Shown: in pieces, positions 1 to 64,000 of the stretch
How the letters are laid out: the number at the start of each line of letters is the position of its first letter
Numbering within the stretch: the first letter of the stretch is position 1
DNA from: a virus
Lineage: Duplodnaviria; Caudoviricetes
Length of the DNA: 64,000 nt
Direction: 5' to 3' (one strand)
IMG/VR virus record: IMGVR_UViG_2513237329_000013
Coordinates: 63,252 to 127,251 of that record
Made by a program: the position numbers and the translations under genes
Notes under the pieces: generated by a model
Database searches by the model: none
Seen by the model: the letters and a program-made list of their open reading frames with translations, nothing else
Told to the model about the DNA's origin: nothing

Positions 1-75
1 GGCCACGGCTGGCCGTCGTGGGAAACCGAAATTAAAACGCGCTGCGGCGCTGGTCAATGAAATGAGGTAAACGAA

Positions 76-858
76 ATGAAAAAGTACAATGTCAAGTCGA
101 TCATGTCACGCGCCTGGGCTATCTATCACGAAACCGACAAAGGCGATGGCCTGCGCCCTGTGTTCTCTCTCTGTCTGGCTATGGCGTGGGAAGACGCAAA
201 GAACACGCCGGAAAACATCCTGCATCAGTGGGCGGCGATGGATACCAAAGCGCAGATCAACATGCTGACGGCTAACATCAAGAAGGCGGCAAAGAACGAA
301 ATCGGATACAGCACAGAAGATCACTATGCAGAGTTTAACGAGACTGTCGCATGGTTCTTGAATCATCACGGGATCGACGGCCTTGTAAATGAGGCTTGGG
401 TAAAGCTGGCGGAACGGCTGGATGCTGACTATCTGGACAAGCTCAACGCAAAACGCGCCGCGTCTGGCAAGGTCAATATTTCTCTGGTGGCTCTGGTGTA
501 TCGCAGTGCGAAAGATGCAATCCGCGCCGTATATCGTGACGATATCAAACACGGACGCGCCCGCGTTCACGAGATCACCGACAAGAACGGCGAGAGCCGC
601 GACTATCTGGACACGATGGCAAGCACCGGCAAGGATGAGACGGCAAGCACTGCAACGCTGCGCGTAGCGCTGGAACAGTTTGTAAACAGCCGCGATGAAA
701 TCGACCGCATGATTATTGAATGCAAGCGCGACAATTACACGGAACGCGAGATTGCGGAAGTTGTCGGAATCAATCGCGCCGCCGTTCATAAGCGCATTGA
801 CAAGATGCGCGAGGCTCTGCGGAACATCGGCCTTACACCTGCGGAAGTTGCGGCGTAA
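76..858 (+). CDS. Phage-encoded sigma-70/ECF-like sigma factor
   Basis: GAGGT RBS. Region-2-like DGLVNEAWVKL and C-terminal region-4 HTH YTEREIAEVVGINRAAVHKRIDKMREAL. Confidence 0.7.
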   Translation: MKKYNVKSIMSRAWAIYHETDKGDGLRPVFSLCLAMAWEDAKNTPENILHQWAAMDTKAQINMLTANIKKAAKNEIGYSTEDHYAEFNETVAWFLNHHGIDGLVNEAWVKLAERLDADYLDKLNAKRAASGKVNISLVALVYRSAKDAIRAVYRDDIKHGRARVHEITDKNGESRDYLDTMASTGKDETASTATLRVALEQFVNSRDEIDRMIIECKRDNYTEREIAEVVGINRAAVHKRIDKMREALRNIGLTPAEVAA

Positions 859-1060
859 GGAAGTAGTTAAACAGTATGAGCGCCGCTCCGGTAGGAGCTG
901 GGGCGGCTGCTCTGAAAAAATCTTGAACGACGGTAAGCAAACGGCGGAAACGCTTGGAGGGTGTAGAGGATGGATGCAAACAAAGCTTTTCAGATGATTG
1001 AAAAAGCCTTTTCAGATAAGCGGCTTGTACTGGTAACGGATGGAACGGTAACGCATGGAA

Positions 1061-1090
1061 AAAGCCTGAGAAATTCTCAGGCTTTTTTTT
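1061..1090. terminator. Bidirectional intrinsic terminator
   Basis: AAAGCCTGAGA-AAT-TCTCAGGCTTT hairpin with A and T tracts between convergent genes. Confidence 0.8.
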
Positions 1091-1098
1091 GTTGCTTG

Positions 1099-1131
1099 GT
1101 AAGCAAAATCAAGTTTTTATCGGTAGTTATA
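1099..1131 (+). promoter_or_regulatory. Phage-specific bipartite promoter copy 1
   Basis: GTAAGCAA-N15-GGTAGTTATA. Confidence 0.7.
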
Positions 1132-1624
1132 GTGTGGAGGCAAAGCGCCGCTTGAAATCGACATGCTGGCGTTCAAAGCAAGAGCAGATATCAGATCGCA
1201 GGCCGGTTTTCTTTCGATTGAAAAAACGGTTTAGTGTGTTTGTGATTTGTTTTTGGCTTGCCTCTGCAACGAAAAACTGTTCGGATTCATAGCCGCTTTT
1301 CGTTATGTAGTTGATCTGAAAAACGATGATCGGCTTGCTACGTGATGTTTTCAGCCCGATATATGTATGGCAGTCGGAAATGATGTTTCCAAAGGTGTCT
1401 GAATGAGTCGCTTGCATTTTCTGCATCTCTTTAACGGTGTAGCAGGTTTCCAGTGCGTCGTTGATGATGTATTGCTGGATGACCTGTGGAAGATCGCCGG
1501 TATACGGAAGCAGAATCTTGTCATGGTATGCGCTGATGAATTGGATGTCGCGGAAAGAGATTTGCAAAGCTGCTTTTAACGGGCGAATGCGGAGAGCGAG
1601 ATCGCATTTTGTATTGTTATTCAT
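1127..1624 (-). CDS. Hypothetical protein (minus strand)
   Basis: AAGGAG RBS before ATG at 1624; 165-aa ORF ending at the terminator. Confidence 0.6.
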   Translation of the reverse strand: MNNNTKCDLALRIRPLKAALQISFRDIQFISAYHDKILLPYTGDLPQVIQQYIINDALETCYTVKEMQKMQATHSDTFGNIISDCHTYIGLKTSRSKPIIVFQINYITKSGYESEQFFVAEASQKQITNTLNRFFNRKKTGLRSDICSCFERQHVDFKRRFASTL

Positions 1625-1814
1625 TTGTTGTACGCTCCTTTCATGCTCTAATAATAGCATAAAAGCGGCGAAAACTCAAGCAAAATGCACATTTTTGAGA
1701 TGATTTCGTGCAATTTATTGTATATTTTGCACAATGAGCATCGGTGAATAAAATTCAGAGTTTTATACATGAACAGCAGCTACAAATGTTGAAAGGTCTG
1801 GAGGAAGATACTAA

Positions 1815-2264
1815 ATGACTTCGTTTGATGGAGATAAAAAGATCGAAACGAAATATACTGCGGAATTTGTCACGGATAAAAAGGACTATGCCTATATTAT
1901 CGGTGGTCGTTATAACGATGGCGAGCCGTGGGAGAAATATCAGAAAAAAGAGTTTGATGACCTGGACAAAGCGCTGGAGTTTTATATGCGCGGTCTTGTG
2001 GATGATTCCTTTTTAGATATCAAGCTTTTTGAGCAGATTTTTGTAGACGGCGTTTGTCAAAGAGAGTCGTTTATCGAGCCGCCGAATACACTGCGCTTCT
2101 ATCTCCGTACAACGGTCAATAAAGAGTTGGAGAAAGAAATCCGCTCTTTGCGCGAGAAAAATGAGCGATTGAATGAGGTCGGAGAGCTGATGCGCGAGTT
2201 TGTTCGTATGTATCACATGGAAAATCATCTTAATGAGTTTATCAAAGAAAAATCAAAAATTTAG
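1815..2264 (+). CDS. Hypothetical protein with C-terminal coiled coil
   Basis: GGAGG RBS, 149 aa. Confidence 0.75.
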   Translation: MTSFDGDKKIETKYTAEFVTDKKDYAYIIGGRYNDGEPWEKYQKKEFDDLDKALEFYMRGLVDDSFLDIKLFEQIFVDGVCQRESFIEPPNTLRFYLRTTVNKELEKEIRSLREKNERLNEVGELMREFVRMYHMENHLNEFIKEKSKI

Positions 2265-2296
2265 TAAGCAACCGCTCCATTTGGAGGGTAGTTGTA
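2264..2296 (+). promoter_or_regulatory. Phage-specific bipartite promoter copy 2
   Basis: GTAAGCAA-N15-GGTAGTTGTA. Confidence 0.75.
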
Positions 2297-2331
2297 ATAG
2301 GGAAACCTAAAAATTAAAGGAGGATTCAAAA

Positions 2332-2577
2332 ATGTCTGTCAATCTCAACAAGTCTGGTCTCGGTAAGTTTGCTGGTATGCGCGGTACGATTTTCAAGTCG
2401 GAGATCGCCGCTGCCAAGCCCAGCAAGCAGATCGTCGGCAAGGGTATCGGCAAGGGCTGCAACTATCCGATGGATTCCGATGCGGAGTTTGAGAAGCGCC
2501 TGCGCCGCTATGAGCGCAAGAAGCAGGCCGAGGAAGCTGCTGCCGCTGCTTCGGCGGCCAGTACGATGGAGGCGTGA
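2332..2577 (+). CDS. Small basic hypothetical protein
   Basis: AAGGAGG RBS, 81 aa. Confidence 0.75.
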   Translation: MSVNLNKSGLGKFAGMRGTIFKSEIAAAKPSKQIVGKGIGKGCNYPMDSDAEFEKRLRRYERKKQAEEAAAAASAASTMEA

Positions 2578-2580
2578 GAT

Positions 2581-2892
2581 ATGTTTAATGGCAAGCCTGT
2601 CTGGAAGCAGGACAATTTCACATATGAAGCTGTAAAGGTTGGTGACTATGTGGAGCAGGCAATCGTAGATGCTGCAATGGATTGTGTGCCGCCCGCTTGT
2701 ATGCGGGCAGACTGCTCCCAGATGGGCGAGCCTTATTCTGCCAGGATGGATGAAAAGACCGGCAGATGGAGAGACACTTACGAAACTTTCCGTAAGGTCG
2801 GTGGAGAGTGGCCTAATGGCATTTGGGAGTATTGCGGTCACTGTTTCAGAGGTGAAACGGTTGAGCGTGGAATCGAGCCGTATCATATCTGA
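2581..2892 (+). CDS. Hypothetical protein
   Basis: GGAGG RBS, 103 aa. Confidence 0.75.
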   Translation: MFNGKPVWKQDNFTYEAVKVGDYVEQAIVDAAMDCVPPACMRADCSQMGEPYSARMDEKTGRWRDTYETFRKVGGEWPNGIWEYCGHCFRGETVERGIEPYHI

Positions 2893-2908
2893 GATGAGAG
2901 GTGTATGT

Positions 2909-3124
2909 ATGAATGATATCGAAAAGATCAATGTAGCTCCCAATAGTTATTTCCAGCGTATTGTAAAGCCGTGTTTGCTGGATTTGCGCAAGCGCAAGGA
3001 CAATGCAAAGACGGATATGGAGCGCGGATATTACGAAGATCGCTATGTTGCACAAGCGAAAGACTTCGCGGAGGCGCTACATATTTCTGCGGAGGCGCTG
3101 GATGAATTGATCGGAGGTGTTTGA
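2909..3124 (+). CDS. Hypothetical protein
   Basis: GAGGTG RBS before ATG 2909. Confidence 0.65.
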   Translation: MNDIEKINVAPNSYFQRIVKPCLLDLRKRKDNAKTDMERGYYEDRYVAQAKDFAEALHISAEALDELIGGV

Positions 3125-3213
3125 AATGAAGAAGATCATCGGCTAAAAGCGGCGCAGTTTTGGAATGGTGTCTGCGAAATCAAAAACCATACCCCATTTT
3201 TTTCATTTTATGA

Positions 3214-3246
3214 GTAAGCAAAACTCAGCTTTTGAGGGTAGATATA
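3214..3246 (+). promoter_or_regulatory. Phage-specific bipartite promoter copy 3
   Basis: GTAAGCAA-N15-GGTAGATATA. Confidence 0.75.
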
Positions 3247-3262
3247 ATAGGAGGTGTTTTCA

Positions 3263-3715
3263 ATGAAAACTTGTAAGATTTGTGGTCGATCTTTTGACGA
3301 TGAGAACTGTGTGGGCGTTGTTGTCAACGAAGGTACGGATAACGAATATTTTGTTTGCGAGGATTGTGTTCCGGATGAATGCAACAATGGGCATATTATT
3401 TCCTGTGAAAATTGTGGTTCGTATTTTACTCCTGATAGGCTGCACGATGAGCATATTGGGGGCTTTACTTTTACCGAATGTCCGGCCTGCGGGAAAGATA
3501 TAGTGGAATGTGTATCACGAGAAGAGTTTGAGGAAGAGCATTTTCTTTCTAAATATTCCGTCATTGTTAGAATGGGCAATTATTCCCGTGGATATGTAAT
3601 TTCTGCGCAGAATCCCACTGACATGATGAAAAAGTTGATGCGTCGTACTGAGCTTTGCTCCGCCGCTGAGATCTCATATTCCGAAATTCTTATGGATGAG
3701 GATGTGATAAAATGA
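3263..3715 (+). CDS. Zn-finger protein (4 CxxC)
   Basis: CKIC, CEDC, CENC, CPAC; AGGAGGTG RBS. Confidence 0.75.
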   Translation: MKTCKICGRSFDDENCVGVVVNEGTDNEYFVCEDCVPDECNNGHIISCENCGSYFTPDRLHDEHIGGFTFTECPACGKDIVECVSREEFEEEHFLSKYSVIVRMGNYSRGYVISAQNPTDMMKKLMRRTELCSAAEISYSEILMDEDVIK

Positions 3716-3948
3716 GCGCTTTTACACTGAGAAATAAAATCGAAGAGTCAAAAGCAATGTATTTAGAGCGTTGTGGAAAGCTTGATTGGCAGTGGACGGA
3801 CGAGGGACTTCCTTATGCAATCATGGACTATCATAGCTGCGTCGGTTCGATTTTGGATTTCACAGATGATGACTGGCAGGCCGCTGAGGAAAATGGATTT
3901 TCTCGTGAGGAAGTCATTACTTTATGCGAAGATCGTGAGGATGAATAA
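3712..3948 (+). CDS. Small acidic hypothetical protein
   Basis: ATGA-coupled ORF. Confidence 0.7.
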   Translation: MSAFTLRNKIEESKAMYLERCGKLDWQWTDEGLPYAIMDYHSCVGSILDFTDDDWQAAEENGFSREEVITLCEDREDE

Positions 3949-4185
3949 ATGACAGAAAAAGATATTGTGAATGTGCTGTATCGTGACGGATATCACGCTG
4001 CGGCAAAGCTGATCGAAAAGAAGTCTGAGACAATCGAAAGCAGAAAATCTCTGATACTGTGGAAAGATGATTTTACCAGTGAAAACAAGTGGAAATCACT
4101 TTGTGTGGCTCTTGATGTTCCGGAAGATACAGTCACGCTGGAGCTGAAATGCAATGTTGTAGCAGTATTTCCATATAAAAAATAA
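3949..4185 (+). CDS. Hypothetical protein
   Basis: Abutting ORF with GAGG RBS. Confidence 0.7.
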   Translation: MTEKDIVNVLYRDGYHAAAKLIEKKSETIESRKSLILWKDDFTSENKWKSLCVALDVPEDTVTLELKCNVVAVFPYKK

Positions 4186-4197
4186 TTTCAACGGCTG

Positions 4198-4230
4198 GTA
4201 GGCAAAGCCGAAATTTTAGGGGTAGATATA
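4198..4230 (+). promoter_or_regulatory. Phage-specific bipartite promoter copy 4
   Basis: GTAGGCAA-N15-GGTAGATATA. Confidence 0.7.
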
Positions 4231-4287
4231 ATAGAAAGCCCAAAACAATCATCACAAATTACTTTCTACTTTAAGGAGGATTCAAAA

Positions 4288-5214
4288 ATGGCAGCAAATG
4301 TCGAAACTATGTTCTATGTGCGTGAAAAGCCCTGGCACGGTCTGGGTGTTGAGGTTCAGGAAGCGTTGAATAGCGCTGATGCGCTGAAAATGGCTGGTCT
4401 TGATTGGGAGGTCAAGCAGAGAAACATTCAGGTATGTGGCGGTGCAAAGATCGAGAATTACAAGGCGAATGTTCGTAGCACAGACGGTCGTGTGCTTGGT
4501 GTTGTCTCTGACCGCTATCAGATCGTGCAGAATAAGGATGCTTTCAGCTTTACCGATGAGCTGATCGGCGGCGATGTCCGTTATGAGACCGCTGGTAGCT
4601 TGCAGAATGGCAAGAAGATTTGGCTGCTGGCAAAGATGCCTGAGCGCGAGGTCGTTGGCGATAAGGTCGAGCCGTATCTTTGCTTCTCGAATACGCACGA
4701 CGGGAGCGGTTCTATCCGTGTCTGCATGACTCCGATTCGTGTTGTCTGCAACAATACTTTGAATCTTGCGCTGAATAGCGCGAAGCGTCAGTGGGCAACA
4801 AAGCATGTCGGCAATATCGACGAGAAGATGCAAGAAGCGCGTATGTGTCTCCAGCTTGCGGATGCCTACATGGATGAGCTGGCTGTTTGCGCAGATCGCC
4901 TTGCAAATACGACAATCACCGATGAACAGCTTGATAAGCTTCTGGATGAGATGTTCCCTGTTGACGATGACGATACCGAGCGCAAGAAGAACAGCGTGAA
5001 AAAGGCAAAGGACGAGTTTATGATCTGCTATTTCCGTCCGGATATCATGAAGTTCCTTAACACTGGTTGGGGCGTTGTGAATGCTATGAGCGATATGATT
5101 TCTCATTCTGCCCCGCGCCGTCAGACTGGCAGCTACCGTGAAAACAACTGGAACAGAATCATGGACGGGCACAAGATGCTCGACCGCATGACAGAGCTTG
5201 TTTGCGCACGATAA
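4288..5214 (+). CDS. DUF932 / TIGR03299 phage-plasmid protein
   Basis: REKPWHGLG, AGLDWEV, YQIVQN, ETAGSL, HDGSGS, TPIRVVCNNTL signatures. Confidence 0.9.
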   Translation: MAANVETMFYVREKPWHGLGVEVQEALNSADALKMAGLDWEVKQRNIQVCGGAKIENYKANVRSTDGRVLGVVSDRYQIVQNKDAFSFTDELIGGDVRYETAGSLQNGKKIWLLAKMPEREVVGDKVEPYLCFSNTHDGSGSIRVCMTPIRVVCNNTLNLALNSAKRQWATKHVGNIDEKMQEARMCLQLADAYMDELAVCADRLANTTITDEQLDKLLDEMFPVDDDDTERKKNSVKKAKDEFMICYFRPDIMKFLNTGWGVVNAMSDMISHSAPRRQTGSYRENNWNRIMDGHKMLDRMTELVCAR

Positions 5215-5223
5215 ACAGTGATT

Positions 5224-5251
5224 GAGAGCCGCCCATTCGGGCGGCTCTTTT
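5224..5251 (+). terminator. Intrinsic terminator
   Basis: GAGAGCCGCCC-ATTC-GGGCGGCTCT followed by a T run. Confidence 0.8.
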
Positions 5252-5267
5252 CGTAGAGAGGTGTAAC

Positions 5268-5459
5268 ATGGAAGAAAATCGCGTTGTCTGGTTCAAAACA
5301 CATTTAGATGCAATTCCGGATAGCTGCAAAGATTGCGCCTGTCACTGGTGCTATCTTCCGTTGAAAAAGCGGAAGTGGGGCTATTCTGATGAGTTGAAAA
5401 AGAAATACTTGACTCAGCGGCACGAAGATTGTCCGCTGCATTTGGAGGTTATGAAATGA
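5268..5459 (+). CDS. Small Cys-rich hypothetical protein
   Basis: GAGGTG RBS; PDSCKDC...HEDCPL. Confidence 0.65.
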   Translation: MEENRVVWFKTHLDAIPDSCKDCACHWCYLPLKKRKWGYSDELKKKYLTQRHEDCPLHLEVMK

Positions 5460-5893
5460 AGCTTTTCCTTTTGATTCATGAACAGGATACGGATGCCGCT
5501 TGGGGTTCGTCTGTCGATCTTTTCTCGACGCTGGAAGCGGCGCAGGCCAAGATGAAAACGGTTTATGAGAAGACAGTCGAAAGTTGGGATTTCGATATTG
5601 AAAATCAAACGGACGATTATTGCTGCGAGTTTTCCGATATGGATGCCTCTATTCGAGACGGTTCTGATGTTGAGGTGTGGCGTATCGAAGAAAAAGAGCT
5701 TGATGTCAATATCGCTGTCAAGGTTCATGGCGGGATGGTGCAAGAGGTGTATTCCGATGCTGATGTCGGTGTCGAGGTTTATGATCTTGACTCTTCTGAT
5801 TTTGCGGAGGAAAGCGAGCTGACCGAAACGGAGCAGCGTGAGCGCGAGCTTGACGAGCAGATTGCTCAGCCTGGTTGGAGAGCTGTATGGTAA
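5456..5893 (+). CDS. Acidic hypothetical protein
   Basis: GGAGG RBS; very D/E-rich. Confidence 0.75.
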   Translation: MKLFLLIHEQDTDAAWGSSVDLFSTLEAAQAKMKTVYEKTVESWDFDIENQTDDYCCEFSDMDASIRDGSDVEVWRIEEKELDVNIAVKVHGGMVQEVYSDADVGVEVYDLDSSDFAEESELTETEQRERELDEQIAQPGWRAVW

Positions 5894-5895
5894 AA

Positions 5896-5952
5896 CTGTC
5901 CTGATGAGTCTTTGGAAAGTAAGACGAAACTGCCCTATTGGGCAGTCGGCAG
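5896..5952 (+). ncRNA. Type I hammerhead ribozyme
   Basis: Stem I CTGTC/GGCAG; core CTGATGA; stem II GTCTT/AAGAC; GAAA-C; stem III TGCCC/GGGCA; GTC cleavage triplet at 5945-5947. Confidence 0.9.
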
Positions 5953-5968
5953 AAAAAACTATATTCTG

Positions 5969-6001
5969 GTGGGCAAAAGCCTATTTGAATGGGTAGATAT
6001 A
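5969..6001 (+). promoter_or_regulatory. Phage-specific bipartite promoter copy 5
   Basis: GTGGGCAA-N15-GGTAGATATA. Confidence 0.65.
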
Positions 6002-6016
6002 ATAGGAGGCGATAAT

Positions 6017-6550
6017 ATGTCGATGCCAAATTTTAATACGATGAGAAATTTTCCTCTCTATGTGAGAGATTTCGTTTCTGAGGTGGATTATTGTCCAGCT
6101 TGCAATACATATGGAGAAGATGGTGTATGCCCGATTTGTGGCGCAGCCACGGAGCGGAAAGTATATCTGGATGAGGTAGCAGCATTTGAGTTCGCGGAAG
6201 AGATGGAGACGCGGTTGAGTGATGCAAATGCAAAGCTTGAATTTCATTCTATTTCAACTGTTGGCGGAAAATATTATGGGGTTCAGTTCTATGTGGAGGA
6301 AAAGCATGACCCGAATGAGTATGATAATGACGATTGCCATTATTATTTCGATGTATGCCGTAGTGTAGCAATTCGTCGGTATAACAGTGAGATCAATAAG
6401 ATCAATCGAATTTTGAAAATGCTTGCGAAAGAATATGGGTTTGATGAGGTCTATTGTTCCGCTGTATTTGGAAACGGTGAAGCGATTTACACAAAGGTGG
6501 AAAATACACAGCGAGCGCGTATTGTTCGCGCCATAAAAGAAATTGCGTGA
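6017..6550 (+). CDS. Zn-ribbon hypothetical protein
   Basis: AGGAGG RBS; CPAC...CPIC. Confidence 0.75.
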   Translation: MSMPNFNTMRNFPLYVRDFVSEVDYCPACNTYGEDGVCPICGAATERKVYLDEVAAFEFAEEMETRLSDANAKLEFHSISTVGGKYYGVQFYVEEKHDPNEYDNDDCHYYFDVCRSVAIRRYNSEINKINRILKMLAKEYGFDEVYCSAVFGNGEAIYTKVENTQRARIVRAIKEIA

Positions 6551-6563
6551 TGGAGGGATTACG

Positions 6564-6785
6564 ATGAAATCAAAATGCTTGACTTATACCGTGGAGCTTA
6601 CACGAGAAGAAATAGACACTGTAACGACAGCGTTAAATAGCGAGTACAAATTCTTGAAAGAAAAATATGCAAATGCGCGTCAACAGAATGCTGCGGAAGT
6701 ATATGAACGCATGGATGAGGCGCGTACTTTGCGGAATGATTTTGCAAGGCTCATCGGTGTGACTTTTATGGGCGAAGATGCCTAA
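6564..6785 (+). CDS. Hypothetical protein
   Basis: GGAGG RBS. Confidence 0.7.
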   Translation: MKSKCLTYTVELTREEIDTVTTALNSEYKFLKEKYANARQQNAAEVYERMDEARTLRNDFARLIGVTFMGEDA

Positions 6786-6832
6786 ACGATTCTTGAAGAA
6801 AAACGGAAATGATGATATAATGCGGAGGTAAC

Positions 6833-7300
6833 ATGAACGGAAACAAGGTGATTCGAGTGACTTTTGGTGAACGGGTTGAGCAGGCCAAGAAAAAAGCTGA
6901 GGAAGAATATCAGGAGAAGCTGGAGCGCTCAAAGCAGTCTGATGTTGATGTAAGAGATTTTTTTGATGATGAAGAGCTTGACCGCATTCTTTCGGATAAC
7001 GAGTTTTTCAATGGAAGAGTTGCCGATCTGTCTAAAATGCAGCGGTATGAAAAGCTGAAGCTTGCAGCTCGATGGATGAACGATCATAGCATGGAGGTCG
7101 TTTGTGTTGACATTGACAAGCCGTCTCAGTCCAGACCGAATGTGGTCGTTTCGATGGAGCTACGACGTCTCTCTTCCCTTCGCGGACGCGAGTTAAAAAT
7201 CTTTTCTGCAATGAATGCACTGGCAGACACCGTATTTTTGAGCGGTCTGAAAGATGAAGCTATTCGTTTCAGCTTTGGAATTGAAAGCCTCTGGCAGTAA
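6833..7300 (+). CDS. Hypothetical protein
   Basis: GGAGGT RBS, 155 aa. Confidence 0.75.
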   Translation: MNGNKVIRVTFGERVEQAKKKAEEEYQEKLERSKQSDVDVRDFFDDEELDRILSDNEFFNGRVADLSKMQRYEKLKLAARWMNDHSMEVVCVDIDKPSQSRPNVVVSMELRRLSSLRGRELKIFSAMNALADTVFLSGLKDEAIRFSFGIESLWQ

Positions 7301-7310
7301 GGAGAAATAT

Positions 7311-7517
7311 ATGAAAGTCCTATATCCGTGGAAAATGATTGGCAGATATGCTGATGATGAAGAGATCGAGGTCGGCGGCTTTGACGAAGAAGATTGCATG
7401 ACACGTCTGATTTCCATGATAGATAAGCATGGCGATTTAGTCTGGTATTCCGGTGTTTCTGACGAGGATTATGTAGCTGGTGAGTATATCGGACGAGAAA
7501 ACTTCATCTACGATTAA
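7311..7517 (+). CDS. Small acidic hypothetical protein
   Basis: AAGGAG RBS. Confidence 0.7.
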   Translation: MKVLYPWKMIGRYADDEEIEVGGFDEEDCMTRLISMIDKHGDLVWYSGVSDEDYVAGEYIGRENFIYD

Positions 7518-7532
7518 CTGAATATAACGACG

Positions 7533-7564
7533 AAAGACGCTGGAAAAACCAGCGTCTTTTTTTT
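7533..7564 (+). terminator. Intrinsic terminator
   Basis: AAAGACGCTGG-AAAAA-CCAGCGTCTTT plus T run. Confidence 0.85.
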
Positions 7565-7572
7565 GCACTTTG

Positions 7573-7605
7573 GTAAGCAAATAGAATTTTTACAAGGTAG
7601 TTGTA
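7573..7605 (+). promoter_or_regulatory. Phage-specific bipartite promoter copy 6
   Basis: GTAAGCAA-N15-GGTAGTTGTA. Confidence 0.75.
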
Positions 7606-7640
7606 GTGAGAGAACAACACAACGAGAAAGGATGATTTTG

Positions 7641-8360
7641 ATGACAGTCAATTACGATAAGTCCTATTTGCCTGCGGGCTATGAAAGGTTCGTGTCTCGC
7701 GGATGCGCTGCTGAGGACATTTACCACCTGCGTTTCAACTTCTGCTACACGGACGCACAGAGAGATGAAAACAGGCGCGAGCATGACACACTTCCGGAGG
7801 ACGCTTTGCGCGAGCGGCACAGACAGGCTTGTGAAACCAACAACACCTTCATGCACAAGGTCATGGAGACCATCGCACAGCAATTTATCTGCTATCAGTA
7901 CGACAAAGAGCAGGAGCGCAAGATCAACTATGACAGCAATCAGTGGGATTTGTTCTTCTGGTGCAGCCATTGGACGAAAGAGAGCGGCTTGACCGGTCGC
8001 GACTATACCTACTTCACCCTCGGCATGAATAAGGCGAATACGGTGGAGCAAAACGCAGAGCTTTGCAAGGAGCTGTTGGAGTTGCTGGAAAGAGCTTTCG
8101 GCGACAGCGAAAACCTTGATGTCGCGATTCAGTATTGTCTCCGCTGGGATAAGGAGAGGCTGGCAAACGATGCCAAGCTCGCCGCGAAAAAGCTCGTGGG
8201 AAAGCGCGTGTCCTTTTACGGCATGGATGGACGGCTGGTGGAGTCAAACGGCAAGGTTTATTTTATGAAAAAATATGCAAAAAGCAAGGGCTGCCTGGTT
8301 GACGATTCTGATTTGATTCGTTTTGCGGATGAGCTGGAAGAAACGGAGGCTTTACAATGA
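7641..8360 (+). CDS. Hypothetical protein
   Basis: AAAGGA RBS, about 239 aa. Confidence 0.75.
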   Translation: MTVNYDKSYLPAGYERFVSRGCAAEDIYHLRFNFCYTDAQRDENRREHDTLPEDALRERHRQACETNNTFMHKVMETIAQQFICYQYDKEQERKINYDSNQWDLFFWCSHWTKESGLTGRDYTYFTLGMNKANTVEQNAELCKELLELLERAFGDSENLDVAIQYCLRWDKERLANDAKLAAKKLVGKRVSFYGMDGRLVESNGKVYFMKKYAKSKGCLVDDSDLIRFADELEETEALQ

Positions 8361-8719
8361 GATATTTCAGTACACAGCGTCCCGTAGCGCCTGGGGCATT
8401 TCCAAAGCCCGCTGATAATAAGGTGCTGGCCGTGGACAACTTCGACACCTTTGATGGGCGCAAGTTATGCCCAGCTATTGGGCTGGAAGCTTACGGTTAT
8501 ATTGACTATGAAAAACCTCTGACGGCAGAACAGTCAGCCGATTATGAGCTGATTCCGCAGAAGTTCCCGCAGTATGTTAAGACATATGATGGATATATTG
8601 GCGTTCTGGTTGGCTTAGACTACGGGGAATTTCCAATCTATCGTTTCCCAGGCGGCGAGCGGGTTGCAGATCGGTACGAGATTGAGACTGGCAGCAACGC
8701 CCGCTCCGATCTTGAATGA
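8357..8719 (+). CDS. Hypothetical protein, possible DarA C-terminal-like domain
   Basis: YFSTQRPVAPGAFPKP...AYGYIDYEKPLT...YEL resembles the DarA_C family as I recall it (unverified). Confidence 0.5.
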   Translation: MRYFSTQRPVAPGAFPKPADNKVLAVDNFDTFDGRKLCPAIGLEAYGYIDYEKPLTAEQSADYELIPQKFPQYVKTYDGYIGVLVGLDYGEFPIYRFPGGERVADRYEIETGSNARSDLE

Positions 8720-8739
8720 AAACATAGGAGGTATGAACA

Positions 8740-8874
8740 TTGGCTGTACTGTGTTTTGTTTTTCTGGTAGTCAAGCTGACTTATGATGGTTGTAAAACGG
8801 CGTATGCAAAATGGTACGCGGAAAACTGTAACCCGTACCGCGCATATCGTCAGGCAGTGAATGAGAACAGATGA
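8740..8874 (+). CDS. Small membrane-anchored peptide (44 aa, not in ORF track)
   Basis: AGGAGG RBS, TTG start, hydrophobic N-terminus AVLCFVFLVV. Confidence 0.45.
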   Translation: MAVLCFVFLVVKLTYDGCKTAYAKWYAENCNPYRAYRQAVNENR

Positions 8875-8886
8875 TGGAGGTCATAT

Positions 8887-9801
8887 ATGAGCTTACTTGA
8901 TAAGTTTAACAGTATTGAGGTAAAGGCGGATACTCGTATTTCGGAGTGTGATCGTGAGTTTTGCATGGTCTATCATGAGGCTTATGTCAAAGGTCGCGCT
9001 GCATTGAAGTCCTTGCGTCAGTCAGTTGAGGAATATTTGAATGAGCAGCAGTCGATCATCTCTCGCGTTGTTCCAAAAGATGAGATGTACGACAGGTCGT
9101 TTTTTCTTGGGGACAGCGTACATGTCCATGATATCACAAGCCGTTTGCGTAACGCACATCATGTTCTCATTAGCGTCCTTGTTTCCTACTTTGAGAGAAC
9201 ATATAAGGTTTCGTTGGAGGCAAGCAAAATTGAAGAAGTTCTTCTTCCGAAAGAGCCAGATCGTTATGCGTCGCTCAGCAGTGCTGAATACAAAGAATAT
9301 TATGATGCTGTGGAAAACACGGAATTGAAGTACGAAGACATTCTCGACCAAATTTTCATTCAGCTTGGCGGTTTTTCGTTCCAGGAAAAGGCACTGAACG
9401 AGCTGAAGCAGAAAGCTCACGATGCTGCATGGAACAAATATTACGGGAACAAGTGTTATGAACAGAAAAAGGCTGTCATTTCCTTTTCTCACTATGCTTG
9501 TAGCTTTGATAGCTGGCACGAAGAGTATTATCACGGTGAGCATGAGATTCAGCTTACTGACGGAATGAAAAATGTCGTTCGCGCTCTTGCATATTTTGAG
9601 TGCGGCACTGCGGATAACATTCCTTGGATGCTCAATACTCTGCTTGGATATCAGTGGAAAACTTACAACACGGAAATGCAGCTTGGATTGGAAAAGCTGA
9701 AGAGTATCAAGTGTTTCAAAAACGGTCGCGTGGATGTTCGCTTTACCAGCGAGGCATTCGCCCGTGAGTTTGCAGAGATGTTTCTTGGAAATGAACTTTG
9801 A
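8887..9801 (+). CDS. Hypothetical protein, possibly DUF4942-like
   Basis: 304 aa; C-terminal IKCFKNGRVDVRF; lies upstream of the MTase-helicase. Confidence 0.6.
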   Translation: MSLLDKFNSIEVKADTRISECDREFCMVYHEAYVKGRAALKSLRQSVEEYLNEQQSIISRVVPKDEMYDRSFFLGDSVHVHDITSRLRNAHHVLISVLVSYFERTYKVSLEASKIEEVLLPKEPDRYASLSSAEYKEYYDAVENTELKYEDILDQIFIQLGGFSFQEKALNELKQKAHDAAWNKYYGNKCYEQKKAVISFSHYACSFDSWHEEYYHGEHEIQLTDGMKNVVRALAYFECGTADNIPWMLNTLLGYQWKTYNTEMQLGLEKLKSIKCFKNGRVDVRFTSEAFAREFAEMFLGNEL

Positions 9802-9813
9802 TGGAGGTACGTT

Positions 9814-10008
9814 ATGACAAAGCAAGAACGGCTTATTGTATCGGCTTATACCGGTGTGTTGATGTGTGACTTTTCGGAGTTTCAGATTTATGTGGAACAG
9901 CTCTTACAGCGACCAATTTTCACACATGAGCTTGCAATGGCAGATGTATGGCAAGAGATCAAGGAAAAATCTAAACCGGCGTTTCTGGCTCTATGTCGGG
10001 ATGAATAG
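9814..10008 (+). CDS. Conserved small phage protein
   Basis: GGAGG RBS; IVSAYTGVLMCDF. Confidence 0.7.
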   Translation: MTKQERLIVSAYTGVLMCDFSEFQIYVEQLLQRPIFTHELAMADVWQEIKEKSKPAFLALCRDE

Positions 10009-10017
10009 GAGGCATAT

Positions 10018-10293
10018 ATGGGAAAGTGCATTACAAGTTGTGGGAAGGACAAAGCTCGTTGCTGTACAGATGATTGTTTTCTTCGTGTTACAGAAGGTAG
10101 CCGCCTGAGAGATTTGAAGTACAACAATATTGCGTGTTTCTGTAGCGGATTGTCCATCTATGATGACGGAAAAGAGGTTTCCTGCGGTTTTATTGGAGAG
10201 GTTCTTCGTTCCGTTGCACATCTGGCGGATCGTGAGGTCGAGAGCTGCAACACATTTTTCGATATGTTTGTGATTCGCCTTAAAAAGAAGTAA
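10018..10293 (+). CDS. Hypothetical protein
   Basis: AGGAGG RBS. Confidence 0.7.
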   Translation: MGKCITSCGKDKARCCTDDCFLRVTEGSRLRDLKYNNIACFCSGLSIYDDGKEVSCGFIGEVLRSVAHLADREVESCNTFFDMFVIRLKKK

Positions 10294-10322
10294 GCAAATC
10301 AATATACCAGTGGGTAGTTATA
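10290..10322 (+). promoter_or_regulatory. Phage-specific bipartite promoter copy 7
   Basis: GTAAGCAA-N15-GGTAGTTATA. Confidence 0.75.
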
Positions 10323-10340
10323 GTGTATTGGAGGTGTAGC

Positions 10341-13300
10341 ATGAAATACAAATATTTAGGCCAGTCGATTCCGCAAGATAGCCGCCGTGAATTAAATAAT
10401 AAGATTCTTTATCTTGTAGATAACGATTTGGTTGAGTCTTCCGGTATTACCTGCGAGGATATCTATAACGCTTACACTGGCGATGGTGGATTGCACGGTC
10501 TGCGCTATTCTGATTACAACAGCTATTCCGAATACTCCAGCGCAAAGAAAGAAATTGAAAACGGTCAATTTTTCACACCGGATAGCGTGTGCAAGTTTAT
10601 CATGGATTGTCTCTCGTTGAGCAATCAGGATGTTTTTGCAGATCTGACATGTGGGATGGGCAATTTTTTCAATTACGCACCGATGGAGGCAAACGCTTAT
10701 GGTTGCGAATTGGATGCGAAAGCTTATAAGGTTGCACATTATCTATATCCAAAAGCAAATTTGACCTGTGGAGATATTCGCAGTTATGAACCTGGTATCA
10801 AGCTGGACTATGTTATTGGGAATCCTCCTTTCAATCTTCGTTGGTGGGTGGATGGCGCACAGATTCTTTCTCAGCTTTACTATTGCCAGAAAGCCGCAGC
10901 TTTGCTAAAGCCTATGGGCATTATGGCGCTTGTTGTGCCGAAGTCATTTCTTGCGGATGATTTTAGTGATAGCGGATTGATTAAGGAGATGGAAAAGCAT
11001 TTTAGTTTCCTTGGTCAGTTTATGCTTCGCGCAGATACTTTCGCATCAATGGGAGTTGCCGATTATGAGACAAAGGTGCAATTTTGGCAGCGTAATAGTG
11101 ATATGGATAGCTGGAAACGGAATCCGTACTCCACAGAGATGACAATGCAAGTGGATTGTATGAACGCAGCTATGGTCAGAAAGGTTCGTGAACAGATCGT
11201 AGCGGATGCTCAGGCGGTATTCGTGAAAAATCGTTCGCACATTTTACTGGAACTCGCAAGAGATCATGATTCATCTGCTGAGTTTTTGTACAATGTGAAG
11301 AAATACCTATACGCAATTAAAACGCACCCAAATCTCAAAGAAAAATACACGAAATGCTGTGAATATCTCAATCGTTACTATACGGAGAAACAGCCTGAAA
11401 GTATGTCTTATGAAGAGTGGTGTCGCGTCCGCTTGACTGAGGCAAAAGTATTGGCTTATTTACGGAATGTCGTAAAGTATCAGCACCCCGCTCAGTACGA
11501 GGATAAAATTTGTCTTGTAAAACGAGACTATGATCTTGTGTATAAGGCATATAGCCCCAAAATGGCGCGTCAATTATCGGATGAGATGAAAACGCCTACT
11601 CCGATTTATGATATTGCCATCAGTGAAGAAGATACAGAGCGATATGGAAGATACGCTCGGCTTTTGCGTCGCAAACAGCACGAATACAGTATTGAACAGC
11701 AAAAGTTTTCTGAAATGATTGAAGATGCTGACATTAAGTCGTGGCTGGATGGTTTTGTTCTGCATGATGAAGAAAATGAAGAAGATATTATGCTGAACAA
11801 TTTGCAAAAACACGACATCAATCTTGTTCTACAAAAGCGATATGCTCTTTTGCAGTGGGAACAGGGCTGCGGTAAGACTCTTGCTGGTATTGCTATTGGG
11901 CGTTATAGGATGGAACAGAAGAATGCGTTTTGCACGTTTGTTGTCTCTTCTGCAATCTCAATCAAGAACACCTGGGATGTCATGCTCCCTAATTTCGGAG
12001 TCAGATATGTTATGGTGAACAAGCTCGTTGATCTTGACAAGGTGCAGCGTGGAGATTTTGTCCTTATTACGCTGAACAAGCTTGGCAAATATCGTAAACA
12101 AGTAAAGCGCTGGGTGAGGATTCATAATCAAAATGTCGCACTTTGCTTTGATGAGAGCGATGAGATGACGAATCCATCCAGTTTACGCACGAAGTCTGTT
12201 CTGGACTGCTTTCGACGCTGCCGTTTTAAGCTTGAGATGACCGGTACAAGTACACGGAATAATATCAGCGAGTTTGCGCCGCAGTTGGAATTGGCCTATA
12301 ACAATTCGTTCAACATGATTTCCTGGTGCAATACAATCTATCATTATGATCGAGCCAGCAAGAAAGACGGCGTTGAAGAAGGTCTCCATGTATATGGGAA
12401 TCCGTATTATGGACAGCCTATCCCCGCATATCACAAGGGGTATAACCTTTTTGCAGATTCTCACCTTCCGGAAAAGATCACGGTCTTTGGCGTTGGACAG
12501 AGAACACAGGATATTTATAATGCGGACGAACTGGATAACATTCTTTCCAGATTTGTGATTACACGGACGCTGGAAGAAATATCAGGCAGAGATATCAAGC
12601 GTATCCACCAAGTCCCCGTTCGTTTTACGGAAAGCGAACGCGCGGTTTATACCAAAGCGATTGAAGAGTTTCATGTCATGCGTGGTAATTATTTTGCTTC
12701 GACTGGAAATTCTCGCAAGGATTCCATGATGCGGCTTATTCAGCAAATTACGCTATTGCTCAGAATCAGCGCAGCCCCTAATACAATTCGTGAGTATGAC
12801 GGAGGTTTGCCGACGAAAATTGCAAAAGTGATTGAAATGCTGCAGAGCATGAGCGGTGAGATCGTAGCAATCGGTGTACGGCACAAGGTTGTTGTTGATG
12901 CTTATGCAAAGGCAATTCGAGAGATCATGCCAGACAGACCTCTGTTTGTTGTTACGGGATCTACCACGACGCTTGCAAAGCGTAGAGCATTGCGTAAGAC
13001 CTTAAAAGAAAGCAAGAATGGAATCTTACTTTGTACACAGCAAAGCTTGCCAAGTTCTGTGAGCTTTGAATATGTGGATAAGGTAATAATTCCGGAGCTG
13101 CACTACAACAATTCTCGGATGAGCCAGTTTTATATGCGTTTTATTCGCTTTACTTCTAAGCGGATGAAGGATATCTATTTTGTTACCTATCTTGGTAGCA
13201 TTGAGTCGAACCAGATGCAGATGGTGCTTGCCAAGGAAAAGATCAATATGTTCATGCGAGGGAAAGATACCGACTTGGATGAAATCTATAATCGGTTTGG

Positions 13301-13394
13301 TGTGGACTATAATCTTCTGTCTGCTCTGATGTCACGCGAGGTGGATGAGAACGGGAAATTCCATATCAGGTGGGGCGAACAAGAAATTGCATGA
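10341..13394 (+). CDS. N6-adenine DNA methyltransferase fused to SNF2/SF2 helicase (DarB-like)
   Basis: GQFFTP, DLTCGMGNF (motif I), GNPPF (motif IV), QGCGKT Walker A, DESD, TGT. Confidence 0.85.
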   Translation: MKYKYLGQSIPQDSRRELNNKILYLVDNDLVESSGITCEDIYNAYTGDGGLHGLRYSDYNSYSEYSSAKKEIENGQFFTPDSVCKFIMDCLSLSNQDVFADLTCGMGNFFNYAPMEANAYGCELDAKAYKVAHYLYPKANLTCGDIRSYEPGIKLDYVIGNPPFNLRWWVDGAQILSQLYYCQKAAALLKPMGIMALVVPKSFLADDFSDSGLIKEMEKHFSFLGQFMLRADTFASMGVADYETKVQFWQRNSDMDSWKRNPYSTEMTMQVDCMNAAMVRKVREQIVADAQAVFVKNRSHILLELARDHDSSAEFLYNVKKYLYAIKTHPNLKEKYTKCCEYLNRYYTEKQPESMSYEEWCRVRLTEAKVLAYLRNVVKYQHPAQYEDKICLVKRDYDLVYKAYSPKMARQLSDEMKTPTPIYDIAISEEDTERYGRYARLLRRKQHEYSIEQQKFSEMIEDADIKSWLDGFVLHDEENEEDIMLNNLQKHDINLVLQKRYALLQWEQGCGKTLAGIAIGRYRMEQKNAFCTFVVSSAISIKNTWDVMLPNFGVRYVMVNKLVDLDKVQRGDFVLITLNKLGKYRKQVKRWVRIHNQNVALCFDESDEMTNPSSLRTKSVLDCFRRCRFKLEMTGTSTRNNISEFAPQLELAYNNSFNMISWCNTIYHYDRASKKDGVEEGLHVYGNPYYGQPIPAYHKGYNLFADSHLPEKITVFGVGQRTQDIYNADELDNILSRFVITRTLEEISGRDIKRIHQVPVRFTESERAVYTKAIEEFHVMRGNYFASTGNSRKDSMMRLIQQITLLLRISAAPNTIREYDGGLPTKIAKVIEMLQSMSGEIVAIGVRHKVVVDAYAKAIREIMPDRPLFVVTGSTTTLAKRRALRKTLKESKNGILLCTQQSLPSSVSFEYVDKVIIPELHYNNSRMSQFYMRFIRFTSKRMKDIYFVTYLGSIESNQMQMVLAKEKINMFMRGKDTDLDEIYNRFGVDYNLLSALMSREVDENGKFHIRWGEQEIA

Positions 13395-13398
13395 TGTG

Positions 13399-13431
13399 GT
13401 AAGCAAACGCAATATCTTGTGGGTAAATATA
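13399..13431 (+). promoter_or_regulatory. Phage-specific bipartite promoter copy 8
   Basis: GTAAGCAA-N15-GGTAAATATA. Confidence 0.7.
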
Positions 13432-13496
13432 TCAGAGGACACAAAAAGCCTTTTATCTTAGCAAAGGAGTTAGCAAATCAATATTGGAGGTGTCAT

Positions 13497-13637
13497 ATGA
13501 GCTACTCTTTCATCCATCGCGGAGGGCATATTGAAGTTGTTGACGCTATGGGACGATTTGTTTTGTCGGCAGATACAATAGCGGAAGCGTATAAGGAGTT
13601 GGCAAAAGAACTGGAAGCGTCAAGAAAGATCGAATAA
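13497..13637 (+). CDS. Small hypothetical protein
   Basis: GGAGGTG RBS, 46 aa. Confidence 0.6.
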   Translation: MSYSFIHRGGHIEVVDAMGRFVLSADTIAEAYKELAKELEASRKIE

Positions 13638-13664
13638 AATAAGCCTCCCCGAAACGGGGAGGCG
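13636..13664 (-). terminator. Hairpin/terminator (U-tract on minus strand)
   Basis: GCCTCCCC-GAAAC-GGGGAGGC preceded by an A-rich run. Confidence 0.55.
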
Positions 13665-13678
13665 GAAAGAGAGCATAT

Positions 13679-13882
13679 ATGGAAGAGACTTTCGTAAGAA
13701 TGCGCAAAGCAAATGGTGTAACGCAGCGAATGAAAGATTTCTGGACGGTTTCTGTGAAGGATGGAAAATATGTGATATCAGCTAATGGACAACCGATTTG
13801 TCATGGCACTGTTCAACTTGGACAGACATGCGAAGTCATTCTTCGTGAGTGTTGCGGCGGAGTTTTCAGTAGGGTTAGTTAG
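13679..13882 (+). CDS. Small hypothetical protein
   Basis: 67-aa ORF convergent with the ImmA-like gene. Confidence 0.5.
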   Translation: MEETFVRMRKANGVTQRMKDFWTVSVKDGKYVISANGQPICHGTVQLGQTCEVILRECCGGVFSRVS

Positions 13883-14489
13883 TAATTCTCTTCTGAAGAT
13901 ATACACGGCGCATGTCATTCTCCCAGGCGGTTTTTCTGTGATATCTTGTCCATTTCACATATTCAGACCAGCGGTGTTCAGATGCTTCTTTGGATAGGCC
14001 AAATACGCGCTTGATATCTGATGGAGATTCAATTCTGAGTATCTCATACAGCGGCATAGGGCAAAGTAATGTGGCGGCAAATTGATCTGCCTCCGATTCA
14101 AACTCCGGAGCAGTAAGGTTGTTAAAACCGTTTTCTGCAAGCATTGGTTCTGCGACCAGCGGAAGGTGCTTTAGGATGACATGTCCAAGTTCATGTGCTT
14201 TTGTCCATAATCTTCTCCCATCAACATTGTTATCGGCGCAATCTTCATTCCACAAGATAAGATAACGGTCATTTGCAATGTCATAGTGCGTACAGCCAGA
14301 TTTACTTTCACACAGAATGATTACATCCAGAACGGTACACTGGTTGATTGTAGCAAACTCCTGATAGGTCAGCGCTCTACAGTTTGGCAATTGTGCAAGG
14401 ATATCGTAGGTGCAGATTGGGAATGAGATGCTGTCCATTCCCCTATACACTTGCAATACTTGATTGTATATGTAAGGATATCTAATCAC
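13875..14489 (-). CDS. ImmA/IrrE-family metallopeptidase (anti-repressor)
   Basis: RRLWTKAHELGH and ESEADQFAATLLCP motifs. Confidence 0.9.
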   Translation of the reverse strand: MIRYPYIYNQVLQVYRGMDSISFPICTYDILAQLPNCRALTYQEFATINQCTVLDVIILCESKSGCTHYDIANDRYLILWNEDCADNNVDGRRLWTKAHELGHVILKHLPLVAEPMLAENGFNNLTAPEFESEADQFAATLLCPMPLYEILRIESPSDIKRVFGLSKEASEHRWSEYVKWTRYHRKTAWENDMRRVYLQKRITN

Positions 14490-14545
14490 GGATATATACC
14501 TCCAGTGGGATGTAGTATATCATATTCGGTGTCCAATAAAGCGGA

Positions 14546-14893
14546 CTAATTCTCGTCCTTAAAGGCATATTCAAAGCCAAGACGGATCATCTTCATCATT
14601 TTTTCACGATCTTGTGCTGACATTTTTGATTTTGCTCGCTGCAAGGATACAAAATCATCATCCGATAACAGTTCTTCCGCAGATGACGGAATGTCTGATA
14701 GTCCAATTAAGTAATCAGATGAAACGCCAAAGTATTTTGCGATGATCTTAACCTTATCAATAGACGGTGAAGTGTTTGTTTTCCATTTGCGGATTAAGGA
14801 TGTCCCGATTCCGAGATCTTCTTCCAATTTTGCCATAGTGATCCCGCGCTCAGCGCAAAGCTCCTTTATTCTAAGATACAAAATTGATTCCAT
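14546..14893 (-). CDS. XRE/Cro-CI HTH repressor (ImmR-like)
   Basis: RIKELCAERGITMAKLEEDLGIG...PSIDKVKIIAKYFGVSSDYLIG; GGAGG RBS before ATG 14893. Confidence 0.9.
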   Translation of the reverse strand: MESILYLRIKELCAERGITMAKLEEDLGIGTSLIRKWKTNTSPSIDKVKIIAKYFGVSSDYLIGLSDIPSSAEELLSDDDFVSLQRAKSKMSAQDREKMMKMIRLGFEYAFKDEN

Positions 14894-14935
14894 ATGGTTG
14901 TCCTCCAATGCAGATAATATTTTCACGCTTTTCTA

Positions 14936-14964
14936 TTGACAGCGATAAGATATTCTGCTATACT
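14936..14964 (+). promoter_or_regulatory. SigA promoter, rightward
   Basis: TTGACA-17-TATACT. Confidence 0.8.
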
Positions 14965-15000
14965 GCGTAGTGTCGATAAGATATTATCGCTATGGTTGAA

Positions 15001-15029
15001 ATTATAGACCATATTTTCGCGGCTGTCAA
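15001..15029 (-). promoter_or_regulatory. SigA promoter, leftward (repressor)
   Basis: Perfect TTGACA-17-TATAAT on the minus strand. Confidence 0.85.
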
Positions 15030-15062
15030 CATGATAATCAATATTGGAGGGTGTGTATCAGG

Positions 15063-15494
15063 ATGAATGTATTAAACGGTTCAGAGCAGTATGAGATGAG
15101 AGCAGAAGATTTTGGTATGGAGAGCGCACAGTCCGATAAGATCGTCCTCCCGTATCTTGGGATGTTATGGGGAGATTTTCTTTTGGATATTATGAACGCC
15201 GTATCTCGAAAGATGACGCTTCCTCATGACGCATTGTATGAGCAGCTTGTAAAACAAGTTTCTGCTGGATTCTCTTTTAATGTTCAGCCGGCGCAAATTC
15301 GTATCATTGCCTATGTTGATGTATTCCCGTTTGACGGAACATCGTTTCGTGATAGAGTTTTTGTTCAGGCCAGTAATGATGAGATTGCCTCGGTGTTGGA
15401 CAGGTTTTTTCAATGTGGTTGTTGTGGATTGGATGATGACTATTCTACATATTATCACGAAAAATATATGGCGTGGCGCGAAGCAAAAAAATAA
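15063..15494 (+). CDS. Hypothetical protein
   Basis: First gene after the switch promoter. Confidence 0.65.
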   Translation: MNVLNGSEQYEMRAEDFGMESAQSDKIVLPYLGMLWGDFLLDIMNAVSRKMTLPHDALYEQLVKQVSAGFSFNVQPAQIRIIAYVDVFPFDGTSFRDRVFVQASNDEIASVLDRFFQCGCCGLDDDYSTYYHEKYMAWREAKK

Positions 15495-15515
15495 AACTTA
15501 TTTAGCAATTTCCTA

Positions 15516-15544
15516 TTGACAAACGGCTTCCGCTGCGCTATACT
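15516..15544 (+). promoter_or_regulatory. SigA promoter flanked by AGYTAAACAA-like operators
   Basis: TTGACA-17-TATACT; operator-like boxes at about 15498 (reverse) and 15561. Confidence 0.8.
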
Positions 15545-15598
15545 ATCACTTGTAAGGAACAAGTTAAACAACTTATAATTTGAATAGGAGGGTGGCGC

Positions 15599-16558
15599 GT
15601 GGATAACAGTAGTTACCGTAGCCAGTATATTGCCTCTGATACTGCGAAAGTGTCTGAACAGTCCGCAAATGCGGTAATTGCATTTTGGAGGCGTGTCGCA
15701 AAGGCAGAGGGTGAAATCGGAAAGAATCTGGAAGATGGGTATTCAAAAGCAGAATACATCGAGCTGATCTCGAAGTTGAATATCACAAGCCCCAACGTCC
15801 TGCTTCCTACAAAAAGCCGAATCGGAAAGTATTTGAAGTGGCTGCGAGAAAAAGGTGTTCTTGAAAAAGAGTATGTCGATAATCTTTACGCCATTCGATA
15901 CAATGCGATTAACGCAAATCATGTTTACGACAGCAAGTATTTCAAGGATTTTGAGTCGTTACAATCTGCGATTGAATCTACCTTGTGGGCTGCTGAGAAA
16001 GTTGATGATAGCGTCTTTGCTCTTCAAATCTCTGCAATTTACTTTGCGTGGCTTGGTTTACACATCGAGGAGGCACTTCAAATCAAGAAAGATGATATTA
16101 AAGATGATTGTGTAAAAATCGGAGATCGAACCATCATTCCAAACAGTACGATTATGGCGTATCTTTGTGATTACCGTGATGCGGTTGACTACGAGTCTCA
16201 AGCAAAGGGTGTCATTCGTTTGAAGTATACAAACTCCGAATGGCTGTTTCGCACCGCTCGCTCGACGCATGTGGATGTACCTAAGGTAATGAGGATCTTC
16301 ATTCGTAACTTCGGTTTGGCCGGCAATGAAGAAGCAAATATCTTTAATTATGATAAGGTGTACTGGTCTGGCATATTCAGCCGTGCGTATGAATATGAGC
16401 AGGAAAACGGTGAAATTGAGGCTGGCAACATCCCACTTCTTGAAAATTTGTTTAATGAAAAGTATCCATCTGTTTCTGTAGCGCATAAGCGTTTGCATGA
16501 ATATCAAGGTTTCAAGCAGCATTTCTTTTCTGATATCGCCTCCAATGAGGAAGCTTAA
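15599..16558 (+). CDS. Tyrosine-recombinase-fold protein lacking the catalytic Arg (MrpR/YopR-like repressor)
   Basis: WLGLHIEEALQIKKDDI (box I with R replaced by H); SAM-like N-terminus with IGKYLKWL; no HxxR. Confidence 0.6.
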   Translation: MDNSSYRSQYIASDTAKVSEQSANAVIAFWRRVAKAEGEIGKNLEDGYSKAEYIELISKLNITSPNVLLPTKSRIGKYLKWLREKGVLEKEYVDNLYAIRYNAINANHVYDSKYFKDFESLQSAIESTLWAAEKVDDSVFALQISAIYFAWLGLHIEEALQIKKDDIKDDCVKIGDRTIIPNSTIMAYLCDYRDAVDYESQAKGVIRLKYTNSEWLFRTARSTHVDVPKVMRIFIRNFGLAGNEEANIFNYDKVYWSGIFSRAYEYEQENGEIEAGNIPLLENLFNEKYPSVSVAHKRLHEYQGFKQHFFSDIASNEEA

Positions 16559-16607
16559 AAGGCGAAAAGCCTTTTAGGTTTTACATAGGAATTAGCTAAA
16601 CAAGATA

Positions 16608-16666
16608 TGTCTGAATAGTTTCCGGTGAAACGCAGTTGAGAGCAGGTTCAACTCCTGAGCGGATAC
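16608..16666 (+). ncRNA. Degenerate tRNA-like element lacking an anticodon arm
   Basis: D-like arm GTTT-CCGGTG-AAAC, T arm CAGG-TTCAACT-CCTG, weak acceptor TGTCTG/CGGATA. Confidence 0.4.
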
Positions 16667-16696
16667 AAAGCTAATCTTATGAACGAGAGAGGGGTG

Positions 16697-16957
16697 ATGC
16701 GATTGGTTGGGTGTCAGTATTGCAAGAAAGCTCGTGCTTTCTGGGCTTACGATAGCCACGGAAGTCCTCACGGAAGCTATCAGAACGCACATATTGAGGT
16801 TGGAACGAATATCTTCCACGATACCGCTGGGCGGCAAATGCGCATTCGTTACTGTCCTATGTGCGGAAGATCTCTGCTGGATACCTCAGATGCGGGGGGG
16901 GTAACACAAGTGTTGTTTCCATTTTTGCAGCCCCGAAATCGTCTCGCCGTATCCTAA
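16697..16957 (+). CDS. Small Zn-binding phage protein
   Basis: CQYC...YCPMCGRSL; contains a G8 tract at 16894. Confidence 0.6.
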   Translation: MRLVGCQYCKKARAFWAYDSHGSPHGSYQNAHIEVGTNIFHDTAGRQMRIRYCPMCGRSLLDTSDAGGVTQVLFPFLQPRNRLAVS

Positions 16958-16979
16958 CTTAAATTAAGGAGTGTATGAA

Positions 16980-17219
16980 ATGGCTAACAAGCGAAACGAC
17001 AGCGGTTACTTCTGGGTTGATAAGACTTTGACCTGTAACGGCTGTAAGTTCCTCAACTTTTACAAGTGTGGTTGCCGACGCAACCAAGAGCCTGGAAAGG
17101 TTCGTCCGCTTTCGTCCTATACCAATGGCGATGATTATGTCGCGGTTCTCAAGCCTACGGACTGCGATTATCAGAAAGAGCAGAAGCCGCAGGTTAAGGA
17201 TGATAAGGAGAATGAGTAA
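16980..17219 (+). CDS. Cys-rich hypothetical protein
   Basis: AAGGAG RBS. Confidence 0.65.
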   Translation: MANKRNDSGYFWVDKTLTCNGCKFLNFYKCGCRRNQEPGKVRPLSSYTNGDDYVAVLKPTDCDYQKEQKPQVKDDKENE

Positions 17220-17389
17220 TGCCCATATTTGTTCTCCTTGTGTTTGTGGGTGCAGCTCTTTTGTGGCTGCTACTGTCCTTTGGCTTTATCCCTATCGGTA
17301 AGTTGTCCAACAGACTTCTGAAAGATGCTTCTGATGCAATGTCAAAGGATGAAAAAGATGAAAAAATTGAAGATAAGGAAGAAAAATAA
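17219..17389 (+). CDS. Small membrane protein (56 aa, not in ORF track)
   Basis: TAATG coupling; MPIFVLLVFVGAALLWLLLSFGF TM helix. Confidence 0.65.
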   Translation: MPIFVLLVFVGAALLWLLLSFGFIPIGKLSNRLLKDASDAMSKDEKDEKIEDKEEK

Positions 17390-17392
17390 CCT

Positions 17393-18292
17393 ATGAGAAA
17401 GAATGGTTTTGTTGGTGCTATCGTTTTGGCGATCATCATTTTTGGCGGCGTGATTCTCGGTTTTAGCTGTACATCGCGTGTCCCTACCGGTTATGTCGGA
17501 GTCGTTTATAATATGAACGGCGGCGTTGATGGTGAGGTTCTGAGTCAGGGCTGGCATCTTGTAGCGCCTACAAAGAAAGTAACCACCTATTCTATCGGTT
17601 TGGAGCAGTCCTACCTTACAAGCGAGGAAAAGGGTGACTCTCCGAACGATGAGAGCTTTTCCATTCCGACGTCCGATGGCAAGACTGTTCGTGTAAATCT
17701 TGAGTTCTCTTACAGATTTGACGAAGAGCGTGTTGCTGAAACATTTACGACTTTCAAGGGCAAGTCTGGAGAACAGATTAAGGATACATTTATTAAGCCT
17801 AAGATTATTGCGTGGACGCAGGAGGTTTCTGCAAATTACCCCGTCACTGACATCTTTGGCGATAAGCGTACTGAAATCAATGCTGAGTTGGACACCTATT
17901 TGCGTGATAAGTTCGATAAGTACGGCATTATTATCGACACAGTAAACTTCACTGATATCAGTGTAGATGATGAAACCGCCGCCGCAATTCAGAAGAAGGT
18001 CACTGCGCAGCAGGAACTTGAACTGGCTAATATCGAGGCTCAGACTGCCAAGGTTCAGGCCGAAAAGGATCGTCAGGTTGCTGAAATCAACGCTGAGAAG
18101 CAGATCATTGATGCAAATGCGAAGGCTGAGGTAACGCGCATTGAAGCAGAAGCAGAAGCTCAGGCAAACCGTGAGATTGCCGCATCCCTCACCCCAAATC
18201 TGATTGAGAAGATCAAGTACGAGCGCTGGAATGGTGAGCTTCCTACCGTATCTGGTTCTGGAGCAATCGTCAGTATTGACGGCGTTGACTGA
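17393..18292 (+). CDS. SPFH/band-7/prohibitin membrane protein
   Basis: N-terminal TM, VPTGYVGV, GWHLVAP, AE-rich coiled coil, WNGELP. Confidence 0.9.
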   Translation: MRKNGFVGAIVLAIIIFGGVILGFSCTSRVPTGYVGVVYNMNGGVDGEVLSQGWHLVAPTKKVTTYSIGLEQSYLTSEEKGDSPNDESFSIPTSDGKTVRVNLEFSYRFDEERVAETFTTFKGKSGEQIKDTFIKPKIIAWTQEVSANYPVTDIFGDKRTEINAELDTYLRDKFDKYGIIIDTVNFTDISVDDETAAAIQKKVTAQQELELANIEAQTAKVQAEKDRQVAEINAEKQIIDANAKAEVTRIEAEAEAQANREIAASLTPNLIEKIKYERWNGELPTVSGSGAIVSIDGVD

Positions 18293-18305
18293 TCGGAGGA
18301 TATGA

Positions 18306-18590
18306 ATGAAAAATAAGGTTCGTGATATCCTTGCGGATAAGAAAGTGAAGCTGCAAGAATTGACTGCACAGGCAGAAGCGGCGGTTGATCTTGTAACGAG
18401 AACAATTTCTGGTTTGGAGCTTGTCAACCAAGAAATTGATGACACGGTTGCAGAAATTGACAAGTATTCTGCTGAGCTTGCGTGTACGCGAGTGGAGCTT
18501 AGCAAGAATCGTACACACAATGCTGCGATCATTGCAAATTTTGCAAGACTTCTGGAAGTTCCGGAAACAGAAAGTCAGCCAGTAGCCTAA
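18306..18590 (+). CDS. Coiled-coil hypothetical protein
   Basis: GGAGG RBS. Confidence 0.7.
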   Translation: MKNKVRDILADKKVKLQELTAQAEAAVDLVTRTISGLELVNQEIDDTVAEIDKYSAELACTRVELSKNRTHNAAIIANFARLLEVPETESQPVA

Positions 18591-18602
18591 TAGCTACTTG
18601 TA

Positions 18603-18658
18603 ACGACGCGAACAGCAATTTTCTTACATATATTTGGGTTATATCGTACATGCGTCGT
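18603..18658 (+). ncRNA. ACAGCAA-module RNA 1 enclosing a Pro(TGG) anticodon stem-loop
   Basis: Closing stem ACGACGCG/TGCGTCGT; AACAGCAAT; ATATA-TTTGGGT-TATAT. Confidence 0.7.
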
Positions 18659-18686
18659 GTGAAATAAAACTTGGAGGAATAACATC

Positions 18687-18866
18687 GTGAAGCTGAAGTT
18701 CAATGTTGGTGATCGTGTTTTTGATAAGAAGTACGGTCATGGTGTGGTTCAGAGAGTTGATGCTGGAAACAGCGAGTTCCCGTATCTTATCTTCTACGAA
18801 GATGGGACGAAGATCTGGTATAAGGCAAAGGGTGTAACTCTTGCCCCTGCGGAACAGCAGGATTAA
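18687..18866 (+). CDS. Small Tudor/SH3-like protein (59 aa, not in ORF track)
   Basis: GGAGG RBS, GTG start; MKLKFNVGDRVFDKKYGHGVVQRVD...YLIFYEDG. Confidence 0.7.
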   Translation: MKLKFNVGDRVFDKKYGHGVVQRVDAGNSEFPYLIFYEDGTKIWYKAKGVTLAPAEQQD

Positions 18867-18876
18867 GTAAGTTAGA

Positions 18877-18933
18877 AAGACGCAAACAGCAATCTAACAA
18901 AATCAAACTTGAAATTTGACAGATAAGCGTCTT
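18877..18933 (+). ncRNA. ACAGCAA-module RNA 2 enclosing a Ser(TGA) anticodon stem-loop
   Basis: Stem AAGACGC/GCGTCTT; AACAGCAAT; TCAAA-CTTGAAA-TTTGA. Confidence 0.7.
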
Positions 18934-18945
18934 GTGGTGTGATAT

Positions 18946-19036
18946 GGAGTAGTAATCCTAACTGGTAAGGAAGTAGTTTGCTAAACTACCAGTAATCGGG
19001 AACGATGTGCAGGTTCGAGTCCTGTCTACTCCGCCA
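18946..19036 (+). tRNA. tRNA-Ser(GCT)
   Basis: GGAGTAG/CTACTCC acceptor, GTAGT-TTGCTAA-ACTAC, long variable arm, TTCGAGT, G-CCA. Confidence 0.92.
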
Positions 19037-19040
19037 ACAA

Positions 19041-19191
19041 AAGCAAGTAGACAAAGAGAAAGTCTGTTCGCAATCGAAGCCGGCAATCATTGATTATTTT
19101 GTCCGCTTTCTTCACGGTAACTGCATGGCAGGAGTGCGAATACAAAACAGATTGGGTTCTGTTGTATGGGAGCGTGGCCTATACCTTGCTT
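19041..19191 (+). ncRNA. Candidate structured ncRNA between tRNAs
   Basis: Closing stem AAGCAAG/CTTGCTT; internal hairpins TAGAC/GTCTG and TACAAAACAGA/TCTGTTGTA. Confidence 0.4.
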
Positions 19192-19198
19192 GATATAT

Positions 19199-19285
19199 GC
19201 TGATGTGATGGAACTGGCATACATGGGGGACTTAAAATCCCCCGCCGATTGTGGATTATGGGTTCGACTCCCATCATCAGCACCA
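19199..19285 (+). tRNA. tRNA-Leu(TAA)
   Basis: GCTGATG/CATCAGC acceptor, GGGGA-CTTAAAA-TCCCC, TTCGACT, A-CCA. Confidence 0.92.
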
Positions 19286-19367
19286 GCCGTTGTGATGATC
19301 GGCTTTCATCTCCTTCTTTGTGTGACGGTGGGACAGACCACTACTGCCGTGTAAGTGCGGCATAAAT

Positions 19368-19479
19368 GAGGGCGTCTGGATGACAGCTTTAAGGTGTATC
19401 GAACGGCGGACACCTACAGCAATGTTCTTTAAGAAAACTGGAATTTTTCTGCTTGCGGGTTCGATTCCCGTAGCTCTCA
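19368..19479 (+). ncRNA. tRNA-like RNA (GGA anticodon) with inserted ACAGCAA module 3
   Basis: GAGGGC/GCTCTC acceptor, T arm GCGGG-TTCGATT-CCCGT, AGAAAA-CTGGAAT-TTTTCT; insert AGGTGT/ACACCT + ACAGCAAT. Confidence 0.65.
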
Positions 19480-19548
19480 AAGCCGTTAAATAATCTTCTC
19501 GAATTGGTGAGCAATTCACAACTTCTCTGGGAAGATGTAATAAGAAAT

Positions 19549-19659
19549 GCAGAGGTAGCTCAGTCGGTAGAGCATCAGACAAAAAATGTGCTAAGCATTA
19601 GCACTAACAGCAATGTTAAAGGAATCCGAGTGTCGGAGGTTCGAGTCCTCCCCTCTGCG
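19549..19659 (+). ncRNA. tRNA body with ACAGCAA module 4 inserted in the anticodon loop (identity uncertain)
   Basis: GCAGAGG/CCTCTGC, D arm GCTC-AGTCGGTA-GAGC, T arm GGAGG/CCTCC; insert GTGCTAA-GCA-TTAGCAC-TAACAGCAAT. Confidence 0.75.
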
Positions 19660-19666
19660 TCTATAT

Positions 19667-19738
19667 TCGTGTGTAACATTTACGAAAGTACACCGTGGAT
19701 GCGATTGGTATATGTCAGTTCGATTCTGACCGCACGAG
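19667..19738 (+). pseudogene. Pseudo-tRNA (acceptor and T arm intact, D and anticodon arms degenerate)
   Basis: TCGTGTG/CGCACGA; GTCAG-TTCGATT-CTGAC. Confidence 0.55.
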
Positions 19739-19746
19739 CCTATAAT

Positions 19747-19861
19747 GCCAGGGTAGCTCAACTGGTAGAGCGCGTAATAATGCGACTTGTTAAGCCGCTT
19801 ACAGCAAATTTCTTTTGGTCTGTTAAACCCGTGGTTGCAGGTTCGATTCCTGCCCCTGGCT
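19747..19861 (+). ncRNA. tRNA-Asn(GTT)-like with ACAGCAA module 5 inserted in the anticodon stem
   Basis: GCCAGGG/CCCTGGC, canonical D and T arms, CG[insert]GGT-CTGTTAA-ACCCG; insert GCGACTT/AAGCCGC + TTACAGCAAA. Confidence 0.78.
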
Positions 19862-19881
19862 CAACGTGAATGACTGCTTAA

Positions 19882-19939
19882 ACCATTCTAAACCGACACG
19901 ACAAAAGGGTAGAAATGGTGACAGCTCGGAGAGACGGGC
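19882..19939 (+). ncRNA. Two-hairpin phage RNA motif (skipping-rope/DUF2800-like?)
   Basis: ACCATTCTA/TAGAAATGGT stem, then GACA-GCTCG-GAGAGA-CGGGC; family resemblance from memory only. Confidence 0.4.
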
Positions 19940-19947
19940 ATCTATAT

Positions 19948-20065
19948 ACGGCAGTGGTGAAGCGGTAACACAGCAGCCATACAAATGCGAAAAGTGGATT
20001 TTCGCTAACAGCTATTTCACACTCCAAGCTGCCAATCGTAGGTTCGATTCCTACCTGCCGTTCCA
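19948..20065 (+). ncRNA. tRNA-Gly(TCC)-like with ACAGCTA module 6 inserted in the anticodon loop
   Basis: ACGGCAG/CTGCCGT-T-CCA, GCAGC-C[insert]CTCCAA-GCTGC; insert GCGAAAA/TTTTCGC + TAACAGCTAT. Confidence 0.78.
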
Positions 20066-20125
20066 CGGGTATAGAGTTGACTTTTCCGTTCAAACAGCCC
20101 CTTATAAAGTTGGTAGTAACGGTAT

Positions 20126-20189
20126 GAGACGCACACAGCAATTTGTAAGTAAAGTATTTGGCCTGATAAGCGGATTTCTTTTGCGTCTC
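20126..20189 (+). ncRNA. ACAGCAA-module RNA 7 enclosing an Ile(GAT) anticodon-like loop
   Basis: Stem GAGACGCA/TGCGTCTC; CACAGCAAT; GC-CTGATAA-GC. Confidence 0.68.
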
Positions 20190-20201
20190 GCCCCCTCCTT
20201 T

Positions 20202-20237
20202 AAGACACAAACAGCATCGAGTGTGAAATGGTGTCTT
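20202..20237 (+). ncRNA. Minimal ACAGCA module 8 in the 5' leader of the DUF2828 gene
   Basis: Stem AAGACAC/GTGTCTT enclosing AAACAGCATC; no anticodon arm. Confidence 0.6.
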
Positions 20238-20260
20238 GAAGGCTATTTCAAGCGAAAAGA

Positions 20261-20274
20261 AATTAGTTAAACAA
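20261..20274 (+). promoter_or_regulatory. Dispersed operator box AATTAGTTAAACAA
   Basis: Identical 21-mer GAAAAGAAATTAGTTAAACAA also at about 35794; about 11 related copies in the window. Confidence 0.6.
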
Positions 20275-20292
20275 TTCAAGGAGGAAGTAGGT

Positions 20293-21837
20293 ATGAGTGG
20301 TTTTATGTCTGCTATGAAAAGCACTTTGAACGATGAGTTCAATGTTTCTGTTACTGAGAACGGTGCTATTGGCTATCGCACTACTGGCAAGGAACTGTTG
20401 GATCTCAACTTTGCCGTTGCATCTCTTCGTAAGGCATCTCCGAGCGATATTGCAAATCGTTTCGTCAGAGCGTTTTTCGAGGATAAGATCACGGCAATGA
20501 AATGGCTGTTCTTTGCGCGTGATGTTCGTGGAGGTCTTGGTGAACGCCGTTTGTTCCGCATTGTGTTTCAGCGCATGGCTGAGGAAAATCCGGAATACAT
20601 CATTCCGCTGCTTCCTCTCGTTCCTGAGTATGGACGCTATGATGACCTGTGGTGTTTGTTTGATACAAAGCTTGCACCTAATGTACTGAACATCATTGCG
20701 CAGCAGCTCCGCGAGGACATTCAGAACTTGAGTGATGGCAATGGTATTTCTCTTCTCGCAAAGTGGCTTCCGTCTGCGAATGCTCATTCCGCTGACGCAA
20801 AGCGTTATGCTAAGCAGATTTACAAGTTTATGGGCATTTCTGAGCGCGACTACCGTAAGGTGCTGTCCAAGCTGCGTTCTAAGCTGGATATCGTGGAGAA
20901 GAAAATGTCCGAAAAGCGTTGGGATGAGATTGCGTATGAAGCTGTCCCGTCTCGTGCAAATCTGATTTACAACTCTGCGTTCCTTCGTAACGACGAAGAT
21001 CGTCGCCGTGATTTCCTATCCCGTTTGGAAAAGGGCGAAACGAAAATCAATGCGTCTACGCTTTTCCCGCATGACATTGTTGCAAAGTATAGCGATGGTT
21101 GGCGTGGTCTGAAGCCTACGGATAAGACGCTTGAAGCTCTTTGGAACGCGCTTCCCGATACCGTAAACGGATGCGGCAATACAATTGTTGTTGCGGATGG
21201 CAGCGGCAGTATGACCGTGAATGTTGGCGGCGGCAATGTTACTGCGCTGGCTGTGGCAAACGCGCTTGCAATTTATTTCGCAGAGCGTTCCTCTGGTCAG
21301 TTCAAGGATAATTACATTACATTTTCTGAGCGTCCTCAGCTCGTCGATTTGAGTAAGGGTAAGAATCTCCGTGAGAAGATTCAGATTGCGCTTAAACACA
21401 GCGAGGTAGCAAACACAAATATCGAAGCGGTGTTTGATCTTATCCTGACTACGGCAAAGAAAAACAATATGGAACAGAGCGACCTTCCCGCAAACATCCT
21501 TATTATCTCCGATATGGAGTTTGACTACTGCGCAACATCGAATGGCGGAAGCCGATATACTCGTGGTAGTGTTGATTCTCGTCTGTTTGACAAGATTGCA
21601 AAGCGCTACGAGGACGCTGGGTATAAGTTACCAAGGCTTGTGTTCTGGAATGTGAATAGCCGCACGAATACTATTCCTATTAAGGAAAACGAGATGGGAG
21701 TTGCGCTTGTAAGCGGTTTTAGCCCGAACATCGCAAAGATGGTGATGAGCGGTCAAACCGATCCGTATGAGTGCTTGCTTGAAACGCTGAACTCTGATCG
21801 TTATAAGCCTATCGGTGACGCTCTGGAAAATCAGTAA
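20293..21837 (+). CDS. DUF2828 protein (TROVE/Ro60-like helical domain + vWA)
   Basis: TENGA, ARDVRGGLGERRLF, YGRYDDL, SLLAKWLPS, ADGSGSM (MIDAS), ISDMEFD, VFWNV, LVSGFSP. Confidence 0.88.
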   Translation: MSGFMSAMKSTLNDEFNVSVTENGAIGYRTTGKELLDLNFAVASLRKASPSDIANRFVRAFFEDKITAMKWLFFARDVRGGLGERRLFRIVFQRMAEENPEYIIPLLPLVPEYGRYDDLWCLFDTKLAPNVLNIIAQQLREDIQNLSDGNGISLLAKWLPSANAHSADAKRYAKQIYKFMGISERDYRKVLSKLRSKLDIVEKKMSEKRWDEIAYEAVPSRANLIYNSAFLRNDEDRRRDFLSRLEKGETKINASTLFPHDIVAKYSDGWRGLKPTDKTLEALWNALPDTVNGCGNTIVVADGSGSMTVNVGGGNVTALAVANALAIYFAERSSGQFKDNYITFSERPQLVDLSKGKNLREKIQIALKHSEVANTNIEAVFDLILTTAKKNNMEQSDLPANILIISDMEFDYCATSNGGSRYTRGSVDSRLFDKIAKRYEDAGYKLPRLVFWNVNSRTNTIPIKENEMGVALVSGFSPNIAKMVMSGQTDPYECLLETLNSDRYKPIGDALENQ

Positions 21838-21852
21838 AACTCCAACCCAAAA

Positions 21853-21885
21853 GTAAGCAAACCACGAAATAAGTGGGTAGTTAAG
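21853..21885 (+). promoter_or_regulatory. Phage-specific bipartite promoter copy 9
   Basis: GTAAGCAA-N15-GGTAGTTAAG, followed by hairpin AGGGCGGCGG/CCGCCGCCCT. Confidence 0.7.
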
Positions 21886-21934
21886 TAGGGCGGCGGGTGT
21901 CCGCCGCCCTATCATTATATCCGGAGGTTCGTTT

Positions 21935-22219
21935 ATGGACTTGGTTACAAAATATATTATGACGCATTCTGATGGTCGCAGTCATCCTATTTGCGGTTCT
22001 GCTATTGCTGCTGCATTTTGTGTGTCGAGCGTTGAAGTGAGACGGCTTGTAAACGCCGCTCGTACAAATGGTGATCCGATTTGTTCCAGTGGGCGTGGAT
22101 ACTACATTGCAAAGGACAAAGATGAAATCCAGAAGACAATCGAGTCTCTACAAGGTCGCATCGCTGGCATGAGTAACGCTGTGTCCGGACTGCAGCAGTA
22201 TATGGAAGGAGCGCTCTAA
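21935..22219 (+). CDS. Winged-HTH protein
   Basis: IAAAFCVSSVEVRRLVNAARTNGDPICSSGRGYY. Confidence 0.7.
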   Translation: MDLVTKYIMTHSDGRSHPICGSAIAAAFCVSSVEVRRLVNAARTNGDPICSSGRGYYIAKDKDEIQKTIESLQGRIAGMSNAVSGLQQYMEGAL

Positions 22220-22530
22220 TGCCAGATGTTGTTATGACGAATCATAGCGTGAAGCGAACAAAAGAAAGAATCGGACTAAGCAAGAAAATTGCCGATAAGA
22301 ATGCGCAGAGAGCGCTTGAATACGGTATTACACACTCTGAGGCAAAGGGTGGTTTGTGTCGGTATCTTGATAAGCTGTATCTGTCGAATGGTAATGCAAA
22401 TAATGTTCGTGTTTATCACAGATATGTATATCTCTTTCGTGGGAACACGCTTTTGACAATCATTCCATTACCAAACAAATTCTATGCTCTGGCGGACAAA
22501 CTTCAAAAACAGAAAGGCGAAGTAGAATGA
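22219..22530 (+). CDS. Basic hypothetical protein (possible RelE-like fold)
   Basis: MTNHSVKRTKER...YLFRGNTLLTII. Confidence 0.55.
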   Translation: MPDVVMTNHSVKRTKERIGLSKKIADKNAQRALEYGITHSEAKGGLCRYLDKLYLSNGNANNVRVYHRYVYLFRGNTLLTIIPLPNKFYALADKLQKQKGEVE

Positions 22531-23483
22531 GGATCGTAAAAACACATACCGGAAAAATTTATGTTGATAAGGATAAGAAACTGGAGTTTTTAACGGTTGG
22601 CGACTATGGCAAGGAAAACAATATTAAAGCAAGTTTTCTTGGTTTGAACAAAGAAATCAATGGTGTTCGACATCATGCGGTTGACCTGGCGGATAAGTGG
22701 GTTGCTACTATCAGCACTCAGAAAGGTTGCCCGATGAATTGTCAGTTTTGTGATTGTCCGAAGTATGGATTTCACGGAAATGTATCTCGTGAAGAACTGG
22801 TTTATGAAATTGAGACAATTCTTGCAAACGAACGAGTAACACATACTAATCGTTTCAATGTTCACTTTGCTCGTATGGGTGAACCTACATTCAACGATGC
22901 CGTTCTTCCGTTTGCTGAATTTGATTTGAAGTCGCTGGTGAATCGGTTCATTACGGCAGACACAATTCATCCTGTTGTTTCAACTATGCTTCCGAAAGTA
23001 AATGCCAATTTGAAGTCATTCATCATGGAATGGTGTCGCATCAAGAACAGTGTGTACAGTGGAGAAGCTGGTCTGCAATTTAGCATCAACTCGACTGATC
23101 AGGCGCAGCGTAATGAACAGTTCAACGGAAAGAGCTTATCATTATCAGAAATTTCAAGTCTCGCATCTAAGCTTCCTATGCCAGTCGGTAGAAAATACAC
23201 ATTGAATTTTGCGGTAACGGCTGACACGATTTTGGATGCGGTGGAGCTTGGAAAGTTGTTCGATAAGGAAAAGTTTATCGTAAAAATTACGCCGATTCAC
23301 CAGACAAATGCAGCCATTAAGAATGGATTTGATGTGACCACGGAATATACCGACTACGATGTTTACCGCAAGTTTGAAGATCCGCTTGTTGCTGCTGGAT
23401 GGGATGTCATTGTGTTCGTGCCGAGCGAGGAAGAAGATAGCGACCGTATTACTTGCGGAAATGCCTTAATTTCAGATAAGTGA
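22527..23483 (+). CDS. RlmN/Cfr-like radical SAM RNA methyltransferase
   Basis: STQKGCPMNCQFC, RMGEP, QFSINS, C-terminal TCG. Confidence 0.75.
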   Translation: MRIVKTHTGKIYVDKDKKLEFLTVGDYGKENNIKASFLGLNKEINGVRHHAVDLADKWVATISTQKGCPMNCQFCDCPKYGFHGNVSREELVYEIETILANERVTHTNRFNVHFARMGEPTFNDAVLPFAEFDLKSLVNRFITADTIHPVVSTMLPKVNANLKSFIMEWCRIKNSVYSGEAGLQFSINSTDQAQRNEQFNGKSLSLSEISSLASKLPMPVGRKYTLNFAVTADTILDAVELGKLFDKEKFIVKITPIHQTNAAIKNGFDVTTEYTDYDVYRKFEDPLVAAGWDVIVFVPSEEEDSDRITCGNALISDK

Positions 23484-23491
23484 GGTGCAGG

Positions 23492-23899
23492 ATGTACAAG
23501 CACTACGAAAATATTACAAGAGAAGTTTTGGATACGATAAAGGCTGGAGATTTGGTTAGAGTAAACGATTGGACGTGTCCAATGCTTGTGAAAGCAGTAT
23601 CTAAGAATTTCTTTGTAATGACTTGTAAGAAAGAAAAAGATACATATTACTCTGTGTGTTCAAAACTGCCGTGGAACGGTATTCGTCACAACGCTATGGT
23701 TGGCGGCATGTTCCATTGTGGATGTGATGATTGGATTTTCGGGACACCTCTTGGAATTAGACACGAAAACATCTACCAGTTTAATGATCCGGAGTTAAAT
23801 AGATTGTATCTACAAGAGTTTGAGGATGGTAAAACGCACATTTCTGAACGAAATGGAGTTGCTATCTATGACTTGTATGTAGAGCGCTGTGATGACTAA
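23492..23899 (+). CDS. Hypothetical protein
   Basis: GAGGTG RBS. Confidence 0.7.
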   Translation: MYKHYENITREVLDTIKAGDLVRVNDWTCPMLVKAVSKNFFVMTCKKEKDTYYSVCSKLPWNGIRHNAMVGGMFHCGCDDWIFGTPLGIRHENIYQFNDPELNRLYLQEFEDGKTHISERNGVAIYDLYVERCDD

Positions 23900-23913
23900 G
23901 GAGGTTATGCAAG

Positions 23914-24189
23914 ATGGTGGTAAGCCTACGCGAGATTGTGATGTCACATGAAAAGATTTATTCGCTGCTCTATTCTCCGTGTAAAATCGAGAGTGACCCG
24001 ATTGAAAAGCAGATTGTAGAAATTAGTACGAAGTCTCTGCGTTGGTCGGATGATGGGACAATGTTTGTCTATGTTTGGGGTTGGCCTGGGCCGGACTTTA
24101 ACAGATATTCTGCACAGACATACGGAAAAGGCTGGGCATTTACAAAACAAGAAATCATTGATGCCTGGGAGAACGAGAATAGGAAGTAG
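23914..24189 (+). CDS. Hypothetical protein
   Basis: AGGAGG RBS; YGKGWAFTK. Confidence 0.65.
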   Translation: MVVSLREIVMSHEKIYSLLYSPCKIESDPIEKQIVEISTKSLRWSDDGTMFVYVWGWPGPDFNRYSAQTYGKGWAFTKQEIIDAWENENRK

Positions 24190-24292
24190 TAAATCAATCC
24201 TATGTACAGTTCATTTCTTAAAATAATTCACTGAAAAACACAGAGTTTTTCGTTGCAAGCAAGCGCAACTAACGATTGGAGTGTAATTTGCC

Positions 24293-24673
24293 ATGCCCAT
24301 TAAAACACATGAATCACAGCGAAGAATGGCTGAAATGCAGCACATGAGAGACTGCGGATTTACTTTGCAGCAAATCGGAGATCAATACGGAATAAGCCGA
24401 GAGCGAGTTCGTCAGATTGTAAATAACATTCACAAGAAAAAGCGTACTTGTGGTGTGAAAAATATCTGCTATCCAAATTTCAAAAAATGGGCGCTTGATA
24501 ATGGGTATTCCACTTTAACAAAGCTGGCTAATGATATGGATATGTGTTCATCTCTTGTTAGAAGTCTTCTGATTAAGGGTGAATCCCCTACAAAGCGCTC
24601 AATTAGGAAGATAACTGAATTCACTGGAATGTCTGCGGATGAAGTGTTTTATCTACCAGATGTTGCAGCATAA
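24293..24673 (+). CDS. Double-HTH protein (sigma70 r4-like + XRE-like)
   Basis: FTLQQIGDQYGISRERVRQI. Confidence 0.75.
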   Translation: MPIKTHESQRRMAEMQHMRDCGFTLQQIGDQYGISRERVRQIVNNIHKKKRTCGVKNICYPNFKKWALDNGYSTLTKLANDMDMCSSLVRSLLIKGESPTKRSIRKITEFTGMSADEVFYLPDVAA

Positions 24674-24834
24674 AGAGCTGTAATCTCAACAAAGCCTTGG
24701 AGACCAAGTGGTTGTTTGTGTACTCGGTGTAACGCTGAGTTAGATAGAGAGTTCAATACTCTTTGGCGATTCAAAGGCAACGCGATATCAGAATCAAATG
24801 ATTTTCTTGTTATCCAAATGAATCGCAGAACTTA

Positions 24835-24867
24835 GTAAGCAAATTGTTATTACGATGGGTAGTTATA
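24835..24867 (+). promoter_or_regulatory. Phage-specific bipartite promoter copy 10
   Basis: GTAAGCAA-N15-GGTAGTTATA. Confidence 0.75.
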
Positions 24868-24886
24868 ACGAAAGAGGTGTGTTTGC

Positions 24887-25198
24887 ATGAGCGGTCTTGG
24901 TGAGGCTGTGATGATAACATGGGCTGAATATGGTCTGAAAATCGAAAATACGAGCGAAACAACAGAGTCGCTTGTGATTTATGTCTCTGTTCCAGAGCAT
25001 AGCTACAAAAGAAATGCAAAAGGCTCTGAAATGGCTGCTATGGATCTCGCAAAACGATTTAAGACCGTAATGACAGAGATGGGCGTTAAGCGTTTGACCG
25101 TTAAAGCCCGCGTTCGTGCTGGTGAATACTGGACGAAAGAAATGGCTGATAGCGCCAATATCGAGATGCGAAAAAACATCTATGGAAGTCAATATTAA
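24887..25198 (+). CDS. Hypothetical protein
   Basis: GAGGTG RBS. Confidence 0.65.
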   Translation: MSGLGEAVMITWAEYGLKIENTSETTESLVIYVSVPEHSYKRNAKGSEMAAMDLAKRFKTVMTEMGVKRLTVKARVRAGEYWTKEMADSANIEMRKNIYGSQY

Positions 25199-25212
25199 GG
25201 AGGGTGTAATAG

Positions 25213-26292
25213 GTGATTAAGAAGGTTGATCGGAAAAATCGGTTTGTAGCGATGTTTAATCCTACGACTGGCTTTTATGCTCGTAGCGGTGTGATTGATG
25301 AGAATGGTCATGACACCGGCGTAGATCCGTTTATGACAGCGTTCCCAGAGCTGATTGATGTCGGCGTGATGGGGCATTGTGTTCACGGAGCAAGCGGTCT
25401 TTGCTTTAAGTCTGGCGTTCAGTGCTATCAGAACGGATTAAAAACCAAAGAGCCAAATATGACGCTTGAAAATTTCAAACGCATTGTTGACGAATGTAAG
25501 GGTAAAACATTTCAGCTCGCGCTTGGCGGTCGTGGTGATGTTGACCAGCACGAAAATTTTGCTGAGATTTTGCAGTATTGTAGGGAAAACAATATCGTGC
25601 CGAATTTCACTTCTTCTGGGCTTGGCTTTACAGATGAGATTGTAGATCTGTGTAGAAGATACTGTGGTGCAGTAGCAATCTCCTGGTATCGTCAGAAACA
25701 TACATACCGTGCGATTCAGATGCTTTTGGATGCTGGCGTAAAAACGAACATTCATTATGTTCTTGGAAACAATTCTGTTGAAGAAGCAATTATGCGGCTA
25801 AAAAATAATGGTTTTCCTGCTGGCATTAACGCAGTGATTTTCCTTCTTCACAAACCCGTTGGACTCGGAAGCGAAGAGAATGTTTTGCAGATGGATAACC
25901 CGCTCGTAAGACAGTTCTTTGAGATCGTGGATACACAGAAATTCAATTTCAAAATTGGCTTCGACTCATGTTCTATTCCAGCCGTTTTGAATCTGACTCA
26001 CAATATTGACCACGATAGTATTGATACTTGCGAGGGTGGCAGATGGAGCATGTATATTACAAGCGATATGAAAGCTTTGCCTTGTAGCTTCGATAATCAA
26101 GAGCTGCGTTGGGCGTTTGATATTAGCAATGCAAGTATCGAAGAAGCTTGGAATAGTCAGCAGTTTGAAAGCTTCAGAAGCCATTTCAGAAATTCTTGCC
26201 CGAATTGTCAGTGCCAACACGCTTGTATGGGCGGTTGTCCGATTCGTCCGCAAGTAGTTTTGTGCGATAAGGTAGAAAAGGAGCTGTATTAA
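25213..26292 (+). CDS. Radical SAM/SPASM-domain protein
   Basis: Atypical CX7CX6C cluster motif, LGGRGD, CEGG...PCSF...CPNC...C..GCP SPASM. Confidence 0.85.
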   Translation: MIKKVDRKNRFVAMFNPTTGFYARSGVIDENGHDTGVDPFMTAFPELIDVGVMGHCVHGASGLCFKSGVQCYQNGLKTKEPNMTLENFKRIVDECKGKTFQLALGGRGDVDQHENFAEILQYCRENNIVPNFTSSGLGFTDEIVDLCRRYCGAVAISWYRQKHTYRAIQMLLDAGVKTNIHYVLGNNSVEEAIMRLKNNGFPAGINAVIFLLHKPVGLGSEENVLQMDNPLVRQFFEIVDTQKFNFKIGFDSCSIPAVLNLTHNIDHDSIDTCEGGRWSMYITSDMKALPCSFDNQELRWAFDISNASIEEAWNSQQFESFRSHFRNSCPNCQCQHACMGGCPIRPQVVLCDKVEKELY

Positions 26293-26481
26293 ATGAGAGA
26301 TCCGAAGCGAATCCGAAAATTCTGCAATGAGCTTGCAGATTTATGGGAGAGCAAATGTCCAGATTTGAGATTTGGTCAGATAATGGCTTATGTTTCAAGC
26401 AAATGCGGAGATCCATTTTATACGGAAGATGAAGAGCTGATGAATCAGCTAAAGAAAATATTTGAACGAGGTACAATATGA
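26293..26481 (+). CDS. Small conserved protein
   Basis: MRDPKRI...WESKCPDLRFGQ...DPFYTED. Confidence 0.7.
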   Translation: MRDPKRIRKFCNELADLWESKCPDLRFGQIMAYVSSKCGDPFYTEDEELMNQLKKIFERGTI

Positions 26482-27029
26482 AAAATAAAACTACATGGAT
26501 TATCGTTGGCATTGTCCTTGCCGTCATCATTCTGATTGTCGGCATTTTTGCCGGTGCGAACAACAAAGCTATATTTTTGGAAGAGCAGATTAACGGCGCT
26601 CAGGCCAATATCAATGTTGCCGAAAAACGCCGCGTTGATCTGGTTTATAACCTCGTGGATGCAGTGCAGGCATATCAGGATTATGAGGGCAAAACGCTTG
26701 AGGCCATTACCGCTGCCAGATCCAGTGTGAGTAATGGCGATATTGATGAGGCTAAGGTGTCTATCAATGCCGTGGCAGAAGCGTATCCGGAGCTGAAAGC
26801 AAATGAAAATTATCAACAGCTTATGAATGAGCTTGCTATGACAGAAAACCAGATCGCACAGTATCGCAATAATTATAATGAGCAAGTTCGAGCATATAAC
26901 AAGATGATTCGTTCTTTCCCAAACAATGTTATCCTGAGTATTCTTGGATATGAACGAATTGAAACGATCTATACCGATTATGGTGCGCCGGTCGATGCAC
27001 CGCAGAATCTCTTTAATAATGGTAATTAA
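26478..27029 (+). CDS. lemA: LemA family protein
   Basis: N-terminal TM; RRVDLVYNLV; AVAEAYPELKAN; TENQIA; FPNNV. Confidence 0.9.
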   Translation: MKNKTTWIIVGIVLAVIILIVGIFAGANNKAIFLEEQINGAQANINVAEKRRVDLVYNLVDAVQAYQDYEGKTLEAITAARSSVSNGDIDEAKVSINAVAEAYPELKANENYQQLMNELAMTENQIAQYRNNYNEQVRAYNKMIRSFPNNVILSILGYERIETIYTDYGAPVDAPQNLFNNGN

Positions 27030-27774
27030 AAAACGAGAACTGCTTTTCAGCGTAATTATTGTCTGCGTCCTACTTTGCCTTGGTCTATTTATAAGTGGAA
27101 AGATTTCATATGGCGCGGCGCAGACAGCGGAGAAGTATGCAACCGCAACGATTATTGAGGATCATTCACAATTCCGGTACGGTATGAATACTGACTTCGG
27201 CAATGTGTTGCTGTATGGAGAGCTGAGTACGGATTCGCCTGTGACTTTCGATGAGATTGGTAATGGTTATATTTACATTGAGAAAGTTCGTGAGGATTAC
27301 ACAAGACATACCAGAACCGTTACAAAGAAAGACAGCAATGGCAATACATACACAGAAACAGAGGTCTACTACTCATGGGACTATGTTTCCAGTGAACATC
27401 TTGCTACGGATACGATTGTGTTTTTGGGTGAACCATTTTCATATGGCACAATTTCTTTGCCAGTGCGACGTCTGAACTTAGCTGATGCAGGTGTTGAAAA
27501 GCAGCGATGGAACTATATTTATAAGAACAGCGATACAAGGTACTATTACAATGTAACAGATGTATCTCTTGTCGGGACTGTCTTTGCTACATTGAGTGAT
27601 GGGACAATAAAGAACGCTTCTTCTCTATACGAAAATGACACTCCGGTGGAAGTGATTGAATCTGTACAACAGTCAGAAACGCTTTATTTGATTTTCTTTT
27701 GGCTGGCTTGGGTTGTTTTTATGGCCGGCTGTGTTTATGGATTTTTGTATTTAGAGAATCGTTGGCTCGATTGA
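27019..27774 (+). CDS. Membrane protein (2 TM)
   Basis: N- and C-terminal hydrophobic helices; partner of LemA. Confidence 0.75.
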   Translation: MVIKKRELLFSVIIVCVLLCLGLFISGKISYGAAQTAEKYATATIIEDHSQFRYGMNTDFGNVLLYGELSTDSPVTFDEIGNGYIYIEKVREDYTRHTRTVTKKDSNGNTYTETEVYYSWDYVSSEHLATDTIVFLGEPFSYGTISLPVRRLNLADAGVEKQRWNYIYKNSDTRYYYNVTDVSLVGTVFATLSDGTIKNASSLYENDTPVEVIESVQQSETLYLIFFWLAWVVFMAGCVYGFLYLENRWLD

Positions 27775-27793
27775 ACGTCTGGAGGACAATGAC

Positions 27794-28000
27794 ATGAACC
27801 TATATGCTGTTTTTGCAGATTATAGAAAGAACAATGAGCATAGATATCCGTATTATGTTCGTGCAAATTCTATTCGTGAGGCTCGAACAAAATTTCAAGA
27901 CAAAATATCTTGGCTTACGATATTAAAGATCGAGCCTGTAACGGATAAGGAGCTGTGTCATAAGGTTTTCAGCAATCCATTGGGGTACATTTTCTTTTGA
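27794..28000 (+). CDS. Hypothetical protein
   Basis: GGAGG RBS. Confidence 0.65.
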   Translation: MNLYAVFADYRKNNEHRYPYYVRANSIREARTKFQDKISWLTILKIEPVTDKELCHKVFSNPLGYIFF

Positions 28001-28019
28001 TTTGTTTTGGAGGGGCAAA

Positions 28020-28631
28020 ATGATTATTGAAGACAAACGATACGAGATTGATGAAGTCTTTCGTATGATCGGAGAAGAGTATTTATCTCTTGACACAGAT
28101 AAAGGGAAGAAAAACTCAGATATCGTAGTGGACGGGTTTCGCGTTCATCCGATTTCTCTCCGTTATATGACTTTCTATCAGAAAGGTACTGCATGTGCAT
28201 ATTGCGGAAAAGTCGGAACGCATTTTAAGCTTTGTGGCGATCCAGATTCGCAGCGTAGACATTTCAACTTGTTTGCAGATGACGGCTCTCTGATTACGAA
28301 GGATCATATTGTTCCGAAAAGTAAAGGCGGAAAAGACTGTGTTTCTAACATGCAGCCGATGTGCAAGGCGTGTAATGAATAGAAAGGTAACTATCATCCT
28401 GAAATTAAAGTTGATTACATCGCAGCATTCAATCAGAGAACGGGTAACACTTCCCTTTTTAGAACAATTAACAAAGCAGCATACCATGTTATTTCTGCGC
28501 ATTTGCGTCCACCCAAGAAAGACAAGGATCTTATCATTAACACCTCGATCAATGCGGTACTTGCAATTCAGAACGCTATCAAAACTGGCTGTTCGTATTG
28601 CGGATACACATGGTCTATTGAGCAACGGTAA
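28020..28631 (+). pseudogene. HNH endonuclease interrupted by an in-frame TAG at 28380
   Basis: CAYC...TKDHIVPKSKGG...NMQPMCKACNE*KGN; the frame stays open for 82 more codons. Confidence 0.7.
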
Positions 28632-28664
28632 GGAGCTTGTTAAATAATATCAAGGAGTGAAATT

Positions 28665-29180
28665 ATGAAAGTTAGGCGCGATTTTGTGACAAACAGTAGC
28701 TCCAGCAGTTTTATTATCGCTTTTGCGGATAAGGCTGATGGTCTACAACAGATTGATGATCTCAGACATAGATACGGCTCTGATTATGTCGATCAGCTTT
28801 TGACGGACTTCTCAAACAGCGAACCGATTTCTCATGACAAAATCAGAGAGCGTTTTGAGGATGAGTTTGAGTGCGAAGCAAGTTACATTCTCAATTATGG
28901 TAGTGATGGTTGGTGGTCTGACGATAAACCGACCTTTAGAAAAAAGTGGGAGGACGCTCATCCTGGCGCAACTGGCGCTGATTACTATAATTCTCCGGAA
29001 CGGAAAGCTACTATCAAAGAGTATGTGGAAAATGCTTTCAAGAAGTTGTTTAACGACATTGATTCTTCTCCATATTTGGTTGAGCTTGAATATGAAGACC
29101 ATACGGATGTTGGCAGTGCGTTAGAACATGACATTCTTCCAAACTGCGATTTTACGGTGCGCAGATTCAGTCATCATTAA
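28665..29180 (+). CDS. MKxRxDFVTNSSSSS-family protein 1
   Basis: Shared N-terminal motif. Confidence 0.8.
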   Translation: MKVRRDFVTNSSSSSFIIAFADKADGLQQIDDLRHRYGSDYVDQLLTDFSNSEPISHDKIRERFEDEFECEASYILNYGSDGWWSDDKPTFRKKWEDAHPGATGADYYNSPERKATIKEYVENAFKKLFNDIDSSPYLVELEYEDHTDVGSALEHDILPNCDFTVRRFSHH

Positions 29181-29194
29181 AAGGAGGATACGAT

Positions 29195-29755
29195 TTGAAG
29201 TTTCGCAAAGATTTTGTAACCAATTCCAGTAGTTCCAGTTATACATGTGATATCTGCGGTGCAACGGAATCTGGTTGGGATATAAGTTTAGAAGAAGCCG
29301 GCATGGTTGAATGCGTAAATGGGCATACAATCTGCAATGATGAGTTACTTGAGATTCCGCGCAAAGAACTGATTAAAAAGATTTTGGAGTCAGGCTACGA
29401 AAAAGAAAGTGAAGAAGAGCTGAATGGTCAGTACGACGATGATTCACTTCTCGATATCTTCTGGGATCAGGCAGACAATCGTTATGCTGCTCCGGAAGAG
29501 TTTTGTCCGATTTGCCAGTTTATCGAGTATTCGCAGTACGACCTTGGAAAGTATCTCGAAAAAGAATACAAGGTTTCCCGCAGTGATGTATTTGCAAAGG
29601 TAAAAGCAGTGAATAAGCGTCGCAAGAAGCTGTACGATAGCGAATATGTGACAGAGGTATGTAAGCAGTTCGACCTTAATCCTGTCGATATTGTAGCTGG
29701 CCTGAAGAAGAGATTTGTTACCTACCGTGCATTCAGCGATTATATTCTGAGGTAA
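29195..29755 (+). CDS. MKxRxDFVTNSSSSS-family protein 2 (Zn-binding)
   Basis: Shared motif; CDIC, CVNGH..C, CPIC. Confidence 0.8.
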   Translation: MKFRKDFVTNSSSSSYTCDICGATESGWDISLEEAGMVECVNGHTICNDELLEIPRKELIKKILESGYEKESEEELNGQYDDDSLLDIFWDQADNRYAAPEEFCPICQFIEYSQYDLGKYLEKEYKVSRSDVFAKVKAVNKRRKKLYDSEYVTEVCKQFDLNPVDIVAGLKKRFVTYRAFSDYILR

Positions 29756-29760
29756 TTGAA

Positions 29761-30195
29761 ATGAAAATTAGAGAAGACTTTGTAACGAATAGTAGTAGCT
29801 CAAGCTATGTTATCGCCTATAAAGCATCTCCAAACTTCGACGAAGAGACTATTCGGCGTTATCCAATTCTGAAAGGGGTTACAACCGTTTTAGAGAGTGT
29901 TTTGCTTGCCGCAAATGATTATGGCGACACGACAGAGGGTGAACAGATTAAAACTGTTGAGGAACTGGATAAATATTTTGTCGGATGCTATGGATATGGG
30001 GAGATCAATACGCTTCCCCGCATCTTGGATGATGACCATTATCTAAAAGAGCATTATGATAAGTGTTCTAAGCTGTTAAACGATGGTTATAACATCGTTT
30101 TCAAGCAGGTTGATTATAATGATAGCACTTTTGATTCTATCATTCGTAACCTGGCAAACACAGATGGCATTGTTCAGATTATTGCTGATGAATAA
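29761..30195 (+). CDS. MKxRxDFVTNSSSSS-family protein 3
   Basis: Shared N-terminal motif. Confidence 0.8.
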   Translation: MKIREDFVTNSSSSSYVIAYKASPNFDEETIRRYPILKGVTTVLESVLLAANDYGDTTEGEQIKTVEELDKYFVGCYGYGEINTLPRILDDDHYLKEHYDKCSKLLNDGYNIVFKQVDYNDSTFDSIIRNLANTDGIVQIIADE

Positions 30196-30208
30196 TTGGA
30201 GGTGAATT

Positions 30209-31648
30209 ATGTACGCAGCATATGTAACTCGTATTAAGAATTTGCGCAAACATTCAAACGCGGATCGACTTCTCTGCGGTGAATGTTTTGGCAATACGGT
30301 AATTGTGGGCTTGGATACAAAGCCAGAAGAGCTTGGTGTTTATTTCCCCGTAGATGGCAAGCTTGGAACTGAGTATGCGGTGAAGAATGACCTGCTTCGG
30401 CGTAAGGATGAAAACGGTAAGCCGGCTGGTGGTTATCTCGATCCTGAAAAGCGCAATATTAAGGCGTTGAAGCTTCGTGGCGAAAAGAGCGATGGCTTGT
30501 TTATGCCGTTGTCCAGTTTGAACGGGTTTACGGATATTGCAAAGCTCCGTGAGGGCGATGTAATTACCATTTTGAATGGTGTCACAATTTGTGAGAAGTA
30601 TATCCCACGTCGTAAGAAGAGTACCATTATGGTTGGGGGGGGTAGGACTCGTAAGCATCACGATCCTATTGCCCCGCTCTTTGCGGAACATGCTGACACG
30701 GAACAGCTTGCATATAACCTCAGCGCATTTCACCAAGGCGATCTTGTTGAGATTACTTTGAAAATGCACGGTACATCTCAGCGAACCGGATATCTGCCAA
30801 CGCTTAAAGGATATAAGAGGACATTGCTTGATAAACTCCTACATCGCGTTGGTTCTCCGATTTATAATTGGGGATATGTAACTGGCACTCGTCGTGTTGT
30901 TCTGGATGATTTTGACGGCGGCTTCTATGGCAGCAATGCTTTCCGTGAACAGCATAGCAAGGTTTTTGAAGGTAAGCTTCATAAGGGCGAAACCGTGTAC
31001 TATGAAGTCGTTGGCTTTACGCAAGACAAGCAGCCTATTATGGCATCTTGCGACAATAAAAAAGTCGGTGATAAGGAATTTGTTAAACAATACGGAGAAA
31101 AGACAGTGTTTAGCTATGGTTGCTATCCGGACGGTGTAAAGGAAGTAACAAATCCGAAAATTACATACGCAACAGTAATGATTGGCGATACCTCTTTTAC
31201 AGCAAATGAGATTACGGAATATGAATCTGCTCCGCAGTCTGATTTTTATGTGTATCGAATGACGATGACAAATGAGGATGGCGATGTTGTCGAATACACA
31301 CCTGACTTTATGCGTTATCGTTGTGAGCAGATGGGTGTTAAGTGCGTTCCGCTATTCGCTCGATTCATCATTCCGGATTACATCCAGCTTCCTGATGCTG
31401 TTGGATCTCCGATGGCTGTCAATGCTGGCGAATATGTCAAGGAGATTGCCGAAAACTTCTATGATGGTGCAGACCCGATTGGTAAGTCGCATGTCCGAGA
31501 GGGCGTTGTTTGCCGTATCGTAAACCGCCCAAAGTTTACAGCATATAAGCACAAGAATTTTGCATTCAAGGTACTTGAGGGAATTGTAAAGGATATTGCG
31601 TCTGCTCCGGACATGGAAGAAGCGCAGGATGAGACAAGCGCCGCGTAA
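30209..31648 (+). CDS. ATP-dependent RNA ligase (DRB0094/Rnl-like) with N-terminal OB/tRNA-binding-like domain
   Basis: HSNADRL, KLRGEKSDGL, TLKMHGTS (motif I), YYEVVG, REGVV, KHKNFAF. Confidence 0.8.
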   Translation: MYAAYVTRIKNLRKHSNADRLLCGECFGNTVIVGLDTKPEELGVYFPVDGKLGTEYAVKNDLLRRKDENGKPAGGYLDPEKRNIKALKLRGEKSDGLFMPLSSLNGFTDIAKLREGDVITILNGVTICEKYIPRRKKSTIMVGGGRTRKHHDPIAPLFAEHADTEQLAYNLSAFHQGDLVEITLKMHGTSQRTGYLPTLKGYKRTLLDKLLHRVGSPIYNWGYVTGTRRVVLDDFDGGFYGSNAFREQHSKVFEGKLHKGETVYYEVVGFTQDKQPIMASCDNKKVGDKEFVKQYGEKTVFSYGCYPDGVKEVTNPKITYATVMIGDTSFTANEITEYESAPQSDFYVYRMTMTNEDGDVVEYTPDFMRYRCEQMGVKCVPLFARFIIPDYIQLPDAVGSPMAVNAGEYVKEIAENFYDGADPIGKSHVREGVVCRIVNRPKFTAYKHKNFAFKVLEGIVKDIASAPDMEEAQDETSAA

Positions 31649-31767
31649 CGACATTACGCATCTTATCCATCAATGCTGAACGGTGTGCTGGAATATGCAC
31701 GAATTTGTAGTTCCAGCACACTGCAGGCATATTGCCAGAGATTGTATTTTGAAAGAGAGGTGCTGTG

Positions 31768-32589
31768 ATGAGTGACAGAGTAAAGATTATGAAACGGCTT
31801 TCTGAACACCTCGAAGCAGTAAGAGACAAACACCCTGAGTGGGTTGGTATTTTTCTTCAAGGTTCACAAAACTACAACTTAGACTATGAGGGAAGCGATA
31901 TTGATTCCAAGCTGATTGTCCTCCCTTCGTTTGAAGATTTTGTTTTGAACAAAAGACCATATAGTTACACACACATCATGGAAAACGATGAACATGTAGA
32001 TGTTAAGGATATTCGTCTGATGCTCGATTGCTTCAAAAAGCAGAATGTAAATTTTGTTGAGATTCTTTTTACGCCGTACCGTATCTTGAATCCAAAGTAC
32101 GAAGCTTTGTTCCAGCCGATTCTTGATATTGCAGAGAGAGTCGGTCGATATAACAACTATGCCGCATTGAATTGCATGGTAGGAATGGCGCTCGAAAAGC
32201 AAAAGGCATTGTGCCACCCATATCCTGCAACAAAAGACAAGATTGATAAATACGGGTTCGATAGCAAACAGTATCATCACATTGAGCGTCTTTATGAATT
32301 CATGCAGCGTTGGCTTAATGGCGAGCCATATCGTGATTGCCTCGTTTCTAAACAAGTGGAGCGTCTTAGAGAAATCAAGCTTTATATTAACTGCGATCTT
32401 ACAACGGCGCAGGTCAATTCGGATAGAATCGTATCTGAGATGAAATCAATCAAGGACACTTATATGCAGCAGAATCCAGTTGTAGTAGACCGTGAGGTTG
32501 ATTCGGTTTTCAATAAAGTTCTGCTTGATTTATTTAAGTTCAACTTCCAGTGCGAGCTTGGTAACGACTCGCCCAATAAAAAGGAGTAA
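31768..32589 (+). CDS. DNA pol-beta-superfamily nucleotidyltransferase
   Basis: GSQNYNL...SDID; KQNVNFVEILF. Confidence 0.8.
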   Translation: MSDRVKIMKRLSEHLEAVRDKHPEWVGIFLQGSQNYNLDYEGSDIDSKLIVLPSFEDFVLNKRPYSYTHIMENDEHVDVKDIRLMLDCFKKQNVNFVEILFTPYRILNPKYEALFQPILDIAERVGRYNNYAALNCMVGMALEKQKALCHPYPATKDKIDKYGFDSKQYHHIERLYEFMQRWLNGEPYRDCLVSKQVERLREIKLYINCDLTTAQVNSDRIVSEMKSIKDTYMQQNPVVVDREVDSVFNKVLLDLFKFNFQCELGNDSPNKKE

Positions 32590-32593
32590 GAAT

Positions 32594-33508
32594 ATGTCTA
32601 TCTTTTTTATGATGGTAGGTCTTCCGTACAGCGGAAAATCTGTTTATGCGGAGGGGCTGCGAGAGAAGTTCGGCGCAGAGATTCATTCCAGCGATGCAAT
32701 TCGAGCAGAGATTCTTGGAAATGTACAGGATCAGACAAACAATCAGATTGTTTTTGACACTCTGCACAAGCGTGTAATTTCTGATTTGTCTGCTGGTAAA
32801 AATGTAATCTACGACGCGACGAATATCAATTACAAGCGGCGTATTGATCTGCTGAATCGCTTGTCAAAGGTAAAGTGTCAGAAGGTCTGTATCGTTATGG
32901 CGACACCTTTTCACGAATGTGAAGAGCGTAGCAAGCATCGTGAGCGTGTTGTCCCACACGAGGTTCTTGTGCGTATGTATAAGAATTTCTGGATTCCATA
33001 CTGGTATGAGGGGTGGGACGTAATCGAGCTTGTTTATCCAGATAATTTTGAGCCGTACAGTGTAAGTGATTTATTTAATCGTGATGGAGGACTGAATAGC
33101 TTCGAGCAGGACAATCCGCATCATATTTTCACGGTTGGACATCATTGTATTGCTACATACGGGCTGGTTTCTGATGGAAGTGCAGAGCTTCAGGAGGCTG
33201 CTCTTCTTCATGATATCGGTAAGCCTTTCACAAAAAGCTTTGTTAATAGTAAGGGCGAAACAACAGAGATTGCTCATTATTATGAACATCAGCATGTTTC
33301 AGCCTATGATAGCTTGTTCTACTCAAATCCAAGTTTGAATCGGCTGTATATCGCAAATATCATCCAGTGGCATATGCGTCCGTTTGAACTTGAACGAGAT
33401 TCCCATTCTGGCAAAGCACAGAAGCGGTTCAAAAAGCTTGTTGGCAATAAGCTTTATTCAGATGTGATGAAACTTCACGCCGCTGATATCGAAGCAAAAG
33501 GAACTTGA
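32594..33508 (+). CDS. Polynucleotide kinase (AAA_33) + HD phosphohydrolase
   Basis: GLPYSGKS, SSDAIR, YDATN; HH...ALLHDIGK...HM...D. Confidence 0.85.
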   Translation: MSIFFMMVGLPYSGKSVYAEGLREKFGAEIHSSDAIRAEILGNVQDQTNNQIVFDTLHKRVISDLSAGKNVIYDATNINYKRRIDLLNRLSKVKCQKVCIVMATPFHECEERSKHRERVVPHEVLVRMYKNFWIPYWYEGWDVIELVYPDNFEPYSVSDLFNRDGGLNSFEQDNPHHIFTVGHHCIATYGLVSDGSAELQEAALLHDIGKPFTKSFVNSKGETTEIAHYYEHQHVSAYDSLFYSNPSLNRLYIANIIQWHMRPFELERDSHSGKAQKRFKKLVGNKLYSDVMKLHAADIEAKGT

Positions 33509-34470
33509 TAAACAATATAAAGTGGGTGTTTGGCATTTACAGTAAAGAAGATTTAGATGTGATGCAGTCATGGGATTTGCAGCGAAAAATTCAAGTAACT
33601 ACAACTCGTATCATTGAGTGGTATGAGTATTTCGGCGGAAATGTTTATGTTGCATTTTCTGGCGGTAAAGATAGTACGGTTTTGCTTGATATCGTTCGCC
33701 GTATTTATCCAGATGTACCGGCTGTATTTTGTGATACTGGCTTGGAGTTTCCAGAAATTCGAGAATTTGTTAAGCAGCATGATAATGTTGTGATTTTGCG
33801 ACCTGAGATGAATTTCAGAAAGGTTATCGAAACATACGGATATCCAGTTGTCTCAAAGAGAGTTGCCGACACCGTAGAATATGGCAGTAAGCCAGGTTCT
33901 TATCGGTGGAAAGAGCTTCACGGAGAAATTATCCGTAGTAATGGCACTCCGTCGGAGTTTAATTGCGAAAAGTGGTGCTATCTTCTGGACGCTCCATTTA
34001 AGGTTTCTTCTCGTTGCTGCAATATTATGAAGAAGAAACCGCTGAAGAAGTATTTCAAAGAGACTGGTCGCGTTCCCATTATTGCAACTATGGCAGACGA
34101 GAGCCGATCTCGTAGATCTGCATGGATGAGACAAGGCTGTAATGCTTTTAGTAAGAAATCTCCAAGTTCTCAGCCGATGTCTTTCTGGACAGAAAATGAT
34201 GTTCTTGAGTATTTGCACACCTACAATATTCCCTACGCCTCCGTTTATGGCGAGATTATACCTTGCGGGGGGGGGTGGACAACGACAGGTGAAAGAAGAA
34301 CTGGTTGTGTCTTTTGCGCATTTGGCGCTCATCTGGAGAAGTCTCCAAACCGTTTCCAGCGATTAAAGGAAACGCATCCTAAGCTATGGGAATATTGTAT
34401 GAAGCCTTGGAGCGAACATGGCTTAGGTATGCGAACAGTATTAGAGTACATTGGTATTCCGTGTGAATAG
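33505..34470 (+). CDS. PAPS-reductase-family (PP-loop) protein 1
   Basis: FSGGKDS, DTGLEFP, CC...KKKP, RTGCVFC; in-frame G9 tract. Confidence 0.85.
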   Translation: MINNIKWVFGIYSKEDLDVMQSWDLQRKIQVTTTRIIEWYEYFGGNVYVAFSGGKDSTVLLDIVRRIYPDVPAVFCDTGLEFPEIREFVKQHDNVVILRPEMNFRKVIETYGYPVVSKRVADTVEYGSKPGSYRWKELHGEIIRSNGTPSEFNCEKWCYLLDAPFKVSSRCCNIMKKKPLKKYFKETGRVPIIATMADESRSRRSAWMRQGCNAFSKKSPSSQPMSFWTENDVLEYLHTYNIPYASVYGEIIPCGGGWTTTGERRTGCVFCAFGAHLEKSPNRFQRLKETHPKLWEYCMKPWSEHGLGMRTVLEYIGIPCE

Positions 34471-34486
34471 AAAGTGAGTTTTTGTA

Positions 34487-35795
34487 ATGCAACCAATTTT
34501 CAAAGAATACGCTCATTTCTTACATGATAATGGGTGTGATATATCTTGGTTTCAAGAAAGGACATATTGGTTGGATCACAACATTGTAAAAGCGTTTACG
34601 AGGGGGGGGGCAGCGGCTAATCTCGCTATATAAAATCGCTGTTTCTGACGATCTTACCGTTGCTCTTACAAAACACAAACAAAATGTTGATGGTCTGCAA
34701 TTTGAATCCTGGGACGAAACTATCGCGCGTTTTAGACCGCATCTTGAAAGTATTGAGCGTGATAGCATCGCTCTTCTTCGTCAGTATGGAATTGGGACAG
34801 AGCGGAAGATAGTCAATACAAATTCTACTGGCAAGGACAGCATGGTTGTTACACATCTTGCGAAAAAAGCAGGATTAAATTTTGAAACATATTTTAATGT
34901 TACAACCTTGGATGTTGCGGAAAGTAATCGTATGGCAAAGCGAAACGGATTCAAACACATTCTGCCCAATCCGGAGTATGGTGGATTTTACAAGTACATC
35001 CAACGCTATGATGGGGGGGGCAACCAAATGATACCAAGTAGATTGAATCGCTTCTGCTGTAATTATTTTAAGGAAAGCCCAACAATTGACTATTTTCCTG
35101 ACGATGAGCCTCTGATTTTCTTATTTGGAATGAGGAATCAAGAATCAGTTCGCCGGTCTGGTTATAAGGACATCTGGAAAAATGAAAAGTGGGGCGAGCG
35201 CGACTGGATTGCTCTTCTTCCAATTCGTCAATGGTCTGAGTTTGATATCTGGCTTTATATTTTGTCGGAAGATATTGAAATCAACGACAAGTATAGATAC
35301 GGATATGATCGCGTTGGATGTGGTATTGCTTGTCCGAATTATACAAAGTATACATGGGTTCTTGATAAATACTGGTATCCATATTTGTTTAATCGGTGGA
35401 GAAATATCTTACGGAACGACTTTATCAACAATAACAAGTGGCTCATTATGAATTGCACCGTTGATGAGTATGTAACAAAAGCATGGACTGGCGGTGTATA
35501 TCGTGACGAGCCGACAGAAGAGGTTATTTCTGAATTTTCTCAGTATTCTGGGCTGGATATACCAATTGCAAGAAAGTATTTTAATCGCTATTGCGCAAAT
35601 GGATGTATTAACAAGCGCCGTCAGCCTCTTCGGATCAAAGATAGAAATGCTCTTGCCATGAATATGAAAATGTTTGGAAGAAATATAAATCATTTTTTGT
35701 GCAAGAAATGCCTTATGAAAGAATTTGGTTGGAGCAAATCTCAATGGGACGAAAAAGTCAATGAATTCAAGGAACAAGGCTGTCAATTATTTTGA
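34487..35795 (+). CDS. PAPS-reductase-family protein 2, frameshifted at G9 (34602-34610)
   Basis: Deleting one G joins the ATG 34487 frame to STGKDS...RFCC...GMRNQES...RVGCGIAC. Confidence 0.75.
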
Positions 35796-35834
35796 AAAGA
35801 AATTAGTTAAACAACTCAAAGGAGAATACAGTAT

Positions 35835-36355
35835 ATGAAGATGGACAAAGTTGCTGGCAGTGGGAATGACGAATTCTACACGCCAGAGTATGCAGTTACA
35901 CCTATTGCAAAGTATCTTGCACCCCCCCCGCCGTAATTTGGTGTCCGTTTGATACGGAAGACAGTTTGTTTGTGAAACATTTTAGAGCTGCTGGGTATAC
36001 AGTTTTGGCAACACATATTTGTAATGGTCAGGACTTTTTTACTATGGAGACTCCAAACTGCGACTACATTATTAGCAATCCGCCATATTCCCTTAAAGGT
36101 GATGTTATTGACCGCCTGTTTGAAATCGGCAAACCGTTTGCAATGCTTGTTGGCGTTGTTGGGTTATTTGAAAGCCAACATCGGTTTAATCTTTTTAGGT
36201 CGCATGAATTTGAAATTATGTATTTGAACAAGCGCGTCTCATACTTTAAGGATTATGCAGAGCAAAAACCGTCGCTTAATCCTCCGTTTAGTAGCGTCTA
36301 TATTTGTAGCAAAATGCTTCCAAGAACCATTGTATTTGAAGAAATCGACAAATAA
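35835..36355 (+). CDS. Adenine DNA methyltransferase, frameshifted at C8 (35922-35929)
   Basis: NDEFYTP, then after adding one C, IWCPFD...ISNPPYS. Confidence 0.8.
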
Positions 36356-36367
36356 TAGGAGTTTTCA

Positions 36368-37051
36368 ATGAAATATACTACTTCCCTTTTCTGCGAGTTC
36401 GATAAGTACGCAGCAGAAAGCTATTGTGCGGTTCATGACACATCTCCGGAGCTAAATATTGGTGATATTACAAAGGCAGATGAAAAGTCTGTACCTGATT
36501 TTAATACCATGTTTGGTGGATCTCCGTGCCAGGACTTCTCTATCGCAGGGAAACAGGGGGGGGCTGCATGGACATGTAAAAACTGCGGTCATACATATAA
36601 CCCCCTTGAAGCCCATTACACAGAGCGAGACAAATGCCCGAATTGTGGTTCGACTAAGATTGAGAAAACACGCTCGTCTCTTTTGGTTGAATGGCTGCGC
36701 TTCCTTCGGGAGAAAAAGCCTCGTTTTGCTATCTATGAAAATGTCAAGAACATTGTAGGCGCTCGTTTTAGACCGACATTCGATCTATTCGTTAAAGAGC
36801 TTGAGGACTATGGTTATAATGTTCACTGGCAGGTATTAAATGCGAAAAATTATGGTATTCCTCAGAATCGAGAGCGTGTCTATTGTGTCATCATTCGTAA
36901 AGACTTGGATAACGGAAGGTTCAAATTTCCAGAGCCTATTTCGCTTAAACATACGCTTGCCGATATGTTAGAAACCGACGTCGATGAAAAATACTATCTC
37001 AGTGATGAGAAAGTGGCTGCAATGATCACCCCCCCCGCAGCGAATCAGTAA
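36368..37051 (+). CDS. C5-cytosine methyltransferase catalytic fragment (motifs II-VIII) with Zn-ribbon insert
   Basis: CEFDKYA, GDIT, GGSPCQDFS, CKNC/CPNC insert, ENVKN, QNRERV; no motif I. Confidence 0.85.
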   Translation: MKYTTSLFCEFDKYAAESYCAVHDTSPELNIGDITKADEKSVPDFNTMFGGSPCQDFSIAGKQGGAAWTCKNCGHTYNPLEAHYTERDKCPNCGSTKIEKTRSSLLVEWLRFLREKKPRFAIYENVKNIVGARFRPTFDLFVKELEDYGYNVHWQVLNAKNYGIPQNRERVYCVIIRKDLDNGRFKFPEPISLKHTLADMLETDVDEKYYLSDEKVAAMITPPAANQ

Positions 37052-37107
37052 AACAATTCGAGTCGGAGGAAGAAACTCAGCAGACAGACAACACCAATGG
37101 GACTTGG

Positions 37108-37248
37108 TTGCAGAAAACGCACGGAGTTCGATTGAGTAACAAAGGCAATAAGTTTGATGGATATAGCGACATTGCCCTAACCCTTCTTGCGAGAGACTAT
37201 AAGGGTTGGGGCAATCAGCAAATGACAGGAGTAATGGAAATTGACTGA
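37108..37248 (+). CDS. Stand-alone MTase target-recognition-like mini-ORF
   Basis: 46 aa: IALTLLARDYKGWGNQQMTGVME. Confidence 0.5.
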   Translation: MQKTHGVRLSNKGNKFDGYSDIALTLLARDYKGWGNQQMTGVMEID

Positions 37249-37432
37249 TAAAATTATTCAAGTTGGGAACTTGACGCAAGGTGCAAAACGCGAGAACCCG
37301 CAAAGAGGTCGAGTATACGATCCGTCAGGAATTGCACCGTCCCTCACCTGTATGGGGGGGGGTAATCTTCAGCCGTTTATAATTGTTTGTAACGAGCATG
37401 TTGAATTAGAAAGTAGTGCTGATGAAAAGTAG
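37241..37432 (+). CDS. Stand-alone MTase target-recognition-like mini-ORF
   Basis: NPQRGRVYDPSGIAPSLTCMGGGNLQPFI; in-frame G9. Confidence 0.6.
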   Translation: MTDKIIQVGNLTQGAKRENPQRGRVYDPSGIAPSLTCMGGGNLQPFIIVCNEHVELESSADEK

Positions 37433-38516
37433 CGTTTTGATTCCCGCAGCAATTCGCGGTCGTTATTCTGACAATGGTAGTATTGTGCAACGATTAGAGC
37501 TTAGGCCAGATAAATGCACGAATACGCTTACCTCTGTACAGAAAGACAATATTATAGTGGAATGCTGCATTGATATCCGTTTCTCCACTGAACGGAGTGA
37601 AGATGTGAAAGATAATAATATGCCAATCAATGTTGGAAATGTTAATCCGTCTGGGCATGGAATGAACGGTACGGTTTACGACTCGGATGGTGTTTCTCCG
37701 ACATTAACGACGAATAAAGGCGAGGGCGTAAAAATCCGCATTAAATCACCTACGCCATTACACCAGACAATTATCTATGATGACTACAATAGGAGGATCA
37801 AGTCGGATCAGACTTGTATAGGAACAGTTATGCCAAATTTCAAGAATGACGCTCCTGGTAATGGGACTAAGCTGATTGAAGTAAGTCCTACACCAGAGGA
37901 TAAAATCACAATGCTTGGTGGCTTGCAAAAGCATCAGACTCCGAGAGACGATGGTATCTGTCCATGCGTAAATAGCGCTGCTGGTATGGGCGGTGGGCAA
38001 ACGCCCATTGCAATGCGCCAAGGTTTTCGGGTAAGAAAACTCACGCCGAAAGAGTGTTGGCGTTTGATGGGTTTTGACGATGAGGATTTTGAAAAAGCAC
38101 GCGATGCTATGAACGAGAATATTTATAATGGTAACGACCGTTCCAGTTCGCAGCTCTACAAGCAGGCCGGCAACAGTATTGTCGTAGATGTTCTTCAGCA
38201 TATCATGGAGAATCTATATGACGCTATGCCATATCTGTTTGACGATATGTCTGTTGGATCGTTCTTTAGTGGTATTGGTGCTTTTGAAAAGGCACTTACC
38301 CGTTTAGAGAATCACCATAGCGAATCTGACGGCGATGCTGTATCCGCAGAGCTGATGCAGATTGGTTATATCAACGATTACAATGGTGATGCAAACCGCA
38401 TCTATGATGGAAACGCTGTTGCCCGCGCTTTGAAAGCGGAAGCTGGTGGGGGGGTGCGAAGACCGGATGGTACAGCGTCAATGCTCATTCAGCGTAATTG
38501 GAAGAGTGTTACCTGA
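37422..38516 (+). CDS. C5-MTase second fragment: multiple TRDs + motifs IX, X, then I
   Basis: TNTLTSVQKDN, VSPTLTT, RKLTPKECWRLMGF, YKQAGNSIVV, SFFSGIGAFE. Confidence 0.8.
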   Translation: MKSSVLIPAAIRGRYSDNGSIVQRLELRPDKCTNTLTSVQKDNIIVECCIDIRFSTERSEDVKDNNMPINVGNVNPSGHGMNGTVYDSDGVSPTLTTNKGEGVKIRIKSPTPLHQTIIYDDYNRRIKSDQTCIGTVMPNFKNDAPGNGTKLIEVSPTPEDKITMLGGLQKHQTPRDDGICPCVNSAAGMGGGQTPIAMRQGFRVRKLTPKECWRLMGFDDEDFEKARDAMNENIYNGNDRSSSQLYKQAGNSIVVDVLQHIMENLYDAMPYLFDDMSVGSFFSGIGAFEKALTRLENHHSESDGDAVSAELMQIGYINDYNGDANRIYDGNAVARALKAEAGGGVRRPDGTASMLIQRNWKSVT

Positions 38517-38634
38517 CAGTGGAAAACTACACCAAAACCAAGAGGTTTATGATACAAGCTGCGATAGCGGCGGTGGGATATCCCCTACTATCAAAGCGTC
38601 ACATTATAAAGATCCGCCAAAAATAAGGGTGTAA
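38467..38634 (+). CDS. MTase target-recognition-like module (free, or fused via the G7 tract)
   Basis: HQNQEVYD...GISPTIKASHYKDPPKI. Confidence 0.5.
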   Translation: MVQRQCSFSVIGRVLPDSGKLHQNQEVYDTSCDSGGGISPTIKASHYKDPPKIRV

Positions 38635-38637
38635 ACA

Positions 38638-38841
38638 ATGGAAAAGGTAAAAATTAGACAGGCCACAAAACAGGGTTTTATTGAGTGCGTCGTGGGGGGG
38701 GCTGTCGATCTCTCCTATCCCAACTCAAAAACAAGGCGTGGTCGAGTGCAAGAGAGCGGAACGATTTGCCCAACAATTACAGCACAGAATACTGGAATCT
38801 GCCTTATTGAAAAAGCAGATTATTCCCGCAAATCCACTTGA
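38638..38841 (+). CDS. Stand-alone MTase target-recognition-like mini-ORF
   Basis: IRQATKQGFIE...DLSYPNSKTRRGRVQ...CPTIT; in-frame G8. Confidence 0.65.
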   Translation: MEKVKIRQATKQGFIECVVGGAVDLSYPNSKTRRGRVQESGTICPTITAQNTGICLIEKADYSRKST

Positions 38842-38887
38842 CAGATAGCGTCAAGCGTGTTATTATATAGAGGAAATAGCTAAACAA
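38838..38887 (+). promoter_or_regulatory. SigA promoter of the replication operon with downstream operator
   Basis: TTGACA-17-TATTAT, then AAATAGCTAAACAA. Confidence 0.75.
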
Positions 38888-38964
38888 TATCGGAATGGCA
38901 TGTAGCCATCCGTTTGGTTCTTTCAAAGGAATTAGCAAAATAATTTATTAAAGGAGTTCAGTTT

Positions 38965-39426
38965 ATGGAAAAGCGAATGGTTTCTTATCCGTATCCGAAT
39001 CAGAACATTGTTAGCAGCATTTTGGATGATGTGTTGCGTTCTGTCAGCGCCGCGAGCATTCCAGTAAATCGTCCTACTGCTATGACGGCGGTTCACCAGC
39101 CGGCGCAGGTCATCTTTAATCCTCCTGCCACGATTGTGTATTGGAGAGATGGTACTAAGACGGTCGTGCGCTGCGACAACGATGAGTTCTCTGAGGAATT
39201 CGGTTTTGCGATGGCTTGTATGCGCAAGATTTTCGGTACTCGAAATGCGTTTAAGGCGCAGTTCAAGAACGCATACCGTCCTTATCTGAAGAAGAAAAAG
39301 GAAAAGCATACTGATAGCTGTGAGGTCAAGCACCCCGATGCTCCTATCTCTTTGGATAAGATGCTGCGTGATTTTGCTGGAGATGACAGCGTTGGTGTCG
39401 CTATTGGATTTAAGCCCAAGGAGTAA
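38965..39426 (+). CDS. Conserved phage protein
   Basis: VIFNPPATIVYWRDGTKTVVRC motif. Confidence 0.8.
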   Translation: MEKRMVSYPYPNQNIVSSILDDVLRSVSAASIPVNRPTAMTAVHQPAQVIFNPPATIVYWRDGTKTVVRCDNDEFSEEFGFAMACMRKIFGTRNAFKAQFKNAYRPYLKKKKEKHTDSCEVKHPDAPISLDKMLRDFAGDDSVGVAIGFKPKE

Positions 39427-39682
39427 TCCTTATTTCGTATGTGTGGAGTGCGGCTGTGTGTTTCAAGAGCCAAAGCATTATATCGAAACGCATGGTCTCG
39501 ACACTCCACCATATGAGCATTTTACTGTTTGTCCTCATTGCGGCGGGGCGTTTGTGGAAGCACATCGTTGTGATTGTTGCGGTGAATTTATTACCGCCGA
39601 TTATGTTGTGGTTCAGGACGGAAAACGCTATTGCGAAGAGTGCTATTCTGTTCGGAATATTGAGGACGATTTAGCTGCATAA
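39404..39682 (+). CDS. Zn-finger protein
   Basis: CVEC, CPHC, CDCC, CEEC; start uncertain. Confidence 0.65.
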   Translation: MDLSPRSNPYFVCVECGCVFQEPKHYIETHGLDTPPYEHFTVCPHCGGAFVEAHRCDCCGEFITADYVVVQDGKRYCEECYSVRNIEDDLAA

Positions 39683-39696
39683 ACGGAGGTTTTAAT

Positions 39697-40296
39697 TTGA
39701 TTAGCGATAAGTTGGGACAATCATTGAAAGATGAATTTCTTTCGATTTGTAAGAAAGATATTTGTCGAGACGGAATCGAAGAACTGTTAGGATGGGTAGA
39801 AGAAAGTGATTTCTTTTATGCTCCAGCAAGTACAAGATTCCACGGCAATTACAAATATGGTCTGTTAGAGCATTCTTTGAATGTTTACAAAGCCTTAAAG
39901 AAACTTGTTAAGCAACACGAAGAGGTTGAAGTATCCGATGAGACGCTTGCAATTTCTGCACTATTTCACGATATTTGCAAGGCAAACCTATATGTTGTAG
40001 GGAGTAGAAATGTCAAGGATGAGCAGACAGGTCAATGGCATAAGGAAGCAATTTATAAGCATGATGACCAGTTCCCCGTTGGTCATGGCGAAAAGTCCGT
40101 GATCATTCTGCTTCGGCATATGGCTCTCACAGACGATGAAATTTATGCGATTCGCTTTCATATGGGCGGATTTGATTCCGCCGTCAAAGGCGGAGATGGG
40201 AGTATCAGCAAAGCTTACGAACTTTGCCCGCTTGCGGTGTTACTCCATCTTGCAGATATGACCGCAAGTTATCTTATGGAGGATCATAATGCCTGA
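39697..40296 (+). CDS. HD-domain phosphohydrolase
   Basis: APASTRFH...GLLEHSL, LFHDICK, GHGEKS, HLAD. Confidence 0.9.
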   Translation: MISDKLGQSLKDEFLSICKKDICRDGIEELLGWVEESDFFYAPASTRFHGNYKYGLLEHSLNVYKALKKLVKQHEEVEVSDETLAISALFHDICKANLYVVGSRNVKDEQTGQWHKEAIYKHDDQFPVGHGEKSVIILLRHMALTDDEIYAIRFHMGGFDSAVKGGDGSISKAYELCPLAVLLHLADMTASYLMEDHNA

Positions 40297-41053
40297 TGAA
40301 GCAAATTTGAATCTGGTACAGAAACTTGCCAAGATCCGAGAAATGGTGGAGGTTCTTCGCAAGAACAAATCCGGATTTAACTACAAGTATGTTACGGAAG
40401 ATGAGATTCTGGCGCGTGTAGCTGCTGGCATGAAGAAATACGGTGTGTCGTTGCAGCCGAGTATTGTTCCTGGCACACTTTCTGTAACGCCTGTCAGTTA
40501 CACAAAAACAAAGAATACAAAGTCTGGCGATCAGCTCAAAGAGGAAATCAACGAAACGCTTGTTCATGCAGAACTTACTTTTACTTGGGTAAACTGCGAT
40601 GATGTAAATGATACTCTCGTTGTTCCGTGGGCATTGGTTGGACAGCAGGGCGACGCAAGCCAAGCTTTTGGTAGCGGCCTGACATATGCAAACCGTTATT
40701 TTATGCTGAAATTCTTCCAAATCGCAACACCGGACGATGATCCGGATAATTGGCGGAGCAAGAAGGAAGAGGCGGAACAGGAAGCTGAAATGGCTATTGT
40801 TCGTCCAATCATCACAAATATTGACGATCATGTCAAAGCATATCTGAATGCAAATGAAAATGAAGCCGGTGCGAGAAAGGCGCTTATTGAGGTTGTTAAA
40901 AAGTATGTCAAAGATGGCAATAAGCCAACTGCCGATTATATGAATTACCTCACAGATCCTACGGTCGCAGGAGAGCTTCTTGAAGAGCTTCAAAAGCAAT
41001 TTCCGGTTGGAACAAAGAAAAAGTCAGTAGCAAAGAAAGAAGGTAATGCGTAA
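40289..41053 (+). CDS. ERF-family ssDNA-annealing protein
   Basis: YKYV...QAFGSGLTYANRYF...DDDPD. Confidence 0.85.
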   Translation: MPDEANLNLVQKLAKIREMVEVLRKNKSGFNYKYVTEDEILARVAAGMKKYGVSLQPSIVPGTLSVTPVSYTKTKNTKSGDQLKEEINETLVHAELTFTWVNCDDVNDTLVVPWALVGQQGDASQAFGSGLTYANRYFMLKFFQIATPDDDPDNWRSKKEEAEQEAEMAIVRPIITNIDDHVKAYLNANENEAGARKALIEVVKKYVKDGNKPTADYMNYLTDPTVAGELLEELQKQFPVGTKKKSVAKKEGNA

Positions 41054-41487
41054 TGGGATTTCGTGAAGGTGCATTTGCTACGGTTTGGGAGATCACAAAT
41101 CAAGGAGATAGCTTCTCTAAGGTAAGAGTGTCCACAAGCCGTAAAGATAAGAAGACAGATGAATATGTAACCGACTTTAACGGATTCGTCAGTCTGATTG
41201 GCGAGGCGAACAAAAAGTTAGGTCTCATTGAGCGTTCTTTGGATGAAGATGGTCGGTGCAGAATCAAGCTTGGTGCTTGTGACGTCTCTAATCGCTACGA
41301 TAAGGATGCAGGCCGCGAGTTTGTAAACTATACGCTGTTCGATTTCGAGATGCCTGATGGAAGCGGATCTGATGCCGCAGAATCTCCTAAGGAAAAGAAA
41401 ACTCCAAAGGGCGGGAAAAAGCAGAAAGCAAAGCCGTCTGCTCTGACCGAAGAAGAGTCTGATGAAGACGAAGAACTCCCGTTTTAA
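41053..41487 (+). CDS. ssb: Single-stranded DNA-binding protein
   Basis: Acidic tail EEESDEDEELPF; position in the recombination module. Confidence 0.75.
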   Translation: MGFREGAFATVWEITNQGDSFSKVRVSTSRKDKKTDEYVTDFNGFVSLIGEANKKLGLIERSLDEDGRCRIKLGACDVSNRYDKDAGREFVNYTLFDFEMPDGSGSDAAESPKEKKTPKGGKKQKAKPSALTEEESDEDEELPF

Positions 41488-41515
41488 GTCGATTCGATAA
41501 ATGCGGTGATGCACT

Positions 41516-42298
41516 ATTCGATACGATTTAATCATCGAAGATATGACTTGGAGCTATTCAAGAGTAGCATCATTTGATGATTGCCCGTATAAGTGGTTTC
41601 TTTCCTATTTATATCGGGATGAAAATGGACGTTCTCTGAAAAAGAAAAGTGGCTTTTTTGCAGAATTTGGAAGCTACATGCACAAGATTTTGCAGATGTA
41701 CTTGAGTGGGCTACTGGAAAAGGAGCGCTTGTCTACCTACTATGTAGCCCATTTCAAGGAGAATGTTTTTTCAAAAGCCCCAAACTCCAAGATCTATATG
41801 AACTATTTTCAGCAAGGCTTTCATTATCTTGATGACTTTTCATTTCCGTCGAGAACTATTATTGGCGTAGAAGAAAAGGTTGATTTTATGTTTGCTGGCA
41901 GAAAATTTACCGGATTCGTTGATCTCATTAGCAAAAACGGGAAGTTGATCGTAACAGACCATAAATCAAGAACTTTGAAGCCTCGCTCAAAGCGTTCAAA
42001 GCCAACGAAGCATGATGCGGAATTAGACGAATATCTACGCCAGCTATATGTCTATTCCGCAGCAGTCAAAGGAAAATATGGTCGCTACCCAGATATATTA
42101 GAGTTTAATTGTTTCCGCTCTCAAGTCATGATTCAAGAACCATTCGAGTTAAAAAGGCTTTATACGGTTGAGAATTGGGCGAGTAAAACAATAGATTCTA
42201 TTGCCACCAACGATAAGTGGAACGCAAAACCAGATTATTGGAGGTGTAATTATCTATGCGACGTTTGTGACCATTGCGAATATAAAGGATTGATTTGA
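41516..42298 (+). CDS. PD-(D/E)XK RecB/Cas4-like exonuclease
   Basis: WSYSR...CP, GFVD, DHKS, QLYVY, C-terminal CxxxCxxxxxC; probable ATT start. Confidence 0.85.
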   Translation: MRYDLIIEDMTWSYSRVASFDDCPYKWFLSYLYRDENGRSLKKKSGFFAEFGSYMHKILQMYLSGLLEKERLSTYYVAHFKENVFSKAPNSKIYMNYFQQGFHYLDDFSFPSRTIIGVEEKVDFMFAGRKFTGFVDLISKNGKLIVTDHKSRTLKPRSKRSKPTKHDAELDEYLRQLYVYSAAVKGKYGRYPDILEFNCFRSQVMIQEPFELKRLYTVENWASKTIDSIATNDKWNAKPDYWRCNYLCDVCDHCEYKGLI

Positions 42299-42313
42299 TA
42301 GGGGTGATTCACG

Positions 42314-44260
42314 CTGCAAATTGATCGTGATGTAATTCTTGAAGCGAAAGAAAAACTTGGTGATGAAAACGCCAGAATTATCGCTCAGGAATTGGATATT
42401 CAAGATTTCGATGAGCAGAATTTACGGTGCTGCTGCCCATTTCACCAAGAGGATCACGCATCGTTCATATACAACCGAAAAACCTTCTCATTTCATTGCT
42501 TTGGTGCGTGTGCAAGAAATTATGATATTCTTGATGTGTTTATTTACAAGGGTATGACTTATCTTCAGGCTTGCCAAAAGCTGTTTGAACTGGCTGGCAT
42601 CAGATATAGCTTTGGTGAGCTTGGAGTTCACACCAAGCACCAATATAAGTATCCGAAAGAAGTGCCGATTGGAGATAAATCGAAAATCTACGGATATTTC
42701 AAAAAGCGCTGCATTAGTCCAAGCACACTGGACTATGCAGATGTGCGACAGGATGAAGAAGGAAATATTGTTTGGAACTATTACGACACCAACGATGTCC
42801 TGACAATGGTTAAGTATCGCCCATCTCGCAAGGTGCGTAAAGGCGAAAACAAATGTTGGTGTCAAAAAGGCGCTGATACATGCAATCTACTGTTCAATAT
42901 GAACCGTGTAAATGTCAATTCTCCGTTGCTGATCTGCGAAGGAGAACCTGATTGCCTGTCTGCTATTGAGGCTGGGTTTAGCAATGCCGTTTCTGTCCCG
43001 CTTGGAAGCACAAACTTTCACTGGATTGAAGAGAATTGGGATTGGCTGGAACAATTTGATAATATCATTATCTGTTCCGACAATGATGAGGCTGGCTATA
43101 AGATGCAGAAAGAGGTTGTGTATCGGCTTGGGAGCTGGAGAACACGGGTTGTTGAAGTACCGCAGATTTTTGAAACCGATGACGGTCGAAAATTTCCCGT
43201 AAACGATCTGAACGAAGCTCTTTATTATTTTGGTAAAGAGCGAGTGCTTGATTTAATCTTAAATGCTAAGGATAGCCCTGTCCCTGGTGTAATTGATTTC
43301 TCTGATATTCAGGATATTGATATCGACCAGATTGACGGTATCCGTACAGGAATTAAGACGCTTGATCGGTATTTGATGAAGATTTTCCTTGGTACATTGA
43401 ATATCATCACTGGTATTAACGGTGCTGGTAAAAGCTCGTTTATCAATCAGCTCATTATTCAGTCGTTAGAGGAAGAGAAAAATGTCTTTTTGTTCTCTGG
43501 TGAGCTTCCTAACTTTCAAACTAAGAATTGGCTTAATTCTGTGATTGCAGGTCAACGATATATCGACGAAAAGCATTCCGGAGAAGCCGTTTATTATAAG
43601 GTTCAGCCAGAAGCAAAGCGCTCCATTGATAATTTTTATCGTGGCCGGCTGCATATCTACGAAGATGGGCAGCCAAATACAAAAACTGCATTGATGACAA
43701 CGATTGAAGATGCAGTTCGCAAGTATGGTGTAAAGCTTGTAATTCTGGATAACCTAACCGCAATCAATTTGGAATGTAGCGATGATAACAAATATAACAA
43801 ACAAAGTGAATTTGTTATGGAGCTTATTGCGTTTGCAAAGAAGTTCAATGTTGCTATTGTGCTGGTTGTTCATCCTCATAAGATTGATACCATGCGCCGC
43901 CTTACAAAGATGGATGTCCAAGGTATTTCCGCAATCATTGATCTTGCTCATCGAATCATTAGCCTGTACCGCGTACAGGAAAAGGACAAAAAGGGTGAGC
44001 CAAAGTTAAATGGTAGTGGTTGGAAAGTGCCGCCGATTAAAGATGATGTCCTTATTGACATTCTTAAAGATCGAATGCTTGGTTACGAAGGTCGTAGTAT
44101 TGGTGTGTATTATGATACGCCATCCAGACGATTTTTCCTAAATGAAGAAGATCTTGATAGAAAGTATTCGTGGGACACAAAAACGCACATAGGATCTTTG
44201 CCATATCCTCCGCCTCAAATGATTGATGAGGAAGAAGAGGTGTTTGGTTCAGTTAGTTAG
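42314..44260 (+). CDS. Primase-helicase (Zn finger, TOPRIM, DnaB/T7 gp4-like)
   Basis: CCPFH, CEGEPD, DNDEAG, GINGAGKS, ILDNL, VVHPHK; probable CTG start. Confidence 0.9.
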   Translation: MQIDRDVILEAKEKLGDENARIIAQELDIQDFDEQNLRCCCPFHQEDHASFIYNRKTFSFHCFGACARNYDILDVFIYKGMTYLQACQKLFELAGIRYSFGELGVHTKHQYKYPKEVPIGDKSKIYGYFKKRCISPSTLDYADVRQDEEGNIVWNYYDTNDVLTMVKYRPSRKVRKGENKCWCQKGADTCNLLFNMNRVNVNSPLLICEGEPDCLSAIEAGFSNAVSVPLGSTNFHWIEENWDWLEQFDNIIICSDNDEAGYKMQKEVVYRLGSWRTRVVEVPQIFETDDGRKFPVNDLNEALYYFGKERVLDLILNAKDSPVPGVIDFSDIQDIDIDQIDGIRTGIKTLDRYLMKIFLGTLNIITGINGAGKSSFINQLIIQSLEEEKNVFLFSGELPNFQTKNWLNSVIAGQRYIDEKHSGEAVYYKVQPEAKRSIDNFYRGRLHIYEDGQPNTKTALMTTIEDAVRKYGVKLVILDNLTAINLECSDDNKYNKQSEFVMELIAFAKKFNVAIVLVVHPHKIDTMRRLTKMDVQGISAIIDLAHRIISLYRVQEKDKKGEPKLNGSGWKVPPIKDDVLIDILKDRMLGYEGRSIGVYYDTPSRRFFLNEEDLDRKYSWDTKTHIGSLPYPPPQMIDEEEEVFGSVS

Positions 44261-44272
44261 GAGGTGTGAGCG

Positions 44273-47200
44273 ATTTCAGATAAAAATTATACTGCATATC
44301 ATGTGCATACTGAATTATCGCTGTTAGATAGCTGTACTAATTACAAGCTGTATGTCGATAAGGCTGTTGAGCTTGGGCAGAAAGCTCTTGCTTTTACAGA
44401 GCATGGCAACATCTATCAGTGGGTAGAGAAAAAGATGTATTGCGATGACAAAGGAATTAAGTATCTGCACGGCATTGAATGTTATCTTACGGAAACGCAC
44501 GAGCCGAATCCTGAAACGGGATCAAAGGTTCGTGATAACTACCATACAATTTTGATTGCAAAAAACTATGCGGGCGTTCTTGAGCTGAATAAGCTTGTAA
44601 GTGTTTCAACGACAGATTCTCACACCTACTACAAATCGCGAATTTCATTTGATGAATTTCTTGGGACTTCAAAAAACATCATCAAAATCAGCGCTTGTCT
44701 TGCTTCTCCGCTGAATAAGCTTCCGTTCTCTCATAAACGGTATATGGAGCTGGCACGGCATTATGATTATTTTGAGATCCAGCCGCATGATTTCCAAGAA
44801 CAAAAGGATTTTAATTTACATCTTGCACAGCTATCCAGAGAACTTGGCAAGCCGCTGATTGCCGGCACAGATACGCACAGCATTGATAAATACAAGGCTG
44901 AATGTCGAAGTATTCTTCTTGCTGCAAAGCATATCGAATATAGCGATGAAGACAGTTTTGACTTGACTTATAAGAGTTATGATGAGCTGGTTGAGATGTT
45001 CAGAAAACAAAATGTGCTTCCAGAAAGTCTGTATCTTGATGCAATCGAAAACACAAACCGTATGGCTGATTCTGTCGAAAGCTTTGATTTGGACTTGTCT
45101 TTTAAGTATCCAAAGCTTTATGGCAGAAGAGACAAGGAAGTATTTGTAGAGCGAATTAAGAGCGGGCTTGAAGCCAAGCTTTTGTCTGGTGCTATTTCAA
45201 AAGAGCAGCTTCCTAACTTCAAGTCGGCTATTGCTGAAGAATGCCGAGTGTTTGACAAAATCGACATGTCAGGATTCATGCTGTTTATGTCAGAGCTTGT
45301 TACATGGTGCAAGTCAAACGGCATTCCTGTTGGGTTCAACCGTGGCTCATGTGGCGGATCTCGTGTAGCCTATGTTACCGATATTACAGACTTAAATCCA
45401 GAGACATGGCATACGGTATTCTCTCGTTTCTGTAATGAAGATCGTAAGGAAATCGGTGATATTGATATCGACGTCTCACCGTCTGACAGAGACCGAGTGT
45501 ATGAGTACATTATCAATCGTTTTGGGCAGGATAAAACCGCGTTTATTCTTGCTGTTGGAACGATTAAGTCCAAGGGTTGTATTGATGAGATTTGCCGTGC
45601 GCTTGGTGTTCGGTGGAACAAAGAACATCAGCACGACTTGAAAGACCTGAAAACGGTACTTAAATCACTGAAAGATCTAAATGTCGAAATTCTATTTGGC
45701 GATGCAAGAGATGGTAATGCGACCTATTACTTCGATAAGGAGAATGGGAATCAGCTTATTTTCCAGAGCAGATTAAGTAATACGCCAAGATCGGAGTTAA
45801 TCAAGTATTACACCAAGGAATACGACAGGCTTAAAGCAGAAAACGAAAAGATTTTTGAAAAGAACCCGTGGACTGGAAAAATCAATAGTGTTATTAAGCA
45901 GGAGTTTGAAGCAGATCCGGAGGCAGCAAGAAAAAAGTATTCCGAGGTTTTTTACTACTACGATGGTCTTCTTGATACTGCAATCTCTCAGTCGATGCAC
46001 CCAGCAGGTATTGTAGCGAGTCCAATCACTTTGGCGGATCATTATGGCACATTTGAAGATGCAGATGGGCATGTGCTACTTCAGATTGATATGGAGTGTG
46101 TGCATGAGGTAAGCCTTGTAAAATACGATATTCTTGGTTTGAAGAATATTGAGATTATCAAGGATGCGTATGACTTAATTGGAATTCCGTATCCAAAGTC
46201 ACATGAAATTAACTGGTCTGATGAAGCTGTATGGAAAGATATGTTGCGTTCTCCTGTTGGTGTGTTTCAGTTTGAAGGAGATTTCGCACATTCCATGCTG
46301 AGGCAGTATGTTCCGCACAGCATCTTTGATATGTCACTGATTACTGCAGCGTTAAGACCGTCTGGCGCTTCTTATCGTGATGATTTGATGCAACATAAGC
46401 CGCACAAGAATCCGTCAGCAATTATCGACGATCTTCTGAAAGACAACAACGGATATCTGATCTATCAGGAGGATGTTATTAAGTTCTTGCAACAGATTTG
46501 CGGCTTTTCCGGTTCTGATGCAGATAACACGCGCCGTGCTATTGGTCGTAAGGATGAAGAGCGTTTGAAAAAAGCGCTTCCTCAGATTCTTGAGGGATAT
46601 TGTGAAAAGTCAACGCAGCCGCGTAATATTGCGGAGCAGGAGGCGAAAGAGTTCCTACAAATTATCGAAGACGCTTCCAGCTATATGTTCGGTTATAATC
46701 ATTCAATTGGTTATTGTATGATTGGCTATTTGTGTGCTTATCTCCGCTATTATTATCCGTTTGAATTCATCACTGCATATTTGAACAATGCAAATAATGA
46801 GGATGATATTAAAAACGGAAGCGCACTTGCCGAACTGTACGGAATTCAGATTGTTCCTCCGAGGTTTGGCTTGTCAAAAGACAAGTATCTGTTTGATAAG
46901 AAGTCCCAAGTAATTGCTAAGGGTATTGAGTCTATCAAATACATGAACAGCACTGTGGCGAATGAGTTGTACGAAATCTCTCAAAAGCATAAGCCAAATA
47001 CTTTCATGGAGTTGCTGTGTCTAATGGCGGTTGAAAGTTCGTTAGATACAAGGCAAAGAGATATCCTTATCAAGATTGACTACTTTAGAGATTTTGGTAA
47101 CATCCCAGAGCTAAGCAGAATCGTCAGTTTCTTCTCATTCTTCAAAAACGGCACAGCAAAGCGAGTTCAGAAAGATAAACTGAGCGATGAGATGATTAAG

Positions 47201-47640
47201 CTGGTTTCTCAGTATGGCACAGATAAAAACAAAGACGGAACATCTGGTAAATCATTTGTGATTACAGATATTGGCGGCTTGCTTGTAGCTTGTGAGAAAG
47301 CTGTAAAATCACTTAATCTCCCCGATGTTGATTTGAAAAATAAGATTCAGACGCAGCTTGAGCTTATGGGGTATATTGATCTGACAACAAAAAACCAGAA
47401 GATCGCCGTAAACTTCTGATTACGGATGTGTTTCCCCTTGTAAGCAAAAAGGATAATAACATCTGGGGATATGCTGTTCAAACAAGGTCAATCGGTAGTG
47501 GTAAGGCTGCGCGGCTTACTATTCGTAGCTATCGGTATAAAAAGAATCCTATTAAGAGATTCGATATTATTCAGGCAAAAGAGTTAGGAAAAAACAAGAG
47601 TGGGTATTGGTATTTGCTCGATTACGAACTAATTGCCTAA
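44273..47640 (+). CDS. dnaE: DNA polymerase III alpha subunit; C-terminal part in -1 frame at A6 (47389-47394)
   Basis: PHP HVHTELS..D, TEHG, RGSCGGS, DIDID, HPAG, KYDILGL, YMFGYNH. Confidence 0.9.
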
Positions 47641-47661
47641 ACAAGAAAGGACGTAACGAAC

Positions 47662-48347
47662 ATGTGTGGTAAACACTTAGCAAAACGCAAAAAAATCATG
47701 CACCACTGGTTGCTGTACTTGCAATCTGTGCTATCGTGGCTGTTGTTATTACAGAAGTAATAAGCTGTTCTCAGGACGCAAAGGCGTATGAGTTTTATGA
47801 TTCATACAGTTATCCCGTGACTACATCATATGTAATTCCGTCAAAAGAAATTGTTGTAGACAATACGGAAGAATTTGATGTTGAAGCTGAGGACATTGAG
47901 TATGTCGATGTCGAATTTGCAGACTTGGTTATTAACGAACCAGAAGCAGTTGTCGAATCAGAGCCGCCATATTCGGAAGAAGATCTTGATTTACTTGCGA
48001 GGTTGATAACGGCAGAAATGGGAAGCGAATGGGTTCCGGATGAGGTGCAGTTATATGTCGGCAGCGTACCACTCAACAGAATGAAGAGCGATGCTTTTCC
48101 AGGTGAGACATTATACGATGTGGTCTACCAAAAAGGTCAATACTCCCCGACTTGGACTGGTGCTATTAACAACACACCAGATGAACGCACGATTGAAAAT
48201 GCCAAGAAACTCCTAACAGAAGGCAGCGTTTTGCCAGAAAATGTTGTGTTCCAAGCGAATTTTAAGCAAGGTGATGGTGTTTACTATGAATACTATGATG
48301 AGATCCTTGGCACAACCACTTATTTTTGCTACTTAGGAAATAGTTAA
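47662..48347 (+). CDS. SleB/CwlJ-like cell-wall hydrolase (signal/TM segment frameshifted at A7 47689-47695)
   Basis: LLARLITAE, VGSVPLNR...FP..LYDVVYQKGQY. Confidence 0.8.
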
Positions 48348-48366
48348 ACAATCGGAGGAATGAGGA

Positions 48367-49374
48367 TTGAAGATTGTAAAACCAAATGCTGAACTTATGT
48401 TTGCCCCAAATAATGATGATCTTTTTGCATTAAAGCACTTAGAGTCAGTCGGGAGAACATGCTATAAGAGCGAAAACAATATTACCGATGATTCGTGCAT
48501 CAATTTTGTTTCCGGAATTATTAAGCGTGGACATGAAGCCGTTATTGAACATTATTCTTTCATTTATGAGCTGAATGATGTGAGCTTGGACAGCCTTGAG
48601 TTTTTAATTAAAAACCTGTCTGATAATGGCTTCAATAGTTATCTTCGTATTACATACGATAAGCGTCCGGTTGTTTCTGGAAATGTGAGAGCATGGAGAG
48701 AACTTTTTAAGTGGGCGACAAAGCTTGGATACCGTATTCCTGGATATATGAAGTCATTTGTATATGCGTATCCTTTGTTTTTCCCAGAATACAAAGACTC
48801 ATTGTTTTCAACAGAGGTAGATGAGGATTATGTGTTTACACCATTGAGTGTAGCAGGTTTGCATGGCGATATTGAGCTACTGGCACATGTTGATATCACA
48901 GCTCGTCTTACAAACGACCGTGGCGTGTCTCACGAGGAAGTCCGCCATCGCCCAGCGAGTTTTGCGCAGGAAAGTACACGATACTGCAACTACTCTAAGG
49001 ACAAATTTGACAATACGATTTCCTATATTGACCTTTTGGGTGGTATGGAGCTTGATAGCAAGGTCAAAGGAATGTCTGCAAATGAAAAGTCTGCAATTTA
49101 TGATGAATGGGTGTCGGCCTGTGAAGACGCTGAGCGTCACTACTTCAAAATGCTTGAGCTTGGGGCAACCCCGCAAATTGCGCGTTCCGTGCTAAATAAT
49201 TCTACGAAAACAGAAATTTGCATTACGATGAATCTTGCCGAATGGAGACATTTCTTTACATTGCGTCTTTCATCGGCAGCACATCCGCAAATGCGTGAAG
49301 TAGCGTCTATGCTGCTTGATCGGTTTGATACGGAGTTTCCTCAGTATCATAAGTATGTTGGGGTGAGCGAATGA
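48367..49374 (+). CDS. thyX: FAD-dependent thymidylate synthase
   Basis: GHEAVIEH, RGVSHEEVRHR..SFAQESTRY, LR...AHPQMR. Confidence 0.92.
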   Translation: MKIVKPNAELMFAPNNDDLFALKHLESVGRTCYKSENNITDDSCINFVSGIIKRGHEAVIEHYSFIYELNDVSLDSLEFLIKNLSDNGFNSYLRITYDKRPVVSGNVRAWRELFKWATKLGYRIPGYMKSFVYAYPLFFPEYKDSLFSTEVDEDYVFTPLSVAGLHGDIELLAHVDITARLTNDRGVSHEEVRHRPASFAQESTRYCNYSKDKFDNTISYIDLLGGMELDSKVKGMSANEKSAIYDEWVSACEDAERHYFKMLELGATPQIARSVLNNSTKTEICITMNLAEWRHFFTLRLSSAAHPQMREVASMLLDRFDTEFPQYHKYVGVSE

Positions 49375-49901
49375 AAGTGATTTGTATTTCTGGTAAAGCG
49401 CAGCACGGGAAAGATACATCCGCAAATTTGCTTCGTGAGGAATTAGTTAATCAATGCCAAAGCGTACTTGTAACACACTACGCAGATTTGCTGAAGTACA
49501 TCTGCCGTAACTTCTTTGATTGGGACGGTAAGAAAGACGATGCTGGTCGCAAGCTTTTACAGTATGTTGGGACGGATGTGGTTCGTCAGAAGCGTCCGGA
49601 TTTCTGGGTAAGTTTCCTCGTCAATGTACTCGATCTGTTTCCCGATGAATGGGATTATGTTCTAATTCCGGATTGTCGTTTTCCAAACGAAATTGAGGCT
49701 ATGAGAAACGCTGGCTTTGATGTAACGCATCTACGAATTGTGCGACCAAATTTTAATAGTCCACTCACAGTGGAGCAACAGCAGCATCCTTCAGAAACAG
49801 CGCTTGATAGCTACCATGCAGATTATGTGATTTGCAACGATGGTACAATCTCAGATCTAAAACGCAAACTATCAAATTGGCTTGGAGGTGAACAGCATTA
49901 A
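49371..49901 (+). CDS. Deoxynucleoside monophosphate kinase-like protein
   Basis: SGKAQHGKDT, LLQYVGT, DCRFPNE, HPSE. Confidence 0.8.
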   Translation: MKVICISGKAQHGKDTSANLLREELVNQCQSVLVTHYADLLKYICRNFFDWDGKKDDAGRKLLQYVGTDVVRQKRPDFWVSFLVNVLDLFPDEWDYVLIPDCRFPNEIEAMRNAGFDVTHLRIVRPNFNSPLTVEQQQHPSETALDSYHADYVICNDGTISDLKRKLSNWLGGEQH

Positions 49902-50457
49902 GCGTTTGACAATTCTTATTGATATGGATGATGTGTTAGAAAACCTTGTTGAATGTTGGGTTGCTGCGCTGAACCGAAAACACGGAACTACGGTTAAGCC
50001 AGAAGATATCACAAACTGGCTGATTGGTGAATTCTTCCCGTCTCTTACAAAAGAAGAACTGTTTGCCCCTTTGAATGATCCAGCATTCTGGGGAAATCTT
50101 TCTCCTATGCCGTTCGCACAGGATGTTATTTGCCGGCTGATTGACGATGGACATTTGGTTCGGGTTGTAACTTCGTCTTACTACAACACTGTTCCGCCAA
50201 AGATGACATGGCTATTTAAGCATTATCCGTACCTATGTTGGAAAGATGTCATTATTGCACACGACAAGAAACTTATTAACGGTGATGTCTTGATTGATGA
50301 CGGCGTTCATAATCTCGAAAACGCAAAGTACAAAAAGCTTCTTTTTGACCAGCCACACAACAGAAGCTATAACGCAGAAGAAAATGGCATGATTCGCGTT
50401 CACGATTGGAACGAGATTTACCGTGCTATTTGCGAAATCGCAGGAGGCGAAGAATGA
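49897..50457 (+). CDS. 5'(3')-deoxyribonucleotidase (HAD, NT5C)
   Basis: IDMDDVL, DVLIDD, PHN; probable ATT start. Confidence 0.85.
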   Translation: MKRLTILIDMDDVLENLVECWVAALNRKHGTTVKPEDITNWLIGEFFPSLTKEELFAPLNDPAFWGNLSPMPFAQDVICRLIDDGHLVRVVTSSYYNTVPPKMTWLFKHYPYLCWKDVIIAHDKKLINGDVLIDDGVHNLENAKYKKLLFDQPHNRSYNAEENGMIRVHDWNEIYRAICEIAGGEE

Positions 50458-52754
50458 TTACAGAAATTCGGAAAAGAGACGGTCGTATTGAACCGTTTGA
50501 TGCAAGTAAAATTGCCAATGCAATTACAAAGGCGATGGTATCTGTCGATGAAGTTGATGGAGATGTAGCTTTGCGCGTTACAAGCAAAATCTCAAATTCT
50601 AACCTTTCTGGCGTTGTTGATGTTGAGCAGATTCAGGACATGGTTGAAGACGGCTTGATGGGAAGCAGATGCAAGAAGACTGCGAAGGCTTACATCAAGT
50701 ATCGTGAGAAGCGCAATCAGGAGCGCCAAAAGAACAACGAATTGAATAAGCAGATTGAAGATATTCTCTTGTGCAACAATGTTCAAAACCAGAACGCAAA
50801 TGTCGATGAGCATTCGTTTGGCGGCAGAAAATTTGAAAGCGCAAATGTACTCCACAAAAATATTGCAATGAATGTGTTTGTACGGCCTGAGGTTGCGCAG
50901 GCTCATAGGGAGTCGAGAATCTATCTGCATGATTTGTCAGAGTACGATATTGGAGATCACAACTGCCTATTTGCAGATCTTGGGCGATTGCTCCATAACG
51001 GCTTTGCAACAAGAAACGGTGATGTTCGCCCAGCGAATAGCTTTTCTACGGCCTGCCAGCTTATCGCTGTAATTTTTCAGATTCAGAGCCAAGTTCAGTT
51101 TGGCGGAGTCGCATCTTGCCATATTGACTATGATCTTGCTCCATTTGTGAAGAAAAGTTTCGTCAAAAAGTATGTCATGGCTCTTGTAAAAGCAAGCGCA
51201 GAATTTGGAGAAACTGACTTTTCTATTATGACAGATGAAGAGCTTGATGATTTTATCAAGAAAATTAAGCCTGTAATTTTAGAGCGCGTCGGTTTATCCG
51301 AAAGCGATATTTATATCGACAACAAGGCGAACCTTGATCCTGTTATGTACAATCAGGCGTATTTTGACCTAATGTGCGAGGGCAAACAGTCGGCACAAAG
51401 CTTGTATCACAACCTGAACACACTGGAAAGCCGCGCGGGATCTCAGATTCCGTTTACATCAATCAATTTTGGTACGGACACATCGACAGAGGGCAAGCTC
51501 GTTTCAAAGTGGCTTATGGCTGCAAGTCTTGATGGTATTGGCAAATATCACCTCACACCAATTTTCCCAATCAGTATCTTCAAGTACAAGAGCGGCGTGA
51601 ACGCTCATAATGGTGATCCGAACTACGATATCAAAAAGCTTGCCATTAAGTCACTGAGCAGAAGAATTTATCCCAATATTGTCAACTGCAATTTCTCAGG
51701 AAACATTGAAGAACCTGGCAATCCAGATACGGAGATGGCAACGATGGGTTGTAGAACGATGATGGGATATGACAGAAATGGGCTTGGATATTCTAAACTT
51801 GGGCGCGGAAATGTTTGCCCGACTACAATCAATCTTCCGAAGCTTGGTATCAAACATGGTATTTGTCTTGGCGAGCGTGATACCGCTGATTTAGACGGAT
51901 TCTGGGAAGAGCTTGACGAAGTGCTACATCTTACAGAAATGTCCCTTGTAGACCGATTCTATCATGTGTGCAAACAGTCTGTTGCCTCTGCGAAGTTTAT
52001 GTATGGCAATGGAACGATTGCAGATTATGATAAGGCTTCTTATAAGGGCATTTATGAGGCGATGAAGCATGGAACTCTCGCCGTTGGCTATATCGGTATT
52101 GCAGAGATGTGTCAGGCGCTTTTTGGAAAAGACCATTCTGAAGATGATGAGGTCTGGAAATTTGCATTGAGCGTTGTAAAGCATATTTATGATTTTTGCG
52201 TAGAGGCAAGCGAAAAGCACGGTCTAAACTTCTCATGTTATGCTACGCCAGCAGAAAATCTGTGCCGCACTTATGCTACTGCTTTGAAAAAGGAATTCGG
52301 TGTAATTCCGAAAGTAACAGATCGTGAGTATATCACAAATTCTCACCATGTTCCCGTTTGGCAGAAGGTATCTATCTACAGAAAGCTTGAATTGGAAGCT
52401 CCGTTCTGCAAGTATCCGACTGGCGGCTGCATTACCTATATCGAACTGGAAAGCTCGATTATGAAGAACGAAAAGGCTGTTGAAGATATCATTGACTACG
52501 CTATGTCGCTTGATATCCCGTATCTTGCATTTAACTTCCCGATTGACTCATGCCTCAAGTGTGGGTATCAGGGTGAGATTGGATATAACTGCCCTAAGTG
52601 TGGCAATACGGAAATTCAGCGTCTCCGTCGAGTTACCGGATATCTTACGACAGATTACCGTAATTTCAATGCTGGAAAAATCAAAGAATGCCTTGATCGA
52701 GTTAAGCACAGCAACTATACAGACTTCAATCAAATGAAGGATGATACTGAGTGA
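50454..52754 (+). CDS. nrdD: Anaerobic ribonucleoside-triphosphate reductase
   Basis: ATP cone KRDG, IYLHD, ATPAE, YITNS, CxxC..CxxC, RRVTGYL. Confidence 0.95.
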   Translation: MITEIRKRDGRIEPFDASKIANAITKAMVSVDEVDGDVALRVTSKISNSNLSGVVDVEQIQDMVEDGLMGSRCKKTAKAYIKYREKRNQERQKNNELNKQIEDILLCNNVQNQNANVDEHSFGGRKFESANVLHKNIAMNVFVRPEVAQAHRESRIYLHDLSEYDIGDHNCLFADLGRLLHNGFATRNGDVRPANSFSTACQLIAVIFQIQSQVQFGGVASCHIDYDLAPFVKKSFVKKYVMALVKASAEFGETDFSIMTDEELDDFIKKIKPVILERVGLSESDIYIDNKANLDPVMYNQAYFDLMCEGKQSAQSLYHNLNTLESRAGSQIPFTSINFGTDTSTEGKLVSKWLMAASLDGIGKYHLTPIFPISIFKYKSGVNAHNGDPNYDIKKLAIKSLSRRIYPNIVNCNFSGNIEEPGNPDTEMATMGCRTMMGYDRNGLGYSKLGRGNVCPTTINLPKLGIKHGICLGERDTADLDGFWEELDEVLHLTEMSLVDRFYHVCKQSVASAKFMYGNGTIADYDKASYKGIYEAMKHGTLAVGYIGIAEMCQALFGKDHSEDDEVWKFALSVVKHIYDFCVEASEKHGLNFSCYATPAENLCRTYATALKKEFGVIPKVTDREYITNSHHVPVWQKVSIYRKLELEAPFCKYPTGGCITYIELESSIMKNEKAVEDIIDYAMSLDIPYLAFNFPIDSCLKCGYQGEIGYNCPKCGNTEIQRLRRVTGYLTTDYRNFNAGKIKECLDRVKHSNYTDFNQMKDDTE

Positions 52755-53284
52755 ATGTATCTGGCATTAACTTTGAATCCATAGCGGATGGTGATGGTGT
52801 TCGGGTTGTGGTGTATATTAGCGGCTGTTTGCACAACTGCAAGGGATGCCACAATCCAACATCTCACTCTTTTACGGCTGGCAGACCTTTTACAGAAGAG
52901 TTGCAGCGTGAGGTTATAGAGTACATCAAGAAAACACCATTTATTTCTGGATTAACATTAAGTGGCGGAGATCCTATGTATTCTGCAAGTGAGCTTGTGC
53001 CGTTTGTGACGGCGTTGAAAGAGGATATAAAAGATATCTCCGTGTGGATTTACTCAGGGTTTAGCTATGAAAAAATACTGGAAAACAGTGAAATGCTAAG
53101 TCTTTTATCATTGTGTGATGTGCTTGTTGATGGAGAGTTTATTCTTGAGCAGAGAGACATGACGCTTTGCTATAAAGGAAGCTCAAATCAAAGAATCATC
53201 GACATTCCAAAATCGCTCTCATCTGGAGAGATTATTCTATGGAAAAGCGAGGTAGTCGCAGTTGAACAGAATTGCAAAGTTTGA
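52751..53284 (+). CDS. nrdG: Anaerobic RNR activating enzyme
   Basis: DGDGVR, GCLHNCKGCHN, SGGDP, GSSNQR. Confidence 0.93.
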   Translation: MNVSGINFESIADGDGVRVVVYISGCLHNCKGCHNPTSHSFTAGRPFTEELQREVIEYIKKTPFISGLTLSGGDPMYSASELVPFVTALKEDIKDISVWIYSGFSYEKILENSEMLSLLSLCDVLVDGEFILEQRDMTLCYKGSSNQRIIDIPKSLSSGEIILWKSEVVAVEQNCKV

Positions 53285-53801
53285 AAAGGTGAGCAAGCAG
53301 CAGTTCGCGGAAGCTATGCTTAACACCTTTGGAAATATTTTTACAGCAAATATTGATGATGTGTCGCTCCCTGTCCGTGCGACCTCTGGATCAGCAGGAT
53401 ATGATTTTGTCAGTCCAATTTCATTTGAACTTGCCGCTGGTGAGTCAATCAAAGTCCCAACTGGTATCCGTGTTAATATCCGAGAGGGTTGGTGGCTCGC
53501 TATTGTTCCTCGTAGTAGCCTCGGCTTCAAGTATCGGATGCAGCTTGATAATACTGTTGGTGTAGTCGATAGCGATTATTACCATTCAGATAATGAGGGA
53601 CATATTTTCGTGAAAATTACAAATGACAGCCGCGATGGAAAGTCGCTTGTGGTAAACGCGGGTGATAAATTCGCGCAGGCCATCTTTCTTCCTTATGGCA
53701 TTACATATGATGATGCAGCAAGCGGTATCAGAAATGGCGGGTTTGGATCTACGAATACTCCCCATGTAATTGAGTTTGGGCAGGCAGAAAAGGTCGGCTA
53801 A
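53262..53801 (+). CDS. dut: dUTPase
   Basis: SAGYD, PRSS, GVVDSDY, RNGGFGST. Confidence 0.92.
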   Translation: MNRIAKFEKVSKQQFAEAMLNTFGNIFTANIDDVSLPVRATSGSAGYDFVSPISFELAAGESIKVPTGIRVNIREGWWLAIVPRSSLGFKYRMQLDNTVGVVDSDYYHSDNEGHIFVKITNDSRDGKSLVVNAGDKFAQAIFLPYGITYDDAASGIRNGGFGSTNTPHVIEFGQAEKVG

Positions 53802-53806
53802 ATAGC

Positions 53807-54580
53807 GTGGAATTAGACAGAGTTTATAATGTGGACTGTCTGATCGGAATGAGGGAGATTGCAAATGAATCTATTGATATGATCTTTTGTGATCTCCCTT
53901 ATGGGGTAACTAAGAACAAGTGGGATTCTGTTATTCCACCAGAATTGCTCTGGGCGCAATACAAAAGAATCATCAAACCAAATGGTGCAATTCTTTTGTT
54001 CGGTCAAGATAAGTTTACGGCTAAGATGATGTTGTCAAATGAAAAACTGCATCGTTACAACATTATTTGGCGTAAGGTTTTGAAAAGCGGATTTCTGAAT
54101 GCGAATAGAATGCCGCTACGGGAACATGAAGATATCATGGTCTTTTATAAATCGCAGCCAGTCTATAATCCACAAATGGTAAAAGGACAAAAGAATCATA
54201 GTAAAGGTAAAGCAAAGGGCGAAAATGCGGAAGATATTCTGAATAATCGCGTGTACGGTGCGTATAAAGTCGTAGAAACGACCGGAGATATGAAACACCC
54301 GTCTTCGATTTGGGAGTTTCCAAAGTCTCATCCGTCTGTTGCAATCAGCTCAACTGAGAAGCCTATTGAACTATGCAGATATGCAATTCGTACTTTTACG
54401 AATCCAGGTGCAGTTGTTCTTGATAATTGTTGTGGTTGCGGGTCTATTCCGATTGCTGCAAAGCTTGAAGGACGTCACTACATAGGCATGGATAATGGCA
54501 TTTGCGATAATAAAAAGAGTAAATATTTTGGAATGCCTTGGGCTGATGTTGCAACACAGCGCTTGGCGGAAATTGCATGA
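53807..54580 (+). CDS. N4/N6 DNA methyltransferase (beta class)
   Basis: CDLPYG, TEKP, VLDNCCGCGS. Confidence 0.85.
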   Translation: MELDRVYNVDCLIGMREIANESIDMIFCDLPYGVTKNKWDSVIPPELLWAQYKRIIKPNGAILLFGQDKFTAKMMLSNEKLHRYNIIWRKVLKSGFLNANRMPLREHEDIMVFYKSQPVYNPQMVKGQKNHSKGKAKGENAEDILNNRVYGAYKVVETTGDMKHPSSIWEFPKSHPSVAISSTEKPIELCRYAIRTFTNPGAVVLDNCCGCGSIPIAAKLEGRHYIGMDNGICDNKKSKYFGMPWADVATQRLAEIA

Positions 54581-54762
54581 GGTGTGATATGTGCTATTGT
54601 GTCGGAAGATGCGGTTCTGAAATTCTTGTAGAGCATGGTTACAACGGAGAATGTGTAGCGACTTGTGGTTACTGTCGCTGTATGCAGGGCGATGAATGTT
54701 TTGATCCTACGGAGCTTTGTGATGGCTGCTCAATGTGCAAAAGCGAGGATCGTTATGCCTAA
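54577..54762 (+). CDS. Small Cys-rich protein
   Basis: ATGA-coupled; 11 Cys. Confidence 0.55.
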   Translation: MRCDMCYCVGRCGSEILVEHGYNGECVATCGYCRCMQGDECFDPTELCDGCSMCKSEDRYA

Positions 54763-55009
54763 TGAAAATTTGAACTTAGTTCCAGCAATTCGCGCAATTG
54801 AAAAACAAATCAGCGAGCTGAATAGTGAATATGTGAAGAAGATTACGCCATACAAAGAGAGTTTAGCCAAGCTCAGAGAAATCAATACGGCTTGCGAAAC
54901 ATGCTGTGGAACAGGAAAAGTGTTTAGGCGTTCATGCGCAGAAGACGATGGAGACTACTATACATGTCCAGACTGTAAGGGTTCTGGCAAATGTGCAGAT
55001 CATGTTTAA
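54755..55009 (+). CDS. DnaJ-type Zn-finger small protein
   Basis: CETCCGTG...CPDCKGSG. Confidence 0.7.
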   Translation: MPNENLNLVPAIRAIEKQISELNSEYVKKITPYKESLAKLREINTACETCCGTGKVFRRSCAEDDGDYYTCPDCKGSGKCADHV

Positions 55010-55379
55010 GCTTATAATCGCTGGCGGGCGTGATTTTAACAACTATGACGGCATGTCGAAATGTCTTGACCGTCTGCTGAAAAACATCAACGATAATATT
55101 GAAATTGTTTGCGGAATGGCTCGTGGCGCAGATCGACTTGGAGAACGCTATGCAAAGGAACACGGTTACAAAGTAATCTACATGCCCGCTGATTGGGATT
55201 TGTACGGAAAATCTGCCGGCTTCAAACGCAATGTGCAGATGGCTGAGTACGCAGATGCACTCGTTGCTTTTTGGGGTGGAGTATCGTCTGGTACAAAACA
55301 TATGATAGAAACAGCGCAAAATATGGGACTTGATGTGCGCGTAAAAAAGTACCTAATGGTAAAGAGGGATTCCACATGA
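55002..55379 (+). CDS. SLOG/YspA (DUF2493)-like protein
   Basis: IIAGGRDF, GMARGAD, SAGFKRN, GTKHMI. Confidence 0.85.
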   Translation: MFKLIIAGGRDFNNYDGMSKCLDRLLKNINDNIEIVCGMARGADRLGERYAKEHGYKVIYMPADWDLYGKSAGFKRNVQMAEYADALVAFWGGVSSGTKHMIETAQNMGLDVRVKKYLMVKRDST

Positions 55380-55531
55380 ATGAGCTTAAAAAGTATGAAG
55401 AACTGAAAAACAAGCTACATGATGCGGTAAATGAATTATGTGTATTATGCGGAAAGTATCAGTTTGAGCATATTGGTATGTGTGATGGGTGTAGATGGAA
55501 GCAGGAAAAACACGCATGGACGAAAGAGTAA
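55376..55531 (+). CDS. Small Cys-containing protein (51 aa, not in ORF track)
   Basis: ATGA coupling; CVYC...CDGC. Confidence 0.55.
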   Translation: MNELKKYEELKNKLHDAVNELCVLCGKYQFEHIGMCDGCRWKQEKHAWTKE

Positions 55532-55643
55532 ATAATAGTATCTGCCCGTTTGTCCGCTCTGGCGAATGTGATGTTCCTCCGTGTAGTTCGTGTTTTTTAT
55601 ACCATTTGAGTTGTCATGAAGATAAAAAGGAGCAGCGAGAAAA

Positions 55644-56528
55644 TTGAAACGACCAGAAATCACAAAGCAATTATCAGAGCTGTTAGAAAAACACATTGAT
55701 CCGCATAACGATCCGCGTGTGTATTGGGCAAAAGAAGTGACATTTGATTATGCAACAAGCAATACCGTAAGAGTTGACTACATGCTTTTCAAACCAATAA
55801 ACAACTCCATTTCTGGCATTGAAAAAGGAGATTTCTCTTGCTATGAGATTAAATCCTCCGTCGATGATTTTCACTCGAAAAATGGACACAACTTCATTGG
55901 CGATAAGAACTACTATGTCATGCCAGAGAGTGTGTTTGAGAATGTGAAAAATGAAATCCCTTATTTTGTTGGTGTCCTATGCCCGCGTCAGGTATTTAGC
56001 GGTAGCTCTACATATCAACTTGTCGTTGTGAAAAACGCAAAGAAACACGATCGTACAAAATCAGTCTCAGAAATGCTGTTAATGATGTGGCGCTCGTCCA
56101 GACGCGAAATTGTTAAGGCAAGGCGTATTAAGAAAGTGGAGGAAGTAATGGAAACTGATGTTTTAATCAAAAATCTCCGTGAAGCTGCAAATAAATGGGA
56201 CAGAGATAACCCAAATCCACCGACATTCTCGACGGTTTATTCTGTTGCTCTGCGTGATGCAGCAAGCAGATTAGAAGAGTATGAGAAGATTATTGCGGAG
56301 ACGCAGAAACCAAACAATGTACTTAGCATCGAAGATCTTCAGCGTATGAATGGGCAACCAGTGTGGATTGAAGATATTCATGAGTGGGCTATCGTTTCTG
56401 TTGATGAGAATGGTTATTATGAGGGCATTCCATTTGCACAAGGACATTGTTTTAACTGGAATATTAAAGATCGAAACCTGAAATGTTATCGGAAACCGCC
56501 AGTCAGTAATACTCAGGAGGATAACTAA
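55644..56528 (+). CDS. PD-(D/E)XK-like domain fused to hypothetical domains
   Basis: EV...RVDYM...YEIKSSVDDF; internal GGAGG+ATG at 56148. Confidence 0.65.
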   Translation: MKRPEITKQLSELLEKHIDPHNDPRVYWAKEVTFDYATSNTVRVDYMLFKPINNSISGIEKGDFSCYEIKSSVDDFHSKNGHNFIGDKNYYVMPESVFENVKNEIPYFVGVLCPRQVFSGSSTYQLVVVKNAKKHDRTKSVSEMLLMMWRSSRREIVKARRIKKVEEVMETDVLIKNLREAANKWDRDNPNPPTFSTVYSVALRDAASRLEEYEKIIAETQKPNNVLSIEDLQRMNGQPVWIEDIHEWAIVSVDENGYYEGIPFAQGHCFNWNIKDRNLKCYRKPPVSNTQEDN

Positions 56529-56950
56529 TGGAGCGGCTGACCAATAAACGCGAGGCAGACGCTCAGCGTAAGGATTACGAAAATCGTATTAAAAATGGTT
56601 ATCCTCGCAACATTCCGGAAGAGCGTTTCCTTCGCCTCGCTGCATACGAAGATACAAAGATGCCTCCAGAACTCGTTGAAAAGGTCGCCAAGTTTGCAAT
56701 GTGGGTAAATGAAAATGGGATTGACCGGCTACGGCATCTTGCAGAAGCAGACGAAGAAAATCGTATTATTATCTTGCCATCAAAAGAATCCAGAAAGAAA
56801 GTACAGGAAGCATTTAACATCGTTGTGAAATATGGTTTTTGTAGCGATTGTGTACAGAAATATGATGGAACGCTTTGTCACCAATGCGATTGTTTTCAGA
56901 ATGGCGTTGATGTGATTAGACAAGCTTTATTTGAATCGGAGGATTTGTAA
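56528..56950 (+). CDS. Phage protein (MERLT family)
   Basis: MERLT...LAAYEDT. Confidence 0.7.
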   Translation: MERLTNKREADAQRKDYENRIKNGYPRNIPEERFLRLAAYEDTKMPPELVEKVAKFAMWVNENGIDRLRHLAEADEENRIIILPSKESRKKVQEAFNIVVKYGFCSDCVQKYDGTLCHQCDCFQNGVDVIRQALFESEDL

Positions 56951-57253
56951 ATGCCAGAATATATTTCAAAAGATGTGGCATTTCAGAGATTACTTTGTAA
57001 AGAAAGCGAATTCAATCATTGGAATGACTATAATCTTGCTCAATACATCATTGCGCAAATCGTTCCGGAAGATGTAGTTCCAGCAACGCATATACAAAAA
57101 CTTGGTAATATTGTTCAAACAATAAAAAACGGACGGGCTTGTAGAACCTTTTCGTGTTGTGGAACTGACTGTACAGAAATGACATCATGGATGTGGCCTA
57201 AATACTGCCCTTGGTGCGGCGCTAAATTGAATGGTGGTGTTTGTAATGCCTAA
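56951..57253 (+). CDS. Phage Zn-ribbon protein
   Basis: YCPWCGAK. Confidence 0.7.
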   Translation: MPEYISKDVAFQRLLCKESEFNHWNDYNLAQYIIAQIVPEDVVPATHIQKLGNIVQTIKNGRACRTFSCCGTDCTEMTSWMWPKYCPWCGAKLNGGVCNA

Positions 57254-57527
57254 ATACATAGAATTATCTTCTCTTTTGGAAAAGCTTCAGGCAACAAGCA
57301 TAGTCACAGATGATTTGTACGGCATGGGGATTATGAGTGGCATGGATGCTGCGAGAAAGATTGTAGCTGAACAGCCAATCATAGACGCAGAGCCGGTTGT
57401 AAGGTGTCAATATTGTAAGCACCATAATGAGGGTGAAAATTACATTTATTGTCGGATGCTAAAAACAAAATGTCCGAATGATGCAGATTTCTTCTGTGCT
57501 TATGGTGAAAAAGAAAGCGGTAACTAA
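57246..57527 (+). CDS. Phage Cys-rich protein
   Basis: VVRCQYC...FFCAYGE. Confidence 0.7.
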   Translation: MPKYIELSSLLEKLQATSIVTDDLYGMGIMSGMDAARKIVAEQPIIDAEPVVRCQYCKHHNEGENYIYCRMLKTKCPNDADFFCAYGEKESGN

Positions 57528-57528
57528 T

Positions 57529-57843
57529 ATGGCGATGAAAATTGGGTATATTCAAGAAATTGATCTTCAGCTTAATCCGCAATGTAAAGAGCGATTTCGT
57601 TTCAAAGAAACATCGTTTACTCGAAGAATTTCAAGTCGTGGAGATCGTGTGTATTCCAAAATGCTTGCACTTCCAGTTGACTACGAAGAAATTGTAGACA
57701 ATGCAAACATCATGAAGAAAAATAGCAAGATCATTTTAGTACGAGAGCCATTCTTACTCGATGACGAACTGCGCAAGAAAGTTACAGAGTGGGTTGAGTG
57801 GGCAAACACAGCAGACCCACACGAATATGATCCATTCGCGTAA
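57529..57843 (+). CDS. Hypothetical protein
   Basis: ORF in operon. Confidence 0.6.
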   Translation: MAMKIGYIQEIDLQLNPQCKERFRFKETSFTRRISSRGDRVYSKMLALPVDYEEIVDNANIMKKNSKIILVREPFLLDDELRKKVTEWVEWANTADPHEYDPFA

Positions 57844-57857
57844 GAGAGGTTTTCACA

Positions 57858-58034
57858 ATGAATAACGAAAAATACACGCAAACGAACAGCACAAACGAGC
57901 CTGTTCATTGCAAAGACTGCCAGCATCTTATGTTTTCCGATTGCTACGGAGAGTGTACAAAGTGTCATTTAGGAATTGTGCGTCCAGATGATTCTTGCGA
58001 ATTTGGCGAAAGGAGAGCTACAACACATGTCTGA
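57858..58034 (+). CDS. Small Cys-rich protein (58 aa, not in ORF track)
   Basis: GAGG RBS; CKDC...DDSCEFGE. Confidence 0.6.
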   Translation: MNNEKYTQTNSTNEPVHCKDCQHLMFSDCYGECTKCHLGIVRPDDSCEFGERRATTHV

Positions 58035-58587
58035 AAACCGAAAGTTGTATATCGCAGACTGGCATTATGCACATGCAAACATTCTTGCATTTGATAATCG
58101 CCCGTTTAAGACAGTAGAAGAAATGAACAAAGAGCTTGTTAAGCGCTGGAACGCTGCGGTCGATCCTGGCGATACGGTTTATGTGCTTGGTGATATGTTC
58201 TGGTGCAAGGCGCAGGAAGCGCTACCGGTACTCCAATCGCTGAACGGTCAAAAATTCCTTATCAAAGGAAACCACGACCGTTGCAACGACGGCAAGTTTA
58301 TCAAATCCTTTGTCAAGGTGACAGAGTATTTTGAAGTGGACGACGATGGCCGCAAAATCGTGCTTTGTCACTATCCTATTCCATGCTTCAAGAATCATTT
58401 CTATGGGTGGTATCACCTGTACGGTCATGTTCATAAATCATTTGAGCATGAAATGATGGAACACGACAAGTATCTGATGCAGGAATTATACGGAAAGCAG
58501 TGTCAAATGTTTAATGTAGGTGCAATGATGCCATATATGGATTATACGCCACGAACCATTGATGAAATTCTAAAAGGAGCAAGTTAA
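58027..58587 (+). CDS. Calcineurin-like metallophosphoesterase
   Basis: DWH, LGD, GNHD, HYP, GHVH. Confidence 0.9.
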   Translation: MSENRKLYIADWHYAHANILAFDNRPFKTVEEMNKELVKRWNAAVDPGDTVYVLGDMFWCKAQEALPVLQSLNGQKFLIKGNHDRCNDGKFIKSFVKVTEYFEVDDDGRKIVLCHYPIPCFKNHFYGWYHLYGHVHKSFEHEMMEHDKYLMQELYGKQCQMFNVGAMMPYMDYTPRTIDEILKGAS

Positions 58588-58592
58588 ACAAT

Positions 58593-59093
58593 ATGGAAAA
58601 ATTCTATGTGATAAAACCTGAGTGTGGATTTTACAAGCAGGTGTTCGACTATTTAGAAAACGCACAGATCGTAAACAAGTTGTTCAATCAGTTCTCTCAT
58701 GATATGGAAATCGAATCTAATCTCTATTATGCCAGTAATGACACGGTGTCAATCGTACCGACAGCAAAAGACAAAGAGAAATTTGCAAATCAATTCAAAA
58801 AATATGCTGACGGCGCAACCGGTCTAATGTTTTTCAAACAGAATAGTAAGGTTTACAAGGAATGGATCGCTTTATTAAAAAAGAATGATTTGAAAGTAAA
58901 ATGCCGTCCGCAGCCAGGATTCTATTTTGGAATTTGGGGCAGAGGGAGTTCCCGTTTATTTGAACACAATGGGAAGCTGTATATGTCATTAAACTACAAT
59001 GAAGATTTTGAAGATCCACAGGATTGTGATCCTATTCTTGGCAGTGAGTTTTACAAGGTATTAGAGGAACTCGAACATAACGAAAAGAAATAA
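58593..59093 (+). CDS. Hypothetical protein
   Basis: 166 aa. Confidence 0.7.
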   Translation: MEKFYVIKPECGFYKQVFDYLENAQIVNKLFNQFSHDMEIESNLYYASNDTVSIVPTAKDKEKFANQFKKYADGATGLMFFKQNSKVYKEWIALLKKNDLKVKCRPQPGFYFGIWGRGSSRLFEHNGKLYMSLNYNEDFEDPQDCDPILGSEFYKVLEELEHNEKK

Positions 59094-59104
59094 TGAGGTG
59101 AAAT

Positions 59105-59552
59105 ATGAACACAGGAGTAATGTTTTCATCGAAGTCTATGAATTGGGCAACGCCGCAGGACTTCTTTGATAAACTCAACTCCGAGTTTCACTTTACCCTT
59201 GATCCGTGTGCAGACAGTGAAAACCATAAATGTGCTACATATTACACAGAGCGAGAAAATGGTCTTGCACAGTGCTGGGGGGGGGCAAACGGTCTTCTGT
59301 AATCCGCCATACGGAAGAGCGATTAAGGATTGGGTAAAGAAATGCTCGGAGGAATCGTTAAAACCAAATACGACGGTTGTAATGTTGATTCCAGCACGAA
59401 CCGATACGAGTTATTTCCACGATTATATCTATCAAAAACCGAATGTTGAAATTCGTTTTATTCGTGGACGATTAAAATTCGGAGATGGAAAGAACTCCGC
59501 CCCATTCCCAAGCATGGTGGTTATATTCAAATCTAAAAAGGATGGAACATAA
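59105..59552 (+). CDS. Phage Dam-like N6-adenine MTase, frameshifted at G9 (59277-59285)
   Basis: WATPQ..F..FTLDPCA; deleting one G gives WGGQTVFCNPPYG...LIPARTDT...GRLKF...APFPS. Confidence 0.85.
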
Positions 59553-60094
59553 TGGCTATCAAAGAAAATATGGACTTATACAGATGTGAAAAATGCAAAA
59601 AGCTTTATACATCTGAGTATGCTGCGAATATATGTTGTAAGCAATATCATTGTAGAGTATGCGAAAAAGAAACACCGCAGTATATGTTGATTTGCGATTC
59701 TTGCGCAGAGAATGAACGCTTTGAAAAAGCAAGAAAAATGACTCTGGCAGAGTATTATGAAGAGTTCCCAGGCAACATGCTCTATTACGGAGAAGAATTC
59801 TATGACGATATCGAATCTCTATTAGATAGCATTGATTGTGACTATGAGGATATTCCAAAGTATGTATACGGAACAACAATGGAAAGCATGGAGATCGACG
59901 CAAATCAAATGCTGCAGCAAGCAGAAGAAGATTCGGATGTTGAAGACTTTTATTTTGATGACGTCGCCGCTAAAGAACTAAGAGAATTTGTTAAGCAGTG
60001 GAACGCAAAATACGCTAAAAGCTACTATTCATGGAATGATAAGGTAGTTGTTATGCTTCCTACGGAATACCAGAAGGAGCGTGTCAATGATTAA
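59552..60094 (+). CDS. Zn-finger hypothetical protein
   Basis: CEKC, CC, CRVC, CDSC. Confidence 0.7.
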   Translation: MAIKENMDLYRCEKCKKLYTSEYAANICCKQYHCRVCEKETPQYMLICDSCAENERFEKARKMTLAEYYEEFPGNMLYYGEEFYDDIESLLDSIDCDYEDIPKYVYGTTMESMEIDANQMLQQAEEDSDVEDFYFDDVAAKELREFVKQWNAKYAKSYYSWNDKVVVMLPTEYQKERVND

Positions 60095-60557
60095 AACAGT
60101 TGTTGGGGACATTCTTGACGCAACGGAAGATATTATCTGCCATCAGGTAAATTGTCGAGGTGTAATGGGAGCTGGTGTAGCAAAAACGCTCTGTACTCGT
60201 TGGCCTATCATCAAGAAGACTTACATCCGATATTGCAGAAGATTTGAAAATCAAAATGAACTTCTTGGTCATGTTCTTCCTGTAGCGGTTGAACCGAATA
60301 AGACTGTTCTGAATATCTTTGGGCAGCTTGATTATGGCAGAGACAAGTACCGCAAGTACACGGATTATGTTGCTCTCACAAAAGCGTTTGATGAGATCCG
60401 CAGTAAGTATCATAACAAATCGTTTGCATTCCCATATGGATTTGGCTGTGGATTAGCAAATGGTGACTGGAATATCGTTGAAAATATGCTCAACACATAC
60501 TTTGGCGATATGAATGTTACTATTTACAGGCTTTCAGCAAGGAGCGATGAGGTATGA
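60087..60557 (+). CDS. Macro domain (ADP-ribose-processing) protein
   Basis: GDI, HQVNCRGVMGAGVA, FGCGLANGDW. Confidence 0.9.
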   Translation: MIKTVVGDILDATEDIICHQVNCRGVMGAGVAKTLCTRWPIIKKTYIRYCRRFENQNELLGHVLPVAVEPNKTVLNIFGQLDYGRDKYRKYTDYVALTKAFDEIRSKYHNKSFAFPYGFGCGLANGDWNIVENMLNTYFGDMNVTIYRLSARSDEV

Positions 60558-60820
60558 AACTATATTTTCGCAATAGCAGAGCTAAGTTCCGTCCTATCGC
60601 CAATATTGATGGCAGAAAGCCAGACAAAGAGATTGCCAAACAGATAGTTGCAAAAATCAATGAATTTTGTAGCGAACGAAACTTCAAAATTTATTACACG
60701 AGGATGTGGCACGAGGAATGCAAAGGAAAGCAAATGACAAAGTTTGATGTAGGAAGTCACACGGAATTTTTCTATTTTGAAAAAGCTCTTCCGTTCGCAG
60801 CGTTTCAAGGAGACGAATGA
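60554..60820 (+). CDS. Hypothetical protein
   Basis: FDVGSHTEFF. Confidence 0.7.
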   Translation: MKLYFRNSRAKFRPIANIDGRKPDKEIAKQIVAKINEFCSERNFKIYYTRMWHEECKGKQMTKFDVGSHTEFFYFEKALPFAAFQGDE

Positions 60821-61111
60821 ATGAAGATATTACTTATTCCAGACTGGCAAGGATGTACGATCATTACGGACAATGGGTACTGTACGATCCAGGGCTTGCC
60901 AAATGATATTGTAGACAAGGTGTTTGTATCTGAAATTCCTATTAGCAATGGGATTGGGCTGATTACCCCACTTGTAAATGAGCTTACTATCGTATCTGGC
61001 AGCAGCGTAGCAAGCCTATATCGCAAATTGCTCAATGAACACCATATCGTCACAAAAGAGATTTTTAACACAAAACCGTCCGTATTGCTGAAAGGAGTCC
61101 GAAATGGATAG
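60821..61111 (+). CDS. Hypothetical protein
   Basis: Abutting ORF. Confidence 0.6.
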   Translation: MKILLIPDWQGCTIITDNGYCTIQGLPNDIVDKVFVSEIPISNGIGLITPLVNELTIVSGSSVASLYRKLLNEHHIVTKEIFNTKPSVLLKGVRNG

Positions 61112-61787
61112 GATAATTGCCATCGGAGACATTCACGGATGTCTCAACACACTAAAAGAGCTTCTGAAAAGTGTGGATTATAGCAGTCAGACAGATACAT
61201 TGGTGTTTGTTGGTGACTACATAGATCGCGGAGCAAATAGCTGTGAGACAGTGGCGTTTCTTCGTAAGCTTCAGCATCAGGTAGGAAAAGATAATTGTAT
61301 TTGCCTTCGTGGTAATCATGAGCAAATGGCGATTGACGCATTTACAAGCGGAGATAATTCGCTTTGGTTCTACAACGGCGGATACTCGACCGTGTGCAGC
61401 TACGATAGAAATGGCATAGATATTGAATCAGATATTGGTTGGTTTAAGGCGCTTCCGCTTGTGTATGATACACCAGAAATTATATTCTGTCATGCCGGTC
61501 TGTCAAAACCATTGCTCAAAGACAATACAGCACATGATTTGATTTGGGGACGCGACTGGATTCGACATAACGACCATAGGCCACGGGAAAAGCAAGTGAT
61601 TTTCGGGCATACCCCAAGTAGAACTGGTACTGCCTACACCGTAGCAACTGGCGATATTTGTATCGACTCAGCATGTGTTTATGGTGGAAGGTTATGTGCC
61701 TTAGCAATCAACGAAGATGGAAACAGCAAACTGTTCTATGCAGACAAGTCCGAAGAGGACGATGAAAACTTGCAAGGAATTAGTTAA
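61104..61787 (+). CDS. Ser/Thr protein phosphatase-like metallophosphoesterase
   Basis: GDIHG, GDYIDRG, RGNHE, HAG, FGHT. Confidence 0.9.
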   Translation: MDRIIAIGDIHGCLNTLKELLKSVDYSSQTDTLVFVGDYIDRGANSCETVAFLRKLQHQVGKDNCICLRGNHEQMAIDAFTSGDNSLWFYNGGYSTVCSYDRNGIDIESDIGWFKALPLVYDTPEIIFCHAGLSKPLLKDNTAHDLIWGRDWIRHNDHRPREKQVIFGHTPSRTGTAYTVATGDICIDSACVYGGRLCALAINEDGNSKLFYADKSEEDDENLQGIS

Positions 61788-61809
61788 ACAGCATTTGGAG
61801 TGTGAATTG

Positions 61810-62136
61810 ATGTTCAAAATTCTTATTTTCTATAAGAGCATTTCTGCGGTCAAAAACTATCTCAAAATGTTTAGAAATATGCCATTGATGATTTTTGAAG
61901 AAACTCGCAACGGCTTCACATTCAATGGTGAAAAAGTAAGTGTAAAAGGTGTCCGCTGTGCCAAAATCTCAGATCAGCACCGTGGACATTGGGCGCATAT
62001 TATCGCCGTGCAAGAAGAACTCACATGGGCTGAAGATTGGAACAAGGTTCGAGACTGTATCATTTACCCCATGCTTCAAACACCAATTGATATTCAAATC
62101 TTTGATGGAGATTACCCAAATGAGCAAGCAGCCTAA
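61810..62136 (+). CDS. Hypothetical protein
   Basis: GGAG RBS. Confidence 0.6.
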   Translation: MFKILIFYKSISAVKNYLKMFRNMPLMIFEETRNGFTFNGEKVSVKGVRCAKISDQHRGHWAHIIAVQEELTWAEDWNKVRDCIIYPMLQTPIDIQIFDGDYPNEQAA

Positions 62137-62293
62137 AGAAGAAAAGCCTAAGTATATTACGGATGAAAATGGTACGCAGTTTTTCGTAGTTGGCAATACG
62201 AAAATCCGTGTAACAGAGCATTTTAATAGCAAGGGTAAACATATCAAAGATCTCGTAGAAAATGCCGTACAATACGCCGCAAATGCGGCTTAA
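62120..62293 (+). CDS. TnpW-like small protein upstream of the recombinase
   Basis: VGNTKIRVTEHFNSKGKHIKDLV; typical position. Confidence 0.5.
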   Translation: MSKQPKEEKPKYITDENGTQFFVVGNTKIRVTEHFNSKGKHIKDLVENAVQYAANAA

Positions 62294-62303
62294 TAACGGT
62301 GAC

Positions 62304-62360
62304 AACAGCTCGTACTTGTGATATAATTACGTGGTAAGCTTATCATAAGTGCGAGTTGTT
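62304..62360. repeat. 20-bp imperfect inverted repeat upstream of the recombinase
   Basis: AACAGCTCGTACTTGTGATA / TATCATAAGTGCGAGTTGTT. Confidence 0.75.
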
Positions 62361-62389
62361 TCACTACTAAAGGAGGTTGCTAAACAACG

Positions 62390-64000
62390 GTGAAACAACT
62401 GATTTATCGCGTCGCGCTCTATATGCGATTGAGCCGAGACGATGAGGATTACGGAGAAAGCGTTAGTATTGAAACCCAGCGCAAAATCATCACACAATTT
62501 GCTAATGAGCAGCACTTCATTATAGTTGACGAGTACATTGATGACGGTTGGAGTGGTACGAACTTTGATCGCCCAGCATTCCAACGCATGATGGAAGATG
62601 TCGAGTCCGGAAAGGTGAATTGCATTATTACCAAGGATCTCTCCCGCCTTGGTCGTGAGCATATCATGATGGACTATTATCTGGAATTCTACTTTCCAGA
62701 AAAGCGAATCCGCTATATTGCCGTCACAGAAAATGAAGATACAGAAAAAGGCTTGTCTGACTTCGTTCCGTTCAAGAACCTATTCAATGAATGGTTTGCA
62801 AAGGATACAAGCCGTAAAGTCAAAGCTGCTTTCAAAGCAAAGTTTGCTGCTGGAGATCGTATTTGCGCATATGTTAAAATCGGATATAAGCGGCATCCAG
62901 AGATCAAAAACCGTATTGTGCCAGATGAAGAAACAAAGTGGATACCTGAGAAAATCTTTGATTTGGCTTATCACGGTGCTGGAGCTGCTAAAATTACAAG
63001 GACTCTAATTGCAGAGAAAGTTCCTACGCCGTCCTGGATTAACTACCAGAGATTCGGGACATTCGCTCATGTATATCAAAATGCCTCAGAAGAAAAACGG
63101 TACGCATGGACTGTTGCACAAGTCAAGTACATCTTGAAAGATGAAACTTACATTGGGAATACAGTTCACTACAAACAGACGAACATATCTTTCAAGAACA
63201 AGAAACGCATTCGCAAGCCAGAAGATGAATGGTGGAGAATAGAAAACACTCACGAAGGATTGATTCCAAAAGAGATGTTTGATTCTGTTCAAGCGCAAAT
63301 TGCTACCAGACGTCGGATGCAGAAAGATCATACAACGCAGATCTTCTCTGGGCTTGTCAAATGTGCTGATTGCGGATGGTCGATGCGTTTCGGTACGAAT
63401 AGACAAAACAAAAACCCATACAGCCACTACACATGCAGCAAATATGGGCAAGTAGGAATTCATTGTTCTGCACACTATATCCGATATGATGTACTGTATG
63501 CCTATGTGCTATCAAGAATTCAGTATTGGGCAGCTCAAGCCGTACAAGACGAGGATGCTCTTTTAGAAAGGCTTCTTCAAACTGGCAATGCAAAGCAGAA
63601 TGCCGAGCGAAAAAAGATCGCTGACGATTTGAAGAGATCTGAAAAACGACAAAAGGAATTGGACAACCTTTTCGCTAAGCTATATGAGGATCGAATTGCT
63701 GAAAGGATTACAGAGCGAAACTTCATTATGCTGTCTGCAAAATATCAGGAAGAGCAAAATGCTTTGGATGGTAAGATAGACCTACTTAATGGGCAAATCA
63801 GTGAAAATTCTGAGCGATATAGCAATATTGAAACTTGGGTGAAACTGATTAAGCAGTACGCATCTCCAACGGAATTAGACTCAATTTTACTCAATGCTCT
63901 TGTGGAAAAAATTACAGTCCACGAGGCAGTTAAACACGAAGATGGAAGTCGAGAGCAAGAGGTCGAGATTTTCTATAAGTTTATAGGAAAGATCGACTGA
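62390..64000 (+). CDS. Large serine recombinase (integrase)
   Basis: YMRLSRDD, SIETQ, DDGWSGTNFDRP, KDLSRLGR, Zn ribbon CADC...C, coiled coil. Confidence 0.95.
   Translation: MKQLIYRVALYMRLSRDDEDYGESVSIETQRKIITQFANEQHFIIVDEYIDDGWSGTNFDRPAFQRMMEDVESGKVNCIITKDLSRLGREHIMMDYYLEFYFPEKRIRYIAVTENEDTEKGLSDFVPFKNLFNEWFAKDTSRKVKAAFKAKFAAGDRICAYVKIGYKRHPEIKNRIVPDEETKWIPEKIFDLAYHGAGAAKITRTLIAEKVPTPSWINYQRFGTFAHVYQNASEEKRYAWTVAQVKYILKDETYIGNTVHYKQTNISFKNKKRIRKPEDEWWRIENTHEGLIPKEMFDSVQAQIATRRRMQKDHTTQIFSGLVKCADCGWSMRFGTNRQNKNPYSHYTCSKYGQVGIHCSAHYIRYDVLYAYVLSRIQYWAAQAVQDEDALLERLLQTGNAKQNAERKKIADDLKRSEKRQKELDNLFAKLYEDRIAERITERNFIMLSAKYQEEQNALDGKIDLLNGQISENSERYSNIETWVKLIKQYASPTELDSILLNALVEKITVHEAVKHEDGSREQEVEIFYKFIGKID

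What the first reader, a model, noticed from the sequence alone, without database searches (positions are those of the whole stretch)
18603..21837. Candidate new RNP system: array of anticodon-displaying 'ACAGCAA' RNAs upstream of a Ro60/TROVE-like DUF2828 gene
Seen: eight copies of a module made of a helix strand ending CRC, one base, then HACAGCWW (GACGC-G-AACAGCAAT 18605; GACGC-A-AACAGCAAT 18879; GACAC-C-TACAGCAAT 19409; AGCAC-T-AACAGCAAT 19600; GCCGC-T-TACAGCAAA 19794; TTCGC-T-AACAGCTAT 20001; GACGC-A-CACAGCAAT 20128; GACAC-A-AACAGCATC 20204). The CRC strand always pairs with a GYG strand, while the rest of the helix sequence varies. Six copies are followed 3' by an anticodon-type loop with a different anticodon (TGG, TGA, GGA, GTT, TCC, GAT). 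The last, minimal copy sits in the leader of the DUF2828 gene. Known: Ro60/TROVE-vWA proteins bind Y RNAs, bacterial Y RNAs can be tRNA mimics, and they often cluster with RNA-repair genes. Inference: the motif is the binding site for DUF2828, and the RNPs display a panel of anticodon loops, either as decoys or substrates against host anticodon nucleases or to recruit repair. The leader copy could provide autoregulation. The motif does not match the canonical Y RNA Ro-binding helix.
Basis: partly seen in the sequence, partly recalled or inferred. Interest (0 to 1): 0.95.

Follow-up and report, generated by a model that had tools for sequence, protein, structure and literature searches.

The report
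Ro60-like protein with handle-tagged tRNA-mimic RNAs
A gut phage encodes a ring protein shaped like the RNA-binding autoantigen Ro60, preceded by eight small RNAs that share one short handle (a 7-bp stem followed by ACAGCAA) joined to tRNA anticodon arms or whole tRNA bodies; it looks like a widespread, uncatalogued relative of the Ro60/Y-RNA particle, probably used in the phage-host fight over tRNA.

Summary
Eight same-strand copies of a module, a 7-bp helix followed by 2 nt and then ACAGCAA, lie at 18.6-20.24 kb just upstream of a DUF2828/vWA gene. Four more sit in the phage's main tRNA array outside the window.

The module comes in two circularly permuted forms:
- Type I: stand-alone RNAs closed by the helix (E1, E2, E7, E8).
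- Type II: a hairpin inserted 5' of the anticodon in tRNA-shaped genes (E3-E6).

The module is tied to the gene:
- It lies upstream in 74 of 80 phage loci and 63 of 72 bacterial loci, with protein identity down to about 45%.
- In whole bacterial genomes the covariance-model hits fall almost only beside DUF2828.
- 8 of 10 phage contigs chosen for the module alone encode DUF2828 elsewhere.

The protein model matches Ro60 over its full length (Z 10-14.6). Rfam holds no such family, and I found no paper describing it.

Best reading: these are Y-RNA-like partners of a Ro60-like protein whose variable part mimics anticodon arms or tRNAs, acting in tRNA damage and repair conflicts. An RNA ligase and a polynucleotide kinase lie 10 kb downstream.

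Binding, processing and function are all untested. An intron reading is unlikely.

Earlier AI notes record this scan finding the same system on other DNA: 214 notes in at least 162 genomes.

The parts
18601..18660 (+). E1, type I module RNA. The 7-bp closing helix is 18603-18609 with 18652-18658, followed by a G. Inside lie ACAGCAA and an anticodon-like hairpin (TGG).
   Evidence: Model R1 gives 45.4 bits, E 1.7e-9. Sequence.
18875..18935 (+). E2, type I module RNA with a 5-bp stem and a 7-nt loop carrying TGA. The loop is conserved while the stem shows compensatory changes in relatives.
   Evidence: R1 gives 55.7 bits, E 3.3e-12. Compared with L012 and L017.
19367..19487 (+). E3, a tRNA-shaped RNA with an acceptor stem, a degenerate D region, the module with a long P1 loop, an anticodon arm (GGA) and a T arm. 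The P1 loop pairs with the 3' trailer to form a pseudoknot.
   Evidence: Alignment A3 of 15 orthologues is 93.8% paired overall. The pseudoknot is 100% paired, with 3 of 5 pairs changed on both sides.
19549..19659 (+). E4, a tRNA body with the module hairpin (type II) in place of a normal anticodon loop. No canonical anticodon is present.
   Evidence: Rfam tRNA gives 52.6 bits with a 44-nt insert. R2 gives 43.4 bits.
19747..19861 (+). E5, a tRNA body (anticodon GTT) with the module inserted between positions 28 and 29 of the anticodon stem.
   Evidence: Rfam tRNA gives 46.8 bits with a 55-nt insert. R2 gives 38.1 bits. In orthologues the split stem covaries and the anticodon changes.
19948..20062 (+). 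E6, a tRNA body (TCC) with the module at the 5' side of the anticodon loop. The motif variant here is ACAGCTA.
   Evidence: Rfam tRNA gives 48.6 bits with a 49-nt insert. R2 gives 34.4 bits.
20124..20191 (+). E7, type I module RNA. Its payload has a GAT loop on a weak stem.
   Evidence: R1 gives 40.6 bits, E 3.3e-8.
20200..20239 (+). E8, a minimal type I module without an anticodon arm. It ends 53 nt before the start codon of the DUF2828 gene.
   Evidence: R1 gives 29 bits. The fold has z -4.2. A copy at this place recurs before homologues of only 38-41% identity.
20293..21837 (+). Gene for a 514-aa DUF2828 + DUF7788 + vWA protein with a full-length Ro60-like fold and an intact MIDAS motif.
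   Evidence: Pfam. PHROG 850, 'RNA-binding protein', E 6e-140. Foldseek and VIA-align against Ro60 structures. D302, S304 and S306 are invariant.
17393..18292 (+). Band_7/SPFH gene upstream of the RNA array, a frequent neighbour of the system.
   Evidence: Pfam E 2e-26. Present within 3.5 kb upstream in 30 of 80 related loci.
30209..31648 (+). RNA ligase gene. It is context only; a functional link to the RNP is inferred, not shown.
   Evidence: PHROG 968, E 2.4e-64. Weak match to PF09414.
32492..33508 (+). Gene for a P-loop polynucleotide kinase fused to an HD phosphohydrolase. Context only.
   Evidence: Pfam AAA_33 and HD. PHROG 505, polynucleotide kinase.

Best explanation
The eight elements are genes for small non-coding RNAs that share a protein-docking handle. 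The handle is a 7-bp helix (P1) whose 3' side runs, after two variable bases, into single-stranded ACAGCAA plus a U-rich stretch. An A-rich stretch (AAAU) leads into the other strand of the helix.

The handle is joined to a variable payload: an anticodon stem-loop mimic, or a whole tRNA-shaped body. The join can take either of two circularly permuted topologies.

The RNAs are probably cut out of one transcript that also carries two ordinary tRNAs and the mRNA of the downstream gene. That gene encodes a Ro60-like ring protein (DUF2828 + vWA).

Inferred: the protein binds the handle, as Ro60 binds the conserved helix of Y RNAs, and stabilises the RNAs. The resulting particles present anticodon arms or tRNA look-alikes to enzymes that attack or mend tRNA. 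They could act as decoys for host anticodon nucleases or as platforms for the phage's own ligase and kinase.

Shown here: the RNA architecture with its covariation, the genomic coupling to DUF2828, and the protein fold. Not shown: transcription, processing, binding, and any effect on tRNA cleavage.
For: 1. Coupling from gene to RNA.
- The strict motif lies on the + strand within 2 kb upstream of the gene in 74 of 80 IMG/VR loci with 55-99% protein identity. About 374 hits are on the + strand and 11 on the - strand.
- With a relaxed definition it is found in 63 of 72 loci from bacterial genomes, 119 copies in the 1 kb upstream against 35 on the whole - strand.

2. Coupling from RNA to gene.
- Of 10 virus records picked only for a complete module, 8 carry PF11443 elsewhere. 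The two without are 7% and 48% complete.
- Among five chance-hit control records, the only one with PF11443 also has a second motif within 3 kb, so it is probably a real carrier.

3. Genome-wide specificity.
- In three bacterial genomes (12.3 Mb), 8 of 9 R2 hits lie at most 1.2 kb upstream of a DUF2828 gene.
- In a sample of 150 Clostridia genomes, all four that carry PF11443 above Pfam's cut-off have modules upstream of the gene. None of the other genomes of the sample gave an R2 hit at E <= 1e-4.

4. RNA structure.
- P1 is 7 bp in both topologies and covaries strongly. All 7 pairs change on both sides in 43 type II cores.
- The E3-type RNA has five covarying helices, including a pseudoknot to its 3' trailer.

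5. Protein.
- The nine best full-length structural matches are all Ro60/TROVE, with Z 14.6-9.9 and 357-404 aligned residues. Foldseek E-values run from 4e-9 to 9e-6.

6. Precedent.
- Bacterial and phage Ro60 genes are flanked by Y RNAs with tRNA-like domains (PMC4201824).
- Phage phiLo Ro60 binds two upstream Y-like RNAs (PMC12135203).
- One relative (L110) carries a permuted tRNA with a closed acceptor stem inside the handle, which is the YrlA layout.

7. These are not decoders.
- The phage has canonical tRNAs with the same anticodons (GTT, TCC, TGG, TGA, GAT) in its main array.
- Orthologous bodies carry different anticodons.

8. An RNA ligase and a polynucleotide kinase/HD gene lie in the same window.
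Against: - No RNA data: no run on record as RNA holds the stretch, and only DNA contigs could be laid.
- No binding data.
- The handle does not resemble the Ro-binding helix of known Y RNAs. Rfam YrlA scores 21 bits against a threshold of 69.
- The protein has no Pfam TROVE match. The structure model is of middling confidence (pLDDT 70.5).
- Only about a third of type I payloads are canonical anticodon loops, so 'anticodon display' does not cover all members.
- Copies inside the main tRNA array, 37 kb from the gene, show that adjacency is not obligatory.
- Most loci are related phages, so counts of loci are not counts of independent events.
Confidence: 0.6

Rival explanations
1. The module is a short intron or processing signal of phage tRNA genes. 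It is cut out, and the halves are rejoined by the phage RNA ligase and kinase to yield ordinary tRNAs. DUF2828 would be a splicing or chaperone factor.
For: E4-E6 pass the Rfam tRNA threshold with a 44-55 nt insert. Removing the E5 insert between positions 28 and 29 restores a perfect 5-bp anticodon stem and a 7-nt loop, here and in orthologues. A ligase and a kinase are encoded nearby.
Against: - Type I copies (E1, E2, E7, E8, and 173 of 322 unique copies in relatives) have no exons to join.
- In the E3 type the P1 loop pairs with the 3' trailer and covaries, which makes sense only if the module stays in the mature RNA.
- The insertion point differs between bodies (28/29, 31/32, about 32/33). 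After any simple excision E4 and E6 lack U33.
- Orthologous bodies carry different anticodons.
- Canonical tRNAs with the same anticodons exist elsewhere in the genome.
- Bacterial relatives have acceptor plus T-arm minihelices with the module and no anticodon at all.
- Rfam finds no intron family here.
Confidence: 0.07
2. The handle docks another factor: a host or phage RNase, ligase, PNPase or modification enzyme. DUF2828 would contact the RNAs elsewhere, for example at their 3' ends through its central hole, or only share the pathway.
For: In known Ro60 particles the Y RNA has two modules, one for Ro60 and one for an effector such as PNPase (PMC4201824, PMC12135203). The handle differs from known Ro-binding helices. 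Modules also occur far from the gene.
Against: The handle is the only part common to all the RNAs, and DUF2828 is the only protein gene common to all loci. Band_7 is present in 30 of 80 loci and other neighbours in 26 or fewer. In bacterial chromosomes the locus is just two module RNAs plus DUF2828 among unrelated genes.
Confidence: 0.15
3. The module is a cis-regulatory leader (attenuator, riboswitch or autoregulatory operator) of the DUF2828 operon that has been duplicated.
For: A copy sits 25-60 nt before the start codon in most loci, including very distant homologues.
Against: Most copies are embedded in tRNA-shaped genes or lie between tRNAs. Some are 20-37 kb from the gene. Payloads vary while only the handle is kept. 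No terminator-like hairpin follows the leader copy on the + strand.
Confidence: 0.05
4. The module is a very small self-cleaving ribozyme. Natural circular permutation is typical of that class.
For: There are two permuted topologies, with a small invariant single-stranded core next to a helix.
Against: No match to any ribozyme family of Rfam at E <= 10. The conserved core, 7 nt plus an A-rich strand, is smaller than any known self-cleaver. Its tight coupling to one protein family is not expected for a ribozyme.
Confidence: 0.04

Closest known systems
Ro60/Rsr with YrlA-type Y RNAs of bacteria and phages (Rfam RF02553; Chen et al. 2014, PMC4201824; phage phiLo Ro60 with Yrl1 and Yrl2, PMC12135203)
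   Same: - A ring-shaped HEAT-repeat plus vWA protein is encoded beside one or more small RNAs on the same strand.
- The RNAs have a closing stem plus a tRNA-like part.
- It occurs in both phages and bacteria.
- RNA-repair genes lie in the neighbourhood.
   Different: - The protein belongs to Pfam DUF2828/DUF7788, not TROVE.
- The conserved RNA element (7-bp helix, 2 nt, ACAGCAA) is unlike the known Ro-binding helix, and YrlA scores only 21 bits.
- The handle occurs in two permuted topologies, including as an insert in complete tRNA bodies.
- Arrays reach 8-12 RNAs per genome.
- Many payloads are bare anticodon stem-loops with differing anticodons.
Phage-encoded tRNAs that counter anticodon nucleases (for example the T5 tRNA that neutralises PARIS, PMC11464382) and the T4 Pnkp/Rnl tRNA repair pathway
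   Same: It is phage-borne, centred on anticodon loops, and co-encoded with an RNA ligase and a polynucleotide kinase.
   Different: Those are functional decoding tRNAs or enzymes. Here the RNAs carry a handle that should prevent decoding. They duplicate anticodons already supplied by canonical phage tRNAs, and they pair with a Ro60-like protein.
Intron-containing tRNA genes (group I introns in bacterial tRNAs; bulge-helix-bulge introns in archaea)
   Same: An insert of about 40-55 nt sits in the anticodon arm of a tRNA gene.
   Different: - There is no group I intron signature.
- The insert position varies.
- The same element exists free of any tRNA.
- In E3 it pairs with the 3' trailer.
- Excision does not always give a canonical anticodon loop.

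Membership tests
Ro60/TROVE proteins | Helical-repeat ring followed by a C-terminal vWA domain (full-length architecture) | tested here: met
   The AF2 model (pLDDT 70.5) aligns to 9kop, 9l5y, 2nvo, 9nen, 2i91, 1yvp and 1yvr over residues about 30-508. Z is 14.6-9.9 with 357-404 residues aligned. The top 13 Foldseek hits are all Ro60/TROVE.
Ro60/TROVE proteins | Sequence match to the Pfam TROVE domain | tested here: not met
   Pfam at E <= 0.01 gives only DUF7788, DUF2828 and VWA_2. A profile search of PDB sequences finds no Ro60.
Ro60/TROVE proteins | MIDAS motif (DxSxS) in the vWA domain | tested here: met
   D302, S304 and S306 are invariant in 14 homologues of 68-82% identity to the window's protein.
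Ro60/TROVE proteins | Binds Y RNA on the outer surface and misfolded RNA ends in the central hole | not testable with these tools
   This needs biochemistry or a structure of the complex.
Y RNA, YrlA type (RF02553) | Reaches the Rfam gathering score | tested here: not met
   The best match is 21.3 bits against 69, E 0.19. It spans parts of two neighbouring tRNA-like genes.
Y RNA, YrlA type (RF02553) | Encoded next to the Ro60-type gene | tested here: met
Y RNA, YrlA type (RF02553) | Stem formed by the 5' and 3' ends, plus a tRNA-like domain with T arm, closed acceptor stem and D arm | tested here: inconclusive
   Type I RNAs have the terminal stem. One relative (L110) has the permuted tRNA layout. 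The window's own copies carry either a bare anticodon arm or an unpermuted tRNA body.
tRNA (RF00005) | Cloverleaf reaching the Rfam threshold | tested here: met
   E4, E5 and E6 score 52.6, 46.8 and 48.6 bits (threshold 29), but only when 44-55 nt are treated as an insert. ARAGORN does not call them.
tRNA (RF00005) | Uninterrupted 5-bp anticodon stem and 7-nt loop with U33, usable in decoding | tested here: not met
   The module interrupts the stem (E5) or the loop (E4, E6). E4 and E6 lack U33 even after removing the module.
tRNA introns (group I) | Group I intron core in the anticodon loop | tested here: not met
   No intron family appears in Rfam scans at gathering score or at E <= 10. The insert is only about 40-55 nt.

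The most novel reading that the evidence does not exclude
The handle plus the Ro60-like protein form a modular display particle. Any anticodon arm or tRNA body can be grafted onto the handle, in either topology. A phage then carries a panel tuned to the anticodon nucleases of its hosts, serving as protected decoys or as sensors that call in the co-encoded ligase and kinase. That would be a new class of RNA-based anti-defence, and the first function for the large DUF2828 branch of Ro60-like proteins.
Probability: 0.3. Interest if true: 0.9.

Novelty: new variant of a known kind. Interest (0 to 1): 0.8.

Why it matters
Ro60 and Y RNAs are conserved from bacteria to humans, yet what they do in bacteria and phages is poorly understood.

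This system would add three things:
- A large, sequence-divergent branch of the protein family. More than 8000 homologues passed E <= 1e-10 in one capped search.
- A simple, recognisable RNA handle for that branch.
- Payloads that point directly at the anticodon arm of tRNA.

Together these give a testable link between Ro-type particles and the phage-host conflict over tRNA cleavage and repair.

It also explains a class of odd 'tRNA genes with 40-nt inserts' that tRNA finders miss or mis-call in gut phages and Clostridia. The handle itself is a compact candidate tag for protein-RNA tethering.

Tried and rejected
Contexts came from the search for related loci and the genome search instead.
- No RNA holder was listed for the stretch. 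The four runs laid were DNA contigs and showed no joined form across any module. This says nothing on expression or splicing.
- The exact 14-base scan of IMG/VR gave mostly chance hits. Only those with a closing helix were used.
- Deleting the module in silico and running ARAGORN found a tRNA body for 84 of 88 type II copies. It accepted almost any boundary, so it cannot place splice sites.
- A second helix between the U-rich stretch after ACAGCAA and the A-rich stretch before P1 has no support beyond base composition. Type I averaged 3.47 paired bases against 3.30 +/- 0.07 with permuted partners; type II showed no excess.
- Consensus promoter and terminator scans found nothing useful on the + strand of the array.
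- The R2 scan of 150 Clostridia genomes scored only about 42 candidates per genome and missed three positive genomes. Targeted searches then found their modules.
- Burroughs and Aravind 2016 and the 2020 Annual Review on bacterial Ro60 are not held. What I say about them rests on citations in PMC7824862.
- Literature searches for DUF2828, for TROVE with phage, and for anticodon decoys found no description of this RNA.
- The gene after a leader-type module in L103 and L192 has no Pfam match.

Full report
WHAT IS THERE

ARAGORN calls two ordinary tRNAs between them, Ser GCT at 18946-19036 and Leu TAA at 19199-19285.

Rfam's tRNA model also matches 19549-19659, 19747-19861 and 19948-20062. It does so only by skipping 44, 55 and 49 nt in the anticodon arm. 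Those skipped stretches are copies E4, E5 and E6.

So the eight copies fall into two forms:
- Type I (E1, E2, E7, E8). A 7-bp helix formed by the two ends of the element encloses, in order: two variable bases, ACAGCAA, a U-rich linker, a payload, and an A-rich stretch.
- Type II (E3-E6). The same helix is a closed hairpin, the same ACAGCAA strand follows it, and the whole unit sits 5' of the anticodon inside a tRNA-shaped gene.

The two forms are circular permutations of one junction.

THE GENE

The ORF at 20293-21837 matches Pfam DUF7788, DUF2828 and, weakly, VWA_2, and PHROG 850, 'RNA-binding protein'.

An AlphaFold2 model (pLDDT 70.5) finds only Ro60/TROVE structures at the top of the list:
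- Foldseek E-values run from 4e-9 to 9e-6.
- VIA-align gives Z 14.6 to 9.9 with 357-404 residues aligned across both the helical ring and the vWA domain.
- vWA-only matches align 160-190 residues.

The MIDAS residues are invariant in homologues. No TROVE match is seen at the sequence level.

IS THE MODULE TIED TO THE GENE?

From gene to RNA:
- 80 IMG/VR loci with homologues of 55-99% identity were fetched. The strict pattern (CRC, two bases, ACAGC) is on the + strand upstream of the gene in 74 of them.
- About 374 hits are on the + strand and 11 on the - strand. The hits are concentrated between -2000 and 0 relative to the start, with a few just after the stop.
- In 80 loci from species-representative bacterial genomes (Oscillospiraceae, Lachnospiraceae and others) the strict pattern failed for the roughly 50%-identity Lachnospiraceae clade. 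Reading the sequences showed why: the same module is there with another helix base, and the hairpin is closed by a GNRA loop.
- With the relaxed definition (7-bp helix, 2 nt, ACAGCNA), 63 of 72 eligible loci have a copy in the 1 kb upstream. That is 119 copies there, against 35 on the whole - strand.

From RNA to gene:
- Ten virus records were chosen only because they held a complete type I module with no DUF2828 in the local stretch. Eight carry PF11443 elsewhere. The two exceptions are 7% and 48% complete.
- Of five control records with a chance pattern match, one has PF11443. That record also has a second motif within 3 kb, so it is probably a real carrier.

Genome-wide:
- Model R2 gave nine hits in three bacterial genomes (12.3 Mb). 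Eight lie at most 1.2 kb upstream of a DUF2828 gene, one of them at a second DUF2828 gene that I had not known of.
- In a sample of 150 Clostridia genomes, four carry PF11443 above Pfam's cut-off and all four have modules upstream of it.
- None of the other genomes of the sample gave an R2 hit at E <= 1e-4. That scan scored few candidates per genome.

STRUCTURE OF THE RNAS

- P1 is 7 bp in both topologies, and in type I a G follows it in 149 of 173 copies.
- A helix of 7 bp or more is found for 64% of motif hits and 6.7% of decoys.
- In 43 diverse type II cores all seven pairs change on both sides. The covariation score is 1.08, against 0.26 in shuffles and at most 0.23 with the partner strand slid by one to three columns.
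- Type I shows the same, with a more conserved helix sequence. That set was selected for pairing.
- The only near-invariant letters are ACAGCAA.
- Among type I payloads, 45 of 125 have a stem of 4 bp or more and a 7-nt loop of the form Y-U-NNN-R, against 5.2 +/- 2.1 in shuffles. The commonest anticodons are TTT, TGA and TGG. These counts are not phylogenetically independent.
- The E2 loop is conserved while its stem changes by compensation.
- The E3-type RNA is a roughly 120-nt tRNA-shaped molecule. Its acceptor stem, P1, anticodon arm and T arm all covary, and its P1 loop pairs with the 3' trailer. That pseudoknot is 100% paired in 15 sequences, with 3 of 5 pairs changed on both sides.

INTRON OR PERMANENT PART?

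For the intron reading:
- Removing the E5 insert restores a perfect anticodon stem, here and in orthologues.

Against it:
- Type I copies have nothing to splice.
- The E3 trailer pairing needs the module to stay in the RNA.
- The insertion point differs between bodies.
- E4 and E6 lack U33 after any simple excision.
- Orthologous bodies carry different anticodons (GTT, TTT, GCT, TGT).
- Bacterial relatives include acceptor plus T-arm minihelices that carry the module and no anticodon.
- The phage already has canonical tRNAs for the displayed anticodons.

I rate the intron reading at about 7%.

WIDER CONTEXT IN THIS GENOME

The window is part of a 127-kb provirus record. Outside the window, a 6-kb array holds 21 canonical tRNAs, a tmRNA and a ROOL RNA. 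Four more type I modules are packed between those tRNAs, 37 kb from DUF2828, so the RNAs act in trans.

Inside the window, 10 kb downstream, lie an RNA ligase and a polynucleotide kinase fused to an HD domain. A Band_7/SPFH gene precedes the array here and in 30 of 80 related loci.

In Lachnospiraceae chromosomes the system is reduced to two module RNAs plus the gene, among unrelated genes.

HOW IT LIKELY WORKS

The handle is the only part the RNAs share, and DUF2828 is the only gene the loci share. The simplest reading is that the protein binds the handle.

The precedent is direct. Ro60 binds a conserved helix of Y RNAs. Bacterial and phage Y RNAs carry tRNA-like domains (PMC4201824). A phage Ro60 binds two upstream Y-like RNAs and recruits host PNPase (PMC12135203).

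The payloads suggest that the particles present anticodon arms or tRNA shapes to something that recognises tRNA. Given the ligase and kinase, I favour a role in the conflict over tRNA cleavage, either as a decoy or as a repair platform. This step is inference.

The leader copy may give autoregulation. It may equally reflect co-transcription with the mRNA: the last RNA ends 25-60 nt before the start codon in most loci.

NOVELTY

Rfam 15 has no family for it, and the paper searches found no description.

In kind it is a Ro60/Y-RNA-like particle, so I class it as a new variant of a known kind. Four features set it apart:
- a different handle;
- permuted grafting onto tRNA bodies;
- large arrays;
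- anticodon-arm payloads.

Earlier AI notes of this scan describe the same system on other DNA and reach the same reading. I formed mine before reading them and do not count them as evidence.

Noticed in passing
Outside the window: G000:C1:38000-50000 (locus L213), - strand: The same provirus record carries its main tRNA array here: 21 canonical tRNAs, a tmRNA (86.5 bits) and a ROOL RNA (RF03087, 394 bits). Four type I modules are wedged between the tRNAs. A terminase large subunit gene follows.
   Followed up: partly
window 19676-19742 (+): A further tRNA-like piece lies here. It has a 7-bp acceptor-type stem and a good T arm, but no D arm, no recognisable anticodon arm and no ACAGCAA module. 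Together with the D arm of E5 it produced the weak YrlA match in Rfam.
   Followed up: partly
L247-L298, for example L261:3050-3500, L271:3336-3448: In Lachnospiraceae chromosomes the module hairpin has an AAG/CTT base instead of GYG/CRC and is closed by a GNRA tetraloop. The G of that loop corresponds to the conserved unpaired G after the type I helix. Each locus has one tRNA-shaped RNA and one acceptor plus T-arm minihelix.
   Followed up: partly
L254, L256, L264, L279, L283, L295, L249: about 230-400 nt upstream of the DUF2828 start: A conserved box of about 20 nt, ending in TTTTTTGAAATG, precedes the first module RNA in these bacterial loci. It could be a promoter or an operator.
   Followed up: no
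L261:2202-2863 (-): A PIN-domain (VapC-like) gene with a small upstream partner lies divergently beside the module RNAs in Lachnospiraceae bacterium COE1. PIN toxins of this kind often cut tRNA. It may be chance.
   Followed up: no
L103:2422-2976 and L192: A complete leader-type module sits about 40 nt before a 156-aa ORF with no Pfam match, instead of before DUF2828. The L103 contig was not searched for the family. The L192 contig, 48% complete, has no PF11443.
   Followed up: partly
window 22527-23483 and 25213-26292 (+): A radical SAM gene (PHROG 24834) and a SPASM-domain radical SAM gene lie just downstream of DUF2828. They are kept in only 4 of 80 related loci, so they are probably not part of the system.
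   Followed up: partly
window 10323-13394 (+): A 1023-aa fusion of an N6 DNA methylase with an SNF2/ResIII helicase. Nearby are a DUF932 gene (4288-5214) and a divergent pair of an HTH repressor and an M78 peptidase (13875-14926, - strand).
   Followed up: no
G016:C5:10683-12075 (-): Dysosmobacter segnis carries a second DUF2828 gene on another contig, again with a module hit just upstream.
   Followed up: partly

What the first reader, a model, noticed from the sequence alone, without database searches (positions are those of the whole stretch)
19368..20065. tRNAs carrying about 40-nt hairpin+ACAGCAA insertions in the anticodon arm
Seen: four tRNA bodies have recognisable acceptor and T arms (three with canonical D arms), but carry the module between the D arm and anticodon arm (19368), in the anticodon loop (19549, 19948) or in the anticodon stem (19747). 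Removing the insert from the Asn-like and Gly-like genes leaves near-normal cloverleaves, and the Gly-like one ends in T-CCA. The inserts are far too short for group I introns, and I see no bulge-helix-bulge. Inference: these are either a new protein-spliced tRNA intron type (the element encodes an RNA ligase and a kinase/HD enzyme) or permanently tagged tRNA mimics.
Basis: partly seen in the sequence, partly recalled or inferred. Interest (0 to 1): 0.85.

Follow-up and report, generated by a model that had tools for sequence, protein, structure and literature searches.

The report
tRNA look-alikes carrying a Ro60-type handle
Four odd "tRNA genes" of a gut phage are most likely not intron-containing tRNAs: they are tRNA-shaped small RNAs with a conserved docking handle (a short hairpin plus ACAGCAA) in the anticodon arm, probably bound by the Ro60-shaped protein encoded just downstream, and I found no published description of this RNA-protein pairing.

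Summary
Four tRNA-like genes (19368-20065) each carry a 38-45-nt module: A-rich strand, 5-7-bp hairpin P1, 1-2 nt, ACAGCAA (once ACAGCTA), U-rich strand. It always lies on the 5' side of the anticodon.

The module is not specific to tRNAs. In 79 phage loci fetched only by homology to the neighbouring DUF2828 protein, ACAGCAA occurs 389 times on the gene's strand and 40 times on the other. It is present in 77 of 79 loci.

The same handle appears in three forms:
- inside tRNAs (64 distinct cases);
- as the terminal stem of circularly permuted tRNA-like RNAs (YrlA topology);
- around bare anticodon stem-loops.

The DUF2828 protein folds like Ro60.

No bulge-helix-bulge, ribozyme or conserved nuclease gene was found. 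Anticodons swap on one body. Ser and Leu anticodons sit on short-variable-loop bodies that could not be charged as such.

Best reading (0.7): stable Y-RNA-like tRNA mimics that dock on the Ro60-like protein. The intron model gets about 0.1.

This scan has reported the same handle and protein system before, both on this stretch and in at least eight other genomes. I found no paper or Rfam family for it.

The parts
19368..19479 (+). tRNA-like RNA 1. It has an acceptor stem, no canonical D arm, the module (P1 19392-19415, ACAGCAA 19416-19422), the anticodon stem-loop 19433-19449 (loop CUGGAAU) and a T arm 19455-19471.
   Evidence: Sequence read; motif; weak tRNA-Sec hit only (17.1 bits). An orthologue with the same GGA loop is in L056.
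19549..19659 (+). tRNA-like RNA 2. It has a canonical D and T arm and the stem halves UCAGA (19575-19579) and UCCGA (19625-19629). Between them lie 45 nt holding P1 19588-19604 and ACAGCAA 19607-19613.
   Evidence: Rfam tRNA 52.6 bits with a 44-nt insertion. No canonical loop results from any single deletion. The same design is in L002 and L056.
19747..19861 (+). tRNA-like RNA 3. The insert 19775-19816 lies between positions 28 and 29 (P1 19782-19798, ACAGCAA 19801-19807). The rest of the anticodon arm is at 19817-19831 (loop CUGUUAA).
   Evidence: Rfam tRNA 46.8 bits. Deletion gives a unique canonical solution. Orthologues keep the insert, with covarying P1.
19948..20065 (+). tRNA-like RNA 4. 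The insert at about 19978-20022 is in the anticodon loop (P1 19987-20005, ACAGCTA 20008-20014). The gene ends in T-CCA.
   Evidence: Rfam tRNA 48.6 bits; for the two possible loops.
18603..18658 (+). Stand-alone module RNA: ACGACGC-GA-ACAGCAA-payload-GCGTCGT.
18877..18933 (+). Stand-alone module RNA: AAGACGC-AA-ACAGCAA-payload-GCGTCTT. It lies just before the normal tRNA-Ser.
20126..20189 (+). Stand-alone module RNA: GAGACGC-AC-ACAGCAA-payload with the loop CUGAUAA-GCGTCTC.
20202..20237 (+). Short module copy (AAGACAC-AA-ACAGCAT-13 nt-GTGTCTT) in the leader of the DUF2828 gene.
   Evidence: fold z-score -4.8.
20293..21837 (+). DUF2828 + DUF7788/vWA protein (514 aa) with a Ro60-like fold. It is the presumed partner of the module.
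   Evidence: Pfam. AlphaFold model with pLDDT 83.5. The top 13 PDB matches are all Ro60/TROVE structures, E 1.6e-8 to 2.8e-6 over the full length.

Best explanation
The roughly 40-nt inserts are copies of a conserved RNA handle. Its parts are an A-rich strand, helix P1 (consensus GYGYCUU paired with AAGRCRC), two bases, the invariant ACAGCAA and a U-rich strand. This handle marks a family of small RNAs encoded beside phage DUF2828 genes.

DUF2828 folds like the ring-shaped RNA-binding protein Ro60. I infer that the handle is its docking site. That would make it the counterpart of the Ro-binding stem of Y RNAs. The tRNA body or anticodon arm would then be the displayed cargo, as in the bacterial tRNA-mimicking Y RNA YrlA.

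In this window the cargo is a whole, non-permuted tRNA frame. The handle hangs by single-stranded linkers from the 5' side of the anticodon arm. The RNAs are therefore stable chimeric tRNA mimics, not precursors that must be spliced.

What is shown: the module, its covariation, its three topologies, its strand-specific link to DUF2828, and the Ro60-like fold.

What is inferred: binding, stability, and the role. The likely role is presenting tRNA or anticodon-arm look-alikes to host or phage enzymes that act on tRNA, in the contest over tRNA cleavage and repair.
For: 1. Unbiased link to the protein. In 79 loci fetched by a DUF2828 protein profile, ACAGCAA occurs 389 times on the gene strand and 40 times on the opposite strand. 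It is in 77 of 79 loci and peaks in the 1.5 kb upstream and just downstream of the gene. The helix next to it is far above shuffled controls.

2. DUF2828 is the only protein shared by these loci, in 86 of 86.

3. Fold. The top 13 PDB hits are all Ro60/TROVE structures.

4. The same handle occurs where splicing is meaningless. It encloses bare anticodon stem-loops such as CUUUUAA. It also forms the terminal stem of permuted RNAs ordered T arm, closed acceptor, D arm. These hit Rfam YrlA at 36-44 bits.

5. The handle is conserved from Mycobacterium, E. coli, Listeria, Enterococcus and Bacillus phages to gut phages.

6. P1 covaries: 94.8% of cells are paired, 45 cells changed on both sides, and 0 of 500 shuffles reach this. 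RNAalifold finds P1 independently, together with the acceptor, D and T stems.

7. The anticodon is uncoupled from the body. It is GUU, GAU or UCU on one body, and two of the five differences between L131 and L132 lie in the anticodon. Ser (GCU) and Leu (GAG, CAG) anticodons sit on class-I bodies in 7 of 34 cases.

8. An RNA ligase and a kinase+HD enzyme lie in the same phage. This echoes the bacterial rsr-yrlBA-rtcBA operon named in PMC7790460.
Against: There are no RNA or binding data: transcript ends, stability and protein binding are all inferred.

34 of 64 tRNA-embedded copies become perfectly canonical class-I tRNAs when one insert is removed, 24 of them at positions 28|29 or 29|30. That is what an intron model predicts. 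However, the bare stem-loop cargoes are equally canonical.

The handle does not resemble the known Ro60 site GNCGAAN0-1G (PMC4201824).

DUF2828 has no significant sequence match to TROVE proteins.

P1 sequences for one search were chosen by a pairing rule, so that count leans towards pairing.
Confidence: 0.7

Rival explanations
1. The inserts are a new kind of protein-dependent tRNA intron. An endonuclease recognises the hairpin+ACAGCAA module and cuts on both sides. The phage kinase/HD enzyme and RNA ligase then heal and seal the halves into working tRNAs.
For: Removing one insert gives a canonical tRNA in 34 of 64 cases, including 19747 here. An RNA ligase (30209-31648) and an AAA_33 kinase + HD protein (32492-33508) are encoded in the window. 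One gene ends in CCA.
Against: The same module closes RNAs that have nothing to splice.

There is no bulge-helix-bulge-like pairing, and no exon-insert pairing above shuffled controls. There is no ribozyme match. No conserved nuclease neighbour exists.

Gene 19549 gives no canonical loop, 19368 has no D arm, and 19948 is ambiguous.

Ser and Leu anticodons on class-I bodies could not give chargeable tRNAs.

No insert-free counterpart was found. The nearest normal tRNAs are only 66-81% identical.
Confidence: 0.1
2. They are working tRNAs that keep the extra arm. They are charged and used in translation, and the handle recruits the Ro60-like protein to shield or mend the anticodon arm against host anticodon nucleases.
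For: The acceptor, D and T arms and many anticodon loops are fully canonical. The linkers are single-stranded, so the 5-bp anticodon helix can stack through the insertion point. tRNA repair genes are present in the phage.
Against: A 40-nt branch at pairs 28-30 lies where, by textbook ribosome structure, the anticodon stem is contacted in the P site. This is my own knowledge and was not tested here.

Bodies and anticodons are uncoupled.

8 of 34 chimeric anticodons duplicate a normal tRNA in the same locus, so there is no sign that the two sets complement each other.

Permuted and stem-loop-only relatives cannot be charged.
Confidence: 0.1
3. The inserts have no RNA function of their own. They could be a small mobile insertion, decaying tRNA pseudogenes, or hairpin terminators for the opposite strand.
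For: On the minus strand, two P1 hairpins followed by the A-rich linker score as terminator-like sites. CTTTAAG flanks the module in 19368.
Against: P1 differs in every copy and covaries. The inserts are retained in orthologues from 99% down to about 60% protein identity.

The A-rich run stays with one P1 strand even when the two strands are 30-100 nt apart. A terminator could not tolerate that.

The heptamer is invariant across phages of three bacterial phyla.
Confidence: 0.03

Closest known systems
YrlA-type Y RNAs with Ro60/Rsr (Rfam RF02553; Chen et al. 2014, PMC4201824)
   Same: Both are small RNAs with tRNA-like T and D arms. Both are encoded on the same strand next to a ring-plus-vWA protein of Ro60 fold, often near RNA repair genes. 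Permuted relatives in other phages have the YrlA order of arms and hit the YrlA model at E 2e-6 to 3e-4.
   Different: All hits are below the gathering score: 21 bits in the window and 36-44 bits elsewhere, against 69. The proposed protein site is helix + ACAGCAA, not GNCGAAN0-1G. The protein is DUF2828, not Pfam TROVE. Here the tRNA frame is not permuted: the acceptor ends are open and the handle is an internal branch of the anticodon arm. A real anticodon loop is kept.
Thermus phage phiLo phiRo60 with Yrl1/Yrl2 (PMC12135203; PDB 9kop, 9l5y)
   Same: It is a phage-encoded Ro60-fold protein with small RNAs encoded just upstream. Its structure is among the best fold matches.
   Different: Its RNAs were picked by a CGAA motif and are stem-bulge-stem RNAs, with no tRNA frame and no ACAGCAA. 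The protein is annotated TROVE. A profile of DUF2828 proteins matches it only at E 0.22.
Archaeal and eukaryal protein-spliced tRNA introns (bulge-helix-bulge), including non-canonical positions and permuted tRNA genes
   Same: These are short inserts in or near the anticodon arm. In half of the cases here, removal restores a cloverleaf. Healing-and-sealing type enzymes are present in the phage.
   Different: There is no bulge-helix-bulge. No splicing endonuclease candidate is conserved nearby. The insert carries a conserved sequence that also occurs outside tRNAs.
Bas63 gp130 (PhageMaP preprint, PMC11482910)
   Same: It is a Ro60-like protein encoded directly upstream of the tRNA cluster of a Felix O1-type phage. 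The authors guessed that some 'tRNAs' there are Y RNAs. I found three handle RNAs in that position in the related phage momo.
   Different: I did not verify that gp130 is the same gene as momo's. The preprint names no RNA motif. The momo RNAs are stand-alone, not tRNA-embedded.

Membership tests
tRNA (Rfam RF00005) | Cloverleaf with acceptor, D, anticodon and T arms scoring above the gathering threshold | tested here: met
   Three genes score 46.8-52.6 bits against a threshold of 29. The fourth (19368) does not reach it.
tRNA (Rfam RF00005) | Uninterrupted 5-bp anticodon stem and 7-nt loop in the gene as encoded | tested here: not met
   There are 44-55 extra bases in the anticodon arm. ARAGORN without the intron option finds none of the four.
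tRNA (Rfam RF00005) | Anticodon matched to a body that the cognate synthetase could charge | tested here: inconclusive
   In relatives, Ser and Leu anticodons sit on class-I bodies (7 of 34) and anticodons swap on one body. Charging itself was not testable.
YrlA / Y RNA (Rfam RF02553) | Score at or above the gathering threshold | tested here: not met
   21.3 bits in the window and 35.9-43.7 bits for permuted relatives, against a threshold of 69.
YrlA / Y RNA (Rfam RF02553) | Ro60-binding motif GNCGAAN0-1G in a stem formed by the 5' and 3' ends | tested here: not met
   The conserved element is helix + NN + ACAGCAA. In the window's tRNA-like genes it is internal, not terminal.
YrlA / Y RNA (Rfam RF02553) | tRNA-like T and D arms, and a position next to a Ro60-type gene on the same strand | tested here: met
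Bulge-helix-bulge tRNA intron | Two 3-nt bulges separated by a 4-bp helix formed between exon and intron | tested here: not met
   The longest exon-insert and linker-tail helices equal those of shuffled controls: 3.4 vs 3.3, 3.7 vs 3.8 and 4.1 vs 3.9.
Group I or other self-splicing intron | Catalytic core recognisable by a covariance model, and a size above about 200 nt | tested here: not met
   The inserts are 38-45 nt. No ribozyme family matched at E up to 5.
Ro60 / TROVE proteins (for the neighbouring gene) | HEAT-repeat ring plus vWA domain fold | tested here: met
   Foldseek's top 13 hits are all Ro60/TROVE, with 500-588 aligned columns and TM 0.35-0.58. D302, S304 and S306 are invariant, which I read as a DxSxS site.
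Ro60 / TROVE proteins (for the neighbouring gene) | Match to Pfam TROVE or significant sequence similarity to solved Ro60 structures | tested here: not met
   Pfam gives only DUF2828, DUF7788 and VWA_2. phmmer gives nothing. The profile gives E 0.13-0.26, limited to the vWA part.

The most novel reading that the evidence does not exclude
The Ro60-like protein and its handle-tagged RNAs form a phage particle that displays a changeable panel of anticodon arms and whole tRNA frames as baits. The baits would soak up, sense or redirect host anticodon nucleases, or feed cleaved tRNAs to the phage ligase and kinase. On this reading the anticodon triplets evolve as cargo in an arms race rather than for decoding.
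Probability: 0.3. Interest if true: 0.85.

Novelty: new variant of a known kind. Interest (0 to 1): 0.74.

Why it matters
Ro60 and its Y RNAs are conserved from bacteria to humans. What the tRNA-like part of bacterial Y RNAs is for remains unknown.

This is a second, sequence-unrelated branch of that system. It is present in easily grown phages (Felix O1-type, Listeria P100-type, mycobacteriophages), and its RNAs carry explicit anticodon arms. That points directly at enzymes that read anticodon arms, and makes the question testable with ordinary phage genetics.

There is also a practical point. These genes are mis-called by tRNA finders: ARAGORN with introns calls Leu, Pro and Trp here. They inflate or distort phage tRNA counts.

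Tried and rejected
- Insert-free counterpart. An exact-pattern scan of IMG/VR for the joined exons of gene 19747 found nothing. The best normal tRNA among 1081 in the held loci is only 66-81% identical to any in-silico spliced chimera, and often of another isotype.
- A closing helix between the 5' linker and the 3' tail, or exon-insert helices of the bulge-helix-bulge kind. None exceeded shuffled controls.
- A conserved partner enzyme. Clustering all ORFs of 86 loci gave only DUF2828 in all of them, and a Band7/SPFH gene in 11.
- Terminator reading of P1 on the minus strand. Rejected because the A-rich run follows one P1 strand even when the helix is split.
- Direct sequence match of the protein to PDB. 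There was none.
- My first, loose search for split helices had a high false-positive rate, with 150 of 275 control motifs scoring. The counts of 'open' copies are therefore upper bounds, and one search gives the controlled figures.
- Complementarity between chimeric and normal tRNA sets. 8 of 34 are duplicated, which is uninformative.
- Literature. Searches for ACAGCAA, DUF2828, Ro-like proteins and phage tRNA introns gave no description of this RNA. Burroughs and Aravind 2016 is not in the library.

Full report
**What is there**

The window is a phage or prophage of gut Clostridia. Close relatives are 65-105-kb IMG/VR contigs and an Oscillospiraceae MAG.

Between a Band7/SPFH gene and a DUF2828 gene lies a 1.7-kb non-coding array. 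ARAGORN finds only two ordinary tRNAs in it: Ser-GCU at 18946 and Leu-UAA at 19199.

Rfam's tRNA model finds three more, at 19549, 19747 and 19948. Each has 44-55 extra bases in the anticodon arm. A fourth, at 19368, has acceptor, anticodon and T arms but no canonical D arm.

Each of the four carries the same module: an A-rich strand, a 5-7-bp hairpin (P1), one or two bases, ACAGCAA (ACAGCTA in the last), and a U-rich strand.

**Where exactly the inserts sit**

I enumerated every single deletion that leaves a class-I cloverleaf.

- Gene 19747 has one solution. Removing 19775-19816 joins CG to GGU, giving the stem CGGGU/ACCCG and the loop CUGUUAA.
- Gene 19948 can be read in two ways. One is a Gly-like loop without U33. 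The other, from ARAGORN's intron mode, is Trp-CCA with U33 and one stem mismatch.
- Gene 19549 gives no canonical loop.
- Gene 19368 has the module 5' of an intact anticodon arm.
- ARAGORN's intron mode calls the three as Leu, Pro and Trp, using forced structures.

**The module is not a tRNA feature**

The same heptamer, preceded by one strand of a helix, also occurs in the window at 18612, 18886, 20135 and 20211. In these copies the partner strand lies 13-41 nt downstream.

I then fetched 79 further phage loci purely by a protein profile of DUF2828 (38-75% identity).

- ACAGCAA occurs 389 times on the gene's strand and 40 times on the other. About 43 per strand are expected by chance.
- It is present in 77 of 79 loci. 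Most copies lie in the 1.5 kb upstream of the gene, with a second peak just downstream.
- Under a strict rule (2-nt spacer, six perfect pairs), 73 copies have a hairpin immediately upstream and 173 have the partner strand within 70 nt downstream. Shuffled flanks give 12 and 40.
- Both forms share one consensus: AAAU-GYGYCUU paired with AAGRCRC-NN-ACAGCAA, followed by U-rich sequence.

P1 varies from copy to copy and covaries. 94.8% of cells are paired and 45 cells changed on both sides. That set was chosen by a pairing rule. RNAalifold on 21 whole tRNA-like sequences recovers P1 independently, together with the acceptor, D and T stems. 21 of its 23 pairs show compensatory changes.

**Three topologies of one handle**

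- Stand-alone RNAs. The helix encloses ACAGCAA and a payload that is very often a 4-5-bp stem with a 7-nt loop of anticodon type, such as CUUUUAA, CUGUUAA, CUUUCAA or CUGCUAA. 104 of 150 distinct payloads have such a hairpin.
- Circularly permuted tRNA-like RNAs. The order is handle strand A, anticodon arm, T arm, acceptor stem closed by a tetraloop, D arm, handle strand B. Examples are in L066, L035, L116, L043 and in Mycobacterium phage Nicholas. This is the order of arms in YrlA. Rfam's YrlA model hits them at 36-44 bits, which is significant but below the gathering score of 69.
- Ordinary tRNA frames with the handle capped by a loop and set into the anticodon arm. This is the present finding. 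There are 64 distinct cases in the unbiased set.

Handle RNAs also flank the DUF2828 gene in cultured phages. These are E. coli phage momo (a Felix O1 type), Mycobacterium phage Nicholas, and a Listeria, an Enterococcus and a Bacillus phage.

**The partner**

DUF2828 is the only protein common to these loci, in 86 of 86. A Band7 gene recurs in 11.

The protein has no significant sequence match in the PDB. Its AlphaFold model has pLDDT 83.5. Its 13 best PDB matches are all Ro60/TROVE structures, matched over the full length. They include frog and human Ro60, Deinococcus Rsr and the Thermus phage phiRo60.

Annotators already call it 'Ro-like RNA binding protein' in some records.

Known Ro60 sites are GGUCCGA or GNCGAAN0-1G (PMC4201824), and CGAA in phage phiLo (PMC12135203). 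ACAGCAA is different.

**Intron or handle?**

For the intron model:
- 34 of 64 tRNA-embedded copies become perfectly canonical when one insert is removed. 24 of these inserts lie at 28|29 or 29|30 in the 5' strand of the anticodon stem.
- The phage has a ligase and a kinase/HD enzyme.

Against the intron model:
- The bare stem-loop cargoes are just as canonical, so a canonical loop does not imply splicing.
- The handle occurs where there is nothing to splice.
- The linkers and exon ends show no pairing above shuffled controls, so there is no bulge-helix-bulge.
- There is no ribozyme hit and no conserved nuclease neighbour.
- One body carries GUU, GAU or UCU in close relatives. L131 and L132 differ at 5 of 125 positions, two of them in the anticodon.
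- Seven of the 34 'canonical' products have Ser or Leu anticodons on bodies with a 4-5-nt variable loop. By textbook knowledge, bacterial tRNA-Ser and tRNA-Leu need the long arm. The window's own normal tRNA-Ser has one.
- No insert-free counterpart was found.

I therefore read the inserts as permanent handles. Because the linkers are single-stranded, the five anticodon-stem pairs can stack through the insertion point and the handle can swing free.

**How it probably works (inferred)**

The Ro60-like ring binds P1 and ACAGCAA. The tRNA frame or anticodon arm is then presented to something that recognises tRNA.

By analogy, Y RNAs tether Ro60 to PNPase, and in enteric bacteria they are encoded with the RtcB repair ligase (PMC4201824, PMC7790460). 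In a Felix O1-type phage, a Ro60-like gene in this position counters a defence system (PMC11482910). I did not verify that it is the same gene.

The commonest cargo loops are Lys-UUU, Asn-GUU and Ser-GCU. Together with the swapping anticodons, this suggests baits for anticodon-directed enzymes. That step is speculation.

**Standing**

I found no paper or Rfam family for this RNA.

After forming my reading, I learned that this scan has noted the same handle and protein system before. It is in other notes on this very stretch and in follow-ups on at least eight other genomes. Those are AI notes, not independent evidence.

What this report adds is the test of intron against handle for the non-permuted tRNA form.

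Noticed in passing
window 19664-19741: A tRNA fragment-like element: an acceptor-like stem (CGUGUG...CGCACG) and a good T arm (GUCAG UUCGAUU CUGAC), with no D or anticodon arm. It has a P1-like hairpin (GUGUA...UACAC) followed by CG-UGGAUGC instead of ACAGCAA. It may be a diverged handle RNA. Rfam's weak YrlA hit (21 bits) spans it and the next D arm.
   Followed up: partly
window 17393-18292; L129 1752-2684: A Band7/SPFH membrane protein gene lies just upstream of the RNA array, both here and in Mycobacterium phage Nicholas. It recurs in 11 of 86 DUF2828 loci.
   Followed up: partly
L131 3466-3589 versus L132 3493-3616: Two nearly identical handle-bearing tRNA-like genes differ at 5 of 125 positions. 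Two of the differences change the anticodon from GUU to UCU.
   Followed up: yes
window 20202-20237: The shortest handle copy (13-nt payload, ACAGCAT variant) ends 56 nt before the DUF2828 start codon. In the 79 loci, the 500 nt before the gene hold the most copies (127). A role in controlling the gene's own expression is possible.
   Followed up: no
L035 1-552 (minus strand); L120 6133-6245: Other large or rare structured RNAs sit in the same phage tRNA islands: ROOL RNA (254 bits) and RAGATH-33 (138 bits).
   Followed up: no
L209 6807-8060; L210 6217-6756; L211 6027-7268: In cultured Listeria, Enterococcus and Bacillus phages, a 'tRNA ligase', a phosphoesterase or a metallophosphatase lies 0.6-1.3 kb downstream of the DUF2828 gene.
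   Followed up: no
window 22527-23483 and 25213-26292: A radical SAM protein and a SPASM-domain protein follow the DUF2828 gene. Whether they have any link to RNA modification was not examined.
   Followed up: no
window 13875-16558: A Peptidase_M78/IrrE-like gene, an HTH repressor-like gene and a recombinase-like gene (MrpR N-terminal domain) suggest a temperate lifestyle.
   Followed up: no

What the first reader, a model, noticed from the sequence alone, without database searches (positions are those of the whole stretch)
36368..38841. Split, permuted C5-methyltransferase with a library of free-standing target-recognition modules
Seen: ORF 36368 has motifs II-VIII (plus a CxxC-CxxC insert after PCQ) but no motif I. 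ORF 37422 carries several TRD-like repeats, motifs IX-X and then motif I (FFSGIG). More TRD-like units occur as separate mini-ORFs (37108, 37241, 38467, 38638) or are reachable only by tract slippage. C8 to C7 at 37029 adds SKTIRVGGR..HQWDLV. At 38448, G8 gives GGGGAKTGWY and G6/G9 fuses the HYKDPPKI module. Known: Bacillus phage multispecific MTases carry tandem TRDs in one chain. Inference: specificity modules may be supplied in trans and switched individually.
Basis: partly seen in the sequence, partly recalled or inferred. Interest (0 to 1): 0.75.

Follow-up and report, generated by a model that had tools for sequence, protein, structure and literature searches.

The report
Slippage-switched, split, permuted phage cytosine methyltransferase
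A common gut prophage encodes a DNA cytosine methyltransferase that is circularly rearranged, split into two chains, and studded with slippage-prone runs of G or C, each of which switches one DNA-recognition module on, off or over to another, so the phage population can probably vary which sites it methylates.

Summary

- **Two chains.** ORF 36368-37051 has C5-MTase motifs II-VIII and a zinc ribbon but no motif I. ORF 37416-38516 has four TRD-like modules, motifs IX and X, then motif I, a linker and another TRD.
- **Five tracts.** G/C runs of 7-9 bases punctuate the locus. By their length they give core ON/OFF (36556), no TRD, TRDa or TRDb (37029), TRDc ON/OFF (37354), three alternative endings (38448) and TRDj ON/OFF (38694).
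- **Not decay or assembly error.**
  - About 30 related phages and prophages keep the architecture and the tracts.
  - Ten short-read assemblies 99.7-99.9% identical to the window each carry a different combination of tract lengths. Every 1-2 nt indel lies in a tract.
  - All modules, including the out-of-frame ones, are under purifying selection.
  - Runs of 8 or more are about 30-fold over-represented, and 10 of 13 lie in DNA-modification genes.
- **The permutation is a family trait.** Thousands of tract-free single-chain proteins with order II-X then I occur in gut Firmicutes. I found no published description of this topology.
- **In trans.** This is untested. Most modules join in cis by slippage. 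TRDj is truly free-standing.

The scan has flagged the same system on other genomes: e1-5756805, e1-5756809, e1-5938645, e1-5922181 and e1-5899221.

The parts
33505..34470 (+). PAPS-reductase-like gene 1, with an in-frame G9 tract at 34267-34275 (ON here)
   Evidence: PF01507 / phrog_424. The tract is G6-G10 in near-identical genomes.
34487..35795 (+). PAPS-reductase-like gene 2. It is broken here at the G9 tract 34602-34610 (G8 would give 435 aa). A second tract, G8 at 35013-35020, is in frame.
   Evidence: The PP-loop STGKDS lies upstream of ATG 34842. Intact 435-aa calls occur in L151 and L152.
35835..36355 (+). N6-adenine methyltransferase (NPPY motif), broken here at the C8 tract 35922-35929 (C9 gives 173 aa)
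   Evidence: phrog_799. It is an intact 175-aa ORF with C9 in Dysosmobacter segnis L081.
36368..37051 (+). Chain A of the C5-MTase: motifs II-VIII plus a zinc ribbon, no motif I, own AGGAG ribosome-binding site and ATG
   Evidence: PF00145 at E 2.2e-48. It is 77-99% identical in relatives.
36556..36563 (+). Tract T1 (G8): master ON/OFF switch of chain A, just after the PCQ loop
   Evidence: Where a run of 7 or more is present, G8 is ON (13 genomes incl. the window) and G7 or G9 is off (16). It is G7-G10 in 99.9%-identical genomes.
37029..37036 (+). Tract T2 (C8): three-way selector at the C-terminus of chain A
   Evidence: C8 gives a stop (227 aa). C7 or C10 adds TRDa (256-257 aa). C9 adds TRDb (293 aa). 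293-aa products are called in L148, L149, L151 and L154.
37038..37139 (+). TRDa (..TIRVGGR..HQWDLV..), in frame 0. It overlaps the linker of TRDb, which is read in another frame.
   Evidence: It is fused to chain A in L004, L007, L017, L020 and L021. dN/dS is 0.1-0.35.
37037..37248 (+). Acidic linker plus TRDb (..TLLARDYKG..), in frame 1, read when T2 is C9
   Evidence: It is fused to chain A in 16 relatives. dN is 0.11-0.22 with dS saturated.
37241..37432 (+). TRDc mini-ORF (63 aa; TTG start 9 nt after AGGAG) with tract T3 (G9, 37354-37362). It is ON here.
   Evidence: In L007, L013 and L014 the same module is the N-terminus of chain B. It is G7-G9 in near-identical genomes.
37416..38516 (+). 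Chain B: TRDd (37446), TRDe (37632), TRDf (37770), TRDg (37905), motif IX (38028), motif X (38151), junction AMPYLFDD (38223), motif I FFSGIGAFE (38262), acidic linker (38307), TRDh (38361)
   Evidence: PF00145 positions 270-322. It is 40.9% identical to the phage SPR MTase over aa 73-267. The X-I junction is conserved in all relatives.
38448..38454 (+). Tract T4 (G7): three-way selector at the end of TRDh
   Evidence: G8 completes TRDh (GGGGAKTGWY; 360 aa). G6 or G9 fuses TRDi (405-406 aa). G7 gives an unrelated 20-aa tail. Eight of 11 near-identical genomes have G8.
38455..38634 (+). TRDi (..SPTIKASHYKDPPKI..), in frame 1, reached only by slippage at T4
   Evidence: It is in frame with chain B in L001 and L002 and deleted in L005 and L006.
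38638..38841 (+). TRDj mini-ORF (67 aa, own ATG and ribosome-binding site) with tract T5 (G8, 38694-38701). It is ON here.
   Evidence: G8 is ON and G7 or G9 is off in relatives. It is free-standing behind an MT-A70-like gene in L020-L022. The same module sits just before motif IX in single-chain relatives and in L027. dN/dS is 0.04-0.15.
59105..59552 (+). Third methyltransferase (Dam-like N6-adenine), split here at a G9 tract at 59277-59285
   Evidence: phrog_111.

Best explanation
This is a phage self-protection enzyme: a multispecific DNA cytosine-5 methyltransferase built on a circularly permuted core.

- Assembly. The core has motif I moved behind motif X and is expressed as two polypeptides. 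Chain A carries motifs II-VIII. Chain B carries TRDs, then IX, X and I. The two chains must assemble, as in M.AquI.
- Where the TRDs sit. About ten short target-recognition modules hang at three points: the C-terminus of A, the N-terminus of B, and behind motif I on B. At least one more (TRDj) is a separate small protein.
- How they switch. Five hypermutable G/C runs change length by replication slippage and so set the reading frame. T1 turns the catalytic chain on or off. T2 chooses none, TRDa or TRDb from overlapping frames. T3 and T5 turn TRDc and TRDj on or off. T4 chooses between a truncated TRDh, a complete TRDh, or TRDi.
- Likely consequence. With the core on, this gives 36 possible module sets. 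The phage population would therefore be a mixture of methylation patterns. That is a bet-hedge against host Type II restriction, which methylation blocks, and methyl-dependent restriction, which methylation provokes.
- Wider module. Neighbouring modification genes (two PAPS-reductase-like genes and two N6-MTases) carry the same kind of switch.

Shown here: the architecture, its conservation, the length-to-frame rules, tract hypervariability between near-identical genomes, and purifying selection on all modules.

Inferred, not shown: methyltransferase activity of A+B, one specificity per module, function of the TRDs behind motif I, and the bet-hedging benefit.
For: - Motifs and order.
- The same two-chain, tract-bearing architecture is found in 26 IMG/VR phages and in prophages of Dysosmobacter segnis BX15 and other Oscillospiraceae/Clostridia.
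- The length-to-frame rule is consistent across about 30 genomes.
- In 7 genomes at 90-98.6% identity, all indels not divisible by three within 36368-38841 are at the 5 tracts.
- Ten MEGAHIT/SPAdes assemblies are 99.7-99.9% identical over 12.4 kb. Each has a different combination of lengths at 9 tracts, and all 1-2 nt indels are at tracts.
- dN is much lower than dS for every module, including modules out of frame in this genome.
- G/C runs of 8 or more: 11 observed against 0.36 expected. Runs of 5-6 are depleted. Clustering P = 2.5e-10.
- The permuted core is viable.
  - More than 5000 protein clusters match the X-I junction. All 120 of the best hits have motif I after X.
  - Intact single-chain examples occur in cultured Faecalimonas, Dorea, Blautia and Coprococcus.
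  - The AF2 model of one has core pLDDT above 90, including the C-terminal motif I strand and helix. Its best structural match is M.HhaI.
  - Engineered permutants with the new N-terminus just after motif I (cp35M.MpeI, cp33M.SssI) are active in vivo (PMC5944983).
- TRDh aligns to the M.HhaI TRD (residues 230-267). Modules e-g align to the SPR MTase at 40.9% identity.
Against: - No biochemical or methylome data exist, and no read-level data on within-population heterogeneity.
- In 118 of the 120 closest single-chain family members the chain ends 11-31 residues after motif I. TRDs behind motif I are therefore unusual. The motif I/II break lies on the side of the Rossmann fold away from the DNA cleft (textbook geometry, not measured here), so these modules would need the linker of about 18 residues to reach DNA.
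- AF2 gave pLDDT below 50 for all TRD regions, so nothing is known about their docking.
- The catalytic chain is off (T1) in 16 of the 29 genomes (window included) that carry a T1 run of 7 or more. This fits phase variation, but it also shows that loss is tolerated.
- The window's own T4 state (G7) yields a tail with no recognisable function.
Confidence: 0.7

Rival explanations
1. The broken ORFs are pseudogene decay or homopolymer sequencing and assembly errors in what is really one continuous gene.
For: Several modification genes are frameshifted in the window. Homopolymers are error-prone in some sequencing technologies.
Against: - The A/B split (stop of TRDb, then a ribosome-binding site and start of TRDc) has no tract and is conserved down to 58% identity (L027).
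- The tracts themselves are conserved at homologous positions across clades whose synonymous sites are saturated.
- All modules keep open frames with dN much lower than dS.
- Length variation is seen in short-read MEGAHIT/SPAdes assemblies and in an isolate genome.
- The run-length distribution is bimodal, with no runs of length 6.
Confidence: 0.03
2. The tracts act mainly as programmed transcriptional or ribosomal slippage sites. Every phage would then make a fixed mixture of isoforms, rather than heritable ON/OFF variants.
For: Overlapping-frame modules behind a slippery run (T2, T4) resemble programmed frameshift cassettes. Long homopolymers can cause RNA polymerase slippage (general knowledge).
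Against: DNA-level length differs between genomes that are otherwise 99.9% identical, so the state is heritable and variable. Some lineages have 'locked' tracts through interruption or deletion: L003/L004 at T5, L153 at T3 and L002 at T2. That only makes sense if DNA length matters. The two mechanisms could coexist.
Confidence: 0.1
3. Only TRDs lying between motif VIII and motif IX are active. The modules behind motif I (h, i) and the mini-ORFs (c in this clade, j) would be silent spare cassettes kept for recombinational exchange between phages.
For: - Trailing TRDs are rare in the single-chain family (2 of 120).
- The same module types appear in different positions in different genomes (TRDj before IX in L027 and L088; a TRDd-like module behind motif I in L086 and L027), which shows cassette shuffling.
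- Their position behind motif I is geometrically awkward.
Against: - These modules carry their own conserved hypermutable tracts and, for c and j, Shine-Dalgarno sequences and start codons. Silent cassettes would not need these.
- dN/dS is 0.04-0.15 for TRDj.
- L086 keeps two TRDs behind motif I in one uninterrupted ORF.
- TRDh is present behind motif I in every phage clade.
Confidence: 0.17

Closest known systems
Multispecific C5-methyltransferases of Bacillus phages (M.SPRI, M.Phi3TI, M.Rho11sI, SPbeta)
   Same: These are phage-borne orphan C5-MTases with a tandem array of short TRDs, each thought to give one specificity. Chain B residues 73-267 are 40.9% identical to the SPR enzyme.
   Different: They are single chains in canonical order I-X, with all TRDs constitutively in frame, no slippery tracts and no TRDs outside the VIII-IX interval.
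Two-polypeptide C5-MTases M.AquI (alpha/beta) and M.EcoHK31I (beta encoded in an alternative frame inside alpha)
   Same: The enzyme is assembled from separately translated pieces split in the variable region. Small polypeptides and overlapping reading frames are used.
   Different: In those enzymes motif I stays with motifs II-VIII. They have no permutation, no TRD array and no switching.
Natural circularly permuted C5-MTases (M.BssHII, M.Alw26I, M.Esp3I, M2.BsaI; plant DRM2) and engineered cp35M.MpeI / cp33M.SssI
   Same: Motif X is covalently followed by motif I. DRM2 is even hit across the X-I junction. The engineered permutants with an N-terminus just after motif I have the same topology and are active (PMC5944983).
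   Different: [quoted passage not shown] DRM is permuted between V and VI. Here the break is between motifs I and II, a natural topology for which I found no description.
Contingency loci / phase-variable methyltransferases (Type III mod phasevarions; the poly-G in Type I hsdS of NgoAV that changes specificity) and phage poly-G tracts (Campylobacter Fletchervirus receptor-binding proteins; the methylase gene of Bordetella phage BPP-1; T2/T4 contingency loci)
   Same: Homopolymer slippage gives heritable, reversible frame changes. Phage examples are cited.
   Different: Known cases are single ON/OFF switches, or one truncation. Here several tracts in one enzyme each address a different recognition module, including two three-way selectors that use overlapping frames. 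The enzyme is a phage C5-MTase of gut Firmicutes.

Membership tests
DNA cytosine-5 methyltransferase (PF00145) | Catalytic and cofactor motifs are present: I (FxGxG), IV (PCQ), VI (ENV), VIII (QxRxR), IX and X (GNS) | tested here: met
   All are present but distributed over two ORFs. They are invariant in the 19-sequence family alignment.
DNA cytosine-5 methyltransferase (PF00145) | Canonical linear order I-X in one polypeptide | tested here: not met
   The order is II-VIII | TRDs-IX-X-I. The same order is found in single-chain relatives.
DNA cytosine-5 methyltransferase (PF00145) | Transfers a methyl group to C5 of cytosine in DNA | not testable with these tools
   This needs expression and methylome mapping.
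Multispecific phage C5-MTases (SPR/phi3T type) | Tandem array of two or more TRD-like modules, with sequence similarity to the SPR family | tested here: met
   About 10 modules are present. Identity to the SPR MTase is 40.9%. TRDh aligns to the M.HhaI TRD.
Multispecific phage C5-MTases (SPR/phi3T type) | Each TRD independently confers one target specificity | not testable with these tools
   Inference only.
Type-H permuted C5-MTases (M.BssHII group) | New N-terminus in the variable region, so that IX-X precede I-VIII | tested here: not met
   The break is between motifs I and II. The literature definition comes from PMC5944983.
Split C5-MTases (M.AquI type) | Two separately translated chains split in the variable region | tested here: met
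   The stop of A/TRDb at 37246-37248 overlaps the ribosome-binding site and TTG start of the next cistron at 37241. This is conserved down to L027.
Split C5-MTases (M.AquI type) | Both chains are required and sufficient for activity | not testable with these tools
   No multimer prediction or assay was available.
Contingency locus (phase variation by simple-sequence-repeat slippage) | Repeat tract inside the coding sequence, over-represented against chance | tested here: met
Contingency locus (phase variation by simple-sequence-repeat slippage) | Tract length is polymorphic among otherwise near-identical genomes, and the frame follows the length | tested here: met
Contingency locus (phase variation by simple-sequence-repeat slippage) | High-frequency reversible switching within a clonal population | not testable with these tools
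   This needs reads or lineage experiments.

The most novel reading that the evidence does not exclude
Free-standing 63-67-residue TRD proteins act in trans as plug-in specificity subunits for the two-chain C5-MTase core. TRDj does so in nearly every clade checked, and TRDc does so in this clade. Each has its own ribosome-binding site and its own ON/OFF tract. They would be the C5-MTase equivalent of a separate specificity subunit such as HsdS.
Probability: 0.25. Interest if true: 0.9.

Novelty: new variant of a known kind. Interest (0 to 1): 0.8.

Why it matters
The locus brings together three things that are each known only in simpler form.

1. **A new natural permutation.** This is a circular permutation of C5-MTases with motif I at the C-terminus. 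It is very abundant in gut Firmicutes mobile elements, yet it is annotated only as 'DNA cytosine methyltransferase'.
2. **A further split.** That permuted core is divided into two chains, with recognition modules tethered at unorthodox positions or encoded separately.
3. **Combinatorial phase variation in a virus.** Several independent slippery tracts, two of them three-way frame selectors, each address one recognition module.

If the mechanism holds, temperate gut phages diversify their own methylation pattern stochastically. That would change how phage-host restriction arms races and metagenomic methylation-based host linkage should be read. It would also offer a natural, modular scaffold for engineering methyltransferase specificity.

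The phage is common: its neighbouring gene product is on record in 2505 blocks of public assemblies. Relatives sit in cultured strains, so the idea is directly testable.

Tried and rejected
- **GenBank phage collection.** It holds no close relative, only SPR-type and streptococcal MTases at about 40% identity, none covering the motif I tail.
- **AF2 model.** The model of the single-chain relative with trailing TRDs (L086) gave a confident core but pLDDT below 50 for all TRD regions. It says nothing about where the trailing TRDs dock.
- **Model coordinates.** They are not available to scripts. I could not verify which strands pair with the motif I strand. I therefore did not spend the second fold job on chain B, and no multimer tool exists.
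- **dS saturation.** dS is saturated between clades, so most dN/dS values are only upper-bounded. The 'linker+h' row was computed in the wrong frame and must be ignored.
- **T4 in L148.** The 'G9' arises from a T-to-G substitution, not an insertion, so its frame equals the window's G7 state.
- **Literature.** Searches found no description of a natural C5-MTase permuted between motifs I and II, nor of TRD-level slippage switching in a phage MTase. The library lacks most subscription journals, so absence is not proof.
- **Host.** It was not identified. The only named hosts are those of related prophages (Dysosmobacter segnis, Oscillospiraceae).
Full report
**What is there**

The window is the second half of a single 127,251-bp contig with 43% G+C. 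The neighbouring genes are an ERF recombinase, a primase-helicase, a PolIII alpha, an RNA ligase and an HD phosphohydrolase. Contigs of 200-300 kb also carry the element. Together these mark it as a large temperate phage or prophage.

Between 33.5 and 38.9 kb lies a DNA-modification module on the + strand:
- two PAPS-reductase-like genes
- an N6-adenine methyltransferase
- the cytosine-5 methyltransferase of the finding

**Checking the observation**

ORF 36368-37051 has its own AGGAG ribosome-binding site and ATG. It starts directly at motif II (LFCEFDKYA) and carries PCQ, a CxxC...CxxC zinc ribbon, ENV and QNRERV. It has no FxGxG.

ORF 37416-38516 carries, in order:
- four TRD-like modules
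- motif IX (RVRKLTPKECW)
- motif X (QAGNSIVVDVL)
- the junction AMPYLFDD
- motif I (FFSGIGAFEKAL)
- an acidic linker
- a further TRD that resembles the M.HhaI TRD

Further TRD-like modules lie in other frames or in small ORFs. One addition is that C9 at 37029 reads through a linker into the TLLARDYKG module. 'Mini-ORF 37108' is therefore the third arm of a three-way switch, not a gene of its own.

**The tracts are selected features**

| G/C run length | Observed | Expected (first-order Markov) |
|---|---|---|
| 5 | 11 | 39 |
| 6 | 0 | 7.2 |
| 8 | 7 | 0.29 |
| 9 | 4 | 0.07 |

Nine of the 13 runs of 7 or more fall in the 5.3-kb module (P = 2.5e-10). A tenth splits another Dam-like MTase at 59277.

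**Relatives**

A scan of IMG/VR returned 26 phage contigs with the same layout at 59-96% identity to chain B, and a deeper relative (L027, 40-58%). In all of them:
- chain A lacks motif I
- chain B has IX-X-I
- TRDs follow motif I
- the G/C tracts sit at homologous positions, but with different lengths

Across about 30 genomes the frame follows the length by one rule:
- T1: G8 is ON; G7 or G9 is off.
- T2: C8 gives a stop; C7 or C10 gives TRDa; C9 gives TRDb.
- T5: G8 is ON.

In seven genomes 90-98.6% identical, the only indels within the MTase region that are not multiples of three are at the five tracts.

The strongest test comes from ten loci fetched through an exactly identical neighbouring protein. 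They are MEGAHIT and SPAdes assemblies from different studies. They are 99.7-99.9% identical to the window over 12.4 kb, with 10-39 substitutions. Each has a different combination of lengths at the nine tracts, and all 1-2 nt indels are at tracts. The gene calls in those assemblies show the predicted products:
- chain A of 227 or 293 aa
- chain B of 358 or 364 aa
- TRD ORFs of 63 and 67 aa, present or absent
- PAPS-reductase 2 of 435 aa when intact

Some lineages have locked a switch by interrupting or deleting the tract. All modules, including those out of frame in this genome, have dN far below a saturated dS. Decay and assembly error are therefore excluded.

**The permutation is older and much wider than the phage lineage**

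A scan of bacterial genomes with the 51-residue X-I junction found 24 uninterrupted, tract-free single-chain proteins of 364-618 aa with order II-VIII, TRD(s), IX, X, I. They occur in:
- cultured Faecalimonas umbilicata, Dorea, Blautia and Coprococcus
- a Coprobacillaceae genome
- many MAGs

A search of 5.8 billion proteins returned more than 5000 clusters. All 120 best hits have motif I after motif X, and 119 have none before PCQ. Where named at all, they are named only 'DNA (cytosine-5-)-methyltransferase'.

An AlphaFold2 model of one member has pLDDT above 90 for the catalytic domain. This includes the C-terminal motif I strand (residues 423-428) and helix (434-447). M.HhaI is the best structural match.

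The same scan hit pairs of canonical C5-MTase genes in tandem, where motif X of the first abuts motif I of the second (L115, L143, L144, L146, L147). This is the arrangement from which duplication, fusion and truncation would produce the permutation.

The 2018 survey of REBASE found 27 natural permuted C5-MTases, all permuted in the variable region. The same paper showed that engineered permutants starting just after motif I are active in vivo (PMC5944983). I found no later description of this natural topology.

**How it most likely works**

Chains A and B assemble into one catalytic core. This is inferred from M.AquI-type enzymes, from the active single-chain relatives' fold, and from the engineered permutants.

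TRDd-g on chain B are constitutive. The five tracts decide whether:
- the core is made at all (T1)
- chain A ends bare, with TRDa or with TRDb (T2)
- TRDc is made (T3)
- chain B ends with a complete TRDh, with TRDi or with a meaningless tail (T4)
- TRDj is made (T5)

That gives 36 module sets when the core is on. The window's own state is:

| Tract | State in the window |
|---|---|
| T1 | ON |
| T2 | no TRD |
| T3 | ON |
| T4 | the minority G7 tail |
| T5 | ON |

PAPS-reductase 2, the N6-MTase and the Dam-like MTase are off.

A plausible benefit is bet-hedging. Each added methylation motif protects against some Type II systems but exposes the phage to methyl-dependent restriction. This last step is inference.

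**In cis or in trans?**

TRDa, TRDb, the end of TRDh and TRDi are fused in cis by slippage. TRDc is the N-terminus of chain B in other clades (L007, L013, L014). In the window's clade it is a separate 63-aa ORF with its own ribosome-binding site.

TRDj is free-standing in nearly every clade checked, with a Shine-Dalgarno sequence, a start codon and an internal ON/OFF tract; in L027 it is fused in front of motif IX. In L020-L022 it lies behind an MT-A70-like gene, so no slippage could join it to chain B. It is nevertheless conserved, 85-88% identical. In single-chain relatives and in L027 the same module sits directly before motif IX.

The TRDs behind motif I are the least understood part:
- They are present in every phage clade and in one uninterrupted ORF (L086).
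- They are absent from 118 of the 120 closest single-chain proteins.

**What is known already**

- Multispecific phage C5-MTases, split C5-MTases and permuted C5-MTases are all established.
- Phase-variable MTases are established.
- Poly-G contingency tracts are reported in phage genes: Campylobacter phage receptor-binding proteins, a methylase gene of Bordetella phage BPP-1, and T2/T4.
- What appears new is the permutation site, the placement of TRDs, and the use of several tracts, including two three-way selectors, to address individual recognition modules of one enzyme.

The scan itself has flagged the same system in other genomes, once with a follow-up that reached a similar verdict. I treated those notes as leads and tested the claims here independently.

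**Verdict**

This is a real, conserved and common system that is a new variant of known kinds. Enzymatic activity, per-module specificity and trans action remain to be shown.

Noticed in passing
window 34267-35020; L155: One near-identical genome (L155) has a 746-bp deletion. It runs from the G tract of PAPS-reductase 1 to the second G tract of PAPS-reductase 2 and fuses the two paralogues. The tracts may therefore also serve as recombination or deletion end-points.
   Followed up: partly
window 59105-59552: A third methyltransferase (Dam-like, WATPQDFF...NPPY) is split at a G9 tract at 59277. This makes 10 of the 13 long G/C runs in the genome fall in DNA-modification genes.
   Followed up: partly
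window 30635 and 16894: A G8 tract lies in frame inside an RNA ligase gene (30209-31648, phrog_968). Another G8 lies near the end of a 92-aa CxxC ORF (16679-16957). These may be further switches outside the modification module.
   Followed up: no
L003/L004 (T5), L153 (T3), L002 (T2), L081 (T2): Some lineages carry 'locked' switches. Tracts are interrupted by a substitution (GGGTGGGG, GGGGAGGG), shortened to C6, or removed by a 60-bp in-frame deletion that fuses chain A permanently to TRDb.
   Followed up: partly
L148 (window 36138-36284) and L152 (window 36528): L148 has an in-frame 147-bp deletion in the N6-MTase. L152 has a 130-bp insertion just upstream of tract T1. Both genomes are otherwise 99.9% identical to the window.
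   Followed up: no
proteins P0052, P0054, P0059, P0060, P0064, P0077, P0090, P0098: Some single-chain permuted C5-MTases are 845-881 aa long and carry intein/Hint domains (PF14890, PF13403).
   Followed up: no
window 36575-36649 and alignment A1: A CxxC...CxxC zinc ribbon inserted after the motif IV loop is conserved in almost the whole permuted family. It is absent only from L096.
   Followed up: no
L115, L116, L143, L144, L146, L147: Pairs of canonical C5-MTase genes lie in tandem, with motif X of the first directly abutting motif I of the second. This is a plausible precursor arrangement for the permutation.
   Followed up: partly
L020-L022 (e.g. L021 5390-5941): An MT-A70-like (DPPW) methyltransferase gene is inserted between chain B and the TRDj mini-ORF in one clade. 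It carries a C8 tract of its own (L020 7230).
   Followed up: partly
genome position 34460 (outside the window): The only long C run outside coding sequence (C7) sits in a GGAGGGAGG...CCCCCCCTCC hairpin. It looks like a terminator rather than a switch.
   Followed up: no
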